Positions 1 to 64,000 of a stretch of DNA of 64,000 nt are shown piece after piece. Source of the stretch: Podarcis bocagei (Eukaryota); the NCBI GenBank assembly GCA_964188305.1, contig OZ076886.1. One strand, given 5' to 3'. The translations under genes and the position numbers were made by a program. How positions within the stretch are numbered: the stretch's first letter is position 1; every line of letters starts with the position of its first letter. The notes beneath the pieces are model-generated. The model had not been told where the DNA came from. It saw nothing but the letters and a program-made list of their open reading frames with translations, and ran no database searches.

Positions 1-489
1 ACTGTAGTTTTACAGTGATAAGCAATATTAGTCATACTTGCTGATTTAAATGGGTATACTCTGAGTATGAGTAATGTTGGGTATCACCCAAAAGATTTAC
101 TATTAATAAAATATTTTCTTCCCTCGCAGTCAAGTATTAATGCAATGTTGTTATATGGTGCTGTGTCCACACATACCTTTTTATTCCATTTCTTTTAAAA
201 GCCATATTACAACTCAGTTTCTTTTTCACAGTAAACTAAAACACTGCAGTATATGTAAGAATTTCTGAGCTTCTCTATTTGGACTTTTTTTTTTGGCAGG
301 GGCAACTGATCTTATTTACACATCTAATTATCTGATTTGAAGTTTCAGCCAAGGTATCAGAGTTGCACCTAACAGTAATAGCACCTGGGTGTTATTAGAG
401 CCACAGAACGGCACGTGTGAAAAATGACAATGCTTCTAAATATCACTGCACACATTTCTCTCTTATAAAAGTATCCCTTGTGCTGCAGT

Positions 490-1490
490 CAAATTGGATC
501 AGCTGATGCAGATTGTCTAATACCCATGGGGCAGATATGGGTCCTGTGCTTGCTTGTGCGTAGCCGACAGCAAGGTTGGCTACTGCTAGGGGAGGGCAAG
601 GCAACCAGAACGACCACTGACTTCCATGAGGGAGCAAGGTAAGGACTGCTTACCGTCAGCTGTGTGGTCGGCATTCCTGCAAGCATACAATGAGGTTTCC
701 TTCTGGCAGGTTCTATTGGTCACTCGCCACAATTCCCAGGCCCATTCCGATGCCTCCAGCAGCCTAGGCTTCGGGGTCTACTTCAAGGGTTGTTGGTGCT
801 CCCAGCCATGGCCTGCTCATTGGAGGGAGAAAGGATCACATGCGACCTTACCTTCCTAGAATTCTTCCCCATCCTGGTGGCTGTACATATCTGGGTTGAG
901 GAATGCTGGAACTTCAGGGTCTGACAATCAAGTGGTGGTGAGGGTTCTGGCCAAGCTGTCCTTCTGGTAGGACCTGAGGTTGTTCTGGGCATTTGTGTTC
1001 CAGCCTGCTAACATCTCCTTTTCAGCCAGTTTTGTTCCAGTAATAGCACAGTGGACATTCTGTCTCAATTTCAGGAGGATCGCTTTTGAGGCTCAGTTGG
1101 ATTCAGGGCTCTTTCCTGAGGACCTGTGGGCACTTGGAGGCACTGCGTGATGCAGGGAGTATTACAGTCCATCGCGCCTTCCACATTCCAAGCGTACTCC
1201 AGGGCATCGTCTTCCTTTGAAGCCTTTAGGTCTCATGCTGGGGTGGGCCCAGACTCCCCTCAGGCATGAGAGGTGGATTTCCTGCCATACCTTGTGTCCC
1301 TTAAGAACCGGGGGTTAGCCACCACGACCATGTCCTTGCATGTAGCTACAACCACCATCTTTAGTAAATTCCTCTGGTTCCCCACCCCCTGCAATTACTT
1401 CCAATTCCGAAGGCTGTTGGAAGGCTGGCGCAGGCACCACCTTACAGCCCCAGATGTGGGGAGACCAATTATGTATGGTCTCCTCAGAGA
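490..1490 (+). mobile_element. Degenerate DIRS/Ngaro-like tyrosine-recombinase retrotransposon fragment
   Basis: RNase H-like HSDASSSLGFGVYFKGCWCSQPWP and FPILVAVHIW, then an YR N-terminal-like YLVSLKNRGLATTTM; frameshifted; boundaries approximate. Confidence 0.7.
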
Positions 1491-1668
1491 TACTGTATTT
1501 TTCCATGTATAAGACTAGGGTTTCCCCTCTAAAAAATAATGTTAAAAATTAGGGGGTGTCTTATACATGGGACCATCTCCTATCTCCCCCCATTTTCTTA
1601 AATCTGAGTCCCCCAAAATAGGGGGCGTCTTATACATGGGGGCGTCTTATAGATGGGAAAATATGGTA
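1491..1668. mobile_element. Tc/mariner (pogo/Tc2-like) MITE
   Basis: TIRs tactgtattttcc...ggaaaatatggta with TA ends; internal gtcttata repeats. Confidence 0.7.
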
Positions 1669-3419
1669 TATGGAAAGTTCTGGGCACCATCTGCTGGACG
1701 AAATATGAGAAAGACTTTTCCGGTGAGTACTGATGCTCTCTTTCTCAGGGCCTACAGCCTATCCCCCCCCTCCCGGTTTGAACTTCTTTGTTTTATAAAA
1801 ATATTTATTTATTTCTGTGGTAGTCATTACTCTTAACAATGACATCAAATTGCATCAAAGTACAGTATTAATGAAAAGAATGCATTTTTCTTAAATGATT
1901 TCCTGTAAAGGACACACAAGCCCTATTCAGGCATTATGTACACAGGCAAGTTGCCCGGTATGTAGGTGTGAGCGAGGGGGCTCCAGCAAGAACAAGTATG
2001 TTAGCTTTACCTGCTCTGTGCCCCAAAACACACAGGAAGCACACATAGATACAGGAGGCTCTCTGCTGCAGAAAGTCACCTTCCAACTCAAGGCAGCTGA
2101 TGAAAATGGATGTGGATGGGGGTGGAGCTAACATGCTTGTCCTGCTGCCCTTTCTCGTGTGGTAGCTCACCTGTGTACCGTGACCTTGCTCCAGATGAGC
2201 CAAGTTCTGTTGACCAAATTCCTCAGTGCATTGATATCTGGGTGGTTGCTGAATACCATGGAGCTCATCAAGCAATGAGTCCAGAGGTGCTGTTGCTTTG
2301 ATCCCTTACCTCATGTGACTGTCTGCATTTAATCTCCAGAGAATAGATTTATCTTGCATATTCAGTGTTTTGGAAAACTGTGTTAGGGTTGCTGCCTTGC
2401 TTCGATTAATTTCCCCTGCGTGGTTTTGTCCACAGTTACCAAGCTGTGCAAACCTTTCAAAAAGCAAGAGGACTCGTCTTGATAAGGTTTGCAGCTTTCA
2501 CAGAATGAGTGAAATAATAGCAATAATAAAATAAAACAAAGAGAGGCATATTTATACAGCATTTGTAGGGACTCTTTGTTGCTTTCAACGCTTATCTCTA
2601 TGTATGGCTCGAGTCAATTTCAAAGGTGCTCTACAGCATTTTGCAATGGATTTTTTTTCTTATAGAGCCATCTGGTTAGGTTAAATAAAGTGCCATATAT
2701 TTCAACCTTGATTTGCAGGCAGGCATGTCAAAAGGTCTATTCTAAAGACTCTGTGTTGTGATAGAACTTCTTGGCCTGCGAGAGGTAATGAGATTCCATC
2801 CACACAATTTGACCTAATGATTCAAAGCAAGATAGCAGAAGGCTCCGTGAGACATATGCATCTCTTGCTTTCTCTTCTAGATAAAGTTGAAAGCTTTTCT
2901 CCAATTCTCTCGAATGGGAAGCGAATATTTGCCGATAATAATTTACACTGAATGGAGGTCACATTGTTAGCTTTGTTATTAACTAAGGCTGAAAACCCTA
3001 TATATGCTAAAGCAGTGGCTTCCAACCATTGGCTTATGGTGATTGCACCAGGGATGAGGAATCTGTGCCCTTTCAAAAGTTCTTGGACTACCATACCTAC
3101 TGGCCTTGCTGTCTGGGACTAATGGGAGCTGGAGTCCAATGACATCTGGACTTCCCCAGGTCCCTCATCCCAGCATTCAGTCTATGGCTGGACTCCAAGA
3201 GCAGGGGAGGCAGCCTCTCTGTACAAAGTACCACTGTAATTAGCAAGTCTTTGTCTCAGTGGTAGGTGGGAAGAACTCTGAATGAAATAAAGCTCCTCCT
3301 ACACAACATGGACAAGCTGAAGGTAATTCACACTATGATATGGCAAGCTGAGTCCTGAAAGGAGAAAAGGCAGTCCATCCTTCCTATGTCAGAAGAGTAA
3401 ATGGCTGCTGAGTAGATCC

Positions 3420-4130
3420 TCCTGAAAGACAGGATGACTTCTTAATGATGTTTAGAACAGGATGTTGTTGTTGTTGGCATCTGTCTGTCTTGAGAGACAA
3501 TGGAGTGTGCCTCCAGGGGTGAAGTCAGACCGCTGGAGAATGACAGAGCCTGCTATGGCTGCAGAGGCCCGTATTGCCTCCTGTGTTGTTTTTGCTGCAT
3601 TAGCAGCACCAAAGTGATCTGTCCAGGGCACAAGCCTGGGCAGTGTGTATGGAGGTCCAGGGGTGCCCAGAGGACAAGACCCTCTTATTGGCATCACCAG
3701 TGTGGTCTAAAGGAAAGCAGAGCAATGCATTTGGCACCAGCTTGGCTGCAGGAGTTGCCGGAAAGAGGAGTATAAGATGCCATCCAACAATATTTGAGAC
3801 TCCACTCCGGATTTGTGTAGGGTTTACTCCTTAGCCTTTTCTTCTCAAAGATGCAATGGAATAGGACGACTGCTTGCAAAAGTAAAGCAGTCTGGAATCT
3901 CCTGCAGTAGAACAACTCTACTGGCTTGCAGAACTCAGCCAGAGTAAATAGCCTGGGAATCACCAGGGCCAGCCAAAGATGGCTTAGGCGACTGCATGTA
4001 AGATCTGTGAGGTGTGCTCCAGAATTGCCTGCAATGTTGCCAAGTTTGTTAGGGCACAAGTAGAATGCCCAGTCTGGTGGCAGTGCTCTGTGGCCAGTCC
4101 AAAGATCTTCACTCCTTGGTGTCCTTTGGT
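3420..4130. mobile_element. Probable old LINE-like repeat fragment, family uncertain
   Basis: Resembles common squamate interspersed repeat sequence; no intact domain. Confidence 0.3.
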
Positions 4131-6370
4131 GTCTCCCATTTTAATTGCCATGTTGTTTTACTGCAATTGCTTTATTTCATATTTCAGTTATGGGCTGGGG
4201 GAGGCTGCTGTCTGAAGTCCAGGAGAACCATGGCCGGTGTCTGAGCTAGATGGACTAGTGGTCCAAATCAGTATAAGGCAGCTTCTATGTTCCTCTTCCA
4301 CTTGTTGGCACCATTCTCCCCATCAAGCAGCGCCACCTGTTTCTGATTTGGACCACTCTCTTTTCACCAGCATATTCAAAATTCAACAAAGTCTTCATGA
4401 ATTTACATTTTCGTTTGCAAATCAAAAATGGCACCTACCCTTAAATACAAATCCAGTGTAAGAATTTAGTGAAGTTGACAAAAGATTGGTATAAATAGAC
4501 GAGTGTAATCCCTCCACCACCTGCAACCGCATGGCATGATTCAGCCAAAGACACACGTTTAATTCCCTTAGATTTTAACAGCAGAGTTAACTACATCCTC
4601 AAGTCTCTGGCTGAAACCAATGGCACTTCAATATGCCAGTTGCTACTGGAGTGTGGCCATGTTAGGCTTGAAGGGCATTTCTAAAAAAATCCACCTTTAT
4701 ACAACTTTTAAAGATAACATATAAAGAGAAAGCCCTGCATAGCTTTCCTGCACAACATTACCACTAAAATAATAGATCTTCATGCACAAGCAATTGTGAT
4801 ACAATTAAATATCCCTGAATTAATTTAGAAACAGAGATTGCTATTCAAAAGCAGCAGACTTTTATAAGAAAGAGAACATGTGCAGGGGAAAAAAAATTGA
4901 CTGCAAACCACAATTCAATTATGCAGATCATGGAACTAATGTGGAATAAATAAATTGTGGACTCTGGCTTGGACCTAATAGACCGAACAACATGTTAAAA
5001 AAAAAGAAAATCTAAATTCATTTAAAACTACAAAGTGCATATATGTGTGCACTATTTCTCAAGTATATGTTTCAGTATTGTTGCCTAAAATAAAATGTAA
5101 AACACAATTTTTATGGTGCAACTATTAATTAATGCATTTTTCAAACATGTTTTGAGACAAGAACCAGTTTTCTTTGGTGAAAAGAGGCTCCCCATGAAGC
5201 ACATTTGCCCCTTAGAGGTGGTTTTCACCATTTCATTACATGTCTTGGCAAGTAACACGCAATTCCACCTGTGGGCAAATTTCCCTGAAAACTTCTATCT
5301 TTTTTTCTGAATGCTTTTTGCTTGATGGTAGGTCAAAAGAAGAAATTGCTTCCCAGTAAGTAACTCAGAGTCAGTTCACACGAGTACTGGGAACATGACA
5401 GTTATTAGAGAACCACTCGATGGCATCAGGTCTAAGATCAGGCTTTTTACATGCCATCACATGTTTGATATAACAACAACAACAAAATTAACGATAATAA
5501 TGCATTTGTAACCCAAACTAGACATCAGCCTTAATTGAATATGGAAAAGAATAAGTTTTCCCCTACTTCTCTCATAAGGAACATAAGTGTTGCAGTTTAG
5601 AACCATAAGGCTCTCAGGTGCACAAACTAGTTTAGTTACTCTTGAGTACCTGGATTTAGGATTGAGTCTTAGATGTAAGGTTCATTTATGCATTACTGGC
5701 AGTGGGGTAGGAGCTGCTTCTTAGCAGTTTTGTCCCACATCAACTGCAGGAATGCCATTATCTGCAAGCTGAGGCCAAGAGCCAGGTGGCAAGGAACCAT
5801 GTCACTCGGCCCTGTCTATCAACTCAAAGATCAGCAGAATACTCGGAAAGGAATTCTCTCAGCCCCGAGTGACTTGGCCATCTTCATCATCCTTCCAAGC
5901 AGCAAGGTGAATCCTACCACTTGTCAACTGCTCTCTCACGTGTGGTAAGTGATCCCAAGCACTAGCAAGAGTGATATGGAAAGAAGCTACAACCACCAGC
6001 TGACCCACGATTCAGCTTTTCCTATGTCAGATCATAAGTGGTTAGTATCGCTTAGTGAAAAACACAGCACTATGCTTAAGTGTTCAATAGTTGGGCTATA
6101 AAGAGCGAAAAGAGACAAATGAGAGAACTTTCACTCATGCTCTACCTTTGCATTCCAGAATGCAAATAATTAAAAATTAACAATGCATAATATACCGCAG
6201 AGTATCTATGAAGTCTTCCATAAAACCAGTGGACTTCTCTTTCAAGACCTTATTTTTTTTTGCACCCAAACAAAAAACATTCACAGAGCATCTACTGTTT
6301 TACTAATTCATCTGCGTATGAGTCCTCTTGTACCCGAAAACTCCAATTGTATCAAAGGAGGTTTCCTTAC

Positions 6371-6512
6371 TTTACTGGCTCCCATGACTCCCGCTCAAAT
6401 CCCCTGTGAATTGACTGTGCAATTGAGGATTCCATGAGATCGACATATCTAACAACAAGTGGGGCAAACAGGTCTTGAAGATGTTTGTGGTATTTTCCAT
6501 TGCACAAATTAT
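6371..6512 (-). CDS. CADPS: CADPS exon (Y)[46 protein letters not shown](K/N), 142 nt
   Basis: CAPS1 peptide; tctag| and AA|gtaagg. Downstream exons were not seen in the window. Confidence 0.97.
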
Positions 6513-7304
6513 CTAGAATAAATAAATCAATAAAAGCATGGTAAGAAGCAACCCAGACTGTCATATTTATCATACAGCATAAATTTTTGAGCTCAAAACA
6601 ATACTTTACAGGGCAAAACAATTCAGCTAGAAAAGGTCCTGCCAAATAAAAGGCTTTGCTACCAAACCATTTACTCTACATTTCAGGGATTCTGATGAGG
6701 CTAGTAACTGCAATATTACCATATTTCTTCAAACGAGCAAACAATAAAATCATACTCATTAGTGGCAACACAGGTATTAGCAAAACAGTTGTGTTCTTAG
6801 TACCGGGTACAAAATGATGAAGATGCTTTGTACCGATTAAGACTTTCTTAGATGCGTCACTTTAAATCCTTGGATCTTTGATCCCATATAAAATAAACTG
6901 AATACGAAGGCATCGTGGGAACTGTAGTTTTTTTTATGAGTGTGGAAAATACCATGAAAAATCCCTGTATCCAGCTCTTCGGAACTACAGCTTCCATGTG
7001 TCCTTGAAGGGAAACTGCAACATGTGCAGCACAACCTGATGCAGGTCTGCTTGGAAGTATACCCAACTGTATTCAATGGGGTTTAATTGCAGTCTTAAAC
7101 GGGTTGAAGTTTGTGGTATAGAATGTCCTTAGGCTTGCACCCAGTGCTCATCATGAAATTTGTAAGATGCAAGCTCAGATGTTATTTCACAGACATTTGT
7201 CTTTATTTAAGATTCACCTTTCAACCCTCTTCACACACCAATCCCACTCACATCTTTTTGCCATGAAATGCTCTACACTCTCTGCTTACAGGTTCCTACA
7301 ACCT

Positions 7305-7445
7305 AGATCTGAGTTTGGGAACCTGTGGCTCTTTAGACAATGCCAGACTCTAACTCCCATCAGCTCCAGCCAGCATAGCCGATGGTCAGGAATGATGGGA
7401 ATTGTAGTGCAACAGGATCTGGAGGGTTGTAGGCTCCCCATCCTA
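7305..7445. mobile_element. URR1-like hAT palindromic MITE; similar copies at ~3100-3175, 12410-12548, 31770-31965 and 47660-47783
   Basis: gggaacctgtggc...aactcccatc / gatgggaattgtagt...gttcccc fold-back structure. Confidence 0.65.
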
Positions 7446-8117
7446 ACTAGATAGTTCTGATCCATCAGCTGGGAATCACTAACTTACATCAATGAGCTAC
7501 TGAACAAATTGGAAGGATACGATAGCCATAATAAACAAAACAAAATAAAAAAACCCAACACAGTGATCTGCACGTGCATTAGAAACTTCTGCAAATTCCT
7601 TCATTGAAGTTTTCACTATGGCTGTCCATGCTGTCCACAGAGCAAAGCTGATTTTTCTCTTTGAAACATGACTTCTTTTTCTGGTTGCATGAGCAACTGA
7701 AGTAGAAACTTCAAAGAACTTTGTAGTGGCACATGTGGTTCTCCCTTGCATTTATTATTCATGCAGAGTGGTATTCAGCTAAGGTTTACCTACTGAAATT
7801 GATGGCCTCAACACAGTCATGCTAATAAAAAGCATTGCTAACAAGTACCACCAACCAACTGCATAACTGGCTGGTGTTATTCATTTATAAGCTGGTTTCA
7901 ATGAGGCAATAGAAAGGTTTGATACTGTCTTTGTACAGGAGTTTACATATGTAAGGTACATAGTTCCCTGAGTATGAATAAACAAGAATGCCTTTCTTCC
8001 CAAACCACTGAGAGTCAAACGAATTATCAAAGGCCACTTTTATTCCACAAAGAACCAGAAAACAACTGTTTTGCCCTATCAGAGAAGGAACATTAAATGG
8101 CCAAATACAATACATAC

Positions 8118-8274
8118 AGTCACTACGAAGCGAATCATTTAGAAGTTGAAAGAGTGGAAAGCTGTCCCAGGTATCTGGGGGCTGGACCTCTAGAGCAGCA
8201 TCCATATCCACCGCAAACAAGGAAAGGAAGGTTTCCGCATGCTCAACCATTAAATCTGACCACCAAGCAAAGGC
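8118..8274 (-). CDS. CADPS: CADPS exon [52 protein letters not shown] (MHD1), 157 nt
   Basis: CAPS1 peptide; taaag| and ACT|gtatgt. Confidence 0.97.
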
Positions 8275-9552
8275 CTTTAAATGGAGCAGGGGGGAAAAAG
8301 TGAAAGAAGTATTAGTGATCTCCTAAACCACAGTGCATTTTCGCACTTGTAATAGGCATTCTGAAAACAACAACTACTAATGGGGATCCTACTGGAAACT
8401 AGCTTTATTGTAAAGAGAACAGCAGTACAAAATGCTAGCATAGTGCAGATATGGTGTATCCATCAAGCCCCTGCTACTTTTTGGCAGGAACTTCTCCAGG
8501 AGCGTTGAATCAGAACTGTATACTTCCTCTACACATCTGTAATGCAACAGAGGATGCATGCCTGTTCAGTTTACAATAACCCATTCAATTCCTTTTAGAT
8601 CATGCTATTTGCTAGAGGGGTAAACTAGTTCTTTGTCTAAAATATAAAACATCTGGGAGTTTCTTCACTGTGTTTGTGGGTTTTCTCCTTTTCTTTCCCA
8701 CGATCCTATCAAAAATCCATCTAGAATCTGACTGACAACTGCAATGTGAGAACAGCACTTGCACGGGAACTGACTGGCCCTAAAACATCTCACATTAACA
8801 GTGCAAAGTCAACCAGTCAATTAAAAAAAGATCCCTACCTTAATTTAACTCATTTAAGTTTTAAAGGAATTAAAGATGGTTTTCCCCACTTAGAATGGAA
8901 GAATTACCACCCAGTTTTAGAAGGCTGGCATTAGAAGAACCACCAAGCATCAAGCCAGGGTGTGCCTACAGCAGGAAATAAATCTAAAGTTGAAAACCAA
9001 GAAATATCAGTGAAGTAACTCTTTTGTCATGCGCATGGGTCCTCGAGAATTCACTGTACAGCTTTTCTGAAGTGACATTCACATCATACATGACTCAGAT
9101 GTGAATGTGTTTGGAACACATGCATGCGTGTTTAAAATCACTTCTGCTGAGGAACATGCAGTATGAGTGGAGTTGTCAACAGGACCTTGTGCAGTAACTG
9201 TTAGGCAATACGGAAACTATTCAACAGCTTAGTGTTTATACAAGGTAAAAAAAAAATGTCATTAGCATTTACCAAGTGGAGAAAAAAAGTTAGACTTGAA
9301 AGTGAGGAAAAGGCTAATTATATTTGATTAAATAGCCATTTTTAAATCTGCTAATGCGGTCCTGCTCTGTGTTCCATCCTCCGAGGAGGTAACACTGTCA
9401 ATCTGACTGGAGCAGTGCCTTTTGTGTGGTGGCCCCAGAGTTATGGAATGTGCTTCCCTGAGAGTTCTATGGTTTGTATCCAACTAGGTCATACTCAGAG
9501 AGAGTAGACCCACTGAAATCAAGGACCAAGAAAACCACAACTGACTTTAATC

Positions 9553-9699
9553 CAGTGCTTTTTTTCTGGGGGAATGCAGGGGTATGCATAGCCCTAAACA
9601 TTTTGTGATTCTAAGTTTGGCCTCATTGAGGGGCAGTATTTCAGTATAAGTAGGAAAATGAGAGTACTCCTAAACATTTTTTTACAGAAAAAAGCACTG
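9553..9699. mobile_element. hAT MITE
   Basis: TIRs cagtgcttttttt/aaaaaagcactg; 8-bp TSD ctttaatc/cttaaatc. Confidence 0.7.
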
Positions 9700-12600
9700 C
9701 TTAAATCCATTGGGCCTACTTTGAGAATGTCTTAGTTTTGTACTATCTATGTATTCTTCTCCAAGCTCTTTTCAGAAGCAGATGAAGACCTCTTTATTCT
9801 GCCAGTCATTTCTGGAGTTAACAGCAGATTTCCAATTGCTGATTTATGTAGTTTTAAATTATTGTTTTATACTGTTTCAGTTAGACATGTCTTCAATTAG
9901 AAATGTTTTGCGGACATTTTTGCTGGAAGGTGGCTAAGAAACACTGTGCATAAAATGAATAAGTACATACAACTGAACAGAAATGGTTAGTGATTAATCA
10001 TGTCAATTGCAAGGGTATATTTTTATCAGTGGATGGGGGAAATGGTTCAAATAGGAATGAATGGATGGACTGAACCCCTACTTTGTTTTGCAATGCATTA
10101 TTTTTGAGACATTAACAGAAATTGATAATCAACATTCAAATTATTCACTGAAGGGCCCAAATTGCCAACTTTCACATTTTAAACTATTCCTTAACCTACT
10201 CCGGCATCCTTTTTTACTACAAGCAGTGCACCATGACATGGATTATATTAATTTTTAACAGGAGGTCCTGAGGAAGGCAGGAGGAATTGTACCTCTGATG
10301 TGCTAATTCAGACACAAAGGAGCTCTCTTTGTTCAGATACTGGTTTTTTGTCCTGGTTCCCACAGAAAACTCCTATGTGGATATGTGCCAAGGGATTTGA
10401 ATCTCTATGTAGTATTATAATGCCACGACACTTTAACATTAAGAGCTCTATATTACTTTATATGTAATTGCAATTGTTTTGCTATTTTCTATTAATGTCG
10501 CCTTTGTAGATATCTGATTTGTACAAATATCTGATTTGCATCATATCCAGATTTTCAGGGGAAATTTAATTCTAACAGACTAGTTGTTACGGAAATTTCA
10601 TGCAGATGAGTTCTGCTGGATCACACCAAAGGTTCATCTAGTCCAGCATTTTGCTTTCCACAATGGCCCATCAGATTCCTTTCAGAGATTTCAAGGGATT
10701 GTAATCCTAAAAAGTTCTGTATTTCTTCCCTGGCAAAATATTGCACAGTGTTCACAATTTTCTGCTTTGTTTGGCTCCGGTTATCGATTGCTTTTGTTAT
10801 CTTTACAGGGTTTGCTTTATCTTCTGGACTAAAATACTGTGTTATAAATTACAGTGGATTGGCAGGGGTGGAAGAAACCTATCAGTAATAATGTCCACAC
10901 ACAATAAACATACCTATGAGTTAAAAAAAGAAAAAGAGAGAAAGAGAGCTAATGCTTTAGAAATTCAGAAGAAAGGATCACGGTCATTTCCGAAGAACAA
11001 TGCTTTTCACTCTGTAAGTAGCAGTCAGCTTGCACTCAGTAAGTCTGTTCATTCATGCCAAGCTTATTGCCCTGTGATCACAGTATATCGTTCCTTCTTT
11101 CTCCAAAATGAGAGAAGTAACATGGTGTTACTCAACAATCCAGTTCAACACAGAAAAGTTTAGTTTGCCACCTACTTACCTTCTTTGTCCCAAGCATGGA
11201 AAGGAAGTATTCTCCCTACATCACCACACTTACAATTCCCTACACCCATGGGAACTCATGTATATATGCATATCTCACAGGAGGTAAAATACATATATAC
11301 ATACTCCTACATATACATACATAAGGAGAGAGAACGGCAGTACTGAGACTGCCTATGGTAGCTACTGCCTTATAAAATGCCCTGTTACTTAGGGAAATGT
11401 TTACGAACAAAGAGACAAATGGCATAGACTTAAAGGCTATAAGATGTCTGTTGGGATCTGAACAGCAACTTTAGCTTTTGCAACTGTTCAACAACACAGT
11501 TCAGGGCCCTTTTGCTTAAACTGAATTAATTGTACAGCACATATTTAATGACAATCTTCACTGTTCTCTGGGGTTTTTTTGGAGAGGGGGAGGTAGGGGT
11601 GAGGAGTGTTGTGCGTTTGCTAATTGTTAACAAACCCACTATGAACTAGGAAGAAATCTTTTTGCGCATTAACAGGTGTGTTAATCCACTGTGCATTCTA
11701 CAATACCCTTCCCATGTGCTCATGCTGCTTGTCTTAAATGGTTGTCAGTAAGTGATGTAAGGATGTGTGTGAAGTCTTCAGTGAACCTCAAGTGACCCGA
11801 AAAGTACTTATGAAAACTCATGGAAAGTAAGAGAAGGGAGTGTTTTCATTTTGTCTTTTTAATGCTACAAAGTCAGTAAATCTGGAGGGAGAAGGGGAAA
11901 GGCAACTGGCCATAGCATCTATAACATCACCAATCTACGCTACACTTACTTATTTTACGGAGCAATCCTAATTCCCAGCAGGGCTGAACAGAGTGTACAA
12001 GTCACTGCTGCATCTGTGGCACTGTTGCTTGTGCTGGCCTGGCTAGGAAGGAGGGGTGGAGACAGTGCTAAATGCTATCAGAGAAGAAAGGCCTGGATCA
12101 GGCCAGTTGTGGATAGCTGGGTCGACTTAAGATCCAGCAGATTTCTTGGCCAGCCAAGCTAACCCTTTGCTGAAACACCCCATTTCAAGGGTTTGCGCTG
12201 GTGGGGATGCCACTAGAGACCATGCTTTTGGAGGGTGCAGTGGGAACCTCAATGGTGGCAGAGCTCCCTGTGCCCTGCCAGTGGATCCCAGCAGATCCAG
12301 GTACTGCCCACATCCTAACCTCCTTCAGGTCAGGGGTTAGGATTGATCTGTTGCACATCAGTCTTCTTGATCTATAAAACCCAAAATGGATTTGCATTGA
12401 TTCTGTAAATCAGGATGGAGAAGCTGTTGCCCTCCAGGTGTTGCTGGACTACAACTCCCATCATCTCCGCATATTGGCCATGCTGGCTGGGGTTGATGGA
12501 AGCTGGAATCCAACAGCAGCTGGAGCGCTACAGGTTCCCCACCCCTGCTCTAAGAGATAACTACTAAGGGTCCTGTGTGGTTGCTGTTAGCCAGTGTTCC

Positions 12601-13466
12601 ATTTGCATTCTACTTGGGTAACGTTGGACTAGCAGAATCATGTGCGTATGTACTGGTCGCTGCAGGTATGTCCCTTGCCAACGTTGCTCCATGTGGTAGC
12701 TCTCAACATGTGGTGAACTGTTTTCCCTTACAGAACCTATGCCTCAAAGTCATAGCCATTGGCCGCTTGTATCAGTTGTTGCCATTGTCTTGCTATTGAA
12801 CAACTGCAGATTTCTCATTCCTTCACGAGGTGTATGAAAAAGGTGAGATAGTGAGGTGGGAAGCAGCATTATTTGCCATAGGTATGCCACCACAGCTGCC
12901 CAGAATCATGCTCTTTCTGAATTAACACAGCTAGTCTTTCAGCAACATGAAAGCAGAATTTTCTCCACTCCTGAACCTTGGATCAACACTCTCTCCATAT
13001 GTACATATTGTATATATATTTATATATACCGTATACCAAAACAATACACACAATGGACAAAATCAGAGGAAGGCTATAGCTATCCTAGCTAATAGTTTGG
13101 CACTTATTTTTATTACCAGCAGGGGGAAACTATATAGAGATCAGGTGTACGCTGAGCAACAGAGGTAAACAGGCTGAGGAAAGAGCCCAGGCAGGTAGAA
13201 CAAGTGTTGGGATGTAACTGCAGTGCTTGTAAAAATAAATCCATCGCTACATGCACGGGCTGGAGAATTTCCCCCCACATTGGCCCTGCCATGTAGGGCT
13301 ACAATTCCACAAGCAGTTCTGACAGAAGTTGCTGTTACATTCCTTGGCTCCAGAGTTACAAAGCAAGGATGACCCAGGGAAGATCCCATTAGGAAACATG
13401 GCACCGAGAGGGCATGCACGGAAATATGACAGGAGGTGACTTGCTTCATTCACTTTAGTCACATAC

Positions 13467-13475
13467 CTCTTTCCC
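13467..13475 (-). CDS. CADPS: CADPS 9-nt microexon GKE, phase 0-0
   Basis: ggcag|GGGAAAGAG|gtatgt gives HHAE-GKE-AFAWW, a known CAPS-family variant position. Confidence 0.82.
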
Positions 13476-15066
13476 CTGCCAGGATCATCCAAGATTGAAT
13501 GAACAGTAGAAAAACAGGGAGGAAATTTAAATATGCAATCAGGCATTAGTTGGGACTCGTGGATTGCTGTGCACTAGAAATAAATTAATTTTACTCTGCT
13601 TTTATTAGACATCTGATTTATGGTTGTTGTTTTTTTTAATGGCGAAATTATTTATGTTAAAATGTATTTAATACAATATAGAAACGTCAATGAAAAGGAA
13701 AGGAGAAAATAGGGAATTAACGCTGCAGTGTTAAAATTTATAAACAAAGGATAGTTTTATCTTAATTTTAAGAGGATCATTTATATAAAAAAAAGGTTAT
13801 CACAGATCACTACATTTTTCAAAGAACATTGGATATGAGTTTACATGCAAATTTAACTTCATATATGCACCTGTATATGGGGGGATGAAATCCTGGCAAC
13901 ACATGAAGGCAAATGCACACTGACTACTTCGGAGTCAGAATTTCATTTTTTGGATTAATAAATGTGTGCTTTAAAATCCTAACAGGATTCTAAGCTGCTT
14001 TAAGAGTGGCAACTAAACCAGCTCTCCCTTTGCTGGAGAACTTACTCACTGAAAGGCACAAGTTGTGCCAAGACTTCTGGCAACATGAATAGTAACTGAA
14101 GCTGTATTCTTGGGCCCTGTTATGCATGCTTTAGTTCCTTGCATATTAAAGCATATGAACAACTGAACATCTATAGAGTCCTGACCTAGTCTGGGCAGTT
14201 GTCAATTCATTGGTTAATTTCTATTATTGGCTGTTTGGTACATATAATATGGCTTTTGCACAACAAGAAAACTCAAACTTCAACTCATCTTAGCCCACCT
14301 CTTAAATTAGAAACCTTTTATGTTGTAGTTATTCAGCAGGTAAAGAAAACTGGCCAAATTTTGGTGCATCCCACAATGATTTAATAAATCAACATAAAAT
14401 TATTAGTGGCAAACTGACTTCAAAGCTGAGGCATACCAGGTGGAGTAACCCAGACAAAAACACATTATATTGGAATGCAAAGTATATCTGCTTGGGGTTC
14501 TGTTCTTCTTCTTTTATTTTTGCAAGGAACAGAAGTAATCAAATTCTCTTATTGCAGATCTCTCCTGCAAAATCCATGTAGTTTTTACATTCTGACATAA
14601 TGTTTTTTCCATGGATTTCTCCACAGGTAATCTCCGAAACGTTACATTGGAACAGAACCAGAGAATATAATCTGACCACTGGTGGATACGATCCATAACT
14701 GAACTGCCTCTTTAAACCCCAGCCCAACTGAACCAGCATGTAAAGTGATGGTTAAGCAATTATGCCCATAGTTGTTTCATCAATCTTATACAGTTGAGCC
14801 CTATATGCATCTACTCAAAAGCATGTCTCATGAGGTCAACAGGATTTTACTCCCAGGTACGTGCGTAGGGGACTGTAGCCTTAAAGGTCTTTCCCTGTAA
14901 AATTATTTTTCTTTTTAGTGATATTTAGTTTTATTTTTGGGGGGTAGACAGTGGATTTGCCTTGCTCACACCCTATGGCATAAAGAACTAGAGGTGCAAA
15001 ACGCAGAGGGATGACACTTGGTCCAATAGGTCCCTGCTCAGAAATGTTTAGGCCACAGCTGCTCAC

Positions 15067-15173
15067 CTCTGCATGGTGCTCTTCGTTCTGCTGTAGGACT
15101 TCAATTACCAATTCCGCCAAGCGAATTGTATCTTCTAGCTTTTTGGCAGGTGTGACTAACCGACCTACATTTT
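15067..15173 (-). CDS. CADPS: CADPS exon (E)[35 protein letters not shown], 107 nt
   Basis: CAPS1 peptide; ctacag| and GAG|gtgagc. Confidence 0.97.
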
Positions 15174-15808
15174 CTGTAGTACAAGAACTTGAATTAAAAT
15201 GGAGTGAGACAGGATAGGCTCAATGTAAGGCCAACAGATTGGTTGCTTTTTTTTTTTTTTAAAGAAAGAACAGAAAAGAAAAATCCCAGGGTAATTAATA
15301 ATAGTAATTAAAAAGAAAAGAAAAGAGGAACCTCTACTTCATGCAAGGGTTAAAATGCTATGTAGTTAGTACTGAGCAAACCATAAAGCCACGTTTGTTG
15401 TTATACCATGAAAACAGTGCTCCAGCTTTGGATTTAAATATGCGGTACAAATTGTTTTACTTTGCAGTTGAGACGGTATCAAGTAACTACTTGAAAATAC
15501 ATTTCCTAGAGACAGCATCTTGGTCTTATCTGCATAGGGAACATCTGATTTCACAGTTTATGCATACATATGGTTGTGCTGCGCATCTCAAACACTGTTT
15601 GTGATTTTGAGTATTATCTAAACTGATCCAGAAATTAGGAATGTTAGAATAAAGGATTTAAGCTAATTCATCCCAGTTGACACCAGTGGTGTTACACCAG
15701 CTTACATCTACATTTGCATGTCACTACGGTGCTCACTGTGGCCACTTCAACAGGGGCTGATGGGAGCTGCATTCCAAACCACCTGGAAGGCATCAGGTTG
15801 GGGTAGAC

Positions 15809-16011
15809 CAGGGCTATTTTCAGCCGGAACTTGCCAGAACTCAGTTCTGGCACCACTCAGGTGGGCACCCTGAGCCCGGCTTTGGCTGGGGAGGGCGGGA
15901 TATAAATAAAATTTATTATTATTATTATTATTATTATTCTATGAGAACGAGGGAGGCAGTTATTGTCACATGGTGAGTTCTGGCACCTCTTTTTCTAGGA
16001 AAATAGCACTG
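15809..16011. mobile_element. hAT MITE carrying an inserted L2-type 3' tail (TTA)n
   Basis: TIRs cagggctatttt/aaaatagcactg; degenerate 8-bp TSD gggtagac/gggaaggc. Confidence 0.55.
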
Positions 16012-16272
16012 GGGAAGGCTGCATTAGCAAACTCTAACTATACCCACACCAACACCAACAGATCTCTCACTGAGCCTCAAGATAGTGACAAAACACAAGG
16101 ACTGCCAAAATGTGCAGTGCCCAGTGCTCCTAGTAGTTAGGTAGAAGAACGCCATATTTAGGGCACACTATATTACTGAGTTTGGGAGCTTACCCCTCTC
16201 CCCCCCCCCCCGTATGTATGAGGGTTATAATAAAAGAGGTTATCAATAACATTATGGTTATCCAGATAAACC

Positions 16273-17020
16273 TGGCAGAGGGCCTTTTCGGTAGAGGCCT
16301 CTGCCCTGGGGAACGCCCTCCTATCAGATGTCAAGGAAACTAACAACTATCTGACTTTTAGAAGACATCTGAAGGCAGCCCTGTTTAGGGAAGTTTTTAA
16401 TGTTTGAAGTTTTTAATGTTTGAAGGAAACCCATCCAGATGGGCAGGGTATAAATTAAATTATTAAATATCCAATTATGTTAAGTGATTATTATTTTTTT
16501 GCCTTTTAAACTGCAATTAATCCAGAATGCAGCAGCTAGACTGGTGACTGGGAGTGGCCGCCGAGACCATATAATCACCAGTCCTGAAAGATCTTCATTG
16601 GCTCCCAGTACGTTTCCGAGCACAATTCAAAGTGTTGGTGCTGACCTTTAAAGCCCTAAACGGCCTCAGTCCTGTATACCTGAAGGAGTGTCTCCATCCC
16701 ATCGTTCAGCCCGGATACTGAGGTCCAGCACTGAGGGCCTTCAGGTGGTTCCCTCACTGCGAGAAACCAAGTTGCAGGGAACCAGGCAGAGGGCCTTCTT
16801 GGTAGTGGCGCCTGCCCTGTGGAACATGCTCCCAGCAGATGTCAGGGCAATAAACAACTATCTGACTTTTAAAAGACAACTGAAGACGGCCCTGTTTAGG
16901 GAAGTTTTTAATGTCTGATGCTCTATTGTTTTTAAAATTCGGCGGAAGTCACCCTGAGTGGCTGGGAAAACCCAGCCAGATGGGTGGGGTATAAATAATA
17001 AATTATTATAAATTATTATT
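16273..17020 (+). mobile_element. L2-clade LINE 3' ends: two tandem 5'-truncated copies with TTA-rich tails
   Basis: QNAAARLVTG...LHWLPVRFRAQFKVLVLTFKAL-type ORF2 end; a related copy at 58286-58525 (-) and a tail at 52975-53058. Confidence 0.8.
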
Positions 17021-17565
17021 ATACAATGCCTTGGCTACTGCATCCCTTTGGGGCTGTACCTTCCACTCACACATCTGAACCAGCAGATATAACCACAAGC
17101 TTACCTGCAAGAATTTGTCTCTAGATGAAATGTAGATTCATCCCAAGCTTAATTTTCTTTTCAACAGCATTTTTTTTAAAATTATAACCTCCTCCATTTT
17201 AGAGAACCATATTGTGGACAACTGGAGCACTGCTCAATGAAACGGCATACTTCTCAATCATTTCATACTTAATTTAATTCATACAGATTCACATATCTCA
17301 TGCAAAATGTTATGCAACAACAATGTTATTTTGTGCTGACGTTGATATTTGAAAATGTTGCATATGTCAGACATTGCTAGACAAAAAAGGTGGACATTTT
17401 GAAACCAATGCTATTTACTAGAAGCGCTGCGCTAGGAAATTTCTCTTTTTCAAAGCCTACGGTCGAGACTACTTTCCTATGATCTAAACTAAGAGCAAAT
17501 TAAGGAGAAAAAGGCTAAACTAGAAAGATATATTTAATAAAAGAAAGGAAAACCATTACGGTTAC

Positions 17566-17670
17566 TTGGTGCTTGCTTAGGTATGCCTTTCAGCATCTGA
17601 TTTATCATGTTAGTCTGCGTTTGAGTGGATGGAGTGGGCCCAGCTGGGGGCTTGGGCACTGACGACCGAG
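17566..17670 (-). CDS. CADPS: Candidate CADPS cassette exon (A)RSSVPKPPAGPTPSTQTQTNMINQMLKGIPKQAP, 105 nt, phase 1-1
   Basis: Pyrimidine tract plus aacag acceptor, CAA|gtaacc donor; a GC-rich open frame inside AT-rich intron. Confidence 0.62.
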
Positions 17671-18473
17671 CTGTTCGTGAATGATGTAAAGAGACAGCAA
17701 AAGTAAAGACACATGTGACTTCATAAACAGTGACAAAAAAAGATGAAAACTTTTGAACGAAAAGTAAGCAGAAATGATAAAAGTACAAATGGAATAGCTG
17801 CTGTTTTGCTTATCGTCAACTCAAGTACTACACAATTATGACAACAAACATTTTTTTCTGAAGTCGACAGATTCCACTATGCTACAAGAATTCACAATCT
17901 AGGATGCTTAAAATTCAGTGCGAATGCTAATTGTTATTTCATGTAGCCAAGTGCAAAAAGCAGGATTTTAGTACAGTCAATTAGTTGTGTATGGTTTTTT
18001 TTTTAAAAAAACTTTATCTGCATGTGTCAAATGTGAAATAGCATTGCATGCCTTTTATACCCATATCGTGGCAAGAATTATTGCCTACTATGGATTTCTT
18101 CTAGATATTGTGAGACTTATTAACTGAAGAAAAGCAGAAAGTACAGAAACAAATTGTTTTGCAATGACTGCATTTTGAAAAAAGTAAATAACACCATTCT
18201 GGGCTAAAAGGATTGCTATACAGCATTCTTTGTGCAATTTAAATATGTACTCAAATCTCTCGCTTTCTTAAAAAAAAAATGTGTGGCTTCTGATTGTTTC
18301 CAGCTCATTATTTTCCACTTGGAATTGTAGTGGCTTTTATATTCTGGGTTGAATCATATATAAAAACTTGCCAGCTCTATCAAATATGTTACTTTGCTAT
18401 TCCAAATGTTAGAATACTGCAAATCAGGACTTGACCCATCTGTCATATAGTTTGTGATATCAGCCTAGGGGGA

Positions 18474-18476
<3 letters not shown>

Positions 18477-18540
<64 letters not shown>
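18477..18540. repeat. (TA)n microsatellite
   Basis: Direct. Confidence 0.98.
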
Positions 18541-18545
<5 letters not shown>

Positions 18546-18745
18546 TCTGTATGCACACAACAAATTCTATATGATGAATGTACCTCTCCTATAGTTTCTG
18601 TTATGTTCAAGATCAACATTATAATAGCCAAAGCACTTCTCTAAACAATTCTGTCTGCAAGGAGTCTGGCATATTTATCTACATGGTTTGTTGCCAGAAG
18701 CCCTTTTCTTTTTGCTTGCATTTTCCAGAGATGGAAAAGAATGAG

Positions 18746-18747
18746 GA

Positions 18748-18795
<48 letters not shown>

Positions 18796-18805
18796 AGAAA
18801 GAAAG
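18746..18805. repeat. (GAAA)n microsatellite
   Basis: Direct. Confidence 0.95.
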
Positions 18806-19239
18806 AACCTAATTGTTTAGCTCTTTACAGGAAGATGATTTCTGGTAAATTGTAATTTTGAAAGTGTTCTAAATTTTTTATAAATGGCTGTATGTTCAGG
18901 GCAGTAGAAACACTTGCCTCTTTGAAGCACAACTGTAAGGGAGCAATCCTATATACATGAAGCTGGCATAAACTTACACCAGATCCAAACTCCGTTCAGT
19001 CATGGGGCTACTGTCTACTGAGCTGACCTAAGTCTGGCAGAGGGGAAGCAAGTCTTTAAAATACGGTTTGGGTTATACCACCCTTTATAGCTTAACTAAT
19101 GCTAGGTTGCCAGGTCACATGACCAAGCTGAATGGTCTTAGGATCTGGCCTAAGTCCTCCCCCCACTTTGGTCCCTCCCACATCACATCCCTGGAGCGCC
19201 CTTTCTTCAGGGCTTACAACAGCTTAAGGTCTGTCAAGC

Positions 19240-19604
19240 TCAGCTCAGCCAAGGATGAGGGAAGATACTCCAGCGTACCTCCAGCTGAGCTGAGGGTGAG
19301 GAAGTTAAGCTGTTGGATCACTGCCTTGTCATGGCAAAGGGACTTGAATAATTCAGAGAAGCTATGAGCTATGCCGTGCAGGGCCACCCAAGACAGACAG
19401 GTCATATTGGAGAGTTTTGACTAAATATGATCCACCTGGAGCAGGAACCAGCAAGCCACTCCAGTATCCTTGCCAAGAAAACTCCATGGACAAAGACAAC
19501 AGGTTTGCCCAAACTGCAGGAGGCAGTAGAAGACAGGAGTGCCTGGCATGCTCTGGTCCATGGGGTCATGAAGAGTTGGACACGACTAAACGACTAAACA
19601 ACAA
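19240..19604 (+). mobile_element. RTE-BovB internally deleted derivative (5' region joined to 3' end)
   Basis: ggatcactgccttgtcatgg...ccactccagtatccttgcc 5' motif followed by ggtccatggggtc...gacacgactaaacgactaaacaacaa 3' end. Confidence 0.75.
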
Positions 19605-22600
19605 GAAGCCTGGCATCACCAGGAACCTCCTGGCTCAGCCAGAGATCTGCTGGATACTAGCCTGCTCATTCCAGTGGATATTGCTTTAGGATTGCTCCCT
19701 TAGGCAGCAATCCCACACAAACTTTGCCTGCTTGGATTCCACTGAAGCCAATGGGATTTGAGAAGCCTGTGTGAAGGATGGTATCCCAAATCTTAATGAA
19801 CCATCCATCCCATTCTAAGAGGTATACACTCTGTCACACAAACAAAAGCCAAATAATCGTACCCATAATGGTCAGCCATAACCATAATGGGTGACCTGAA
19901 GGTCTTAGTTTTCACGTTCCCTTTTGATATGGTGACTTTTCCCACATGGCAATCTAACAAGGCATGTTTGGGATGACAAATATGGGGAGGCCTGTCGGGC
20001 CAAGTTGCTGCTCTAAGCACATAGGCCCTCCCTTGTCAATGAGTGGATATCAGGGGCAAGAGCAGTAGCTGGATGGCTGTCAGGGTCAGGATGGAAAAGA
20101 AGGAGAAAGGATCTGGCTGCCACTTCACATATTGCATATATGCATAGAGGAATCTCTCCTGAAGTGCCCTACTGAGCCAGAACCTCAGTCCACATTCCTC
20201 ACAAATAATGTACAAAGAACTTGGAAAGCTTCACTGAGCTTTATGACATTTCTGAATGCTCTTTATAACATTTATGTTAGGAATACCTATACAACTTATG
20301 TGACTAAATTTCTTTCTCCCTTTTTCTGAAATGGTTCCCCTTTCCTTGAAATGAATCCATCAATTCATGTCCCAAAACATCTTAGTCTAATTTCTCATGG
20401 GCTAAGGAAGGGAAGGGATACTAGTAAAGTTTTTTGCCTTATGCTAAACACATTATTTCTGATTTTGTCTAGTATTTCCCTTTGTTGGGATATTTTCTCC
20501 CCATGATGCTATGGGTCAAGGGGGCAGAATTTCACAGAACCACTGTGAGTCAAGAAAAGATTGGAAATGGAAGCCTTTTTCCTGCTGTAGGCCTCTTAGG
20601 AAACAGCCATCCTATCTAGCATGCAATCTGGACAACTCATAATCTCTGATTTATAGGAAAAAATATCCCAGGCTAGTCTTGGTTAAAACCCTTTAAGGGC
20701 ATATTAAAGCTCACCTCAAAAGGAAGAGTGAGCTTTACTTGTCTTTCTGAGTTGGAGAAGACTTGCTGGCTTCCATGGCCTCCTGAATTTCTGTCCTTAT
20801 CTCTGTATTTTGCACCCATTCAGTCTAATGGAACAACATCACACCACTGTTTAATATGGAAATATTTAAGATGGCCACAGGTGGGTAATTTTTCTGGACA
20901 AGGTTAGCTTCCTTGGCTCCGCTGGTGTGTTTGCACTATGCTGACCTTCAGACCACTTCAAGCAACCCAGCTGCCAGGAAGCTAGTATAGCAACTTTGCC
21001 TCCCCTGGCAAGCCTCTTCTGCCTGTGTGTGCTTGTGTGTGTCTGCCCCCCAAAATTAAACTAAAACAACGAATGCTGATAACAAGAGCAATGTTTGGAA
21101 AAGGCTGTCGTTCCCTTACACCAAATATATGCATGGGTCAATTATGTCGCTGCAGACAATTTTCATCTGACCTGTTCCCATTGAGTTATGACGTGAATGG
21201 CATTTCCTCAAAGGAATACCAAAGCCAGAGGACAATTGCACCCACGAGACACGGCTTAGCTGTGCAGCAGGCCCTGCAGTAACTCAACTCTGCACCAGCC
21301 TTAAATATGTTCCAGCTACTGAACTTGCCAGCAGCTGCACATTTCTGCCAGTTGCTGCAGACCTAGACACCTACAGTGACCTAGATGAAAAATATATTTC
21401 AGAGCTGATTGGCATTTAAATCCCGCATCTGTCAAACACGCCTGGGTTGCGCAACTGCAGTTGGGGTGTGCTTGTTTGTGAGTGCCCGCGCACATGAGTG
21501 GGTGCCCAAAGCAGAAAAATATGGGGAAGAGAGTGAAGCAGAAAAAAGGGTGGGGAGAGCGAGAGCGAGAGGAATAAAGAAAGAAAACAGCGTAAAGCAA
21601 AGTGGCCATAGCAGCTGGCCTTATCAAGTATTTTTTTTAAAAAAACAAAACAGCTTAAAACACATGACCTATGGATTGGATTGTGCAGTTCTCAGCGCAT
21701 TGATCCACTACTCTGATTTTTCTTTTTTTGAAATGAAATTGTAAAAACAAAAGGAAATAGGAAGAAGTATTTTTGAAAGCAACAAGGGAGGGATCTGTGC
21801 ATATTTCCCTACAGCTCCGCAACATGCACCACAATAGTAATTAAAATACCCCTGCTGATTCCCTACTGATGCCAACAAGTGCATATAGATGGCTTCTGCC
21901 AAACTCTGGCATGAGATGTAATTGCTTCATGCTAGGTTATAAAGGCAGTGGGCGGAACCAGGAACACTGTCACACTACAAAAGTCCAAATTCCAGGACCA
22001 CCCTTTCAACTTTCAGGATTACATTAACAGCATTTTTTTTTAAAAAAAAGATTTCTTTTTTATTATTATTTATGCATGTGTGAGTACTAAAGAGACCTGA
22101 TTCGCTCTAGCTTGGGGACTTAGGGACAGAGCAGGGCTGGCTGGCATTTGGATGGGCAGTGTCCCTGCAGAGATCAGTTTGTAGGAATTAGCATCTCCAT
22201 ATTCTACATGTCTTTTGTAGCTGTTGTGATTTACCTGATTGTAACAGCTCAAAAGAGGGCCGTTATAATCTCAGAAACAATAGTGGCAGGGTAGACATTC
22301 CCATATGGAGGTATTGATTCACACAATGACTCTGAGCTGATTGCCCTGCTGAGATGCTCAACCTCTTCTCACATCCACTGCACAGAAGTGAAACTCTCAG
22401 GATGGTGTGAAAAGCAATATATTTGCTCAGTACAAGTACCGAAAAGCTGGTATCATACGGGATAAATCAATACCAACGGTGGGTATGAAAACACAGGAAA
22501 ACTTCAATACCATTTAGAAGCTATTCCACTATCTGAAAACTGCTCATTTTTGCCACCTTGTGGATATTTTTCTATGATGATTGGGTATAATCTACGGTGC

Positions 22601-25180
22601 TGCAGCACTTTCTGTCTTTACAGTCTAGGAATTACTTTATCTTCTTTGAAACAATAAATAGAATCAAGCACACATTCTGTCCACACCGTGCCACTAGTCT
22701 CATGCACAACTCCTGTCCTGCTTTCAGGAGATCCCTTCTAGCTGGACTCCTGGTTGGAATCACAAGCAAACACTCAGCTCTGGGGGAAAAGACCCCTGGG
22801 AAGAGAAGGCATCTTGTAAGTTTGCCTGTGACTTATAAGAGAGAACAAGCAGGGAAACATTAGCTCCCTTTAGGCTCTCAGTGCTTTCTGTTTCTGATGG
22901 CTTCCTGGAACCCAAGCCTTCAGGTTCCTTCAGCATATTAGAGATGCAACAGCTTCACTGTTAGGTGTATCATTGCAGCATAACCAGTTACTAGTGTAGA
23001 ACAATCCCAGATGCTTTCTGGAGAACTCTGTAGCTATACACTCCTTATATTCAACTTTAAAGTGTTTCACACCCTTACTTCCACTCTTTCATTGCTAGAG
23101 ATTCCTTGGATAGGCTGCTGAAACAGTTCTCCAGCTGCAACAACTGGCCACTGGTCCTCATACTCACCCTAAATGGAGACGGGATGATGGAGGAGGCTGA
23201 GGACACCTCTGTCTGCCCTGTGCAAATGTATATTTGTTGCCTGGTAACAGGCTCAGGCTTCCTTTCAGCTTAATTGCCATCCCGGGCTGGATGTGGACCC
23301 GCATATGCGTGTTGCTCTATGCTGCCGAGATTGACCGACAGCATGAAAGCAGCATCCATGTATGTCCCTCTTAAAATGGGATTTTTTTTTTAAATGGCAG
23401 GAGGGTTGAATGGAGATTGTCCTGGGGTTTCAAATCCTGCCACCTCCAGTGAAAAGGATCAGATAACAGGTGACTGGAAAGACCTCTGCCTAAAATCATG
23501 GAGAAGGGGCTAGAGAAAGAAATAGTCTTGTCCCAGGACAAGTCAGCCTCCTTTGCTCCTATGGGGAATTCCTCTGATATGAAAGAATCCACTCTTTCCC
23601 TCACGTGGGGCTTCAGTTGCATGTAGTCTGGCCACTACTCAACACTTTAACGATGTGGAAGTAGATTGTTTTTGTTTGCCTTCTAAAAGGTTTAAAGATA
23701 TTTCACAACGTTGTGTTAGAAGTGGCAATAACCATCTCTTTGTTTGCAAAATGCAAGGCGGTTATGGGTTGATTGCGCTTTACTAGTTACAGGTTCAAAT
23801 AACAACATTTTGGTTTCAATATCTGTTCCATTGTTCTTACTTTCATTGCCTACTCCATTTAACATGCAGGTTGTCTTTTGCAGCTAATCAACACCTTCTG
23901 ACTACTCCAAACAAAATATATTCTTTTACCAAATCACATTAGGACTATACATGTACAAGGAATGCTCTGTTTTATAAGCTGTAATATGGTATGAATTGCC
24001 TTAAGCCACTTACAGCAAATCAAGAACTATCACTAAGAACACTCTTAAAATCTACCTAACTTTGGCATGTCATATTATGCTTCTCTAGCAGAGTAAGATA
24101 ACTGCAGTGAAAATTAGTGAGAAGGACCCTTTAGTATTGAAGTTATTCAGATATCTGTGCAGAACTGTACCTATAGAAATGTACCTAAACAGACAATGTA
24201 TTTTAAAATTCCATGTGCAAATATAAATGAATCTTTTGCATTACGTTTTATGATATGCTAGAATTCACTGGAGCTTGAATTCTTCTACTGAGTGATGTTC
24301 TACATCACATGAGAATATTTCTGCTCACATGACTGTACTTCCCCCACTTCTCATTCTCTTTGCAGGTCCCCAAAATCTACTCTGGAGGGTTGGGGGATCT
24401 TCTGGAACAGATTACTAGGAGTACAAAGGAGGCACATTGGGGAGGAGAGGAAGGGAAAGTTCCATTGTGAAATAATAAATCTGTATTGCAGCTTGGTGGA
24501 CAACAATGGATGTCACCAATTGACTTTAGAGTGACTTTCATGTGGTTGTGGTTTTAATACCCACCATGTTCCTTTGGTGTCAATTTGAGGTGTACTGCAT
24601 CATGATACTTTCTGAACCAGAAAGCAAGCAAAACACAGTTTAATTTGAAACATGGACACAATGGATGCAATCCGGACCCATTTTTTAAAAAGTGGGAGGA
24701 AATATATAGAATGCCAGAAAAATGTAACTGCAAGGTTGTTAGTGTAGCTCAAAGACAGCTAATCCACAGATATAACTTGCACATAAGATACGCTGAATAA
24801 CCAAAATATGGAGACTATGTTACCTATCACAAGGGACTGTTGCCAGTGACAATCCCTTACATGTCTGGTGAATATTCAAAAATATAGAGATGTACCAGTG
24901 AACCATGTTCACTGGACATGTTCAGATCCACTCCATAATTCTGGACAGTCACAATATACATGTGGCATGGGTACTATTCCCTCGTGGTTGTCTCCTTATT
25001 TTGCTAATGTACATTGATGCATGATGCAGATGCAGCCTCAATTGTACTTTATGGATGCATCAAGTTGATGTATGTAAGGCTGCTTGTCCTTGTCAGAGCC
25101 ACCATTAGTCATAAATATCTGTTTAAATTCTGTATAAATCAAGAGCACTGGATGCCCTTGATATTGTGACAAAATGATTA

Positions 25181-25534
25181 CAGTGGTGCCTCGCAAGACG
25201 AAATTAATTCGTTCCGCGAGTTTTTTCGTCTAGCGAATTTTTCGTCTTGCGAAGCACGGTGTCGGGAAAGTTTTGGAAAAGCTTCAAAAATCACCAAAGT
25301 CTTCAAAAACCTCAAAAAAGGCTACCACACCGCGTTCTATGAGTTGCTCCTCGAAGTCAAGTCGCAACTGTATTAACGGTGTTAAGAAAAAGGAAACAAA
25401 CTTGCAAGACGTTTTCGTCTTGCGAAGCAAGCCCATAGGGAAATTCGTCTTGCGAAGCAGCTCAAAAAATGCAAAACCCTTTCGTCTAGCGAGTTTTTCG
25501 TCTTGCGAGGCATTCGTCTTGCGGGGCACCACTG
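25181..25534. mobile_element. Tigger/pogo-like MITE, copy 1
   Basis: TIRs cagtggtgcctcgcaagacgaa; TA on both sides. Confidence 0.88.
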
Positions 25535-26499
25535 TACCTAATAATATTGTTTATGCAAAGGGAAGGGTAGGCAGTTTTAGTTATTTGTTGTGTTAGGGGG
25601 CGACAAACTGTTCAATTAAAAGAATAGATTTCCTAGTATTTTAGTATAGTTCATTCTGGGGTGAGTGGAATTCTTGTATGAAAAAATGAGATGCTGAGCC
25701 ACTTTGTGGTAGCGTCTCTCAAAGATGACTCTGATGCAATCCAAGGCAGAATTTGCAACAAAATTATGCATTGCAGAAATATTTTCTCTCTCTAAAAACA
25801 CTTCAAAATCCAGACAATCTGCTTTCACAGAACATAAACGAAGGACTCAATAAAAATAAAAATAAATAAATTAAATTAACAGTTCAGATCTTATGAAATT
25901 TCAAATGAATTTTTTTTATACCCAGAAGTCATGAAAAAGGTGGCATGTCTGACAAATTTTTACTGAATTATTTTTCAAAGTTTTTTTTAATCTGAACTGT
26001 ATTCTTGTTTCATTACATCACCACATTACAAACAAAAAATAATAATACAAGAAACATGACTTCTCTCTGACTGTATTGTTAGTTACACATTAACAGGAAA
26101 ACAATTCAACCCGAATAGGGTATTAAACAGAATATATGAAAAACAAAAATGAGATTAAGTTTAGGTATCAAACAGTGGTTTGAACAGAATGCCAGATTGC
26201 TAATAGTACTGAGTTCTAAAATGTCCTCTTAGGGTTGTTTTTGTAAACCTTTTTCTTGATTAAACTGTGTCTCGTCTCCTAGTAAGATGGCACTGAATTT
26301 CTGTTCTACTAGATCTACTTAGGGGAGAAGGAGAACACTCATTACGGGAATTAAGACAGCACAAATTAACTCCTTAAGTATTACTGCAACTCCAACTTCT
26401 CTCTATAAAGGAGTACATATCTTAAGGAGCTACGGAAAGGAAAACAAAGATCAATAAAGACTCAACAATCCTAGCAATGTATAATATACAGTTGTTCAC

Positions 26500-26517
26500 C
26501 TGCATCCTTTTGATTCT
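26500..26517 (-). CDS. CADPS: CADPS 18-nt microexon (E)NQKDA
   Basis: Encodes the ENQKDA of CAPS1; long polypyrimidine tract plus tag|, CAG|gtgaac. Confidence 0.92.
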
Positions 26518-27400
26518 CTATATGAAAGAGAGAGAAGGCAACAAGGAGAAAAGAGAGAGAAACAAGAACAGATATGCAGGATTAATGAGCAAGTGGATCA
26601 AAATGCCCCCCAGTTATGTGTGATATATGACATTCAAAAAGAAAGTTGCCCAAATCTCTCCCACCACCCAGAAGCATGGGCAATCATCAAAAACGACTTG
26701 CTTTGCCAAGATAAAATGTTATGTTGTACAAAGAAAAACTGGGGTTTAGGTGGTTTAAGCTCTGAGCACGCATACTGGCTATTAGACTGGTAAAACGAAT
26801 ATACACCATTTGTCCTATTCAGAGCTCTCTATAGAGGAATATTCAGGAAAAAAGATCCTTGGAAAGCACTCTGTTTGAGAGAAAACAGACAAGAGACGTG
26901 GAAGATCTAACGTACAGGGAAGACATTTTTCTGCGGTCATATGCACAGATTGTAAAGAACTTTTGAAACACATACACATTAGGGAAAGATAGAGATGACT
27001 CTTTCCCAGTGTCTTTTTTTTCTGAACTCTAGCTCATTGCTCCCCCATGTAGTTGCTGTCTTTTGATTGTGTACCAGTGACAAGTGTTTACAAATTGGGG
27101 TTACACAGAAGCAAAGTAAAAATGCATTCAGGTCACAGACAGAAAGAAGAACTGAAAAAACTTACAGACAAATTGGAGTTCGTCACAAACAAAAACAGCT
27201 GATTTTTTTCTAAGCTTTTTCTTTTCTTTCTTTTTTTTAGGCTGATAAAAAGTGACTGGACTTCTCACACTGGGACTTTCACAGACAGAAGCAACAGACA
27301 AAGCCAATGCTAAAAGACTTGAAGCAAGGAAAGTGAGTTGGTTTGGCTCTGGATTGTACTGAAGTAATGAAAACAGAAAAGAGTGAAGACGGTATGGAGA

Positions 27401-27556
27401 NNNNNNNNNNNNNNNNNNNNNNNNNNNNNNNNNNNNNNNNNNNNNNNNNNNNNNNNNNNNNNNNNNNNNNNNNNNNNNNNNNNNNNNNNNNNNNNNNNNN
27501 NNNNNNNNNNNNNNNNNNNNNNNNNNNNNNNNNNNNNNNNNNNNNNNNNNNNNNNN
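27401..27556. other. N gap; others at 32840-32968, 38406-38553 and 53059-53188
   Basis: Runs of n. Confidence 0.99.
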
Positions 27557-29705
27557 AGAGGAAAACTTTACATTAGCTCAAAAGGAAAGTAGCTGTAGAG
27601 TATTTTGGGATACACACAGGAAAAAATAATAATAATTAAAAAAAAAAAGATTTAAAATTGGAGGTTTACTGGATTAACCATTCAGCATGCTCATGAGTCA
27701 CAAAAGAGATTGTGACCATGATTCTAAAGGTTTGTTCTGAATTGTTTGCAGGAATATAATGGTCAGAACGTCATGAATAGAAGGAAATAGAATTTGATTG
27801 ATTTAAGGCTCCAAGATACTAAGGAGTTTAGCCTTCAGTATCTAAGGCTTTCACAGGTATTTCTTCATAAACATAGCCTCAAGCAGCATTGCTGTGAAAT
27901 TGTTTCTTATCTTAATTTTAATGCACTCAGGCTAGTTAGACCTCGAAGGAGGCATTTGGTTTCCAAATTGTAGACTCCACTGCAGAAATGGTCAAACAAT
28001 GATTGTTTTTAAGTTTAAAAAAAAAAGGAGCAGAAAAAAGCGAAGAGGAACTCAGAGTGAGCGGACTATGCTCATGAGAGAAAACCTGAAGCATGCAGCT
28101 TGCGGATGTTGGGTTGTTTTGAATTAACAATCCCAGCATGCTCTGAAACTGATGCAACCACTTTTTATAGAGGCAGCATAGAAAAGTGGCTGAACCAACC
28201 ACGAACAAGGAAGGAGAGAAGCAGAAGAGAGCAGGTAGTGTGGGATGAAGTACTTCTCCGAAAACAATAGCTGGAATTCAAAACAAAACAGGAAAATAAA
28301 ACAAATAATAAAAAAGTTTGTTGCTTCAAAGTTTCCCAGACCTAAAAGTCACAGTGCCAAAAAAGAGGGCAAGGTAATTAAAGACAACCAAGAAGAATTG
28401 AGGCACCAAAGGAAAGTACACGCTAACTGTTCTACGTTTTGGGAAATGAATGCATTTTTACTTACAGATCATAAAGTTTGTTTTTGCATAGATATATCTG
28501 AAAGAAGAGAGCAAAGCTTACCGACAGAGTTAGTGAGCGTTACACAGAGACCTTGGGAGTCCAGTGTCCATTCAAAAGGAAAGTCACAACAACAACCCCA
28601 AAACTGCCTCTGAACTGGAGTTCTCCCATGTCCTCGTGCAGCATATTTAAACATTGAATTTTTTAACAGAGTTCACCAATTAAAACCATTCTGTGAAGTC
28701 GAGTGCTTTGATAAATTGCTTGATAGCACAGCGCTCAAGAGACCTGCGTTCCTTCTCTATTTTCATCGCTCATTACCAAGTCAAGAGTTGATAAACATCC
28801 TTTTAGTGCCCAATTCTTAAGCGTTTCTCACTGGATGCATAACAATGAATTCATTACCACTGGTACACAATTTGCATTGTCAACGTGGGGGGGGGGACAT
28901 TGAAAAAGAGAGGAGGTGTATAATCTACAGACCCTGGAAATATGGGGCATATCACAATAATCCAGTCCTTATGACATGACCAGCAAGGACTAAGGAAAGA
29001 AAAATAATAATTGAACGGTGATATTGTTTCCTCTAGCATTATTATTCAAAGCAAACGAGAACATTGCTTTATTTAGCAAAGCTTCATGGCTCACACATGA
29101 CAAGAACCCCAAATCCACAGCACATAATTCAGTTTAAACATCTAACAGCAAGGCATTTGTCGTGTTGTGTAGGAGTTTCAAATTACTGTACAGCAGCCAA
29201 AAAGGTAACAATGAAAACTGATTAATGTGTAAAGATCTATCTGCATGTATAGAATTCCTGCCAAAAGCATATCTTCAAGCAAGTTTAAAAATGTCTTTTT
29301 GATAGCTACATGTGTCTCTGGTCACTAGTTGTTATTCTTCCCTAACGTAAAAGGTCAATAATATCAGCTGTGGCGAATTTAGAGTGACAAGAATGAAATC
29401 TGATGCAAGTGTAGGGCCAACTGATTTGACAAGATCTGCTATGCATAAAAGGGGAGGTGGCAAAACATTACCCAGGAAAAATAAATAAATAGACATCCTA
29501 AGCTGGCTTACAAATGAGTGTGCACAGTTAAAAATATTTAATTTCTGATATTTCCATTGTTTCATGAACTCCACTGTCACAAGCAATTAGCCGTGTTTCC
29601 TATTCCAGTTACAAAACATGACATACTATGTTGATCTCAATGGTTGTTTTCTAGGAAAACAACACAACACATATGAATATTGTACAAGTGACCAAACATG
29701 CTTAC

Positions 29706-29744
29706 TCTCCCGCAAAGTAATTACCCTGCGTACCATTTCATGTT
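29706..29744 (-). CDS. CADPS: Candidate CADPS cassette exon (E)HEMVRRVITLRE, 39 nt, phase 1-1
   Basis: Strong ctctc(t)n-aag acceptor, AGA|gtaagc donor, open frame. Confidence 0.5.
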
Positions 29745-29908
29745 CTTAAAAAAAAGAGAGGAAGATTTTGCCCTAGCCTTATTTATCCTGCAAGCTATGG
29801 CATATTTTTTTAAAATTTATTTTCTTTTTCTTCTTTTTTTAAAAAGCAGCTTAGTCGTCTCACTGAAACAGGAAACCAGCGTTAATTTTAGTAGCAAAAT
29901 CGCCTTAC

Positions 29909-30032
29909 CTTCAATTTTGGCATACTCTGAGAGCCGTGTATAGTTAGTCAATGCAGCTTGCTCTAAGCATTTACGGATGACGGTCTTTACCTCCTCTTGA
30001 GGGACTGGAGTAACTATGTCTTTCATCAAAAC
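29909..30032 (-). CDS. CADPS: CADPS exon [41 protein letters not shown], 124 nt, ends phase 1
   Basis: CAPS1 peptide; tcaag| and AAG|gtaagg. Confidence 0.97.
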
Positions 30033-30866
30033 CTTGATATAAGAAACACTGATTTGTTGTGTCATCTTGAAATTAACTGCTTTTGTTTTCAATTTCACCC
30101 ACCTAAAAGATTTCGAAGGGTTCACAGTGCCCTTTGTCTCCCTCTACTGGTTAGAACACAGGCAGCAACAGCATTGCCCATTGCATCTTGGGAACTATTG
30201 AACCTGATCACCCTGGCCCATGGTTCTAGGTGTTTTGCGTTTTGAGGAATGTAAAACGTGAGGAACGTGAGGAAGTGGGCTGCTAGGAGTGGAAATCCAG
30301 CAACATCTGGATGGCACTATATTTAGGCTACCTGTGCATGAGATGTTAAGATAAAATGATTGGTTCACAAGGTTCATTATTATTAGATGTACGGATTAAT
30401 TGCACCAGCCCTAAAGTACTTGTTCAATTAGAGCTGAGTTCAATAAGAGTTCAGGTTTTTCTGCTAGCAGGATAAAACTATGACTTTATGGCACAGAAAA
30501 TTGCAATTAGAATTCTAGGTGTTATAAAATATCCACGTGTACATGAAGCTTTAAGCTAGTGTTGTTCATAGAGTCAGGAGAGGCCAAGAGGGAACCCAGC
30601 CCAACCAAACCCACCCATGAAATCTGGACCACGGTGTGTCCCAAGTAGAGAGCAGGTGTAGTGAAGAATGCTGCTCAAATGAAACGACACTCACAAACAT
30701 GCCAGGGGATGAAAAGCCCCTTCATTTCCAATATGATTGGAAGGAAAATGGCATCCAGACTCCACATATATAATCGAAGTCAATATAAATTCTGCTGAAT
30801 GAAAAGAGCCAAATATGAGAACTGGATTTTTTAAAAAAACCAACCTTTCAGGACCCTTACGCTTAC

Positions 30867-30930
30867 CCTTTCCAGGAGTGATAGTGTGGCTTTTAAAGCG
30901 CCTTCTGGCCGGCCGAATGGAAAGCAATAC
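30867..30930 (-). CDS. CADPS: CADPS exon [21 protein letters not shown], 64 nt
   Basis: CAPS1 peptide; cctag| and AGG|gtaagc. Confidence 0.97.
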
Positions 30931-31471
30931 CTAGGGTAAATACATAGCATTTTTGGATACGTGCAAAATGTTTTAAAAGCTAACAAATGATTTACACCCA
31001 TATTGCAAGTCCCAGTCACTCCCCACTTATGTGTTTCAAAGTGAATAAGGAAAACAAGGTGGGCAGGGGGGTGGGGAGGGGCAAGGCAGGGAGAGGAAGA
31101 AATTGCTATTTTGGTTCTGAAACTGGAATAGCATTACTTTATCAAAACCAAAACCCCAATCTTCTGGCTGCTTTTAGTTAATAAGTACTGACAAGATAAA
31201 AAACAGAAAAAGGCAATTGTTTATAACATGGAGACATTCCACTGTAGACTTCTATTCTAAACCTTTCATGGCAAAAATGCACACATAATTCCATTTTACA
31301 TTTTCTGTGTAACATCTCTATGACTGAACTGTCAGTGCCATCTATATGCTAACATATAGTACACTAAAATCACTTTAAAAGTTCCTGCTGTTTATGCAAG
31401 TAATCATCACTGCAGCATCTGAAACGCAGCAAGTTGGCTCTTTGTCTGGAAGGTGAAACATCAGTCATTAC

Positions 31472-31573
31472 CTAAAATGTGTGATTTGATTTTCCAGTAA
31501 CAACCGCAGCCTCTCTTTGATTTCTTCAAACCGCTCTTTTTCTTCTACTGTTACCGTTCCTATTCCATCAGGC
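31472..31573 (-). CDS. CADPS: CADPS exon [33 protein letters not shown](R), 102 nt
   Basis: CAPS1 peptide; ctccag| and AG|gtaatg. Confidence 0.97.
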
Positions 31574-32985
31574 CTGGAGGAGAAAAGCTATGAATAAGTT
31601 GCATTTTACCTCATGACTTTTATGAATCATCAGCACTGTAATGCATCACATTATAGTCAAAACAATTATACAAATAAATAAGAGTATTTGAATGTTGGGT
31701 TTCCAGACTTGGATTACCTGAAATCAGTGGTACCAGAGAGCCTGAATAGCAGCTGTGTTTTTTTGGGGGTGGGGAACCTGTGGTCCTTTAAATATAATTG
31801 GGCTCCAGCTTCCATCAGCCCCAGACAGCACAGCTAGTGGCTAACAATGACAGGGGTTATAATTCCAGTTATATTCCTGCATTGCAGGGGGTTGGACTAG
31901 ATGACTCTGGGTGTCCCTTCCAACTCCACATATGATACCTGGAGGGTCACAGGGCCCCCATCCCTGGAGTACCCCCATTCACTTCAAGGCCACTGCTAGT
32001 TCCTTGCCCAACACTGGGCATCTCTGCTGGGTTGAAATTCTTGGATAGTATTCATTGCAGCCTCAATAAAGGCACAGGGCTAAGGCAGTAAATTGTGTTG
32101 CCTCTAAGTAACTCATGTGGGAGGCAAATCTCTGAATATCATATATTTCTCCATACCTACAAGACTGCCTTTCCCCATGTGAACCTGCTCCTAACCTGAG
32201 GTTACCATCTGAGGCCCATATCTGTAAGCCACCTCTGGATCAGGTCTGCAGGGTGTGTGAGTGGGACTCGCACCAGTTTAGATCCTGGCCTACTTGCTTT
32301 CAGCTATTAGGATCAAAGGTGTGAACGATGCAGTGTGAGGAAGTACAAACGCAAGGAGGAGCAAGGTTTTTCTCCTGTGGAAGTGTCTGTGCTTCTTTTG
32401 AAAGCAATCGAAATAAGCAGAGTTCTTCCTACGTGCAGAATGCAGTTCTTTGAACAACGCCTAGTAGTACCAAATTAATTATTTTACCTCAGCAAGTAAT
32501 GCGTTGCTGTGAAACTCCCACCCATGTGCAAAGCAGTTAAGCACAAGTTGACTTAAATCTGTCAGTTTGCATTTCTTAGTGCAGAAAGTATTGATCTGGT
32601 GTGTAGGGATCTTTCCTATTCTACTTAATTCAAGAGGGTTCTGGAAGCTTCTTTGTATGAAAGAGATAAGCAAAAGGTCCTGATGTTTGGGTTATTCCCT
32701 CAGAGAAGCTGAGTACAGTTGGTTTAAACTGGTTCTGTTATCTCTTTCAGTCATGGTCATGCTGACTATAAAAGTAGGGCTGGAAGGAGCCTGGGTTTCA
32801 CTTTCTCTTTCTATCGCTTTTTCTTCTGGTGTGGCATTCNNNNNNNNNNNNNNNNNNNNNNNNNNNNNNNNNNNNNNNNNNNNNNNNNNNNNNNNNNNNN
32901 NNNNNNNNNNNNNNNNNNNNNNNNNNNNNNNNNNNNNNNNNNNNNNNNNNNNNNNNNNNNNNNNNNNNGAGACCAGCTAAGTTTG

Positions 32986-33238
32986 GTGAGAGCCAGTGTG
33001 GTGTAGTGGTTGAGAGCGGTAGTCACGTAATCTGGGAAACCGGGTCCGTGTCTCCGCTCCTCCACATGCAGCTGCTGGGTGACCTTGGGCCAGTCACACT
33101 TCTTTGAAGTCTCTCAGCCCCACTCACCTCACAGAGTGTTTGTTGTGGGGGAGGAAGGGAAAGGAGATTGTTAGCCGCTTTGAGACTCCTGAAGGGGAGT
33201 GAAAGGCGGGATATCAAATCCAAACTCCTCTTCTTCTT
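32986..33238 (+). mobile_element. Squam3-like tRNA-derived SINE
   Basis: A-box tggtgtagtggtt, CORE-like body, (CTT)n tail. Confidence 0.78.
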
Positions 33239-33385
33239 GGTATAAACTTTCGTGTGCAGGCACATTTCTGAAAGCTTATACCAAGAACAAACTTAGTAGG
33301 TCTCTAAGGTGATACTGGACAATTTTTTTAGTTTTTTTATATATTTCGACTGCGTCAGACCAACACGGCTACCTACCTGAATCTG
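33239..33385. mobile_element. Penelope pseudo-LTR short fold-back fragment; others at 37215-37345 and 45485-45622
   Basis: Shares gaccaactaagtt..ggtat(a/g)agctttcgtgtgc sequence with the PLE at 49760-50350. Confidence 0.75.
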
Positions 33386-34394
33386 TACATAGTATGCTTA
33401 GTGTTAAGGTTTAGATTTATTATGTTATTGTAAGTTTAAGTTAAGTCTGCTGCAACTGAGTTTCTTATGGACAGTGCCAATCCTGAATGTATTGGATTTG
33501 TGACCATTATGCTCATTTGCCTTCAGTAGTAATAAAGCTTTGCTGGATGAAATACAATTGCCTCTGGTCTATTTTTTGGGGAATCCTTCAACGTATTTAA
33601 GATGTTACTCTGCTAACAATACATTGGAATCTACTCTGGATCAATATTGAGTAGAATTCCATGACAAAATCGAAGTGCTCTGCTTTAACTGTTTTGCCGG
33701 GGTGGGGGACTTCAAAATGCAGGCCTCCTGTTCTCTCTGCCTGGTCCTAGGAACTTTCTCCAAGCCACATCTCTCCCCAAGCTGGAGCTTGTACTGGTCC
33801 TGCTGTGCACTGACCTTGAGTGCTTCCACCTGGTTGGGGTGTATCCTTGAACCCACAATATTGCCTTTTGTTTTGCCTGGAAGGAGAGTGAGGAGTGTGT
33901 CTCTCTGTGTGTAGACCCTAGCCTACCACACAATGGTAACATTTACATTTGCTGCTCCACCCACTCACTTTTGCCCCTCCCACATACCATTGTCATGTAG
34001 CCCCTGAAAGGTTGCCCACAATGGAATGTGTCCCTCAGGTTGAAAACAGTTCCCCATCCTATGATCCCTCTGTTACATGGATGTGGTCGAGAAAAACCAA
34101 AGGCAAAAGCCAAGACTGTGGATCGGAGGAATTGTGCAAATTCTCTGTATACCCAAATTGGCAGGCGCGGTCATATGCTGTTCCATTGAATAATCCATGC
34201 AAAAGGTAATGAACTACTCTAATCCATTCCAGAAAATAAGTCAACAAACCAGACAATTAGCAACACTATTTCCTACTACTGGCAATTTCCTAGTGTGTGG
34301 ACTTGTGTGCTAGCACTCAGTTTGTAACTGTAAGTCTCTCTCTCTGTTGGGAAGAGTAATGGAAGAAGTCTTAAAACTGAACAAATGTTCTTAC

Positions 34395-34457
34395 TTAAAG
34401 GCCTCCTCCCGTGTTTGGATTAAAGCTTTGTAAACCCTTCGTATTAGACTAGTTTGG
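34395..34457 (-). CDS. CADPS: Candidate CADPS cassette exon (S)QTSLIRRVYKALIQTREEAF(K), 63 nt, phase 2-2
   Basis: tcttttgtatag acceptor, AA|gtaaga donor, open and phase-matched to the flanking exons. Confidence 0.45.
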
Positions 34458-35290
34458 CTATACAAAAGACTTGGCAAGGGATTACAAAGCTTCTAATGAA
34501 CCTCCTGTCAGGGGTTAATTGGTAAGCTTTATTTTTCCTTTTAATGAATCAGAATGCTCCTAACTTTTTTAATATATAAAAAATACAATCTGTACAGTCA
34601 ATATTTCATTGACCTAAAGATGCAGAAACCTCAAAATATAATAAATATTAGCACTTGATGTTAAATATGGTTAAAACTCACCCATTTAAAACAAAGGCAT
34701 TATATACTTTGGAAATGCATTTTTGTCTTTTTTATTTAAAGTGATGAAGTGAATTTTAAGCACTCAAAAATAAACACTCATAAAATTGGGTTGCCTATCA
34801 CTAATCCTGTATACATATGTCCTATTGAGGAAAAGAGAGATTTACATGTTTGATAGGTTCCTAGCCCATGTATTTAGATTATTCTATGGTATTACTGTTT
34901 GAATTCAGTATACATTTTATACACCAAGCTTGGGTGAATAAAAATATTGATTTAGGCCTCAACTGGAAACATCACTAGGAGAAGACATAAAGCAGTACAA
35001 AAGTATATTGTTTTGGCCTCATTTCTGCTTAAATATATAGTTGTATGAAAATTTAGCAGGCTGTTTAGTTTGAAACATTTAACTACTGAAACACTTAGAA
35101 GGTTTTAAAATTCCTTATTCTAGAAAATGTTACCGCTAAAGTTGCTGTCTTAGAATCACTTACCTGGAAGTAAGCCCCATTGAGCTCAATGGGGCTTACT
35201 TCTGAGTAGGCATGTTTCAGATTGCATGGTATGTTTTTGTTTTATAGTAAGTGAGCATTCCTACAATAAGACAAAAGTGACAGCATAGAG

Positions 35291-35555
35291 CAGGGGTCAG
35301 CAAACTTTTTCAGCAGGGGGCTGGTCCACTGTCCCTCAGACCTTGTGGGGGACCGGACTATATATTTTTTTCGGGGGGTGGGGTGGGGTGTGTGAACGAA
35401 TTCCTATGCCCCACAAATAACCCAGAGATGCATTTTAAATAAAACGACACATTCTACTCATGTAAAAACATGCTGATTCCTGGGCCATCTGTGGGACGGA
35501 TTTAGAAGGCGATTGGGCCGAATCCGGCCCCCGAACCTTAGTTTGCCTACCCATG
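35291..35555. mobile_element. hAT (Charlie-like) MITE
   Basis: TIRs caggggtcagcaaact/agtttgcctacccatg; perfect 8-bp TSD gcatagag. Confidence 0.85.
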
Positions 35556-38500
35556 GCATAGAGTTTCAACTCACAGTGCTTGGAGACACTGCTCAAAAGG
35601 CCAAATGGAAGGCCTCATTGTAATTTCAAAGAAATATGCAAGCACAGAACCTTAACTGCTCAAAATGAAGGGCACTGCTAATTTTCAAATCAACTGCTTA
35701 TTTTAGAGAAGGTCCGTTTAACTAAAAGTAATTCTCAAACTAATTAGGGACGGCAGCCTAAGATATAGGAAATATTTGTTTACTGAGATAAATTAAAAGG
35801 TTTGAAAGACAAATGCCAGGCAAGTACACAAGTTATGTTGTTGATGTGATAATTGTAGCTATCACTTGATAACCTGAACGTGTGAAACTGTTACCGCTAG
35901 TTATTACATGATCAAGTTATTACAGATCATTGCCTCTTGTCAGGCACTTGCCCAATAAGGGAAAAATCCAAGATAGGAGGTGATAAGCCCATCATGTGTA
36001 GTTGCCCATCTCATGTTGTCAAACTATTATTAAACGAAATGTGTGATTTTTCCCTGATTGCAGCAATAACCTATGAAGTGTGTTACTGAAAATGTCTTGA
36101 CATGAGTCTAAATGCAGAAGAAAACAAAATGTGGCTCAAAAACTTGTTCTTTTCCTGTACTCCTTTTGTTTTAAAGACATCAATTTAGAACTTATGGTGA
36201 ACCCTACATGCTTACTACGGAGTGAGCGGCTTCTTCCAAAAAAGACAAAATGGTAACCACAGACTACAGATGGCAATGGCTGACACTCTGATTCTGAACA
36301 CATTGCAGGAGAAAGTACTTCCAATTGTGTTTGGGGTCAGAGCACCAGACTGCTGCTTATTTTGCTGCACTTCACAAAACACTACCGAGCCACTCCTTTT
36401 GTAGGCTCAAGGAAGTTTACTAGAGCAATAAAACTAGCACTGCGCTGAAATCTGCTGCCCAATTTCTTTAAAGCTTTCTTCCCCCACAAAAGTAGCCTCC
36501 ATTTTTTTCTGCAGAGTTGAGCACACTTTATTGGTGACTGAGGGTGTTGGGTATATTTTTCTTTCCATTCAACATTTCCCCAGCACTCCCCTGTCATGGC
36601 TGCCTGTGCTTCCTGATCTGAAAAAGCCCTATGGGAGCAGTCTTTTATTGGCAATGAAAGGCCATAACGTTTTCCCATGAGCTTTGACGGAAGCATGGGA
36701 AACTGGGAGACTGGCTCCCAAGTACCTGAGATAAGAGAGCTTGCCACCCTCCCCCCATGAAAAATCATTCCTTTAACATAAAAATATACATAAAATAATA
36801 ATCTTTCTGCATTGAGTCATTGAAAAGTGAATACTTTAAAAATAAACAGACCAACAGCTGTCAGAGACCTGGTAGGCAGCTTCCCATACATTGCCAAGAA
36901 TATTATAGTGTTTTCAGGAATGATGGACAACAAGGGGGGGCTTAAGAATACAAACCACTTGAGAGATGGCTTGCTGAATGGAAGAAAGTAGCGTACGTTC
37001 ACAAAACACCAAAGCAATCCTGAAAGATAAACACACAACTGCCCTATGCCCCACTCACGACAATTTCACCAACATTTTCTCTCTCCTTTCTTAAAGTTCA
37101 AATGCAATACCCCTTTTTATTAATTGAGAGAGAATAGTTGGAAAAAAGAAAAGAAAACACAGACTAATTTAATCAGAATACTAAATATGTACCTATATCT
37201 GTATCTATTTGTGAAACAAAATAAAAAAAATCCTTCCAGTAGCACCTTAGAGACCAACTAAGTTTGTCATTGGTATGAGCTTGAAGGAATTTTTTTATTT
37301 TGTTTTGACTACAGCAGACCAACATGGCAACCTACCTGTAACTATATCTATTTGTGAATTAGCTCGGGTCTCCCAAGCTGCCTGAGAAAAAGCTTTATTT
37401 TACCAATAATAAAGAGAATATTGGAGTACCTGAAGGAGCTTTCCATTGAGAGACCCCTGAGAAGAAGGTGCTGGCAGTGGGGAGTGCTGATGCCTTGCTG
37501 GCCTCACCCTTAAGGCCTGTATACTCCCAAGCATTTTCAGGTACATCTACTGCTGTTTGAACGCATGGGGATTATAGTTTCCAGTGCCTCCCAACCCATT
37601 TTTTTTTTTGATGCGGGAGCTACTAGAAGCTAGAGTTGCAACTAAATTGTAGCAGCATCAGAAAGCTTCCACAGGTCAGTAGCCAGTGAGGGGACAGGAC
37701 AGAACAATTGGGTAGAATCACTGCAGCAGCTCCATGCTGTTGAAGTGACCGGGTCTGGATCAAGTTCAGTGTGGGCCAGCGATAACTGTGAGAGTGGGTC
37801 AGGATCTAGCAGAATGCAGGTTGGCTCTGCATAACCCACCACCTACCACCACTGGTGGTGTTTTGGGGCTTTCTGCTGGTTTAGGGTACCACCAGGGGAC
37901 TTCCTGGATGGGTGCATCCAAGGAATTATGCTTGACAGCTCAGCTGGAAAAATGGGATGCTTCAACTCAGTCCAACCCCACTTGCCCAGTCTGGTATAAG
38001 ATGGTTGGTGTGTGTGTGTTCACTGCACTGTCACTCATTACCTCATGTGAAAACTACTTGTGAAAAATACTATGTCTGCATAGCTGTCCTTACAAAGTAT
38101 TTTTTTCCTGTGTGTATTCCACTGTACCTGTGAGCAGAAACAGTGTATTTATTATTATTATTATTTTAAAAAATGTATTCACAACACTAGACGGAATTAA
38201 TAATAATAAAATATCACAGCTGGCTTCTGTGTATCATGTAGCAACAAACTTCAGACAATCTACAGGTCAACTGTAGCCATTTTTGGAGCCGCCTGGATGT
38301 CTGGAAGGGCCTGCCAACTAAGAGCCATCACAACTGCAAGGACTTCCTTTCTCAAACAGCTGTGGACTATATTACATCTGACATGACGAGCATCTCTTGA
38401 ATCTANNNNNNNNNNNNNNNNNNNNNNNNNNNNNNNNNNNNNNNNNNNNNNNNNNNNNNNNNNNNNNNNNNNNNNNNNNNNNNNNNNNNNNNNNNNNNNN

Positions 38501-40646
38501 NNNNNNNNNNNNNNNNNNNNNNNNNNNNNNNNNNNNNNNNNNNNNNNNNNNNNAACCCCCCATCTTTAGCCATGTCACAAATAATAATACTTCCAATGTT
38601 TTTTGTCAAATTCCAAATACTACCACCCAGCTGCACATCTTTTGGAAATTTATGAGTTATGTTAATTCTTGTTGCTCATCTCCCCAGAAGCTGAAGCACC
38701 ATGATTTCATTAATTAAGTACAAATCTGTAGACGGCACTATGATTATATAAACATAAATTAAGAGCCCTGCACTTATTTTTATATACTTGAAGGGAAATG
38801 GAACCATTGTCATTAACGATCATATTATCTCAATTTATATATGTGTGCTTCCTCCCACCTTCAAATTAATGTTTGGGGCATTCTTGCTCTTAGGATTTCC
38901 TTTTCTCTGCTGCATTTGGAACATTCTCTTGTTGCAAAGCAAGCAGTCGAAGGCAACAGAATATACCAGTAATCAAAAGGCATTATTGGTGGGAGAAGAA
39001 ATCCACATTGCTGCTGTAGATGTGTGTGTGTTTAGGTGCCACTTCCGAGACATTTCAATATTTGATGTTTACAAGTGTAATCACAGGTTTCTGCAGCTTG
39101 TGCAATTTGTATTTTACCATTTTATGTCCAATGATTAAAAAAAGTGTACATAATGTCACATTTAAATGTAGTTATGTCGTGCTTGGATCCAGATCAGGAA
39201 TACAAAACATGAGGAAGGACAGAAACAGTGCAAAGAAACGTCAGACTTGTGGTGTCTGTAAATCTCTATGTAGTCACACAAAGAATTGCAGACATGTTAC
39301 AGTGCAGGCACCTCTATATGAATTTAGGTCAACCTACAGAATTGGAAATATCTCAGTCTTGAACGGTAGCAGATTCCCCCCGCCCCCCCATTTTGATACT
39401 GTTTGGATTCTGCTAGAGAAATTAATAGGGCATAATAGTACAGATGGGTGTTGGGGGGTGGAGAGAAAAAGGAGGTTGGGATAGTGCCAGGAAAAGGTGC
39501 CTTTATGATGAGATATTAAAACCCTAAATTAGCTGTTCATAGTGTGCATTTTAAAATATTGTAAACACATTACACGAGAAGCTAAAATGTCCCTGTCTAC
39601 TCCTAATATTACTCATTGACTAATTATTAATCAGCCCCCAAAGAAATCTTTCTGAAGTGAGTTGTCAAGTTTAAAAATAAATGGTCTCGTGGCAAAGACA
39701 ATATTCCCCCCCCCCAACTGCTTCTTTGTGCAAATCGCAGGGTTAATTATAAATTATAATTAGGACCAGAGGTCCTAAGGCCACGATTTCTTTCTGGAAA
39801 CCCCACCTCCCCCACCATGCCCTTTTCTAATTGTACACGGTGCCTCGGGGGCTAGTTATGCTGCTCAAGCAAATATATCAAAATCATTTCTTTTAAACCA
39901 AGGAGTACTATACGAGGCAATAGCATGCATTTGTGTGCAATTATAAACACATATTATAGCTCTTTGGGGTTAATCCCTTTGACATTTGCCTGTTCCAGTG
40001 TGGCTTTGAAATGAACACAGTGTCTTTTACACCTTTCATGATAACCTCTCCCGTTCTTGGGAAAAAATGCCCATTAGTAGGCACGTACAGCCTGATAAAT
40101 ACCTGATCCGAACTGGTGAAATTTAAAAGCTCAAAGCCCTCCTTTCTTTCCTTTTTCTACACCATGGGCCCTTGAAAGTGTTTTGCGGTGCAGAGGACTT
40201 ACAATACCTGTGACTATTATGATGCAAAGAGCATGTCCAGATGGCTGCCTGGCTGTAAGCCCAGGCGTATTGTGTTATTACATAACCATGTCACATCAGA
40301 AATGCAGCTGTTACCGGCAAAGGGCAAATTGAGTGCTGCTCCCAACATGCATGACCACACCTGGTTTCATCTACTGGTTCTTGCCTGTTCTGCTGCAACC
40401 ATGCCATCACGTCACATGGGAAAACCTTGATTGAGACGGTATGAAGGGGCTAATGTGCATACTTGGCCATTGCTGTATTTTTGTGGCTAACATTGGCAGA
40501 GCTATAGATCTAATTTCTCTTGCATTGCTCAAGGCTGACATCCACTACTTGGGTGAGCAGCATGTTCATTAGTACCTCTCATGGAAACTCTCTTATATAC
40601 AAAGGTCAAGTTAACATATGTAGAACCTTGCTGGATCACGCCAAAT

Positions 40647-40930
40647 GCCTGAATAGTTCAGTTGGTAGAGCATGAGACTCTTAATCTCAGGGTCAAGGGT
40701 TCGAGCCCCACGCTGGGTGAAAAATTTCTGTATTGCAAGGCATTGGACTAGAACAGGCATAGGCAAACTCAGCTCTCCAGATGTTTTGGGACAACTTCCA
40801 TCATCCCTAGCTAACAGGACCAGTGGTCAGGGATGATGGGAATTGTAGTCTCAAAACATCTGGAGGGCCGAGTTTGCCTATACCTGGACTAGAAGACCTT
40901 AGTGGTAACTTCCAGTGTACGATTCTATGA
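40647..40930 (+). mobile_element. tRNA-Lys-headed SINE with CR1-like tail, interrupted by a hAT MITE
   Basis: 40647-40719 matches tRNA-Lys(CTT) with several substitutions; tail ends gattctatga. Confidence 0.75.
40754..40886. mobile_element. URR1-like hAT MITE nested in the SINE
   Basis: TIRs caggcataggcaaact/agtttgcctatacctg; perfect 8-bp TSD gactagaa. Confidence 0.88.
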
Positions 40931-42141
40931 AACCTGCTCCAGAGCCCTATTTCCTGTAGTGAATAACCAAGTAAGAATATAAGTAGAGCTCTATTGGATC
41001 AGACCAAAGGCCTATCTGGTCCAGCATCTCCCCCCCCCACCCCATATTAGCCAACCAGAAGTCCATGAGAAGGCCACCAGCGCAAGAGCACTTTCTACTA
41101 TTGTTCTCAGAGGCACACTGCCTCAGGTCCTGTAGGTAACTGGGAGATATTGGTGTAATAGTTTAGGACAGGACTTTTAACCAGTGGTGCTTCACAGTAT
41201 ATCAGGTGGTATAAGCAGTACTGCTTGAAAAGCACAAGTCAGAATGATGGACTAAGATTGGAGAAGGGCCATAGTCCAGGGGTAGAACACATACTTTAAA
41301 AAACAGAAGGTCCAAGGTTCGGTCCCTTGTGTCTCCAGATAGGACTGGGGAAATAATTCTTTCTGAATTCCCAGAGAGCCAGTGTCAGCCAGTGTAGACA
41401 ACACTGATCTAGCTGGACCCTATGTTCCCATGAGAGACCCAGATTCAAATCCTTGCTCAGCCAAGAATCTTCCCGGATGACCTTGAGCCAATCAGTCTCT
41501 CACACACCACAGGGTTTTTGTGTGAATAACAAGGATAGGTATCGCCTTGAGCTTCTTGGAAGAAAGGCGGGACAAAAAAATGTGTTTATTTTTTAAAAAG
41601 GTTTGTGCACAAAGAAGTATTTCCTATTTTAATTTATATATGTAAAATGATAAGGGGCCAAAGCTATGCTGCGCCAAATCAAGAAAGTGAGTTGCAGGTG
41701 GGATATTTGAAACATTTGTTCATACTGCGCCATCTTACTGGTTCCCTGTCTTTGGACATGGTAAAGACTGGTACTTTTTTTTTCTTAGATGACTGGATAA
41801 AGGAGGGTGTGACCAATACAAGAAAAATAGAAGAGGTGTTGGAAATGTGTGGTTTATTAAACCTCACATGTTCTGAGTGAAGACTCTCTGGTTACAAATG
41901 CACTATAAATTTAAAGCACATTTGAAGCATGTTTCAACCTCCTCAAAGAATTCTGGGCACTGTAGAACATGGAAGATGCCTCCTAATACACTCTCTCAGC
42001 TGAAACTTTCTTCAAAGAACCTCCCTCCTAGTGGTCAGAAAGGAAAGCGCCCCCAATGCTTTTGCTCACTGGATGGAGAGGCTAGGGGGAATGTAGTGAA
42101 TTAGTCCCAGTGCCTTTTGAGTTTCTTTGTCAGGGCACTCA

Positions 42142-42142
<1 letters not shown>

Positions 42143-42194
<52 letters not shown>
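42143..42194. repeat. (TTAC)13 microsatellite
   Basis: Direct. Confidence 0.97.
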
Positions 42195-42989
42195 GCATAG
42201 TAAAGGTTTGGTCTAGGACAGAAAAGCAAAGCTTAAACTGTGGAAGGGAAACCAAATTAGGTACGGTGAACATGGCTGCATTTGCCTTGCTGACATCTGG
42301 ACAGGGAGGCAAAATTGTAGCAGAGGTGGGAGGAGGGAGGGGTCCTCATTGCCACAGTATTTATGCTCCACAAGGCTCTCCAAGGCTCTCAGAGTCTTAT
42401 TACATGTTGAAAAAGCAAAACTATAGGGGAACAGATATTCTGCCCAAAAAGCTCTTGGGGGAGGGGGCTAACTTTACATGCTAAAATAAAATGGCAACAC
42501 ATATATATACTTTAAACTATCCAAACAGTGCAAATGAACTACAGACAAATACTAACAATTGTACAATTATTGCCATGTTTCTTCTCTGTAACCATTCATT
42601 TCAGTGAGAGAGTGAAGCATGGTCTCAATTCACTTCCACTGAGATATACAGTACTTGAAAGGGATCTGCATGGATTGTGTCCAACATAAACAGGGCCCAA
42701 TCCAGTTGGCCCCTTCTGCATAGGGTTCGATGTACACAATTGTCCCCATAAGTGTAGCATTCCACTTACAGAAGAGCTACCTGTAGGGCAAGGGGTGGGT
42801 GGGTGGCATCCAATTCCTGAGCTGTGTGCAGGAGGAGGTGGCAGGTGGCTTGTGCTGGGTGGCTTGTGCCCCTTGGCTATCCCTGCCCACTTCTTCTATT
42901 TTAGGAATTTTACGTCCCTAGATTAAAAGCAACGGAAATATAGAACCAATCCATTCCACACATAAATAAGCTTGCTGAATTCACACATA

Positions 42990-43332
42990 CAGTGGTGCCT
43001 CGCAAGACGAAAAGAATCCGTTCTGTGATTCTCTTCGTCTAGCGGTTTTTTCGTCTTGCGAAGCAAGCCCATTGAAGGATTAGCGGATTAGCGCTATTAG
43101 CGCTATTAGCGGCTTTTAGCGGCTTATCTGCTGATCGGATTAGCTGATAAGTGGCTTAGCGGCTTAGAAAAAGGGGGGGAGGAAAAAAAACCAGCAGGAA
43201 CTCGCAAGACATTGTCGTCTTGCGAAGCAAGCCCATAGGAGATTCGTTTTGCGAAGCACCTCCAAAACGGAAAACTCTTTCGTCTAGCGAGTTTTCCGTC
43301 TTGCGAGGCATTCGTCTTGCGGGGCACCACTG
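42990..43332. mobile_element. Tigger/pogo-like MITE, copy 2 (different core)
   Basis: Same TIRs, TA flanks, ttagcgg-repeat core. Confidence 0.88.
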
Positions 43333-45112
43333 TAATGCTGAACCATGGTTTAGCATTATGAGAATAAGATTGTGGAAGCTGAATACACACTCTATCTATC
43401 TATGTCCCAAAGAAAGAAATTCCATTATACATCTCAGGGAGAAGAAAAATAATATTATAAAGTTATATTATAAACTAAAAAATGTTTTTTTGATTTTCTA
43501 AGAAACAGAAAGAAAGTAAATTCTATCATTGCCTGGAAAGTAGTTCTTCCTAATATAACATCTAAGTAGTCAACTGACAAAATCTTCCCAGCAAAGTCTG
43601 AAAATATACAGTGCAAAACTCTCTTTTTGCTTTGTAGACATTTCACATGATATGGCGCAGGGGTCACAGCTGAGCTAGAGGTGTATTTCTAACAGCAGCC
43701 ATTTTATTCCTGTCCTGCACTGACACTGATCAGCTACCCCAGAACTGTATTCATGAAGCAGGACCCTGGATAGCTTCTAGTTAGTTTCTTTCCTCTGATG
43801 GCCTGTCATTCTGTCAGTCCTGACCTTCAGGCTGTCCTGCACCATCTGAATCACATTCTCTCTGCACTTTCTCGCTGACTGCAAGCTACTGTTGTCTCAC
43901 TGTCTGACCTTACACAAACACAATACAAACAGACAACCCACCTCAGCTCCATCACTGTCTATCGCTTACATGGGAGATTGATAGCCACACAGAATTCTTT
44001 CTCTTCGACCTTCATTACTAGAGTGGCATATTCTGACTGACAGCCAACCTCATTTCTCAGAAAGCTAAACTGCCAGTTGTTGGTGGTGTGAGCTTTCTCC
44101 CCTTGATTTCTTTCAAAAATCGCCTTCATTAAGCAAATGGATTTACTCACAAGTCTAACAAGAGGCATGTTAAACACATCTGCTCTTAGCCAGAGAAAAG
44201 ATGCTTTAAACATTGAAAAACAGAGAGAGCAGGATGGAGAGAAACATCTATAAAATAGTAATTAAGGCCACAGTTTTACACACTCTTACCTGGGATTAGT
44301 AAGCCATACTGAACTCAATGTGGCTTACTTCTGAGTAGACATGCATAGGATTGCATGGTAAGACATGAAAGGTTTGCGATTTCTCTCTGTCCAAAACTAC
44401 AAGTGGAAATCAAGTGCCAATCTGTAAATCAGATACCTTAAGAATAGCCATGCTGGACTATCACTACCCTGTTTTGTCCTTTGCTAGAAAGAAAGGATGT
44501 TCTGGCCCCACAGGGTTCAGTTATTTAGTAATAGCAAATCTCTCTGTAGTATTAGTATTACCGTAAGTAGAAGGAATAATAATGCTGCTCCTTTAAGAAA
44601 AGGTAGTGTCTTTCCCCTTTCCAGACCTCAAGGCAGGCTGAGAAATGAAGGCACAGTAATTTTCTAGTTTCTATTGGCTCTACCCAGAGTGGGAAAAACC
44701 TCCCTCTCCCCTTTGCAACCTGGTTCAGTTTAGTTCTTGCAAGCCAAGGAAGAGGGGTAAACTCATTTGTTCTTACAGAACTCCATAGAGAACTTCATAA
44801 CCACATTCATTCAAAGCCAAAGGAAAACCTACTGGAATGTGAGTAAATATCTCCACATGTGCCTTGTGAACTTCAATAAAATGCATGTTTGAGAGCTTTG
44901 TGGAGTTTTGTTTATACTATCCTAATTGAGTGAAGTCTCAGGACGGAACAAAGGAAGAAGGAAGAAGCCATTGTGATGTATTTGCCTACTTTAGAATTTG
45001 TCTGAGTGATCCTTTAACTTGCAGTGCTAATAGACTGAACTAGCATTTCAAAAATCACTTCAAGATCCACAGATGGTACAACAGTTAACACAATGGCTTT
45101 GCACACGATTAC

Positions 45113-45180
<68 letters not shown>
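45113..45180. repeat. (CT)n microsatellite
   Basis: Direct. Confidence 0.97.
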
Positions 45181-45183
<3 letters not shown>

Positions 45184-46460
45184 GTAGCTACAGGTTTCAT
45201 CAACAGATGCAAAAGTTGCTTTTATCAGCTGATTATACAGATTTCCAGTCATGCCTCTGTCAACCATAATCCACACAGCTCAGACTGAGCCTTAAGCGTG
45301 TAAGTAATCAATACTCCAAAAGCTCTAAAAATTAAAAATCCACTTCTTGCATAACTTAGCATAGGTAACCCACTGCCCCAAGTCTTGTGGAAATGTGTGA
45401 ATGAAGCTGTGGTTCACACACCACGGCTGAAAATTTCCTCAGGCGCTTTAGAAAACTTCAACTTGCCTATTCTGAACCATGGTTCCAGTTACAGACAGGT
45501 AGCCGTGTTGGTCTGCCATAGTCAAAATAAAAAAATCCCTTCCAGTGCATGCACACGAAAGCGCATACCAAGAACTAACTTAGTTGGTCTTTAAGGTGCT
45601 ACTGGAAGGGATTTTTTTATTCTGAACCATGTTACCTATCTCCCCCCCCCCCGCCCCCGGTCTTCTTGGTCCTTACAAACAACAAAAAGTTGAAGAGCTG
45701 AGAACCTCATACTCATGGGAAAGCTCTGTTTCTGACTTCAAATCTAGGAATGTCCTTGAACTGGACTTTGAACTAGCTCCTTCTCAAGATCTCTGCATGG
45801 CCCACTCAAGTTTATATGCTACAGCCTGTATCTTCCTTATCCACCATGTTTCTCATGCTGTAAATTAGCCCCTGGGTTAGATTGGTACTGGTGTACCAAT
45901 AGAGCTTGGGACCAGCATACCAGAATTAAAGATCGTCTCACCCCTTAAAAACCCAGCCAATCACTGTGACCTACAGAAAAGGGCATCTTCATCAGGAGGC
46001 CTATTCTGTAGGAATTGGGCCTTTAGTGTCACAGTACCTGCCCTTTAGAACTGCCTCCTGTTACATAGGCGTCATCTCTATTACCTTTTCAGCACCTACT
46101 GAAGACCTTCCTTTTTCAAGAAGACTTTTAAGTGGAGATTTCCATCCCAGTCTGCATCTGCACTGGATTTGAAGTTGTTTTTATGTGGGTGTTTTTAATG
46201 CAGATTTTTTTTAATTGATGTGTATTTATTGTTAACTGCTTTGAGATGTTTTATGGGAAGTGATACCTAAATGAATGGATGGATGGATGGATGGATGAGT
46301 GAGAAACCCTGTGTTAGTGATTGCATGTGTGCTCATGGAACAGCATTAATACATTTGTGGTTTTCTTTTTCTTGCTCATATTTCTTGAGGTTCAAGCCAG
46401 TGTGCTCAGTGGCAGATACAAAACTCTGCAGTGCAACCTTGTAAAACTGCCATTTCTTAC

Positions 46461-46604
46461 CTTTTGGGCTCTGGAGGTGGCTGGGGTTTGGAATCTTTCC
46501 TCTTTTTGGACTCCTTTTTGGAATCCTTTTTTGGCTCTACTTCGACGGCTGGGGGATTATTTGCCACTGGCAGTATGGCACCAAGTATCTCTTCCATTTT
46601 TTGA
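46461..46604 (-). CDS. CADPS: CADPS alternative cassette exon (S)QKMEEILGAILPVANNPPAVEVEPKKDSKKESKKRKDSKPQPPPEPK(R), 144 nt, phase 2-2
   Basis: Open and frame-preserving; acceptor caaag|, donor AAG|gtaaga. KKESKKRKDSK resembles, from memory, a mammalian CADPS alternative insert at this position. Confidence 0.82.
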
Positions 46605-48384
46605 CTTTGGGACATGACAGGGATGGTTTTAAGTGAAAAGGTAAGGGCAGCAGAAATGGAAAAAAAGGAAAAGTAACAAAAGAAATGTAACAGAAGAAAT
46701 GAAAGAAAACAAGCTAAAAGCAAATAATAGAAACAACAACAGTATACTAATAATAAATGCCAACAGCGAACAAAAGAAGCAAATGAAAGCCATAACCAAA
46801 AAGAAAATATGGAGAAGCAAACTCTGTTAGCCTGACAAGATGGATAAAATGAACTGTGACTTTAGTGGCAGCCTTATAATGTGAAATACCGGCAATGTGT
46901 ATAATAATTCGTGATGATGTTTACCAGAGAGCTTACAAAAACACTTCATTATTTTATAACACTCTGCTATTCGGTAGCATATGCAGAGCAGAGTGTGATA
47001 TCTCACTGTATAGAATGCAACTTCCAAAAACAAAACCATCAGTGCAACAATACTGTCGCTGTCTATAGAGAAAGGAAACTTATCTCAGCAACACTTTCAG
47101 GCGTAAAATCTACTGTTTAATCCTAAAAGGCTGGAGTGAGCTTGAAATGGCTGTGCAGCTATTGTGGCTGCCAAGTGGCAAAAGTGTTTTTGTGTTTTAT
47201 TTTTAACTTTCCATAGATGTTCTGTCTGGTTCACTGTAGCAGGCTCAACTGACAGTCTGGCAAGGGAAGGTAACTGCGGACCTTATAGATTAGTAAAGCC
47301 CTGGTAGACACTCATGTGTGGATAATTCACCATTATATTGAGGGATATTCTTAGTTCTGTACTGCATGTTAGTGGAGCCAACAAGGCAGAAAGTAGTTAG
47401 CACCGGCCAAAGGAAAGCCTTGCTTAAGTTTTACAAAGGACCTGGAAAAAAGGCAGAAGCCTATTTATTACCACTCCTTCCCCACTTCTCTTTCTCCTTT
47501 TATGATGTTAAAAATACCTGGAGGAAAGAGTCTCAGTTATTTCATCTCTGCTCTCTCCCATCCAATACAGAGACTGCAGGAAGATTCAAATGTATACATT
47601 TTTGTAAATAAACTCAAGTATATCTTGCAGCATTCTGATATATGGTTTAAAAGAGAGCTGGGGAACCTGCAGCCCAGTATATATTTGTTGGACTCCAACT
47701 CCCATCATCCTCAGCCAATATCTGGGGATGATGGGAGCTGTAGTCTAGCAACAGCTGGAAGGCCACAAATGTTCCCCATTCCAGACTTTTAAAAAAATGT
47801 TGACTTGAAACATGCTTCCCAAATAAAATAAGATATAATGATTATTTACAATCAAGTCATCAGAAGTTATCGTTAAGTTGCAAAGTGGCCAACGCTACAT
47901 TAAAAAAAAGAAAATCTGAACCTACATTTCAAAATATTCTTAACACATCGGTTTTGCATCTCAGTTACACAAGTTGAGTCTTAATAAGTACTTTATAGCA
48001 GAATACAGAACTTTTATTTGTTAGTATTTAGCTGTCTATTCTCATTCAGATGAAAATGAAACAGGGCAAATTCATCATACCCAATGACAGATACATTCTG
48101 CAGCATCACACTACCCTACTTCCCCCCTCCTCCAAATTGCATCAAGCTATTTTCTTAAGTGAACAAAAAGCAACAGTCAACTGTTTGGGTCTGTCTGCAC
48201 TTGATTCTTTGCTGCCTTCCTTTCGCTAACAACAAGCAAGTCAATTGTGCTGCCCAATATGTTGTGTATCATACAATAAGAAGAACACAGCCACAGGGAA
48301 GGAGCCGTTATGCAATAGTAGCCAAATAAATCTGTACTGGAGACTTGCCCCTCCCTGATGGAGACAAGCATGTCCTCCACTTAC

Positions 48385-48572
48385 CTGTTGCCATGGACAT
48401 GCGATGCGCAAAAGGCAAAGCTGTAGTGAAGCAAGGTAGGGTCAATCATCGCTCCATTTTCTGCTCTCTCAAGCAAGTCGCTGAGGTAGCAGAGATGCCT
48501 GTGACAGCCTCTGACTCCGTTACGTGCGCAATACTCATCTAGCACAAATACCTGGCCGGGACTGAACCAGCC
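48385..48572 (-). CDS. CADPS: CADPS exon [14 protein letters not shown]...ASHVHGN(R), 188 nt, phase 0 to 2
   Basis: CAPS1 peptide; boundaries aaacag| and AG|gtaagt. Confidence 0.97.
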
Positions 48573-49229
48573 CTGTTTGGAAATAAGAGAGAATTTATTT
48601 CAAACGAAGGCATTAGATCTGGAAATGTGATGCTCGGCAACAGTGACAACAACAAATGGAAACCTCTATAAAGAAAGTATTAGCAATGGAAATGAAATGC
48701 ATTTGCAAACACACGAAGCTTGCGTTATTGTAAGTAAGTAAATACAAATCCAATAACCTTCAGAAGTTGGCTGCAGAAACTTAATATCACAATGATAGAG
48801 TGTACATCAGATTCACCAAATTTCAGAAAGAATAAGAATTTGCACAGCTTTTACTACTGATCACTTTGTTTATTACTTATTGGCTTGCTAAACACATGAA
48901 CACACCTCAGCTGATAATCACCTTCTATTACTAGCATACAAACAAGTTTGTGGCTGATTGAAGCTATGAGTCAGGCACCTGCAAATTGAATGAATCACCC
49001 ATAAGTCACCCATTCAGAGGGACAATCCCCATTCTGATCGGCATTAATATAAAGCAGCCAGCAGGAAAGAAAACAACAGGAAGAATTAACAGCACAGTTC
49101 CAGAACGATACCAGAAGTCCTAGCATAATGTAAAGGCTTATCTAGTCCTGCAACTGGTATTCTGATAACAGAGGTAAGGCAGTCATCATGACTTTCATTA
49201 ATTAGTGTGTTTTGATACCCATTTCAACA

Positions 49230-49500
49230 GGCACAGCTTCAAAGAATCCTGGGAGCTCTAGCTTGTTAAGGGTGCTGAGAGTTGTTTGGTGACGCCTTAT
49301 TCCCCTCCCAGTTACAGTTCCCATAGTTCCTTGCGAAGAGGGATTGATTGTTAAATCACGCTGGGAACTGTAATTCTGGATGGGGAATCAGGGGTCTCCT
49401 AACAACTCTCAGCACCCTTAACAAACTACAGCCCCCAGAATTCTTTGGGGGAAGCCGCAACTGTTTAAAGTGGGATCAGAGTTCATTAAATGTATGGTGT
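49230..49500. mobile_element. Palindromic non-autonomous DNA transposon
   Basis: Internal inverted repeat ttgttaagggtgctgagagttgtt / aacaactctcagcacccttaacaa. Confidence 0.6.
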
Positions 49501-49759
49501 GAAGGGAATTCTGCAGTCACCAAAACCAGCCCTTTGAACCTATGCTTCATTCCACGCAGGTGTGTGCACACACAATTGGGACTGCATGTCTGGCCCCACC
49601 AGGGATCTCCATGTGCCCGAGGACCTGTTCCAACAAGGGCCTGTAGGCATACATGCCTATGTGCATGGGCTCAGGTCATGTGATTTGTACCCCTGTAAGA
49701 ATGGAACACATGGCTCATGTGCACAGAACCTGTGCATGTCATGAGATACATGAATAAAA

Positions 49760-50350
49760 AAATTCCTTCCTGTAGCACCTTAAAGACCAACTAAGTTAGT
49801 TCTTGGTATAAGCTTTCGTGTGCATGCACACTTCTTCAGATACACTGAAACAGAAGTTGCCAGATCCTTCTATATATAGAGAAGGTGGGGAGGGGTATTA
49901 CTCAGAAGGGTGGTGGGAATCGGAGATTGGCAGATAGCTGAGATGAGCCTGATGAGCCTGTTGACGACTCTTAACGACTGTAATAGGTCTTACAGGAAAA
50001 GGCAAGGGGTGGGAAGGTGAGAAATGGTTTAGTCATGTATAATGAGATAAGAATCCAATGTCTCTGTTCAGACCAGGTCTCTCCATTGTTTTAAGTTTGG
50101 TAATGAGTTGCAATTCAGCAGCTTCTCTTTCCAGTCTATTTCTGAAATTCCTTTGTAGTAAAACAGCTACTTTGAGATCTTGTATAGAATGTCCTGGGAG
50201 ATTGAAGTGTTCTCCTACTGGTTTCTCTGTTTTGTGATTCTTGATGTCAGATTTATGTCCGTTTATTCTTTGGCGTAAGGTTTGGCCTGTTTGTCCAATA
50301 TAGAGAGCTGAAGGACACTGTTGGCATTTGATGGCATACACAATGTTAGA
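49760..50350 (-). mobile_element. 5'-truncated Penelope-like element: GIY-YIG endonuclease C-terminus plus pseudo-LTR
   Basis: ORF 50033-50341 YAIKCQQCPSALYIGQTGQTLRQRINGHK...GLN is a PLE GIY-YIG endonuclease. Confidence 0.92.
49806..49843 (-). ncRNA. Minimal type I hammerhead ribozyme in the PLE pLTR
   Basis: GUAU-CUGAAGA-A-GUGUGCAUGCACAC-GAAA-GCUU-AUAC: conserved core boxes, palindromic stem II, stem I GUAU/AUAC. Confidence 0.75.
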
Positions 50351-51789
50351 CGTCTAACCATGCTCAAGGTGGCTTACAATATGAACAAATACATAACTAC
50401 AACATCACAAAGGTAGTCATAAACAAGAATTTTTTTTAAAAAAATACACAACCAAACAGTACAACTTCCACATAAATCATAAGAAGATCTGAAATAAAGA
50501 TAGAAAAAACCCAACATTAACACCCCTTCCAGCAAAACATGCCAGCCCAAGAATCTGTTCAGCAGCCTCAATTTTTGTAGCTGGAGTCAGTCAGGACTTT
50601 GTCTTCTCAGGCCAGGTGGAAAAATGGTCTGCAGGAAAGGACTCGCAACCAAGGTGGTTTCTAAGGCTCAAGCTGTATAAGAGTTTTATAGGTCAATACT
50701 AAGATCTTGGGATTGTGAATGGAATTTGATTAGAAGCCAGTCTATATTCAGGTGTAATGAAAGTAAAGCAAAATTATATTCCCGGCAGACCATCATGTTT
50801 GCCTCGAGTTGCTTTCTCAGAACAGTCTACAGGGCCACTGCTCACGATAAGAAGTGTTATAATAGTGAAGTTTCAAGGTTGCAGAGGCATGAATTAATAG
50901 GGAAGCAACTTTGTAAATCTATCCCAGCATGCTAGAGCACGATACCATCGTTTTACGGCGGGAGAACGTGCGTTATGGTGACAGCGATGATGGCTTCTCA
51001 GGTAGACTGTCTCTCACCTAATTTGAAATTCTGTTAAGTATGATAACAAAGGCATTTTTCAAAAACAAAACAAAAAATCTACAGTATCGATAGGGATGCT
51101 GAACAATTGATAAGATGTGCGTATATCGTGCTTCAAAACTGCAGAATCTTTCATCTTTTAATTGAAAAGTTCCTGCAGGGAGTAGATCAATGCCCTGCCC
51201 CTTCAGGCAACTTGTTTGCCACCCCATCTGCCACCCCAAATGCTACGTCTTTGAAATGACGCTGCTGTGAAAAGATTAAAATATATTTTCTACCACTCGG
51301 ATGACACCAAATCTTTCCTGGATGCCAAAATAGCTACTGTTGAGGAGAGTTGAAGAAATATCAATTAAGAAACTCCGTCGAAGGGATTTGCTCATCCTTG
51401 TTGGGCCAACTCCAGAACAGATTGAAAAAGGGATGAAAATAATGAGGGGCAGAATCAAAGGCATGGGGAGGGGAGCAGATACAGTTCCTTTCATTACTCC
51501 AGTCGCCAGAAAGCGCATGTGTGAAAACCAAGACGCTGATTGAGAATAACGCAGAAGGTGGCCTGTCACGAGAGTCCTCTGATGGCGGTTTCTTTTCTCT
51601 GTTCCCACTTCGAGAGAGCTACCGGGATTCTGCTTTTTAGTGGGGGGCGGGCCTGAGACTAAAATATTTCCCATACTTTGTGTCTGTCTGGGGTGCGTGG
51701 GGCAGGGCGAAGGGTAAGCAAAATAAAAGGATTTAGACTTCGGGGGGGGGGGGAGGAAGGAAAAGAACACCCAAATCTACAGTTGGGCA

Positions 51790-51862
51790 ATAGGTTTAAT
51801 ATCACAACACGTCACAAAACGACGTCAAGCTTTCGAGTTCTACCGAACTCTTCATTAGGCTA
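51790..51862 (-). mobile_element. Second-family PLE terminus with degenerate hammerhead
   Basis: CUAAUGA-A-GAGUUC-GGUA-GAACUC-GAAA-GCUU; core G is replaced by A. Confidence 0.55.
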
Positions 51863-52117
51863 CAGGATATGCAAAGCAGGGAGAGAGGCATGGGTGGCAC
51901 GAGTTCCGATTTGGTCTCGTCTGAGACCATTTCCTCCAAGCCACACCCACCTGCTCCTGTGCCACCAGGTGAGGGGCAGGTGGCAATGCACCTGTCAGTG
52001 TACAATCAGAAGCCCTGGAGTGCATTCCTGATTGTGCATTGGCAAGGGAGGTTTGCTGAGCTGGTTACAGATCTAAATGGCTACAAGGCCATATAGGGGA
52101 TTGCAGGGACGGGGTCA

Positions 52118-52275
52118 GTCAGCTTGGATAGCTCAGTGGGTTAGGGTGCGGTGCTGATAATGCCAAGGTTTGCAGGTTTGATCCCCATATAGGGCAGCTT
52201 CACATTCCTGCACTGCAGGTGTGGGTGTGGACTGGATGGCCCTGAGGCTCCCTTCCAACTCTACAGTTCTGTGAT
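52118..52275 (+). mobile_element. tRNA-derived SINE with CR1-like tail
   Basis: A/B boxes tagctcagtgg...ggtttgatccc; tail cccttccaactctacagttctgtgatt. Confidence 0.7.
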
Positions 52276-53964
52276 TGTTGGATAGGGTAACGTGTCATAT
52301 TTGATATTTAGCTGCAGCTTCTAAGCAGAAGCTAAAAGAAAAGGGAAAAAAAGGGACAGGGGGTGGTTTCAGGCAGGTTGGCTGACCAGAACCACTTTAC
52401 AGATCTACCTTTCATTTCGCGGTCTTGCATTTGTGAATCTATTTTGCTCCTTAGTTCAGTTTCCTCCTTGACTTTTTGTCCACAGGCTCCTTTTTCTGAG
52501 CTTGCCAAACACTGCCTAGAATGCCTTCCCAGGTCAACCCTTGTCTGTGTGCCCCGGTTTTTCTGGTCCCAATTGCAGTTCATGATTTTGGGGGCCCGAA
52601 TAATAACCCTAGATCTGCCAGGGTGAGCGAGTTAGGATGTGGTTGATCTCCAACCCTGGCTCAGCTGGAGATATGCTAGCTCAGCCAGTGCCCAATAAAC
52701 CTTGAAAAATGGGTGTTCCAGAAGAGTGGTAGAGGAGGGACTGTATAGTGAGATTTATGCTGGATCTTGACTCTGTTCGGCTCGCTCATGCGACTTGGCA
52801 ACCCAGCAAAAGCTACACCAGCGAAAAGGGTGGTGTAAATCAAACTCTGTTTTAAAGGCTTGTTTTTTGTCTGCCAGGCTTTGGCCGGCTCAGCCGGCAG
52901 TAGCCCCCACCCCCACCCCCAGTGAACAAGTTTGGATCTGGTGTAGCTTTTGCTGGCTTCTCATACTTACAGCTCAGGGAAGTTTTTAATGTGTGACATT
53001 TTAATGTATTTTTAATCTTTGTTGGAAGCTGCCCGGAGTGGCTGGGGAAACCCAGCCANNNNNNNNNNNNNNNNNNNNNNNNNNNNNNNNNNNNNNNNNN
53101 NNNNNNNNNNNNNNNNNNNNNNNNNNNNNNNNNNNNNNNNNNNNNNNNNNNNNNNNNNNNNNNNNNNNNNNNNNNNNNNNNNNNNNNNTACTGCAATTTG
53201 TTTACTGGGGGAATCCTACCATGTCACTGACACTTCCATGGGCTCTCTTATGGGATTTGCCATTTGAAACTGAACTATGCTTGCCATGGAAACTCTCCTA
53301 GAGACAGTGTAACTTCAGCAGATGGTTGTTCTTCTCACTTCAGGTGTCCTTTGTTCCTTTATTCCATCTCCAGACCCAAATCAAGAAACTCACGCAGCAC
53401 CTTCTAAACGCTCACTTTTTCGGCAGGGAACAAGGTGTCTGGAATACAACTGAGACTTAGCCTTTATGATCCTAGGGACCTATTTCCGTTTTGTTATATC
53501 TTGGATAAATGAAGGTTAAGGTGGTCATCTGTTGAGCATACCCCCCCATCTTTCCTGAAATAAAAATGAAATTGTTTTAGAAAGGCCTGATGGTAATTTT
53601 CACCTTCGTGGGATTGCTATTTATGCTAAAATTATTCTTAAAAAAGAAGAAGAAGCCATGCACTTATTTTTGTCCATAGAACTTGTCCTCTGATAAACTT
53701 GGCTTCATTCTGGTGACTTTTGGCTCCATTGTGGAATGATGCTCCATTCTCCGTTTTTCATACAAGACTCAGCATGAAAGCAGTTCACTGCTTCGTGAAT
53801 GAACACTGAACCACAGGAAAAAAATGCATAAAAGTGCTGGCAGAAGATAACAGGAAAATGGTAGATGGGCTATTTGTTGGGACCATGACTATGTAACCAT
53901 CTTTAGAAAATACTTGACATCCTACCAGATAACATTCTGCAATGTATTGGGAAGCTTGAGTCTA

Positions 53965-54309
53965 CAGTGGTGCCTCGCAAGACAAAATTAATTCGTTCTG
54001 CGAGTTTTTTCGTCTAGCGAATTTTTCGTCTTGCAAAGCACGGTGTCGGAAAAGTTTTGGGAAAGCTTCAAAAATCACCAAAAACCTCAAAAAAGGCTAC
54101 CACACCGCGTTCTATGAGTTGCTCCTCGAAGTCAAGTCGCAACTGTATTAACGGTGTTAAGAAAAAGGAAACAAACTTGCAAGACGTTTTCGTCTTGCGA
54201 AGCAAGCCCATAGGGAAATTCGTCTTGCGAAGCAGCTCAAAAACCGCAAAACCCTTTCGTCTAGCGAGTTTTTCGTCTTGCGAGGCATTCGTCTTGCGGG
54301 GCACCACTG
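53965..54309. mobile_element. Tigger/pogo-like MITE, copy 3
   Basis: Near-identical to copy 1 apart from a 9-bp indel; TA flanks. Confidence 0.88.
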
Positions 54310-54467
54310 TAAAGTGGAGAACCTTATAAGGCACAGGTGCAAACTCCACAAATGGTAACACCATTGCTATTCCCAGTTCAGGAACGGCGGAAAAGCCCAA
54401 AGCTGCAGATTTTATTAATGGAGCCCGTGAACAGGGTGACTTGCATTTCATGAATGGCTTTCCCTAC

Positions 54468-54963
54468 TGTCAGGGACCGTGCTGAGGAGGGCTGCACTGA
54501 GGAGGAATGGTAGGATCCCCCTCCCCCTCCTCTTGCATCTTCTCAGGATCAGGAGGACAGTATAGACTTGGAACAGTGGTTTGCAGAGGGACATAGTTCT
54601 GAAGGCAGAAGCTGGGAAATACTGGATGGGGAACAGCTAGGAGAAGCAGCATCGGGAAAGAGAGAGTTAACAGATTCACAGTCTCTGGACAGCGTCCACC
54701 CCCTGCTCCAAGGACACGGAGAGTTTAGAAAGTGTTAGAACAGAAAGCGCAGAGGGTACAAGCTCAGATTACAAGACGTAGGAGTGACGTAGATTAATAG
54801 GGATGGGGGGGTGACCCTTAATTGGGAGCGCTGCCATTTCTAGTAGACGTGCTCTTTGTTCTCTCGCTGTGATTATTAAAGATTCTAACTGGTAAGACGT
54901 TCCTTTCGTTTGATCTTTTGTTTACTGCCACGGGGGAGGAAGCCAATTCCTCAAAACCTGACA
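54468..54963 (+). mobile_element. Solo LTR (Gypsy-like)
   Basis: tgtcagg...cctgaca termini, internal ATTAAA; TSD degenerate. Confidence 0.72.
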
Positions 54964-57177
54964 GCTATTGAAGAGGACAAAACAAAAAGGAAGAAAGATA
55001 TGTGGTGATAGGTAATTTGGTATGTGGATGGATCCATACAGTCCTCCTTTTTTTTTTTTTACCTCATTGAGTGTATAGGAGATAGGGAGCATCAAGAGAG
55101 GTACGCAGGGGCCAGAGCAAGAACGGTTGTGTAGAGGGGTGCCTTCTTTGCCATCTTTGGGGACTTCTGTGTAGCTCACCAAACCTCTGTAGCCTGGAAC
55201 TGGGTGTGTGGATTGCAGCTGGGCACTGAATGAGACACAGCTGTGGGCAGCCTGAGGAAGCCCTATCTACCTTTGTGCCTACCCATCAAAAGCAAGCCTA
55301 GAGCAAGAGACTTGAATGGTGTCAGAAGGTTCCAGGAACCTTCTTTGCTGTGAAATTTATTTATTTTTTTGAGAGGAGGAGCTCTCAGTTTGTTTGGGTC
55401 TTGAGCGAGAGCCAGGAGGCTGATAGAGGTAATGTCAGAAGGAGAAGGGATTGATATTAGTTCATTTATCAGTAAATGGCATTAATGGTTTCATTTTGCA
55501 TTTTTGTAGCATTCATTTTAGTTTACAAAATGGCCTAAAATAAATAGTTTTTACTTAGAATAATATTTAAAATGGGAAAGTAACAAATAATAATACTAAA
55601 GATTCTGAATTGAACAACTGACAAAAAATTCCCAGGTGCTACTGAAAGACTATTCATGTAACACCCTTAGACTAGGCCTTCAGGCATTTCCTATTGAATA
55701 TTTAGATCGCAGATGTTATTGATTTTCAAAAATACAGAATGTTTTGGAATCATCCAGTTTGACATTTTCAGAAACTCTGCAATCTCCGAATGCCACCATT
55801 TTTTGGGTGTGTGTGTGTTTCAAACTCTTAGAACGTTTGAATGCAAATTTTCATTTTATATATAAAAAAGAAAGTATGCTTATCTCTGCAGCTTTTGGGT
55901 CTGTTTCAAGAGTAGTAGAAGAAAGCACGTTAAGTCACCGCATGTCAAATCCGCAGAGCGGAAAGGCACCAATTGCAGTGTTAAAATATGGGAGTGAGTA
56001 CCAGTGATGGACAGTAGAGGCATCTTCTAAAAGGCCATTTGCAGAGAGGGAGCCTATGGCTATGAAGAAAGACTGTGGCAGGCAGCTTCAGTAAATGGTG
56101 CCAACAACACCTCTGCTTCTTCCCCCAAATGCTTCTCCCTGCCAAGAAGTGTCGCCTCTGTCTTATCTGCGATGAGTCAATTTCTTTGTTTTCATACAAA
56201 TCTCTGCCTCTGTGGGGAATCAAGCGAAGCTGTACAGCGGTGGCTCAAGAAAGAGCAAGGATGCTGTTTCTAGGGCATCTATCTGTCTATGAAACTGTCA
56301 TAGAGCGAGCAAGAATTGCCATAAGAACAACTGTAGAGGCACATTTTACAACAGCGAGGGAGGGGTACTGTATTCATTCTAAACTCAGAGAGACATGGCC
56401 CTCTGGTACATTTGCTTGAGTTCCCCCGGGACGCCTCTGCATTGACTCATCTATGGCAGCGTTGAACTATGGGCTGATTCACACAGTTTCACTTACATGC
56501 GAACAGATGTGCTCTCTCCTGAGCAGGGAAATTAGCAATAAGTTGCATCCAATGCTAGCCCTACCCAGAGTAGACCCACTGAAGTTAACAGGCATGACTA
56601 ACATAGATTCATTACTTTCAGTGGGTCCGTTCTGAGCAGATCTTACTTGGAGGGAACCCAATTTTCTTTACATGTTATCTTCAGGACCAGGCTTCCAGTC
56701 ATGGCAGGATCACCTGTGAACCAGTTGGTATTTACATCTTATTTGCAACTTGAAAAAAATCTTAGTGAGTCAAGCTGTGTGAAGCCCAGCAAATAGAGAA
56801 CTTGGCTTGATATTGTTAGTATGGAACTGACACACACAGAGTCTCTCTCTCTCACCACACATGCACACACCTTTAAGAAATCCACATAAGTATAAATAAA
56901 TGGGCTGCAAAGGCTTCACATATTGTGTTTAAGATTCCATATTATTCCATATATTGTGTTTGAAACAGGAATGTAAGGCAGCTTTATTTCATCTCATTAA
57001 CTTTAATGGTAAAATAGAAAAAACTATATTTTATAAGGAAGCTCATATGCAGCCAAGACATGGAATGCAGATGAGCATTATAGATAGTGGTTTCTCTGAG
57101 GCATGTATGTTACAGGTGAATGAATCAGCATCTGCTGCCTCCCAAAGAAAAGCTACCCAGTACATTAGACACAAGGG

Positions 57178-57367
57178 TACCGCATTTTTGCTCCATAAGA
57201 CTCACCAGACCATAAGACGCACCCAGTTTTTGGAAGAGGAAAAAAAAATTTCTGAAGGGAGCGCTGAGCAGAGCCTCCCGCCTGCATTCGCTCCATAAGA
57301 CGCACACACATTTCCCCTTACTTTTTAGGAGGGGAAAAGTGCATCTTATAGAGTGAAAAATACGGTA
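57178..57367. mobile_element. Tc/mariner (pogo/Tc2-like) MITE
   Basis: TIRs taccgcattttt...aaaaatacggta; internal ccataagacgcac repeats. Confidence 0.72.
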
Positions 57368-58285
57368 AGTTTTCATTTTAGGAGACAGCAAAGGGGAATT
57401 CACTTGTCTCTAGCAGTAACCCCCCCCCCTCTCTAGGATCCATTCTATTCTCTTGGTTGGTATCTGGTTTTTTATATTGGTAAAAATTGGTAAGATAGAG
57501 ATAGCTTGTTACGCTTACTTTTTGTTTGCCGGCAAGTAGAATTGTAGCCTCAATATACCAGCAAAACCACCAGTGCCAAGTTCAAAACAAAGGTTTTGAT
57601 TTTAAACAACAACACAGAAAATAAATTCAAGTAAGCAATGCCCACCCACTTTAAACATTGTTCACAGAGCCAAACAACTATTTAGAATAATGGAACTGTA
57701 GTCAGAAAGAAGCCTTCGCTGAGATTTGATAAATAAGATGTTCACCTGGTCACTCATGGTGAGTAGACATCACCTTGAGGTGATCAATGAAGAAAACTTT
57801 TTAAAGACAGCTGTTTCTTTCCTTATTGGCCACTGATGTACCGTAGTTCATTGATGTAGGTTTGTGCAGACAACTTTACTTTACTAGCAACCTTTGTGGA
57901 CAGAGCTGCAAGTCTGCCTTTATGTTCTTCCCAAGCCTGAGGACAGCTCTGTTCATTCCCCCCACCCTTCAACTGTCCAATGCAGATCCAAGCATACCAT
58001 AAACATGGCCACATAATCATGTGCACAGCACAAGAATGTTTGCAGAACATATCATGCAGCAATGAAAGGTAAAAACAAATTCAGTCTGATCTGGAGGGAA
58101 AACCTTTCATGACTCCAATGGGTAATCATTCAGGCCCCCATTATGAGAAAAAAAAACATCCAAACCAATGCAAATTTCATTGAACTGTTATTCCAAATCT
58201 CCCAGGATCCTATAATAATGTATTTATTTCTTATACCCTGCACATCTGACTGGAAAAACAACAGCAACACAACAGACCATCATAC

Positions 58286-58525
58286 ATTAAAAGGGCTGCC
58301 TTCAGATGTCTACAGAGGGTTGTATATTCATCTCTTTGACATCTGACAGGAGGGTGTTCCACAGGGCAGGCACAACTACTGAGAAGGCCCTCTGCCTGGT
58401 TCCCTGTAACTTCACTTCTTGCAGTGAGGGAACCAGCAGAAGGCCCTCAGAGCTGGACCTCAGTGTCCGGGCAGAACAATGGGGGTGGAGACACTCCTTC
58501 AGGTATACTGGACCAAAGCTGTGTA
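58286..58525 (-). mobile_element. L2-clade LINE fragment
   Basis: Reverse-complement homolog of 16650-16890. Confidence 0.8.
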
Positions 58526-58887
58526 GGGTTTTAACTACTATGTCTAGTAGTTGAAACAACAGACTAGTAGGTGAGTCTAGTCACAATTTGAATTTCTCAG
58601 CAGAGGAAAGCTATGTTGGAGGATTTAAATGGTTTCAAGACATAGCTACACAGGGTGAGTCCAAGGCTGCAAATAACTTTTATAAATTATGTTCAGTACA
58701 ATCAAGGAGGTGTGCCAGAACTGTAATCCTGCCATCATAGGAACAAGCGAACTATAACATATAACTGTGAAAGTATATGAATTCCACAGAAAAAAGTGTA
58801 ATGTTCTGAAGGTGTCTGATCTGACACCAAAAGTCAAGTAAAATCTAAAGTCCCAACTGCAGGATCAAACACAGCTTTGGGTGTAGT

Positions 58888-59013
58888 CAGCGGCGTAGCG
58901 TGGGTTATCAGCACCCGGGGCAAGGCAAGTAATTTGCGCCCCCTAACCCGGGGCAAGGCAATTAATTTGCGCCCCTAACCCGGGGCAAGGCAAGTACAGT
59001 AATTTACTCTCCC

Positions 59014-59049
<36 letters not shown>

Positions 59050-59660
59050 GGCTTCTCTTTCCCCCGCGCTCTCCTGGAGCTGCCTCTTTTCTTTCCTTTT
59101 TTTCCCTTTCTCCAAGGCTTTTCGCTTTCTCTCCTTAATTGATTCCTCCTCCACACCGCAGCGTTTCCTGGCTGCTTCCCCCCCCTTCCCCTCTCTCTCC
59201 TCCTCGCTCTGCTTGCCCTGCCCTGCCTGAGGGCGCCCTGAGGAGACTCCGCTCTCCTTTTTGACCAGGCGAGGTGGAAAAGTCTCTTCCCGCCCCCTCG
59301 CCAGACTCCCTGCTCGGCTCGGCTCACTAGCCAGGCGGCCAGTGGAGAGAGAGCCGCAATTACCATAAAGCTCCTCTCCCTCCGCTTCGCCAAGCTGTCA
59401 AAGCCCGGCAGCAGCAGGCGCAGCCAGACCCCCGCCAGCCAGCCAGCCCGCCCGCCCGCCCGGCTCCCTCTCCTTTTTTTGCCCGTGGCAGAAGGCTTCG
59501 CTCTCCCCCTTCCGCGACCTCCTCGCCAAGCCGAGCGAGCGCGGGCTCCCTAACCCGTGGATTTTAGTAGGGGCAGAGAGCTGCTAGTGCGAGCGCGCCC
59601 CCCACCCATGTTGCGCCCGGTGCGGCCGGCACCCCTGGCCCCCCCCACGCTACGCCACTG
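58888..59660. mobile_element. Non-autonomous hAT element with GC/CpG-rich cargo and (CAG)10
   Basis: TIRs cagcggcgtagcgtggg/cccacgctacgccactg; perfect 8-bp TSD ggtgtagt. Confidence 0.88.
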
Positions 59661-59771
59661 GGTGTAGTAACATTCAATAAATAGCAATGTACATTAAAAA
59701 TTATACAGGAATTTAACACGTTAGTGATGGCCAAATTTATTTTCAATTTCTGGTTCAATTCCACCGACTTT

Positions 59772-60120
59772 GGGATGCAGGTGGCACTGGGGGTTAAACC
59801 ACAGAGCCTAGGACTTGTTGATCAGAAGGTCGGCGGTTCGAATCCCCACTACGGTGTGAGCTCCCGTTGCTCAGTCCCTGCTCCTGCCCATCTAGCAGTT
59901 CGAAAGCACATCGAAGTGCAAGTAGATAAATAGGTACCGCTCCGGCAGGAAGGTAAATGGCGTTTCCGTGCGCTGCTCTGGTTTGCCAGAAGCGGCTTAG
60001 TCATGCTGGCCACATGACCGGAAGCTGTACGCCGGCTCTCTCGGCCAATAAAGCGAAATGAGCGCTGCAACCCCAGAGTCGGTCACGACTGGACCTAATG
60101 GTCAGGGGTCTCTTTACCTT
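59772..60120 (+). mobile_element. Sauria SINE (Squam1), full length
   Basis: tRNA head ggtggcactgggggttaaac...ggttcgaatccc, BovB-like 3' end, tttaccttt tail; ~45-bp flanking duplication. Confidence 0.88.
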
Positions 60121-60479
60121 TTAGTGATGGCCAATTTTATTTCCTGGTTCAATTCCACCGACTTTGCTGCTTAGGATATGACGTGATGCAATGATGGATA
60201 CTAAAGTATGAGTGTCAGTTCTGTTTCTTGTTTCTTAGCATTTACATGTCAATATTTTATTAAAAAGGAAACATGAAACCCTATGCTGTGCAGAATGGCT
60301 AGCAAAGACAGTAGGTTCAACAGAGGTTGTTTTCGAAAGATAAGACGTCTGGGGGCCAGTTTCGGACCTGGAGTAAGCAGGCACGGCTTCCACTAATTGC
60401 AGTGGCACGGCACAGACTTTCCCCAAATCAGACTTTGGTGCCCAGTATTGATATTATATAGACCAAAGAATATACTTGC

Positions 60480-60616
60480 CAGACAAGAATAGGAATCATT
60501 AAGTCTGTGGTCCAAAGTGAGGCGCTGAAGCATCTCAAAGAGTGCAGCGTGGTCAAAGTTACAGGGATTGGAAGAGATAAATTCATCCATGCCATGCTTT
60601 TGAGCTCTATCTGCAT
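60480..60616 (-). CDS. CADPS: CADPS exon (Y)[22 protein letters not shown]...NDSYSCL, 137 nt, phase 1 to 0
   Basis: Near-identical to vertebrate CAPS1. Acceptor is aacag; donor is non-canonical CTG|GCAAGT. Confidence 0.96.
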
Positions 60617-63172
60617 CTGTTCATTTATACATATAGAGAAAGAAACAATTTAGAGAAACGTTGCATTGCAAAAGATGCATCAAATGCTATTAAATGAAGC
60701 ACGAGAACTACTTTGCTCCCTAGCATTCGGCTGAATTCCAGGCTCACAAGCCTCTATCAAATAGTCTTCAGCTTCCATTGTCAACTTGCAACACTTCTTT
60801 ATTGCCTTGAGGCCAAAGGTACTGGAATCAGCATCTACCCCACTTGAGCGCATTTCTTCTGTACTTAACAAGAGAACTTTTCCCTCATGAAAGCAAACAA
60901 ACCTCCAAAACAACTCATTCCAAAAAGCAAACTAGAAGGATGGTAACAAACAGCCAGTTCCTATTTATGTATTTCTAAATAATTGTAATAGATTCTGCCA
61001 TTCTAAGGAAATGTGGTTCACTATGTTTTCTTAATTTTACTATATTTGGCTAAGCATAAGCCCTTTTAGACTTTTTGGGACTAAAATCTTATCCATCATG
61101 GTTTGTTTGGTTTTTTACTCAACCTGCAGACATAGGGGTGTGGGTTTTTTGCTATTTTTTTTTACAGCAGATTTAAAATCTTTTTTGGAAGAAACAACAT
61201 AAAAGATGCTCCTCTAAACATCATAGACAAGTTAAGTGGAGGTGCAATTTCTATTTCAGTGACAGAGCAGTCTGATTATTATTTTTTGGACCCTATTAAA
61301 AATTGATTCAGATAATTACTGTGCAATCCTATATACATTTCAACCCAGAAGTATGTTTTACAGATTTTAGTGGGACTAACCGTCAGGTAAGTGCACATAG
61401 GATTGCAACCTAAGCATTGTATCGGGGTTCAACTTCTGTTATACTTTGTGGGGGACAGGAGAAATGCAAGATGCTGCCCTAGCCTATTAATAATAATAAT
61501 ATTTTTTTATTTGTCCCCGCCCTCCCTGGTCATAGCTGGGCTCAGAGCGGCTAACATTATATAAATAATACATGTTTAACTCTGATAAAATACCCACTTT
61601 GTTCATTTCATTTTAAGCTGATGTCTTCTGGTACAAGTTTACAGAGACGACACCTATTACCCACATTAATTAATTAATTAATTAATTAAAATCATACCTA
61701 GATAGCAGGAAGTATTTTGTAGACAGGGGCATGTCTACAAAAGACACTGTTTCCAGTCCTAACGCAGATGTGTTTTGTTCAGGAGCAACAGAATTAAAAT
61801 AACCCCTTTCCCTTAAATACTTTTTCTCCATTGACTCAGTTTTCTGCTAAGTGAGGCCTTGCACAAATCCTCAACAAATAAAGCAGGAAATCGGGATTTA
61901 AATCCCTACCTTGTTTACAGCTTCCTACTAAGGTCTTAAGAGAATTAGCAAAGCTGAAGGGCACAATAGCACACTTAAAATGAAGACCTAGAGTTTCTTT
62001 GGGATGATTCTCACTTCAAAAGCACAACAAGATTTTTCTTTTCTCTTTTTAAAGGCCTGTGTTTCAAAAACAGCGAGTGGAGCTGTGCTTATATAGAAAC
62101 AAAGGAGATTTCTGCAAAAGGTTTCTGAAGTGGGGAGCACTGCACAAATTGCTTTGAGAACGCCTGGCTCCTATATTAAGGAATTAGTGCAGCCTTTTTT
62201 AATAAAAAAGAAAACAAGAGAAGGGAGGGGACGAACCTTTTATAGAATATTATCTACATAGAAGATTTTGGTTTTCTAAAAGGCTACACAAGCAAACTAT
62301 AAAACCTGCAGCATCTCCATTAACTGCAACAAGGTGTTAGTTCAGCAAATAATGTATTTGTTTCTTTGATTCTGTACGTCGAACTAAAAATGGCAGCCTA
62401 ACCTTTCCCTGTACATGCTGACTTGGAATAAAGCCTCATTGAATTTTGAGGGGCATACCTGCAACCCATTGAAAGGATAGGATACGTTATTCCAGAGTAT
62501 GGTTTTATGTTTTTTGTTCAGTATGAACATATTTTATTCAATAACTGGTTGATCTTCTAATTTATCTTTTATCAAATTAATTTCTAGCTGCACATCTACA
62601 GAGCAGTGTTAAATATAGTTTTATCTGGTTGGCTGATGCTACATAATTAGCCCTGTATGTTTCTCAGTTCAGTGGCAAGGAATGTGTGAATTAAGTCAAA
62701 CACCTTGGCTGTAAGCCATAGTGCCGGCTCTACCATTAGGCAGAGTAAGGCAGCTGCAGGCTACAGCAGAGAATGTCATCCCATCATCAGCACTGATGAT
62801 TGTGCATTGTTAAGTTACAATGGACCAGGCTGTAAGTTTACTTTCCCTTCAGGCTTAAGACCTTCAGCACAGTCCAGTGTAACCTTGGGTTTCAAACTGC
62901 AGCACACTATGAGCAACCAATCAGATGCTGTCTATCTCTTTTGACAGACGATGCCCATCCCCTCTGGGCCAAGATCAATTTGATGAATACAAATACACCA
63001 GCAAAAGGCTTCCCCACCCCTGCCATTTTCAAGTTTTACAGCAGCCAGAATAATAAACACATAATAAATGAGAAGCTTCACAGTTTTAACAGGCTGGATG
63101 AAGCTTTTAAAAATTATTTTAAATAGTCAAGGCTGTAGTGTTCAAATTTCCCCGAGTAGACTGCAAGCTGAC

Positions 63173-64000
63173 TGTCAGGGAACTGCCATCAGAGCATCAG
63201 GTGGTGGAGGGACTCAGGCAGGATGAAAGAGACTCAACTGCTGAAGCAGGGACCAGCAGGGGGAGGAGTGATTCTCTGAGGGAATGTGAGCAGGAGGGAG
63301 GGCTCAGGGACGCTTCCAGCGAAAACAGTGGGGAGGTATCTGAGTCTCACATAGGGAGACCCATACCTCGCAGGAAACTGTCACGCCGTGAGTCCAGGAG
63401 ACGCGTTTCCGTTAAGGAACTTCTTTGCTGGAAACGCTTCCGCAGGCAGCCACTGTCGGACTCTACTAGTGACTAGAGCAGACATGTCTGAGGAGCTCCG
63501 TCACACACGGAGGTTTGTGGGGGCGCACAAACTCTGAGGGAGCACGTTTTCACGCACAAGCAGCTAATCAAACCCTCACAGCAGTCCGACAGTCTTTGTA
63601 CGCTGCCTGTGCAAGAGAAGGCATCATGAGCGAACCAACCGGAACCGGAGGAGCAGGGGCTGGAGCTGGTCCAAGCTTGGAAGATAGATACCGAGCGTTG
63701 GAGGTTCAACTGGCCCTGCAGACGGCGAGGCTGGAGGAGAGAAGGGCTCAGGATGCAGACAAGAAGGGGAGAGCCACTCAATTCCCCAGAAAGGTACCAG
63801 GATTGGTGCAGAAATTTGGGGGGGACCCCAAGGACTACCATGCTTTTAGGACAGAGATGCAATATGCCCTTAATGTGCAGTTCGATGAGTTCCCTGATGA
63901 GGAATCGCGAGTTGCTTTTGTAATTGGGCATCTTGAGAAAGGGGCTAGAGACTGGGTTCGACCCCTAATGGCAACGCACAATGACATACTAAAGGACACA
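63173..64000 (+). mobile_element. Gypsy (sushi/chromovirus-like) LTR retrotransposon: 5' LTR 63173-63580 plus gag start
   Basis: tgtcaggg...ccctcaca LTR followed by an open gag ORF. Confidence 0.85.
63626..64000 (+). CDS. Retrotransposon Gag N-terminus (sushi/PEG10-RTL-like), open to the window end
   Basis: MSEPTG...KFGGDPKDYHAFRTEMQYAL...FPDEESRVAFVIGHLEKGARDWVRPL, 125 codons without a stop. Confidence 0.85.
   Translation, partial: MSEPTGTGGAGAGAGPSLEDRYRALEVQLALQTARLEERRAQDADKKGRATQFPRKVPGLVQKFGGDPKDYHAFRTEMQYALNVQFDEFPDEESRVAFVIGHLEKGARDWVRPLMATHNDILKDT

Follow-up and report, generated by a model that had tools for sequence, protein, structure and literature searches.

In Podarcis bocagei, the 14.7-kb CADPS intron that separates the exon ending in ...YAKIE from the exon encoding ENVGR very probably holds three genuine alternative cassettes, a conserved block likely to carry splicing controls, and a fourth, exon-like unit of 32 nt. 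The three-cassette array is already known from public annotation and is, as sequence annotation, without novelty; the 32-nt stop-carrying unit may be the only element here that is new. Readers of CADPS isoforms should know that this junction accepts three independent in-frame cassettes, and that conservation is higher in the surrounding intron than in the coding exon.

CADPS encodes CAPS1, a vesicle-priming factor that primes dense-core and synaptic vesicles. The gene lies on the minus strand of the window, by which we mean the whole 64,000-nucleotide stretch of contig OZ076886.1 that was analysed, and tblastn placed its exons there at 100% identity to the Podarcis muralis CADPS protein. The orthologous protein P0283 contains the C2_CAPS, PH, and MUN domains (PF25341, PF00169, and PF06292). 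The AKIE exon is 100% identical to P. muralis CADPS and shows no differences from our closest comparator, a lacertid (L001). The other comparators are a squamate (L002), a skink (L006), and a bird or turtle contig (L004). Isoforms and proteins were drawn from a set of 329 database proteins, ∼15 of which are lacertid isoforms, and junction inserts were compared between EYAKIE and NVGRL in ∼180 annotated vertebrate isoforms. The features of the junction are collected in Table 1.

Table 1. Features at and around the AKIE/ENVGR junction of CADPS, in order of transcription.
Feature	Position	Strand	Remarks
Constitutive CADPS exon	29909..30032	minus	ends ...LSEYAKIE plus G; phase-1 donor AAG/gtaagg
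39-nt candidate	29706..29744	minus	lineage-specific AG..GT segment; good acceptor, donor gtaagc
30-nt candidate	28522..28551	minus	region of the branch point, with a conserved GGTAAG, ahead of the 32-nt element
Pyrimidine tract and AG of the 32-nt element	28498..28521	minus	last 15 nt GCTCTCTTCTTTCAG
32-nt exon-like element, candidate poison exon	28466..28497	minus	phase-1 entry reads D-I-S-M-Q-K-Q-T-L-stop
N run	27401..27556	.	unread; 156 nt; most likely contains cassette e16a
144-nt candidate	27166..27309	minus	conserved intron downstream of e16a; A-rich middle unconserved
ENQKDA microexon	26500..26517	minus	18 nt, phase 1-1; ∼55-nt pyrimidine tract upstream; donor gtgaac
Pro/Ser/Thr-rich cassette	17560..17670	minus	105 nt to 17566 (next codon K); 111 nt to 17560 in Podarcis models (...APSNQ)
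Constitutive CADPS exon	15067..15173	minus	phase-1 acceptor; opens AA AAT GTA... = (E)NVGRL; ends ...HHAE

Annotated isoforms of Podarcis and other sauropsids place three phase-1 cassettes at this junction, namely e16a, the ENQKDA microexon, and a Pro-rich exon. The P. muralis and P. raffonei CADPS isoforms (RefSeq X1-X33, Ensembl A0A670J8N6), which are 100% identical to the exon translations of the window, already model the three cassettes and their combinations. Of the eight combinations possible, seven are annotated among the ∼180 vertebrate isoforms (none, e16a, ENQKDA, e16a with NQKDA, ENQKDA with the Pro-rich exon, all three, and the Pro-rich exon alone), with all three present in P. muralis X33 and P. 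raffonei X1 and X7 and none in P. muralis X11, and the letters of the window reproduce every annotated junction codon. These isoforms are mostly Gnomon or Ensembl models, and the co-occurrence of cassettes on single molecules is therefore modelled rather than observed. In the proposed arrangement e16a (69 nt), ENQKDA (18 nt), and the Pro/Ser/Thr-rich exon (105 or 111 nt) all begin and end in phase 1 and are divisible by three, so that any of them, alone or together, can be included with the frame intact. The split junction codon would be set by the upstream exon, giving Glu or Gln before NQKDA and Glu, Gln, or Lys before NVGR. Inclusion would thus add from 0 to ∼67 residues immediately N-terminal to the DAMH/MUN core that has been crystallised; 6a68, the solved structure of the CAPS1 DAMH, begins three residues ahead of NVGRL.

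The most important exon of the junction is invisible in the window, most likely because it lies in an N run, and so the first-pass annotation missed the main known cassette. Mouse Cadps exon 16a is a 69-nt, 23-amino-acid cassette immediately after exon 16, and it alone alters CaV2.2 coupling and pain behaviour (PMC13232204, 2026 preprint). The lizard cassette shares with it the junction directly after the ...YAKIE exon, the length of 69 nt and 23 residues, and phase 1-1, although the enhancement of nociceptor CaV2.2 current was shown in mouse only, and the lizard exon is unreadable here. The e16a peptide (residues 833-855 of P. muralis isoform P0176), invariant in ∼130 of the vertebrate isoforms examined, Podarcis included, had no match in the read letters of the window. 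Both flanks of the N run align right to its border with uninterrupted contigs, at 89% and 88% identity in L002 and as HSPs of 87.5% and 83.1% in the skink. In each of these squamates exactly 156 nt, the length of the N run, separate the counterparts of 27557 and 27400, which shows the flanks to be collinear and makes it probable that the length given for the run is exact. As e16a occupies offset 68-136 of the interval in both, this collinearity suggests that the lizard exon most likely lies at ∼27489-27421 on the minus strand, its contents following from position only. No candidate spans the N run, and the 144-nt candidate begins 91 nt downstream of it.

The ENQKDA microexon, listed without coordinates in the first-pass annotation, is real. 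It has AG and GT borders, a length divisible by three, and an open frame, and is found in many annotated isoforms (RefSeq, Ensembl). Its length, frame, and splice sites are kept in distant species, with 18/18 positions identical in both L002 and the skink and the upstream 60 nt 95% identical in L002. SRRM4-type microexons carry a UGC near the 3′ splice site, used here as a motif criterion and not as a model comparison. ENQKDA has the sequence features of this type, being no longer than 27 nt and a multiple of three, with a strong pyrimidine tract and a TGC ∼20 nt before the AG. By sequence it resembles SRRM3/4-dependent microexons and the neuronal microexons in genes with a MUN domain, unc-13 and unc-31/Cadps (PMC12287369) in its 18 nt, its divisibility by three, its long pyrimidine tract, and its UGC. 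The published Cadps microexons are at other junctions, one being the 9-nt GLK and another, RBFOX1-dependent, at HHAE/AFAWW. The next CADPS junction also has a microexon, one of 9 nt.

The Pro/Ser/Thr-rich exon is likewise a real annotated cassette, present like e16a in many RefSeq and Ensembl isoforms, although the 105 nt first assigned to it are 6 nt fewer than in the Podarcis models, whose donor lies 6 nt beyond (111 nt); in other taxa it is 105 nt. Its translation is identical to that of P. muralis P0166 and P0312 and P. raffonei P0270, P0276, and P0283, and orthologues occur in geckos, snakes, a cordylid, birds, and one frog. In the skink the exon is 105 nt long and 96% identical, with the reading frame kept, and it sits inside a 1.4-kb conserved block, with identity to skink of 0.75-0.95 around the exon. 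Its splice sites score as weak by our crude matrix. No paper found by our literature search describes this 35-amino-acid sauropsid cassette. Exon 22 of mouse CAPS2, brain-specific in mouse, is also a proline-rich alternative cassette in the MUN/MHD region (PMC1853102), but it belongs to a paralogue, lies at a different junction (after ...ESWEPV), measures 120 nt, and lacks homology to the lizard exon.

The intron around the two upstream cassettes is deeply conserved. From 29600 to 26350 identity to skink is 0.80-0.94, apart from three 250-nt bins of 0.74-0.79, compared with 0.35-0.6 in mid-intron, and more than 1.1 kb of the intron can be aligned with the bird or turtle contig, at 83-90%. The stretch from 26 to 30 kb had been described as transposon-poor and hence constrained. 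The constraint is borne out by the 80-94% identity to skink; the repeats within the window do not single the stretch out. We infer that this 3.3-kb block around e16a and the microexon most likely carries their splicing controls, although it may instead be an enhancer, or some other non-coding element with no part in splicing.

Within the block lies the 32-nt element, identical at 32/32 positions in L002 and the skink and at 29/32 in L004, with its AG, its GTAAGT donor, the 24 nt downstream, and its TGA kept in all comparators. The TGA is the tenth codon from the split junction codon (bases 27-29), and the length is not a multiple of three. The putative branch-point region reads CTCACTAAC, with the branch A at ∼28530. 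The consensus branch point, CACTAAC, stands 32 nt before the AG, and the window, L002, L004, and the skink all retain the pyrimidine tract, AG, and GTAAGT; at that distance from the AG, the window, L002, and L004 share CACTAACT without a difference; and the last 15 nt before the element (GCTCTCTTCTTTCAG) are identical in the window and L004 and differ by one base in L002. A conserved GGTAAG, resembling a 5′ splice site, stands 24 nt upstream of the AG.

Splicing of this element is our inference from these signals. The unit, if used, would add a stop codon and yield either an NMD target or a truncated protein, so that the stop-carrying output envisaged by the first-pass annotation is plausible, as is a role as a poison exon. 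It is possible, if still doubtful, that it is an unannotated poison microexon with sauropsid-wide conservation and a competing 5′-splice-site-like motif in its branch-point-to-acceptor region, through which neurons or endocrine cells would adjust the dosage of CAPS1 by AS-NMD or control whether e16a is chosen. Ultraconserved poison exons acting by AS-NMD occur in splicing factors and as exon 20N of SCN1A. The lizard element is like them in being a short frame-breaking or stop-carrying exon in an intron more conserved than the neighbouring coding exon (in L002, 100% identity for the unit vs 91% for the AKIE exon); it differs from them in the competing motif 24 nt upstream, and is known here as a candidate from sequence.

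Its conservation alone is no proof of splicing, because high identity extends well beyond the unit, spanning ∼800 nt (28925-28050). There is close to an even prospect that the element and its flanks belong instead to a non-coding element under conservation, which could be a transcriptional enhancer or could act on e16a as an intronic splicing enhancer or silencer (for example, as a decoy pair of splice sites holding U1/U2). Consistent with this are three conserved GCAUG motifs in the 600 nt preceding the N run, the absence of the element from every protein model, and the placing of GGTAAG just 24 nt before the AG, an arrangement that would block acceptor use; GCAUG, however, is not enriched relative to the antisense strand. 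Against a purely non-coding role, the exon signals are conserved as a complete set, with the consensus branch point, pyrimidine tract, AG, and GTAAGT donor all kept, in L004 better than the exon body. In the stretch covered by L002, moreover, the unit is one of only three conserved, good-scoring, exon-like AG..GT pairs, the others being ENQKDA and a closed 158-nt pair.

It is very unlikely that the element is a coding exon producing a stable truncated CAPS1 (...YAKIE-DISMQKQTL) that lacks the MUN and C-terminal domains in the manner of the short isoforms CAPS2d-f. The stop has the same position in all four species, and short mouse CAPS2 isoforms end in unique exons (PMC1853102). However, the substitutions in L004 alter two of the nine residues and leave perfect splice signals, which suggests constraint at the level of RNA and not of peptide, and no such protein is present in the databases searched. 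A stop codon far upstream of many exon junctions is expected to trigger NMD, and the TGA is so placed.

The remaining candidates of the first-pass annotation fared differently. The AG and GT borders, coordinates, and frames that it gave for five additional exons are all correct in the window, four of them (39, 30, 144, and 105 nt) being multiples of three and open in phase 1, and the 32-nt segment carrying a TGA and shifting the frame. AG and GT borders, divisibility by three, and an open phase-1 frame are shared by ENQKDA and the 105/111-, 39-, 30-, and 144-nt segments, a combination that by itself is expected by chance, and open AG..GT segments are abundant by chance in long introns. With splice sites scored by the crude matrix, thresholds that admitted all five candidates returned 46 phase-1, open AG..GT pairs divisible by three in the sense intron, compared with 41 in phase 0, 59 in phase 2, and 32-37 on the antisense strand. 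Phase 1 shows no excess (46 vs 41 and 59), and the candidate list is therefore not above chance. Strict thresholds leave three pairs, namely the 39-nt candidate, ENQKDA, and a 78-nt segment.

Across species the splice sites of ENQKDA, the 105-nt exon, and the 32-nt element are kept, whereas the 39-, 30-, and 144-nt segments lose length or frame. The acceptor of the 39-nt segment is strong and the frame is open in the lacertid L001 as well, but the segment's two substitutions there both change amino acids (5% divergence here vs 2% overall), and it is effectively unalignable in L002 and the skink (38-39% identity), where the skink counterpart has 46 nt and a stop; it did not align in the bird or turtle contig. 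The 30-nt segment has almost no acceptor (score -6.3, lacking a pyrimidine tract), falls on the 32-nt element's branch point, and measures 29 nt in L004, which breaks the frame. The 144-nt segment keeps its AG and GT in L002 and the skink, but L002 carries indels there whose lengths are not divisible by three, and the skink counterpart is 130 nt long and contains in-frame stops. The peptides of the 39-, 30-, 32-, and 144-nt segments occur in none of the 329 database proteins, and the Podarcis models omit all four. Of the six-member combinatorial array first proposed, the phase-1 array itself, its ENQKDA and 105-nt members, and its place near the N-terminal edge of the MUN domain stand, and three members are chance look-alikes; that at least six real phase-1 lizard cassettes, the 39-, 30-, and 144-nt segments among them, build a hypervariable loop is very unlikely.

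The CADPS exons of the window match P. muralis isoforms with 100% identity at every exon (tblastn against the window), and the junction between the AKIE and ENVGR exons houses a real cassette array, but one that is already in the annotation. When the upstream exon by itself (window:29910-30032:-) served as query, most matches were short read-through fragments, alongside a partial king-cobra CADPS (P0007); with P0007 and then the P. raffonei isoform P0270 as queries, ~180 CADPS isoforms of vertebrates, full-length or nearly so, were gathered. Save for a few ab initio read-throughs, the inserts between EYAKIE and NVGRL in these isoforms are none (P. muralis X11); the e16a cassette (GKKREMYEHPVF...MDLTI; about 90 of the ~180); ENQKDA (many isoforms); e16a followed by NQKDA (many isoforms); ENQKDA with a 35-aa Pro/Ser/Thr-rich exon (geckos, snakes, birds and P. 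raffonei X3); all three cassettes (P. muralis X33, P. raffonei X1 and X7, Heteronotia, Euleptes, Crotalus, Corvus and Tyto); and the Pro-rich exon alone (Hemicordylus X1 and X2, Paroedura X2). The gene models contain 7 of the 8 possible combinations of the three cassettes, and every annotated junction codon is reproduced by the letters of the window. With a slash marking the exon border, the codon before NQKDA reads G/AG (E) or C/AG (Q), that before RSSVPK reads G/CT (A), and that before NVGR reads A/AA (K) or C/AA (Q). The ENQKDA microexon, placed at this junction without coordinates in the first-pass annotation, is indeed there; a literature search on the string ENQKDA gave no relevant match.

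CADPS exons and conservation along the studied intron (identity to the skink Lerista edwardsae was computed in 250-nt bins; a slash marks the exon border)
Feature	Position	Strand	Details
AKIE exon	30032-29909	minus	...LSEYAKIE plus one extra G; border AAG/gtaagg
ENQKDA microexon	26517-26500	minus	18 nt; ~55-nt pyrimidine tract before it; donor gtgaac
Pro-rich exon, Podarcis form	17670-17560	minus	111 nt; donor gtaatg 6 nt further on; ...APSNQ
ENVGR exon	15173-15067	minus	begins AA AAT GTA GGT; reads (E)...HHAE
GKE microexon (GGGAAAGAG)	13475-13467	minus	9 nt; borders ggcag/ and /gtatgt; next junction, HHAE/AFAWW
Intron segment	29600-26350		skink identity 0.80-0.94; three bins 0.74-0.79
Intron segment	most of 25600-18850		skink identity 0.35-0.6
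Intron segment	18350-17100		skink identity 0.75-0.95
ENVGR exon region			skink identity about 0.8

In isoform X1 of P. raffonei, the MUN domain (Pfam) occupies 856-1331; the last residue of AKIE is 880, NVGRL begins at 948, and the solved CAPS1 DAMH structure (6a68) begins at 945. These positions put the variable segment at the N-terminal border of the MUN/DAMH region. An AlphaFold2 model of the P. raffonei isoform P0283 (770-1085), built from a 22-row alignment, has a mean pLDDT of 38.8 and is too poor to judge the loop.

Besides ENQKDA, five further exons had been proposed within the intron, of 39 nt (29706-29744), 30 nt (28522-28551), 32 nt (28466-28497), 144 nt (27166-27309) and 105 nt (17566-17670). 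As a description this is correct: all five are bordered by AG and GT, four are open in phase 1 with a length divisible by three (3n), and the 32-nt candidate contains a TGA. Splice sites were scored with a simple position matrix, so that the values are approximate, and thresholds loose enough to retain all five yield 709 AG..GT pairs of 9-250 nt in the sense intron. At these thresholds the open 3n pairs number 46 in phase 1 vs 41 in phase 0 and 59 in phase 2, and 32-37 on the antisense strand. Because phase 1 shows no excess, five such segments mean nothing by themselves. Under strict thresholds three pairs are left: ENQKDA, the 39-nt segment and one of 78 nt. As a list of exons, the six-member set held in part: two belong to the array, three are attributable to chance, and the last is exon-like and conserved.

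The second array member is the 105-nt candidate, a real exon whose translation is identical to Podarcis proteins. The donor position first proposed (...P-K) is used in geckos, snakes, a cordylid and birds. The skink orthologue is 105 nt long, 96% identical and in frame, and is embedded in 1.4 kb of conserved sequence (about 85% identity). A word search matched this exon in squamates and birds, and a shorter frog version appeared in an earlier match. The same search gave no mammal or turtle match, an absence that is weak evidence since shared 5-residue words are needed.

The third cassette of the array, e16a, was described in mouse Cadps as a 69-nt, 23-aa cassette directly after exon 16, conserved across vertebrates, that raises CaV2.2 currents in nociceptors (PMC13232204, 2026 preprint). 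No e16a motif is present in any of the six frames of the window, though Podarcis isoforms carry the cassette. Between the AKIE exon and the ENQKDA microexon the letters are complete but for a run of N at 27401-27556, which no candidate exon crosses. Uninterrupted contigs of a non-lacertid squamate (L002, assembled from a public read set) and of the skink (L006) span both of its flanks, with 89% and 88% identity in the former, aligned right up to the borders, and HSPs 87.5% and 83.1% identical in the latter. In both species the flanks are exactly 156 nt apart, and e16a sits at offsets 68-136 of that interval. The exact spacing and the aligned flanks indicate that the two sides of the run are collinear and that its stated length is probably exact, and by position e16a is expected at about 27489-27421. 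Three other N runs of 129-148 nt occur at 32840-32968, 38406-38553 and 53059-53188, and every constitutive exon of the P. muralis protein finds its match outside them; by analogy with the e16a run, they may be exact-length masks over conserved elements. Three GCAUG motifs (one a full UGCAUG), conserved in L002, lie on the minus strand at 28096-28141 and 27690, upstream of the masked e16a region and no more than 600 nt away from it. These are possible Rbfox sites, and GCAUG is not enriched (4 sense vs 5 antisense).

The 32-nt element is identical at 32/32 positions in L002 and the skink and at 29/32 in L004, a contig from a bird or a turtle, which also keeps the position of the TGA. L004 is further identical to the window over the final 15 nt of the pyrimidine tract, AG included, over the GTAAGT donor and over the 24 nt that follow. 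A consensus branch point, CTCACTAAC, is identical in all species compared, with its branch A (about 28530) 32 nt from the AG of the element. A 3.6-kb scan for AG..GT pairs that score well in the window as well as in L002 left three: ENQKDA, the 32-nt element and a closed pair of 158 nt; e16a, being masked, could not be scored. The element is read here as a candidate poison exon served by its own branch point. A conserved GGTAAG (28523-28518) at the end of the branch-point region lies only 24 nt from the AG and may be a competing 5′-splice-site-like motif. An almost equally likely alternative is that the element only belongs to a larger regulatory element. For the candidate poison exon, a literature search combining "CADPS" with "poison exon" gave nothing about this locus. 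A 33-nt frog (L003) match to 28530-28498 was taken as chance, since it is located upstream of the AKIE exon.

The remaining three segments are not retained as exons. The 30-nt segment has an acceptor score of -6.3, essentially none, is 29 nt long in L004, and holds the branch point CTCACTAAC. The 144-nt segment sits in conserved intron immediately downstream of e16a, and its A-rich middle is unconserved; in L002 its length differs by amounts not divisible by three, and the skink counterpart has 130 nt and contains stops. The 39-nt segment has two differences from a close relative (L001; 97.9% overall identity), both amino-acid-changing, vs none in the adjoining coding exon. In L002 and the skink it is unalignable (38-39% identity), and in the skink it becomes 46 nt with a stop. 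Peptides of these three segments and of the 32-nt element are absent from the 329 retrieved proteins (311 checked for the peptides, the inserts of the other 18 inspected).

The first-pass annotation had also read the scarcity of transposons at 26-30 kb as a sign of constraint, and high identity in the skink, L002 and L004 bears out the constraint itself. The L002 pattern is the same as that of the skink, reaching 98% in one 100-nt window vs 91% for the AKIE exon, and the L004 alignment holds 83-90% identity across >1.1 kb. Self-BLAST of the window shows no internal repeats at 26-30 kb, as in most of the window. Pfam gave no match on 7 of the 8 ORFs of at least 90 aa overlapping the intron, and so speaks neither for nor against transposon proteins. 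Rfam yielded no match over 15000-30100 (E up to 0.1), so that the conserved block is not accounted for by a known RNA gene. The main recognisable repeat of the intron is an interspersed one with a 16-nt internal tandem unit, with copies at about 25270-25600 and about 54050-54400 (self-BLAST, near-identical translated strings). Two isolated mid-intron blocks, 21201-21912 and 23841-23969, have 78-85% skink identity and no conserved exon-like AG..GT pair; they are conserved non-coding sequence.

The last 45 nt of the intron (15218-15174, minus strand) are open and in frame with the ENVGR exon, and two ab initio models, P0007 from king cobra and P0165 from the skink Lerista, translate them. This stretch has 96% skink identity. 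Because the implied acceptor is weak (score -3.4), it is probably a conserved 3′ splice-site region and not an alternative acceptor. The mouse primers used in an RBFOX1 study (PMC13067610) flank the next junction, where the GKE microexon agrees with ...HHAEGKEAFAWW in P. muralis X33 and in Crotalus, Corvus and Tyto isoforms. Another alternative CADPS cassette is a 49-aa Lys/Pro-rich exon (SQKMEEILG...PPPEPK) at 46460-46606 on the minus strand, which is present in the P. muralis isoform P0166 and skipped in isoform X14 (P0176).
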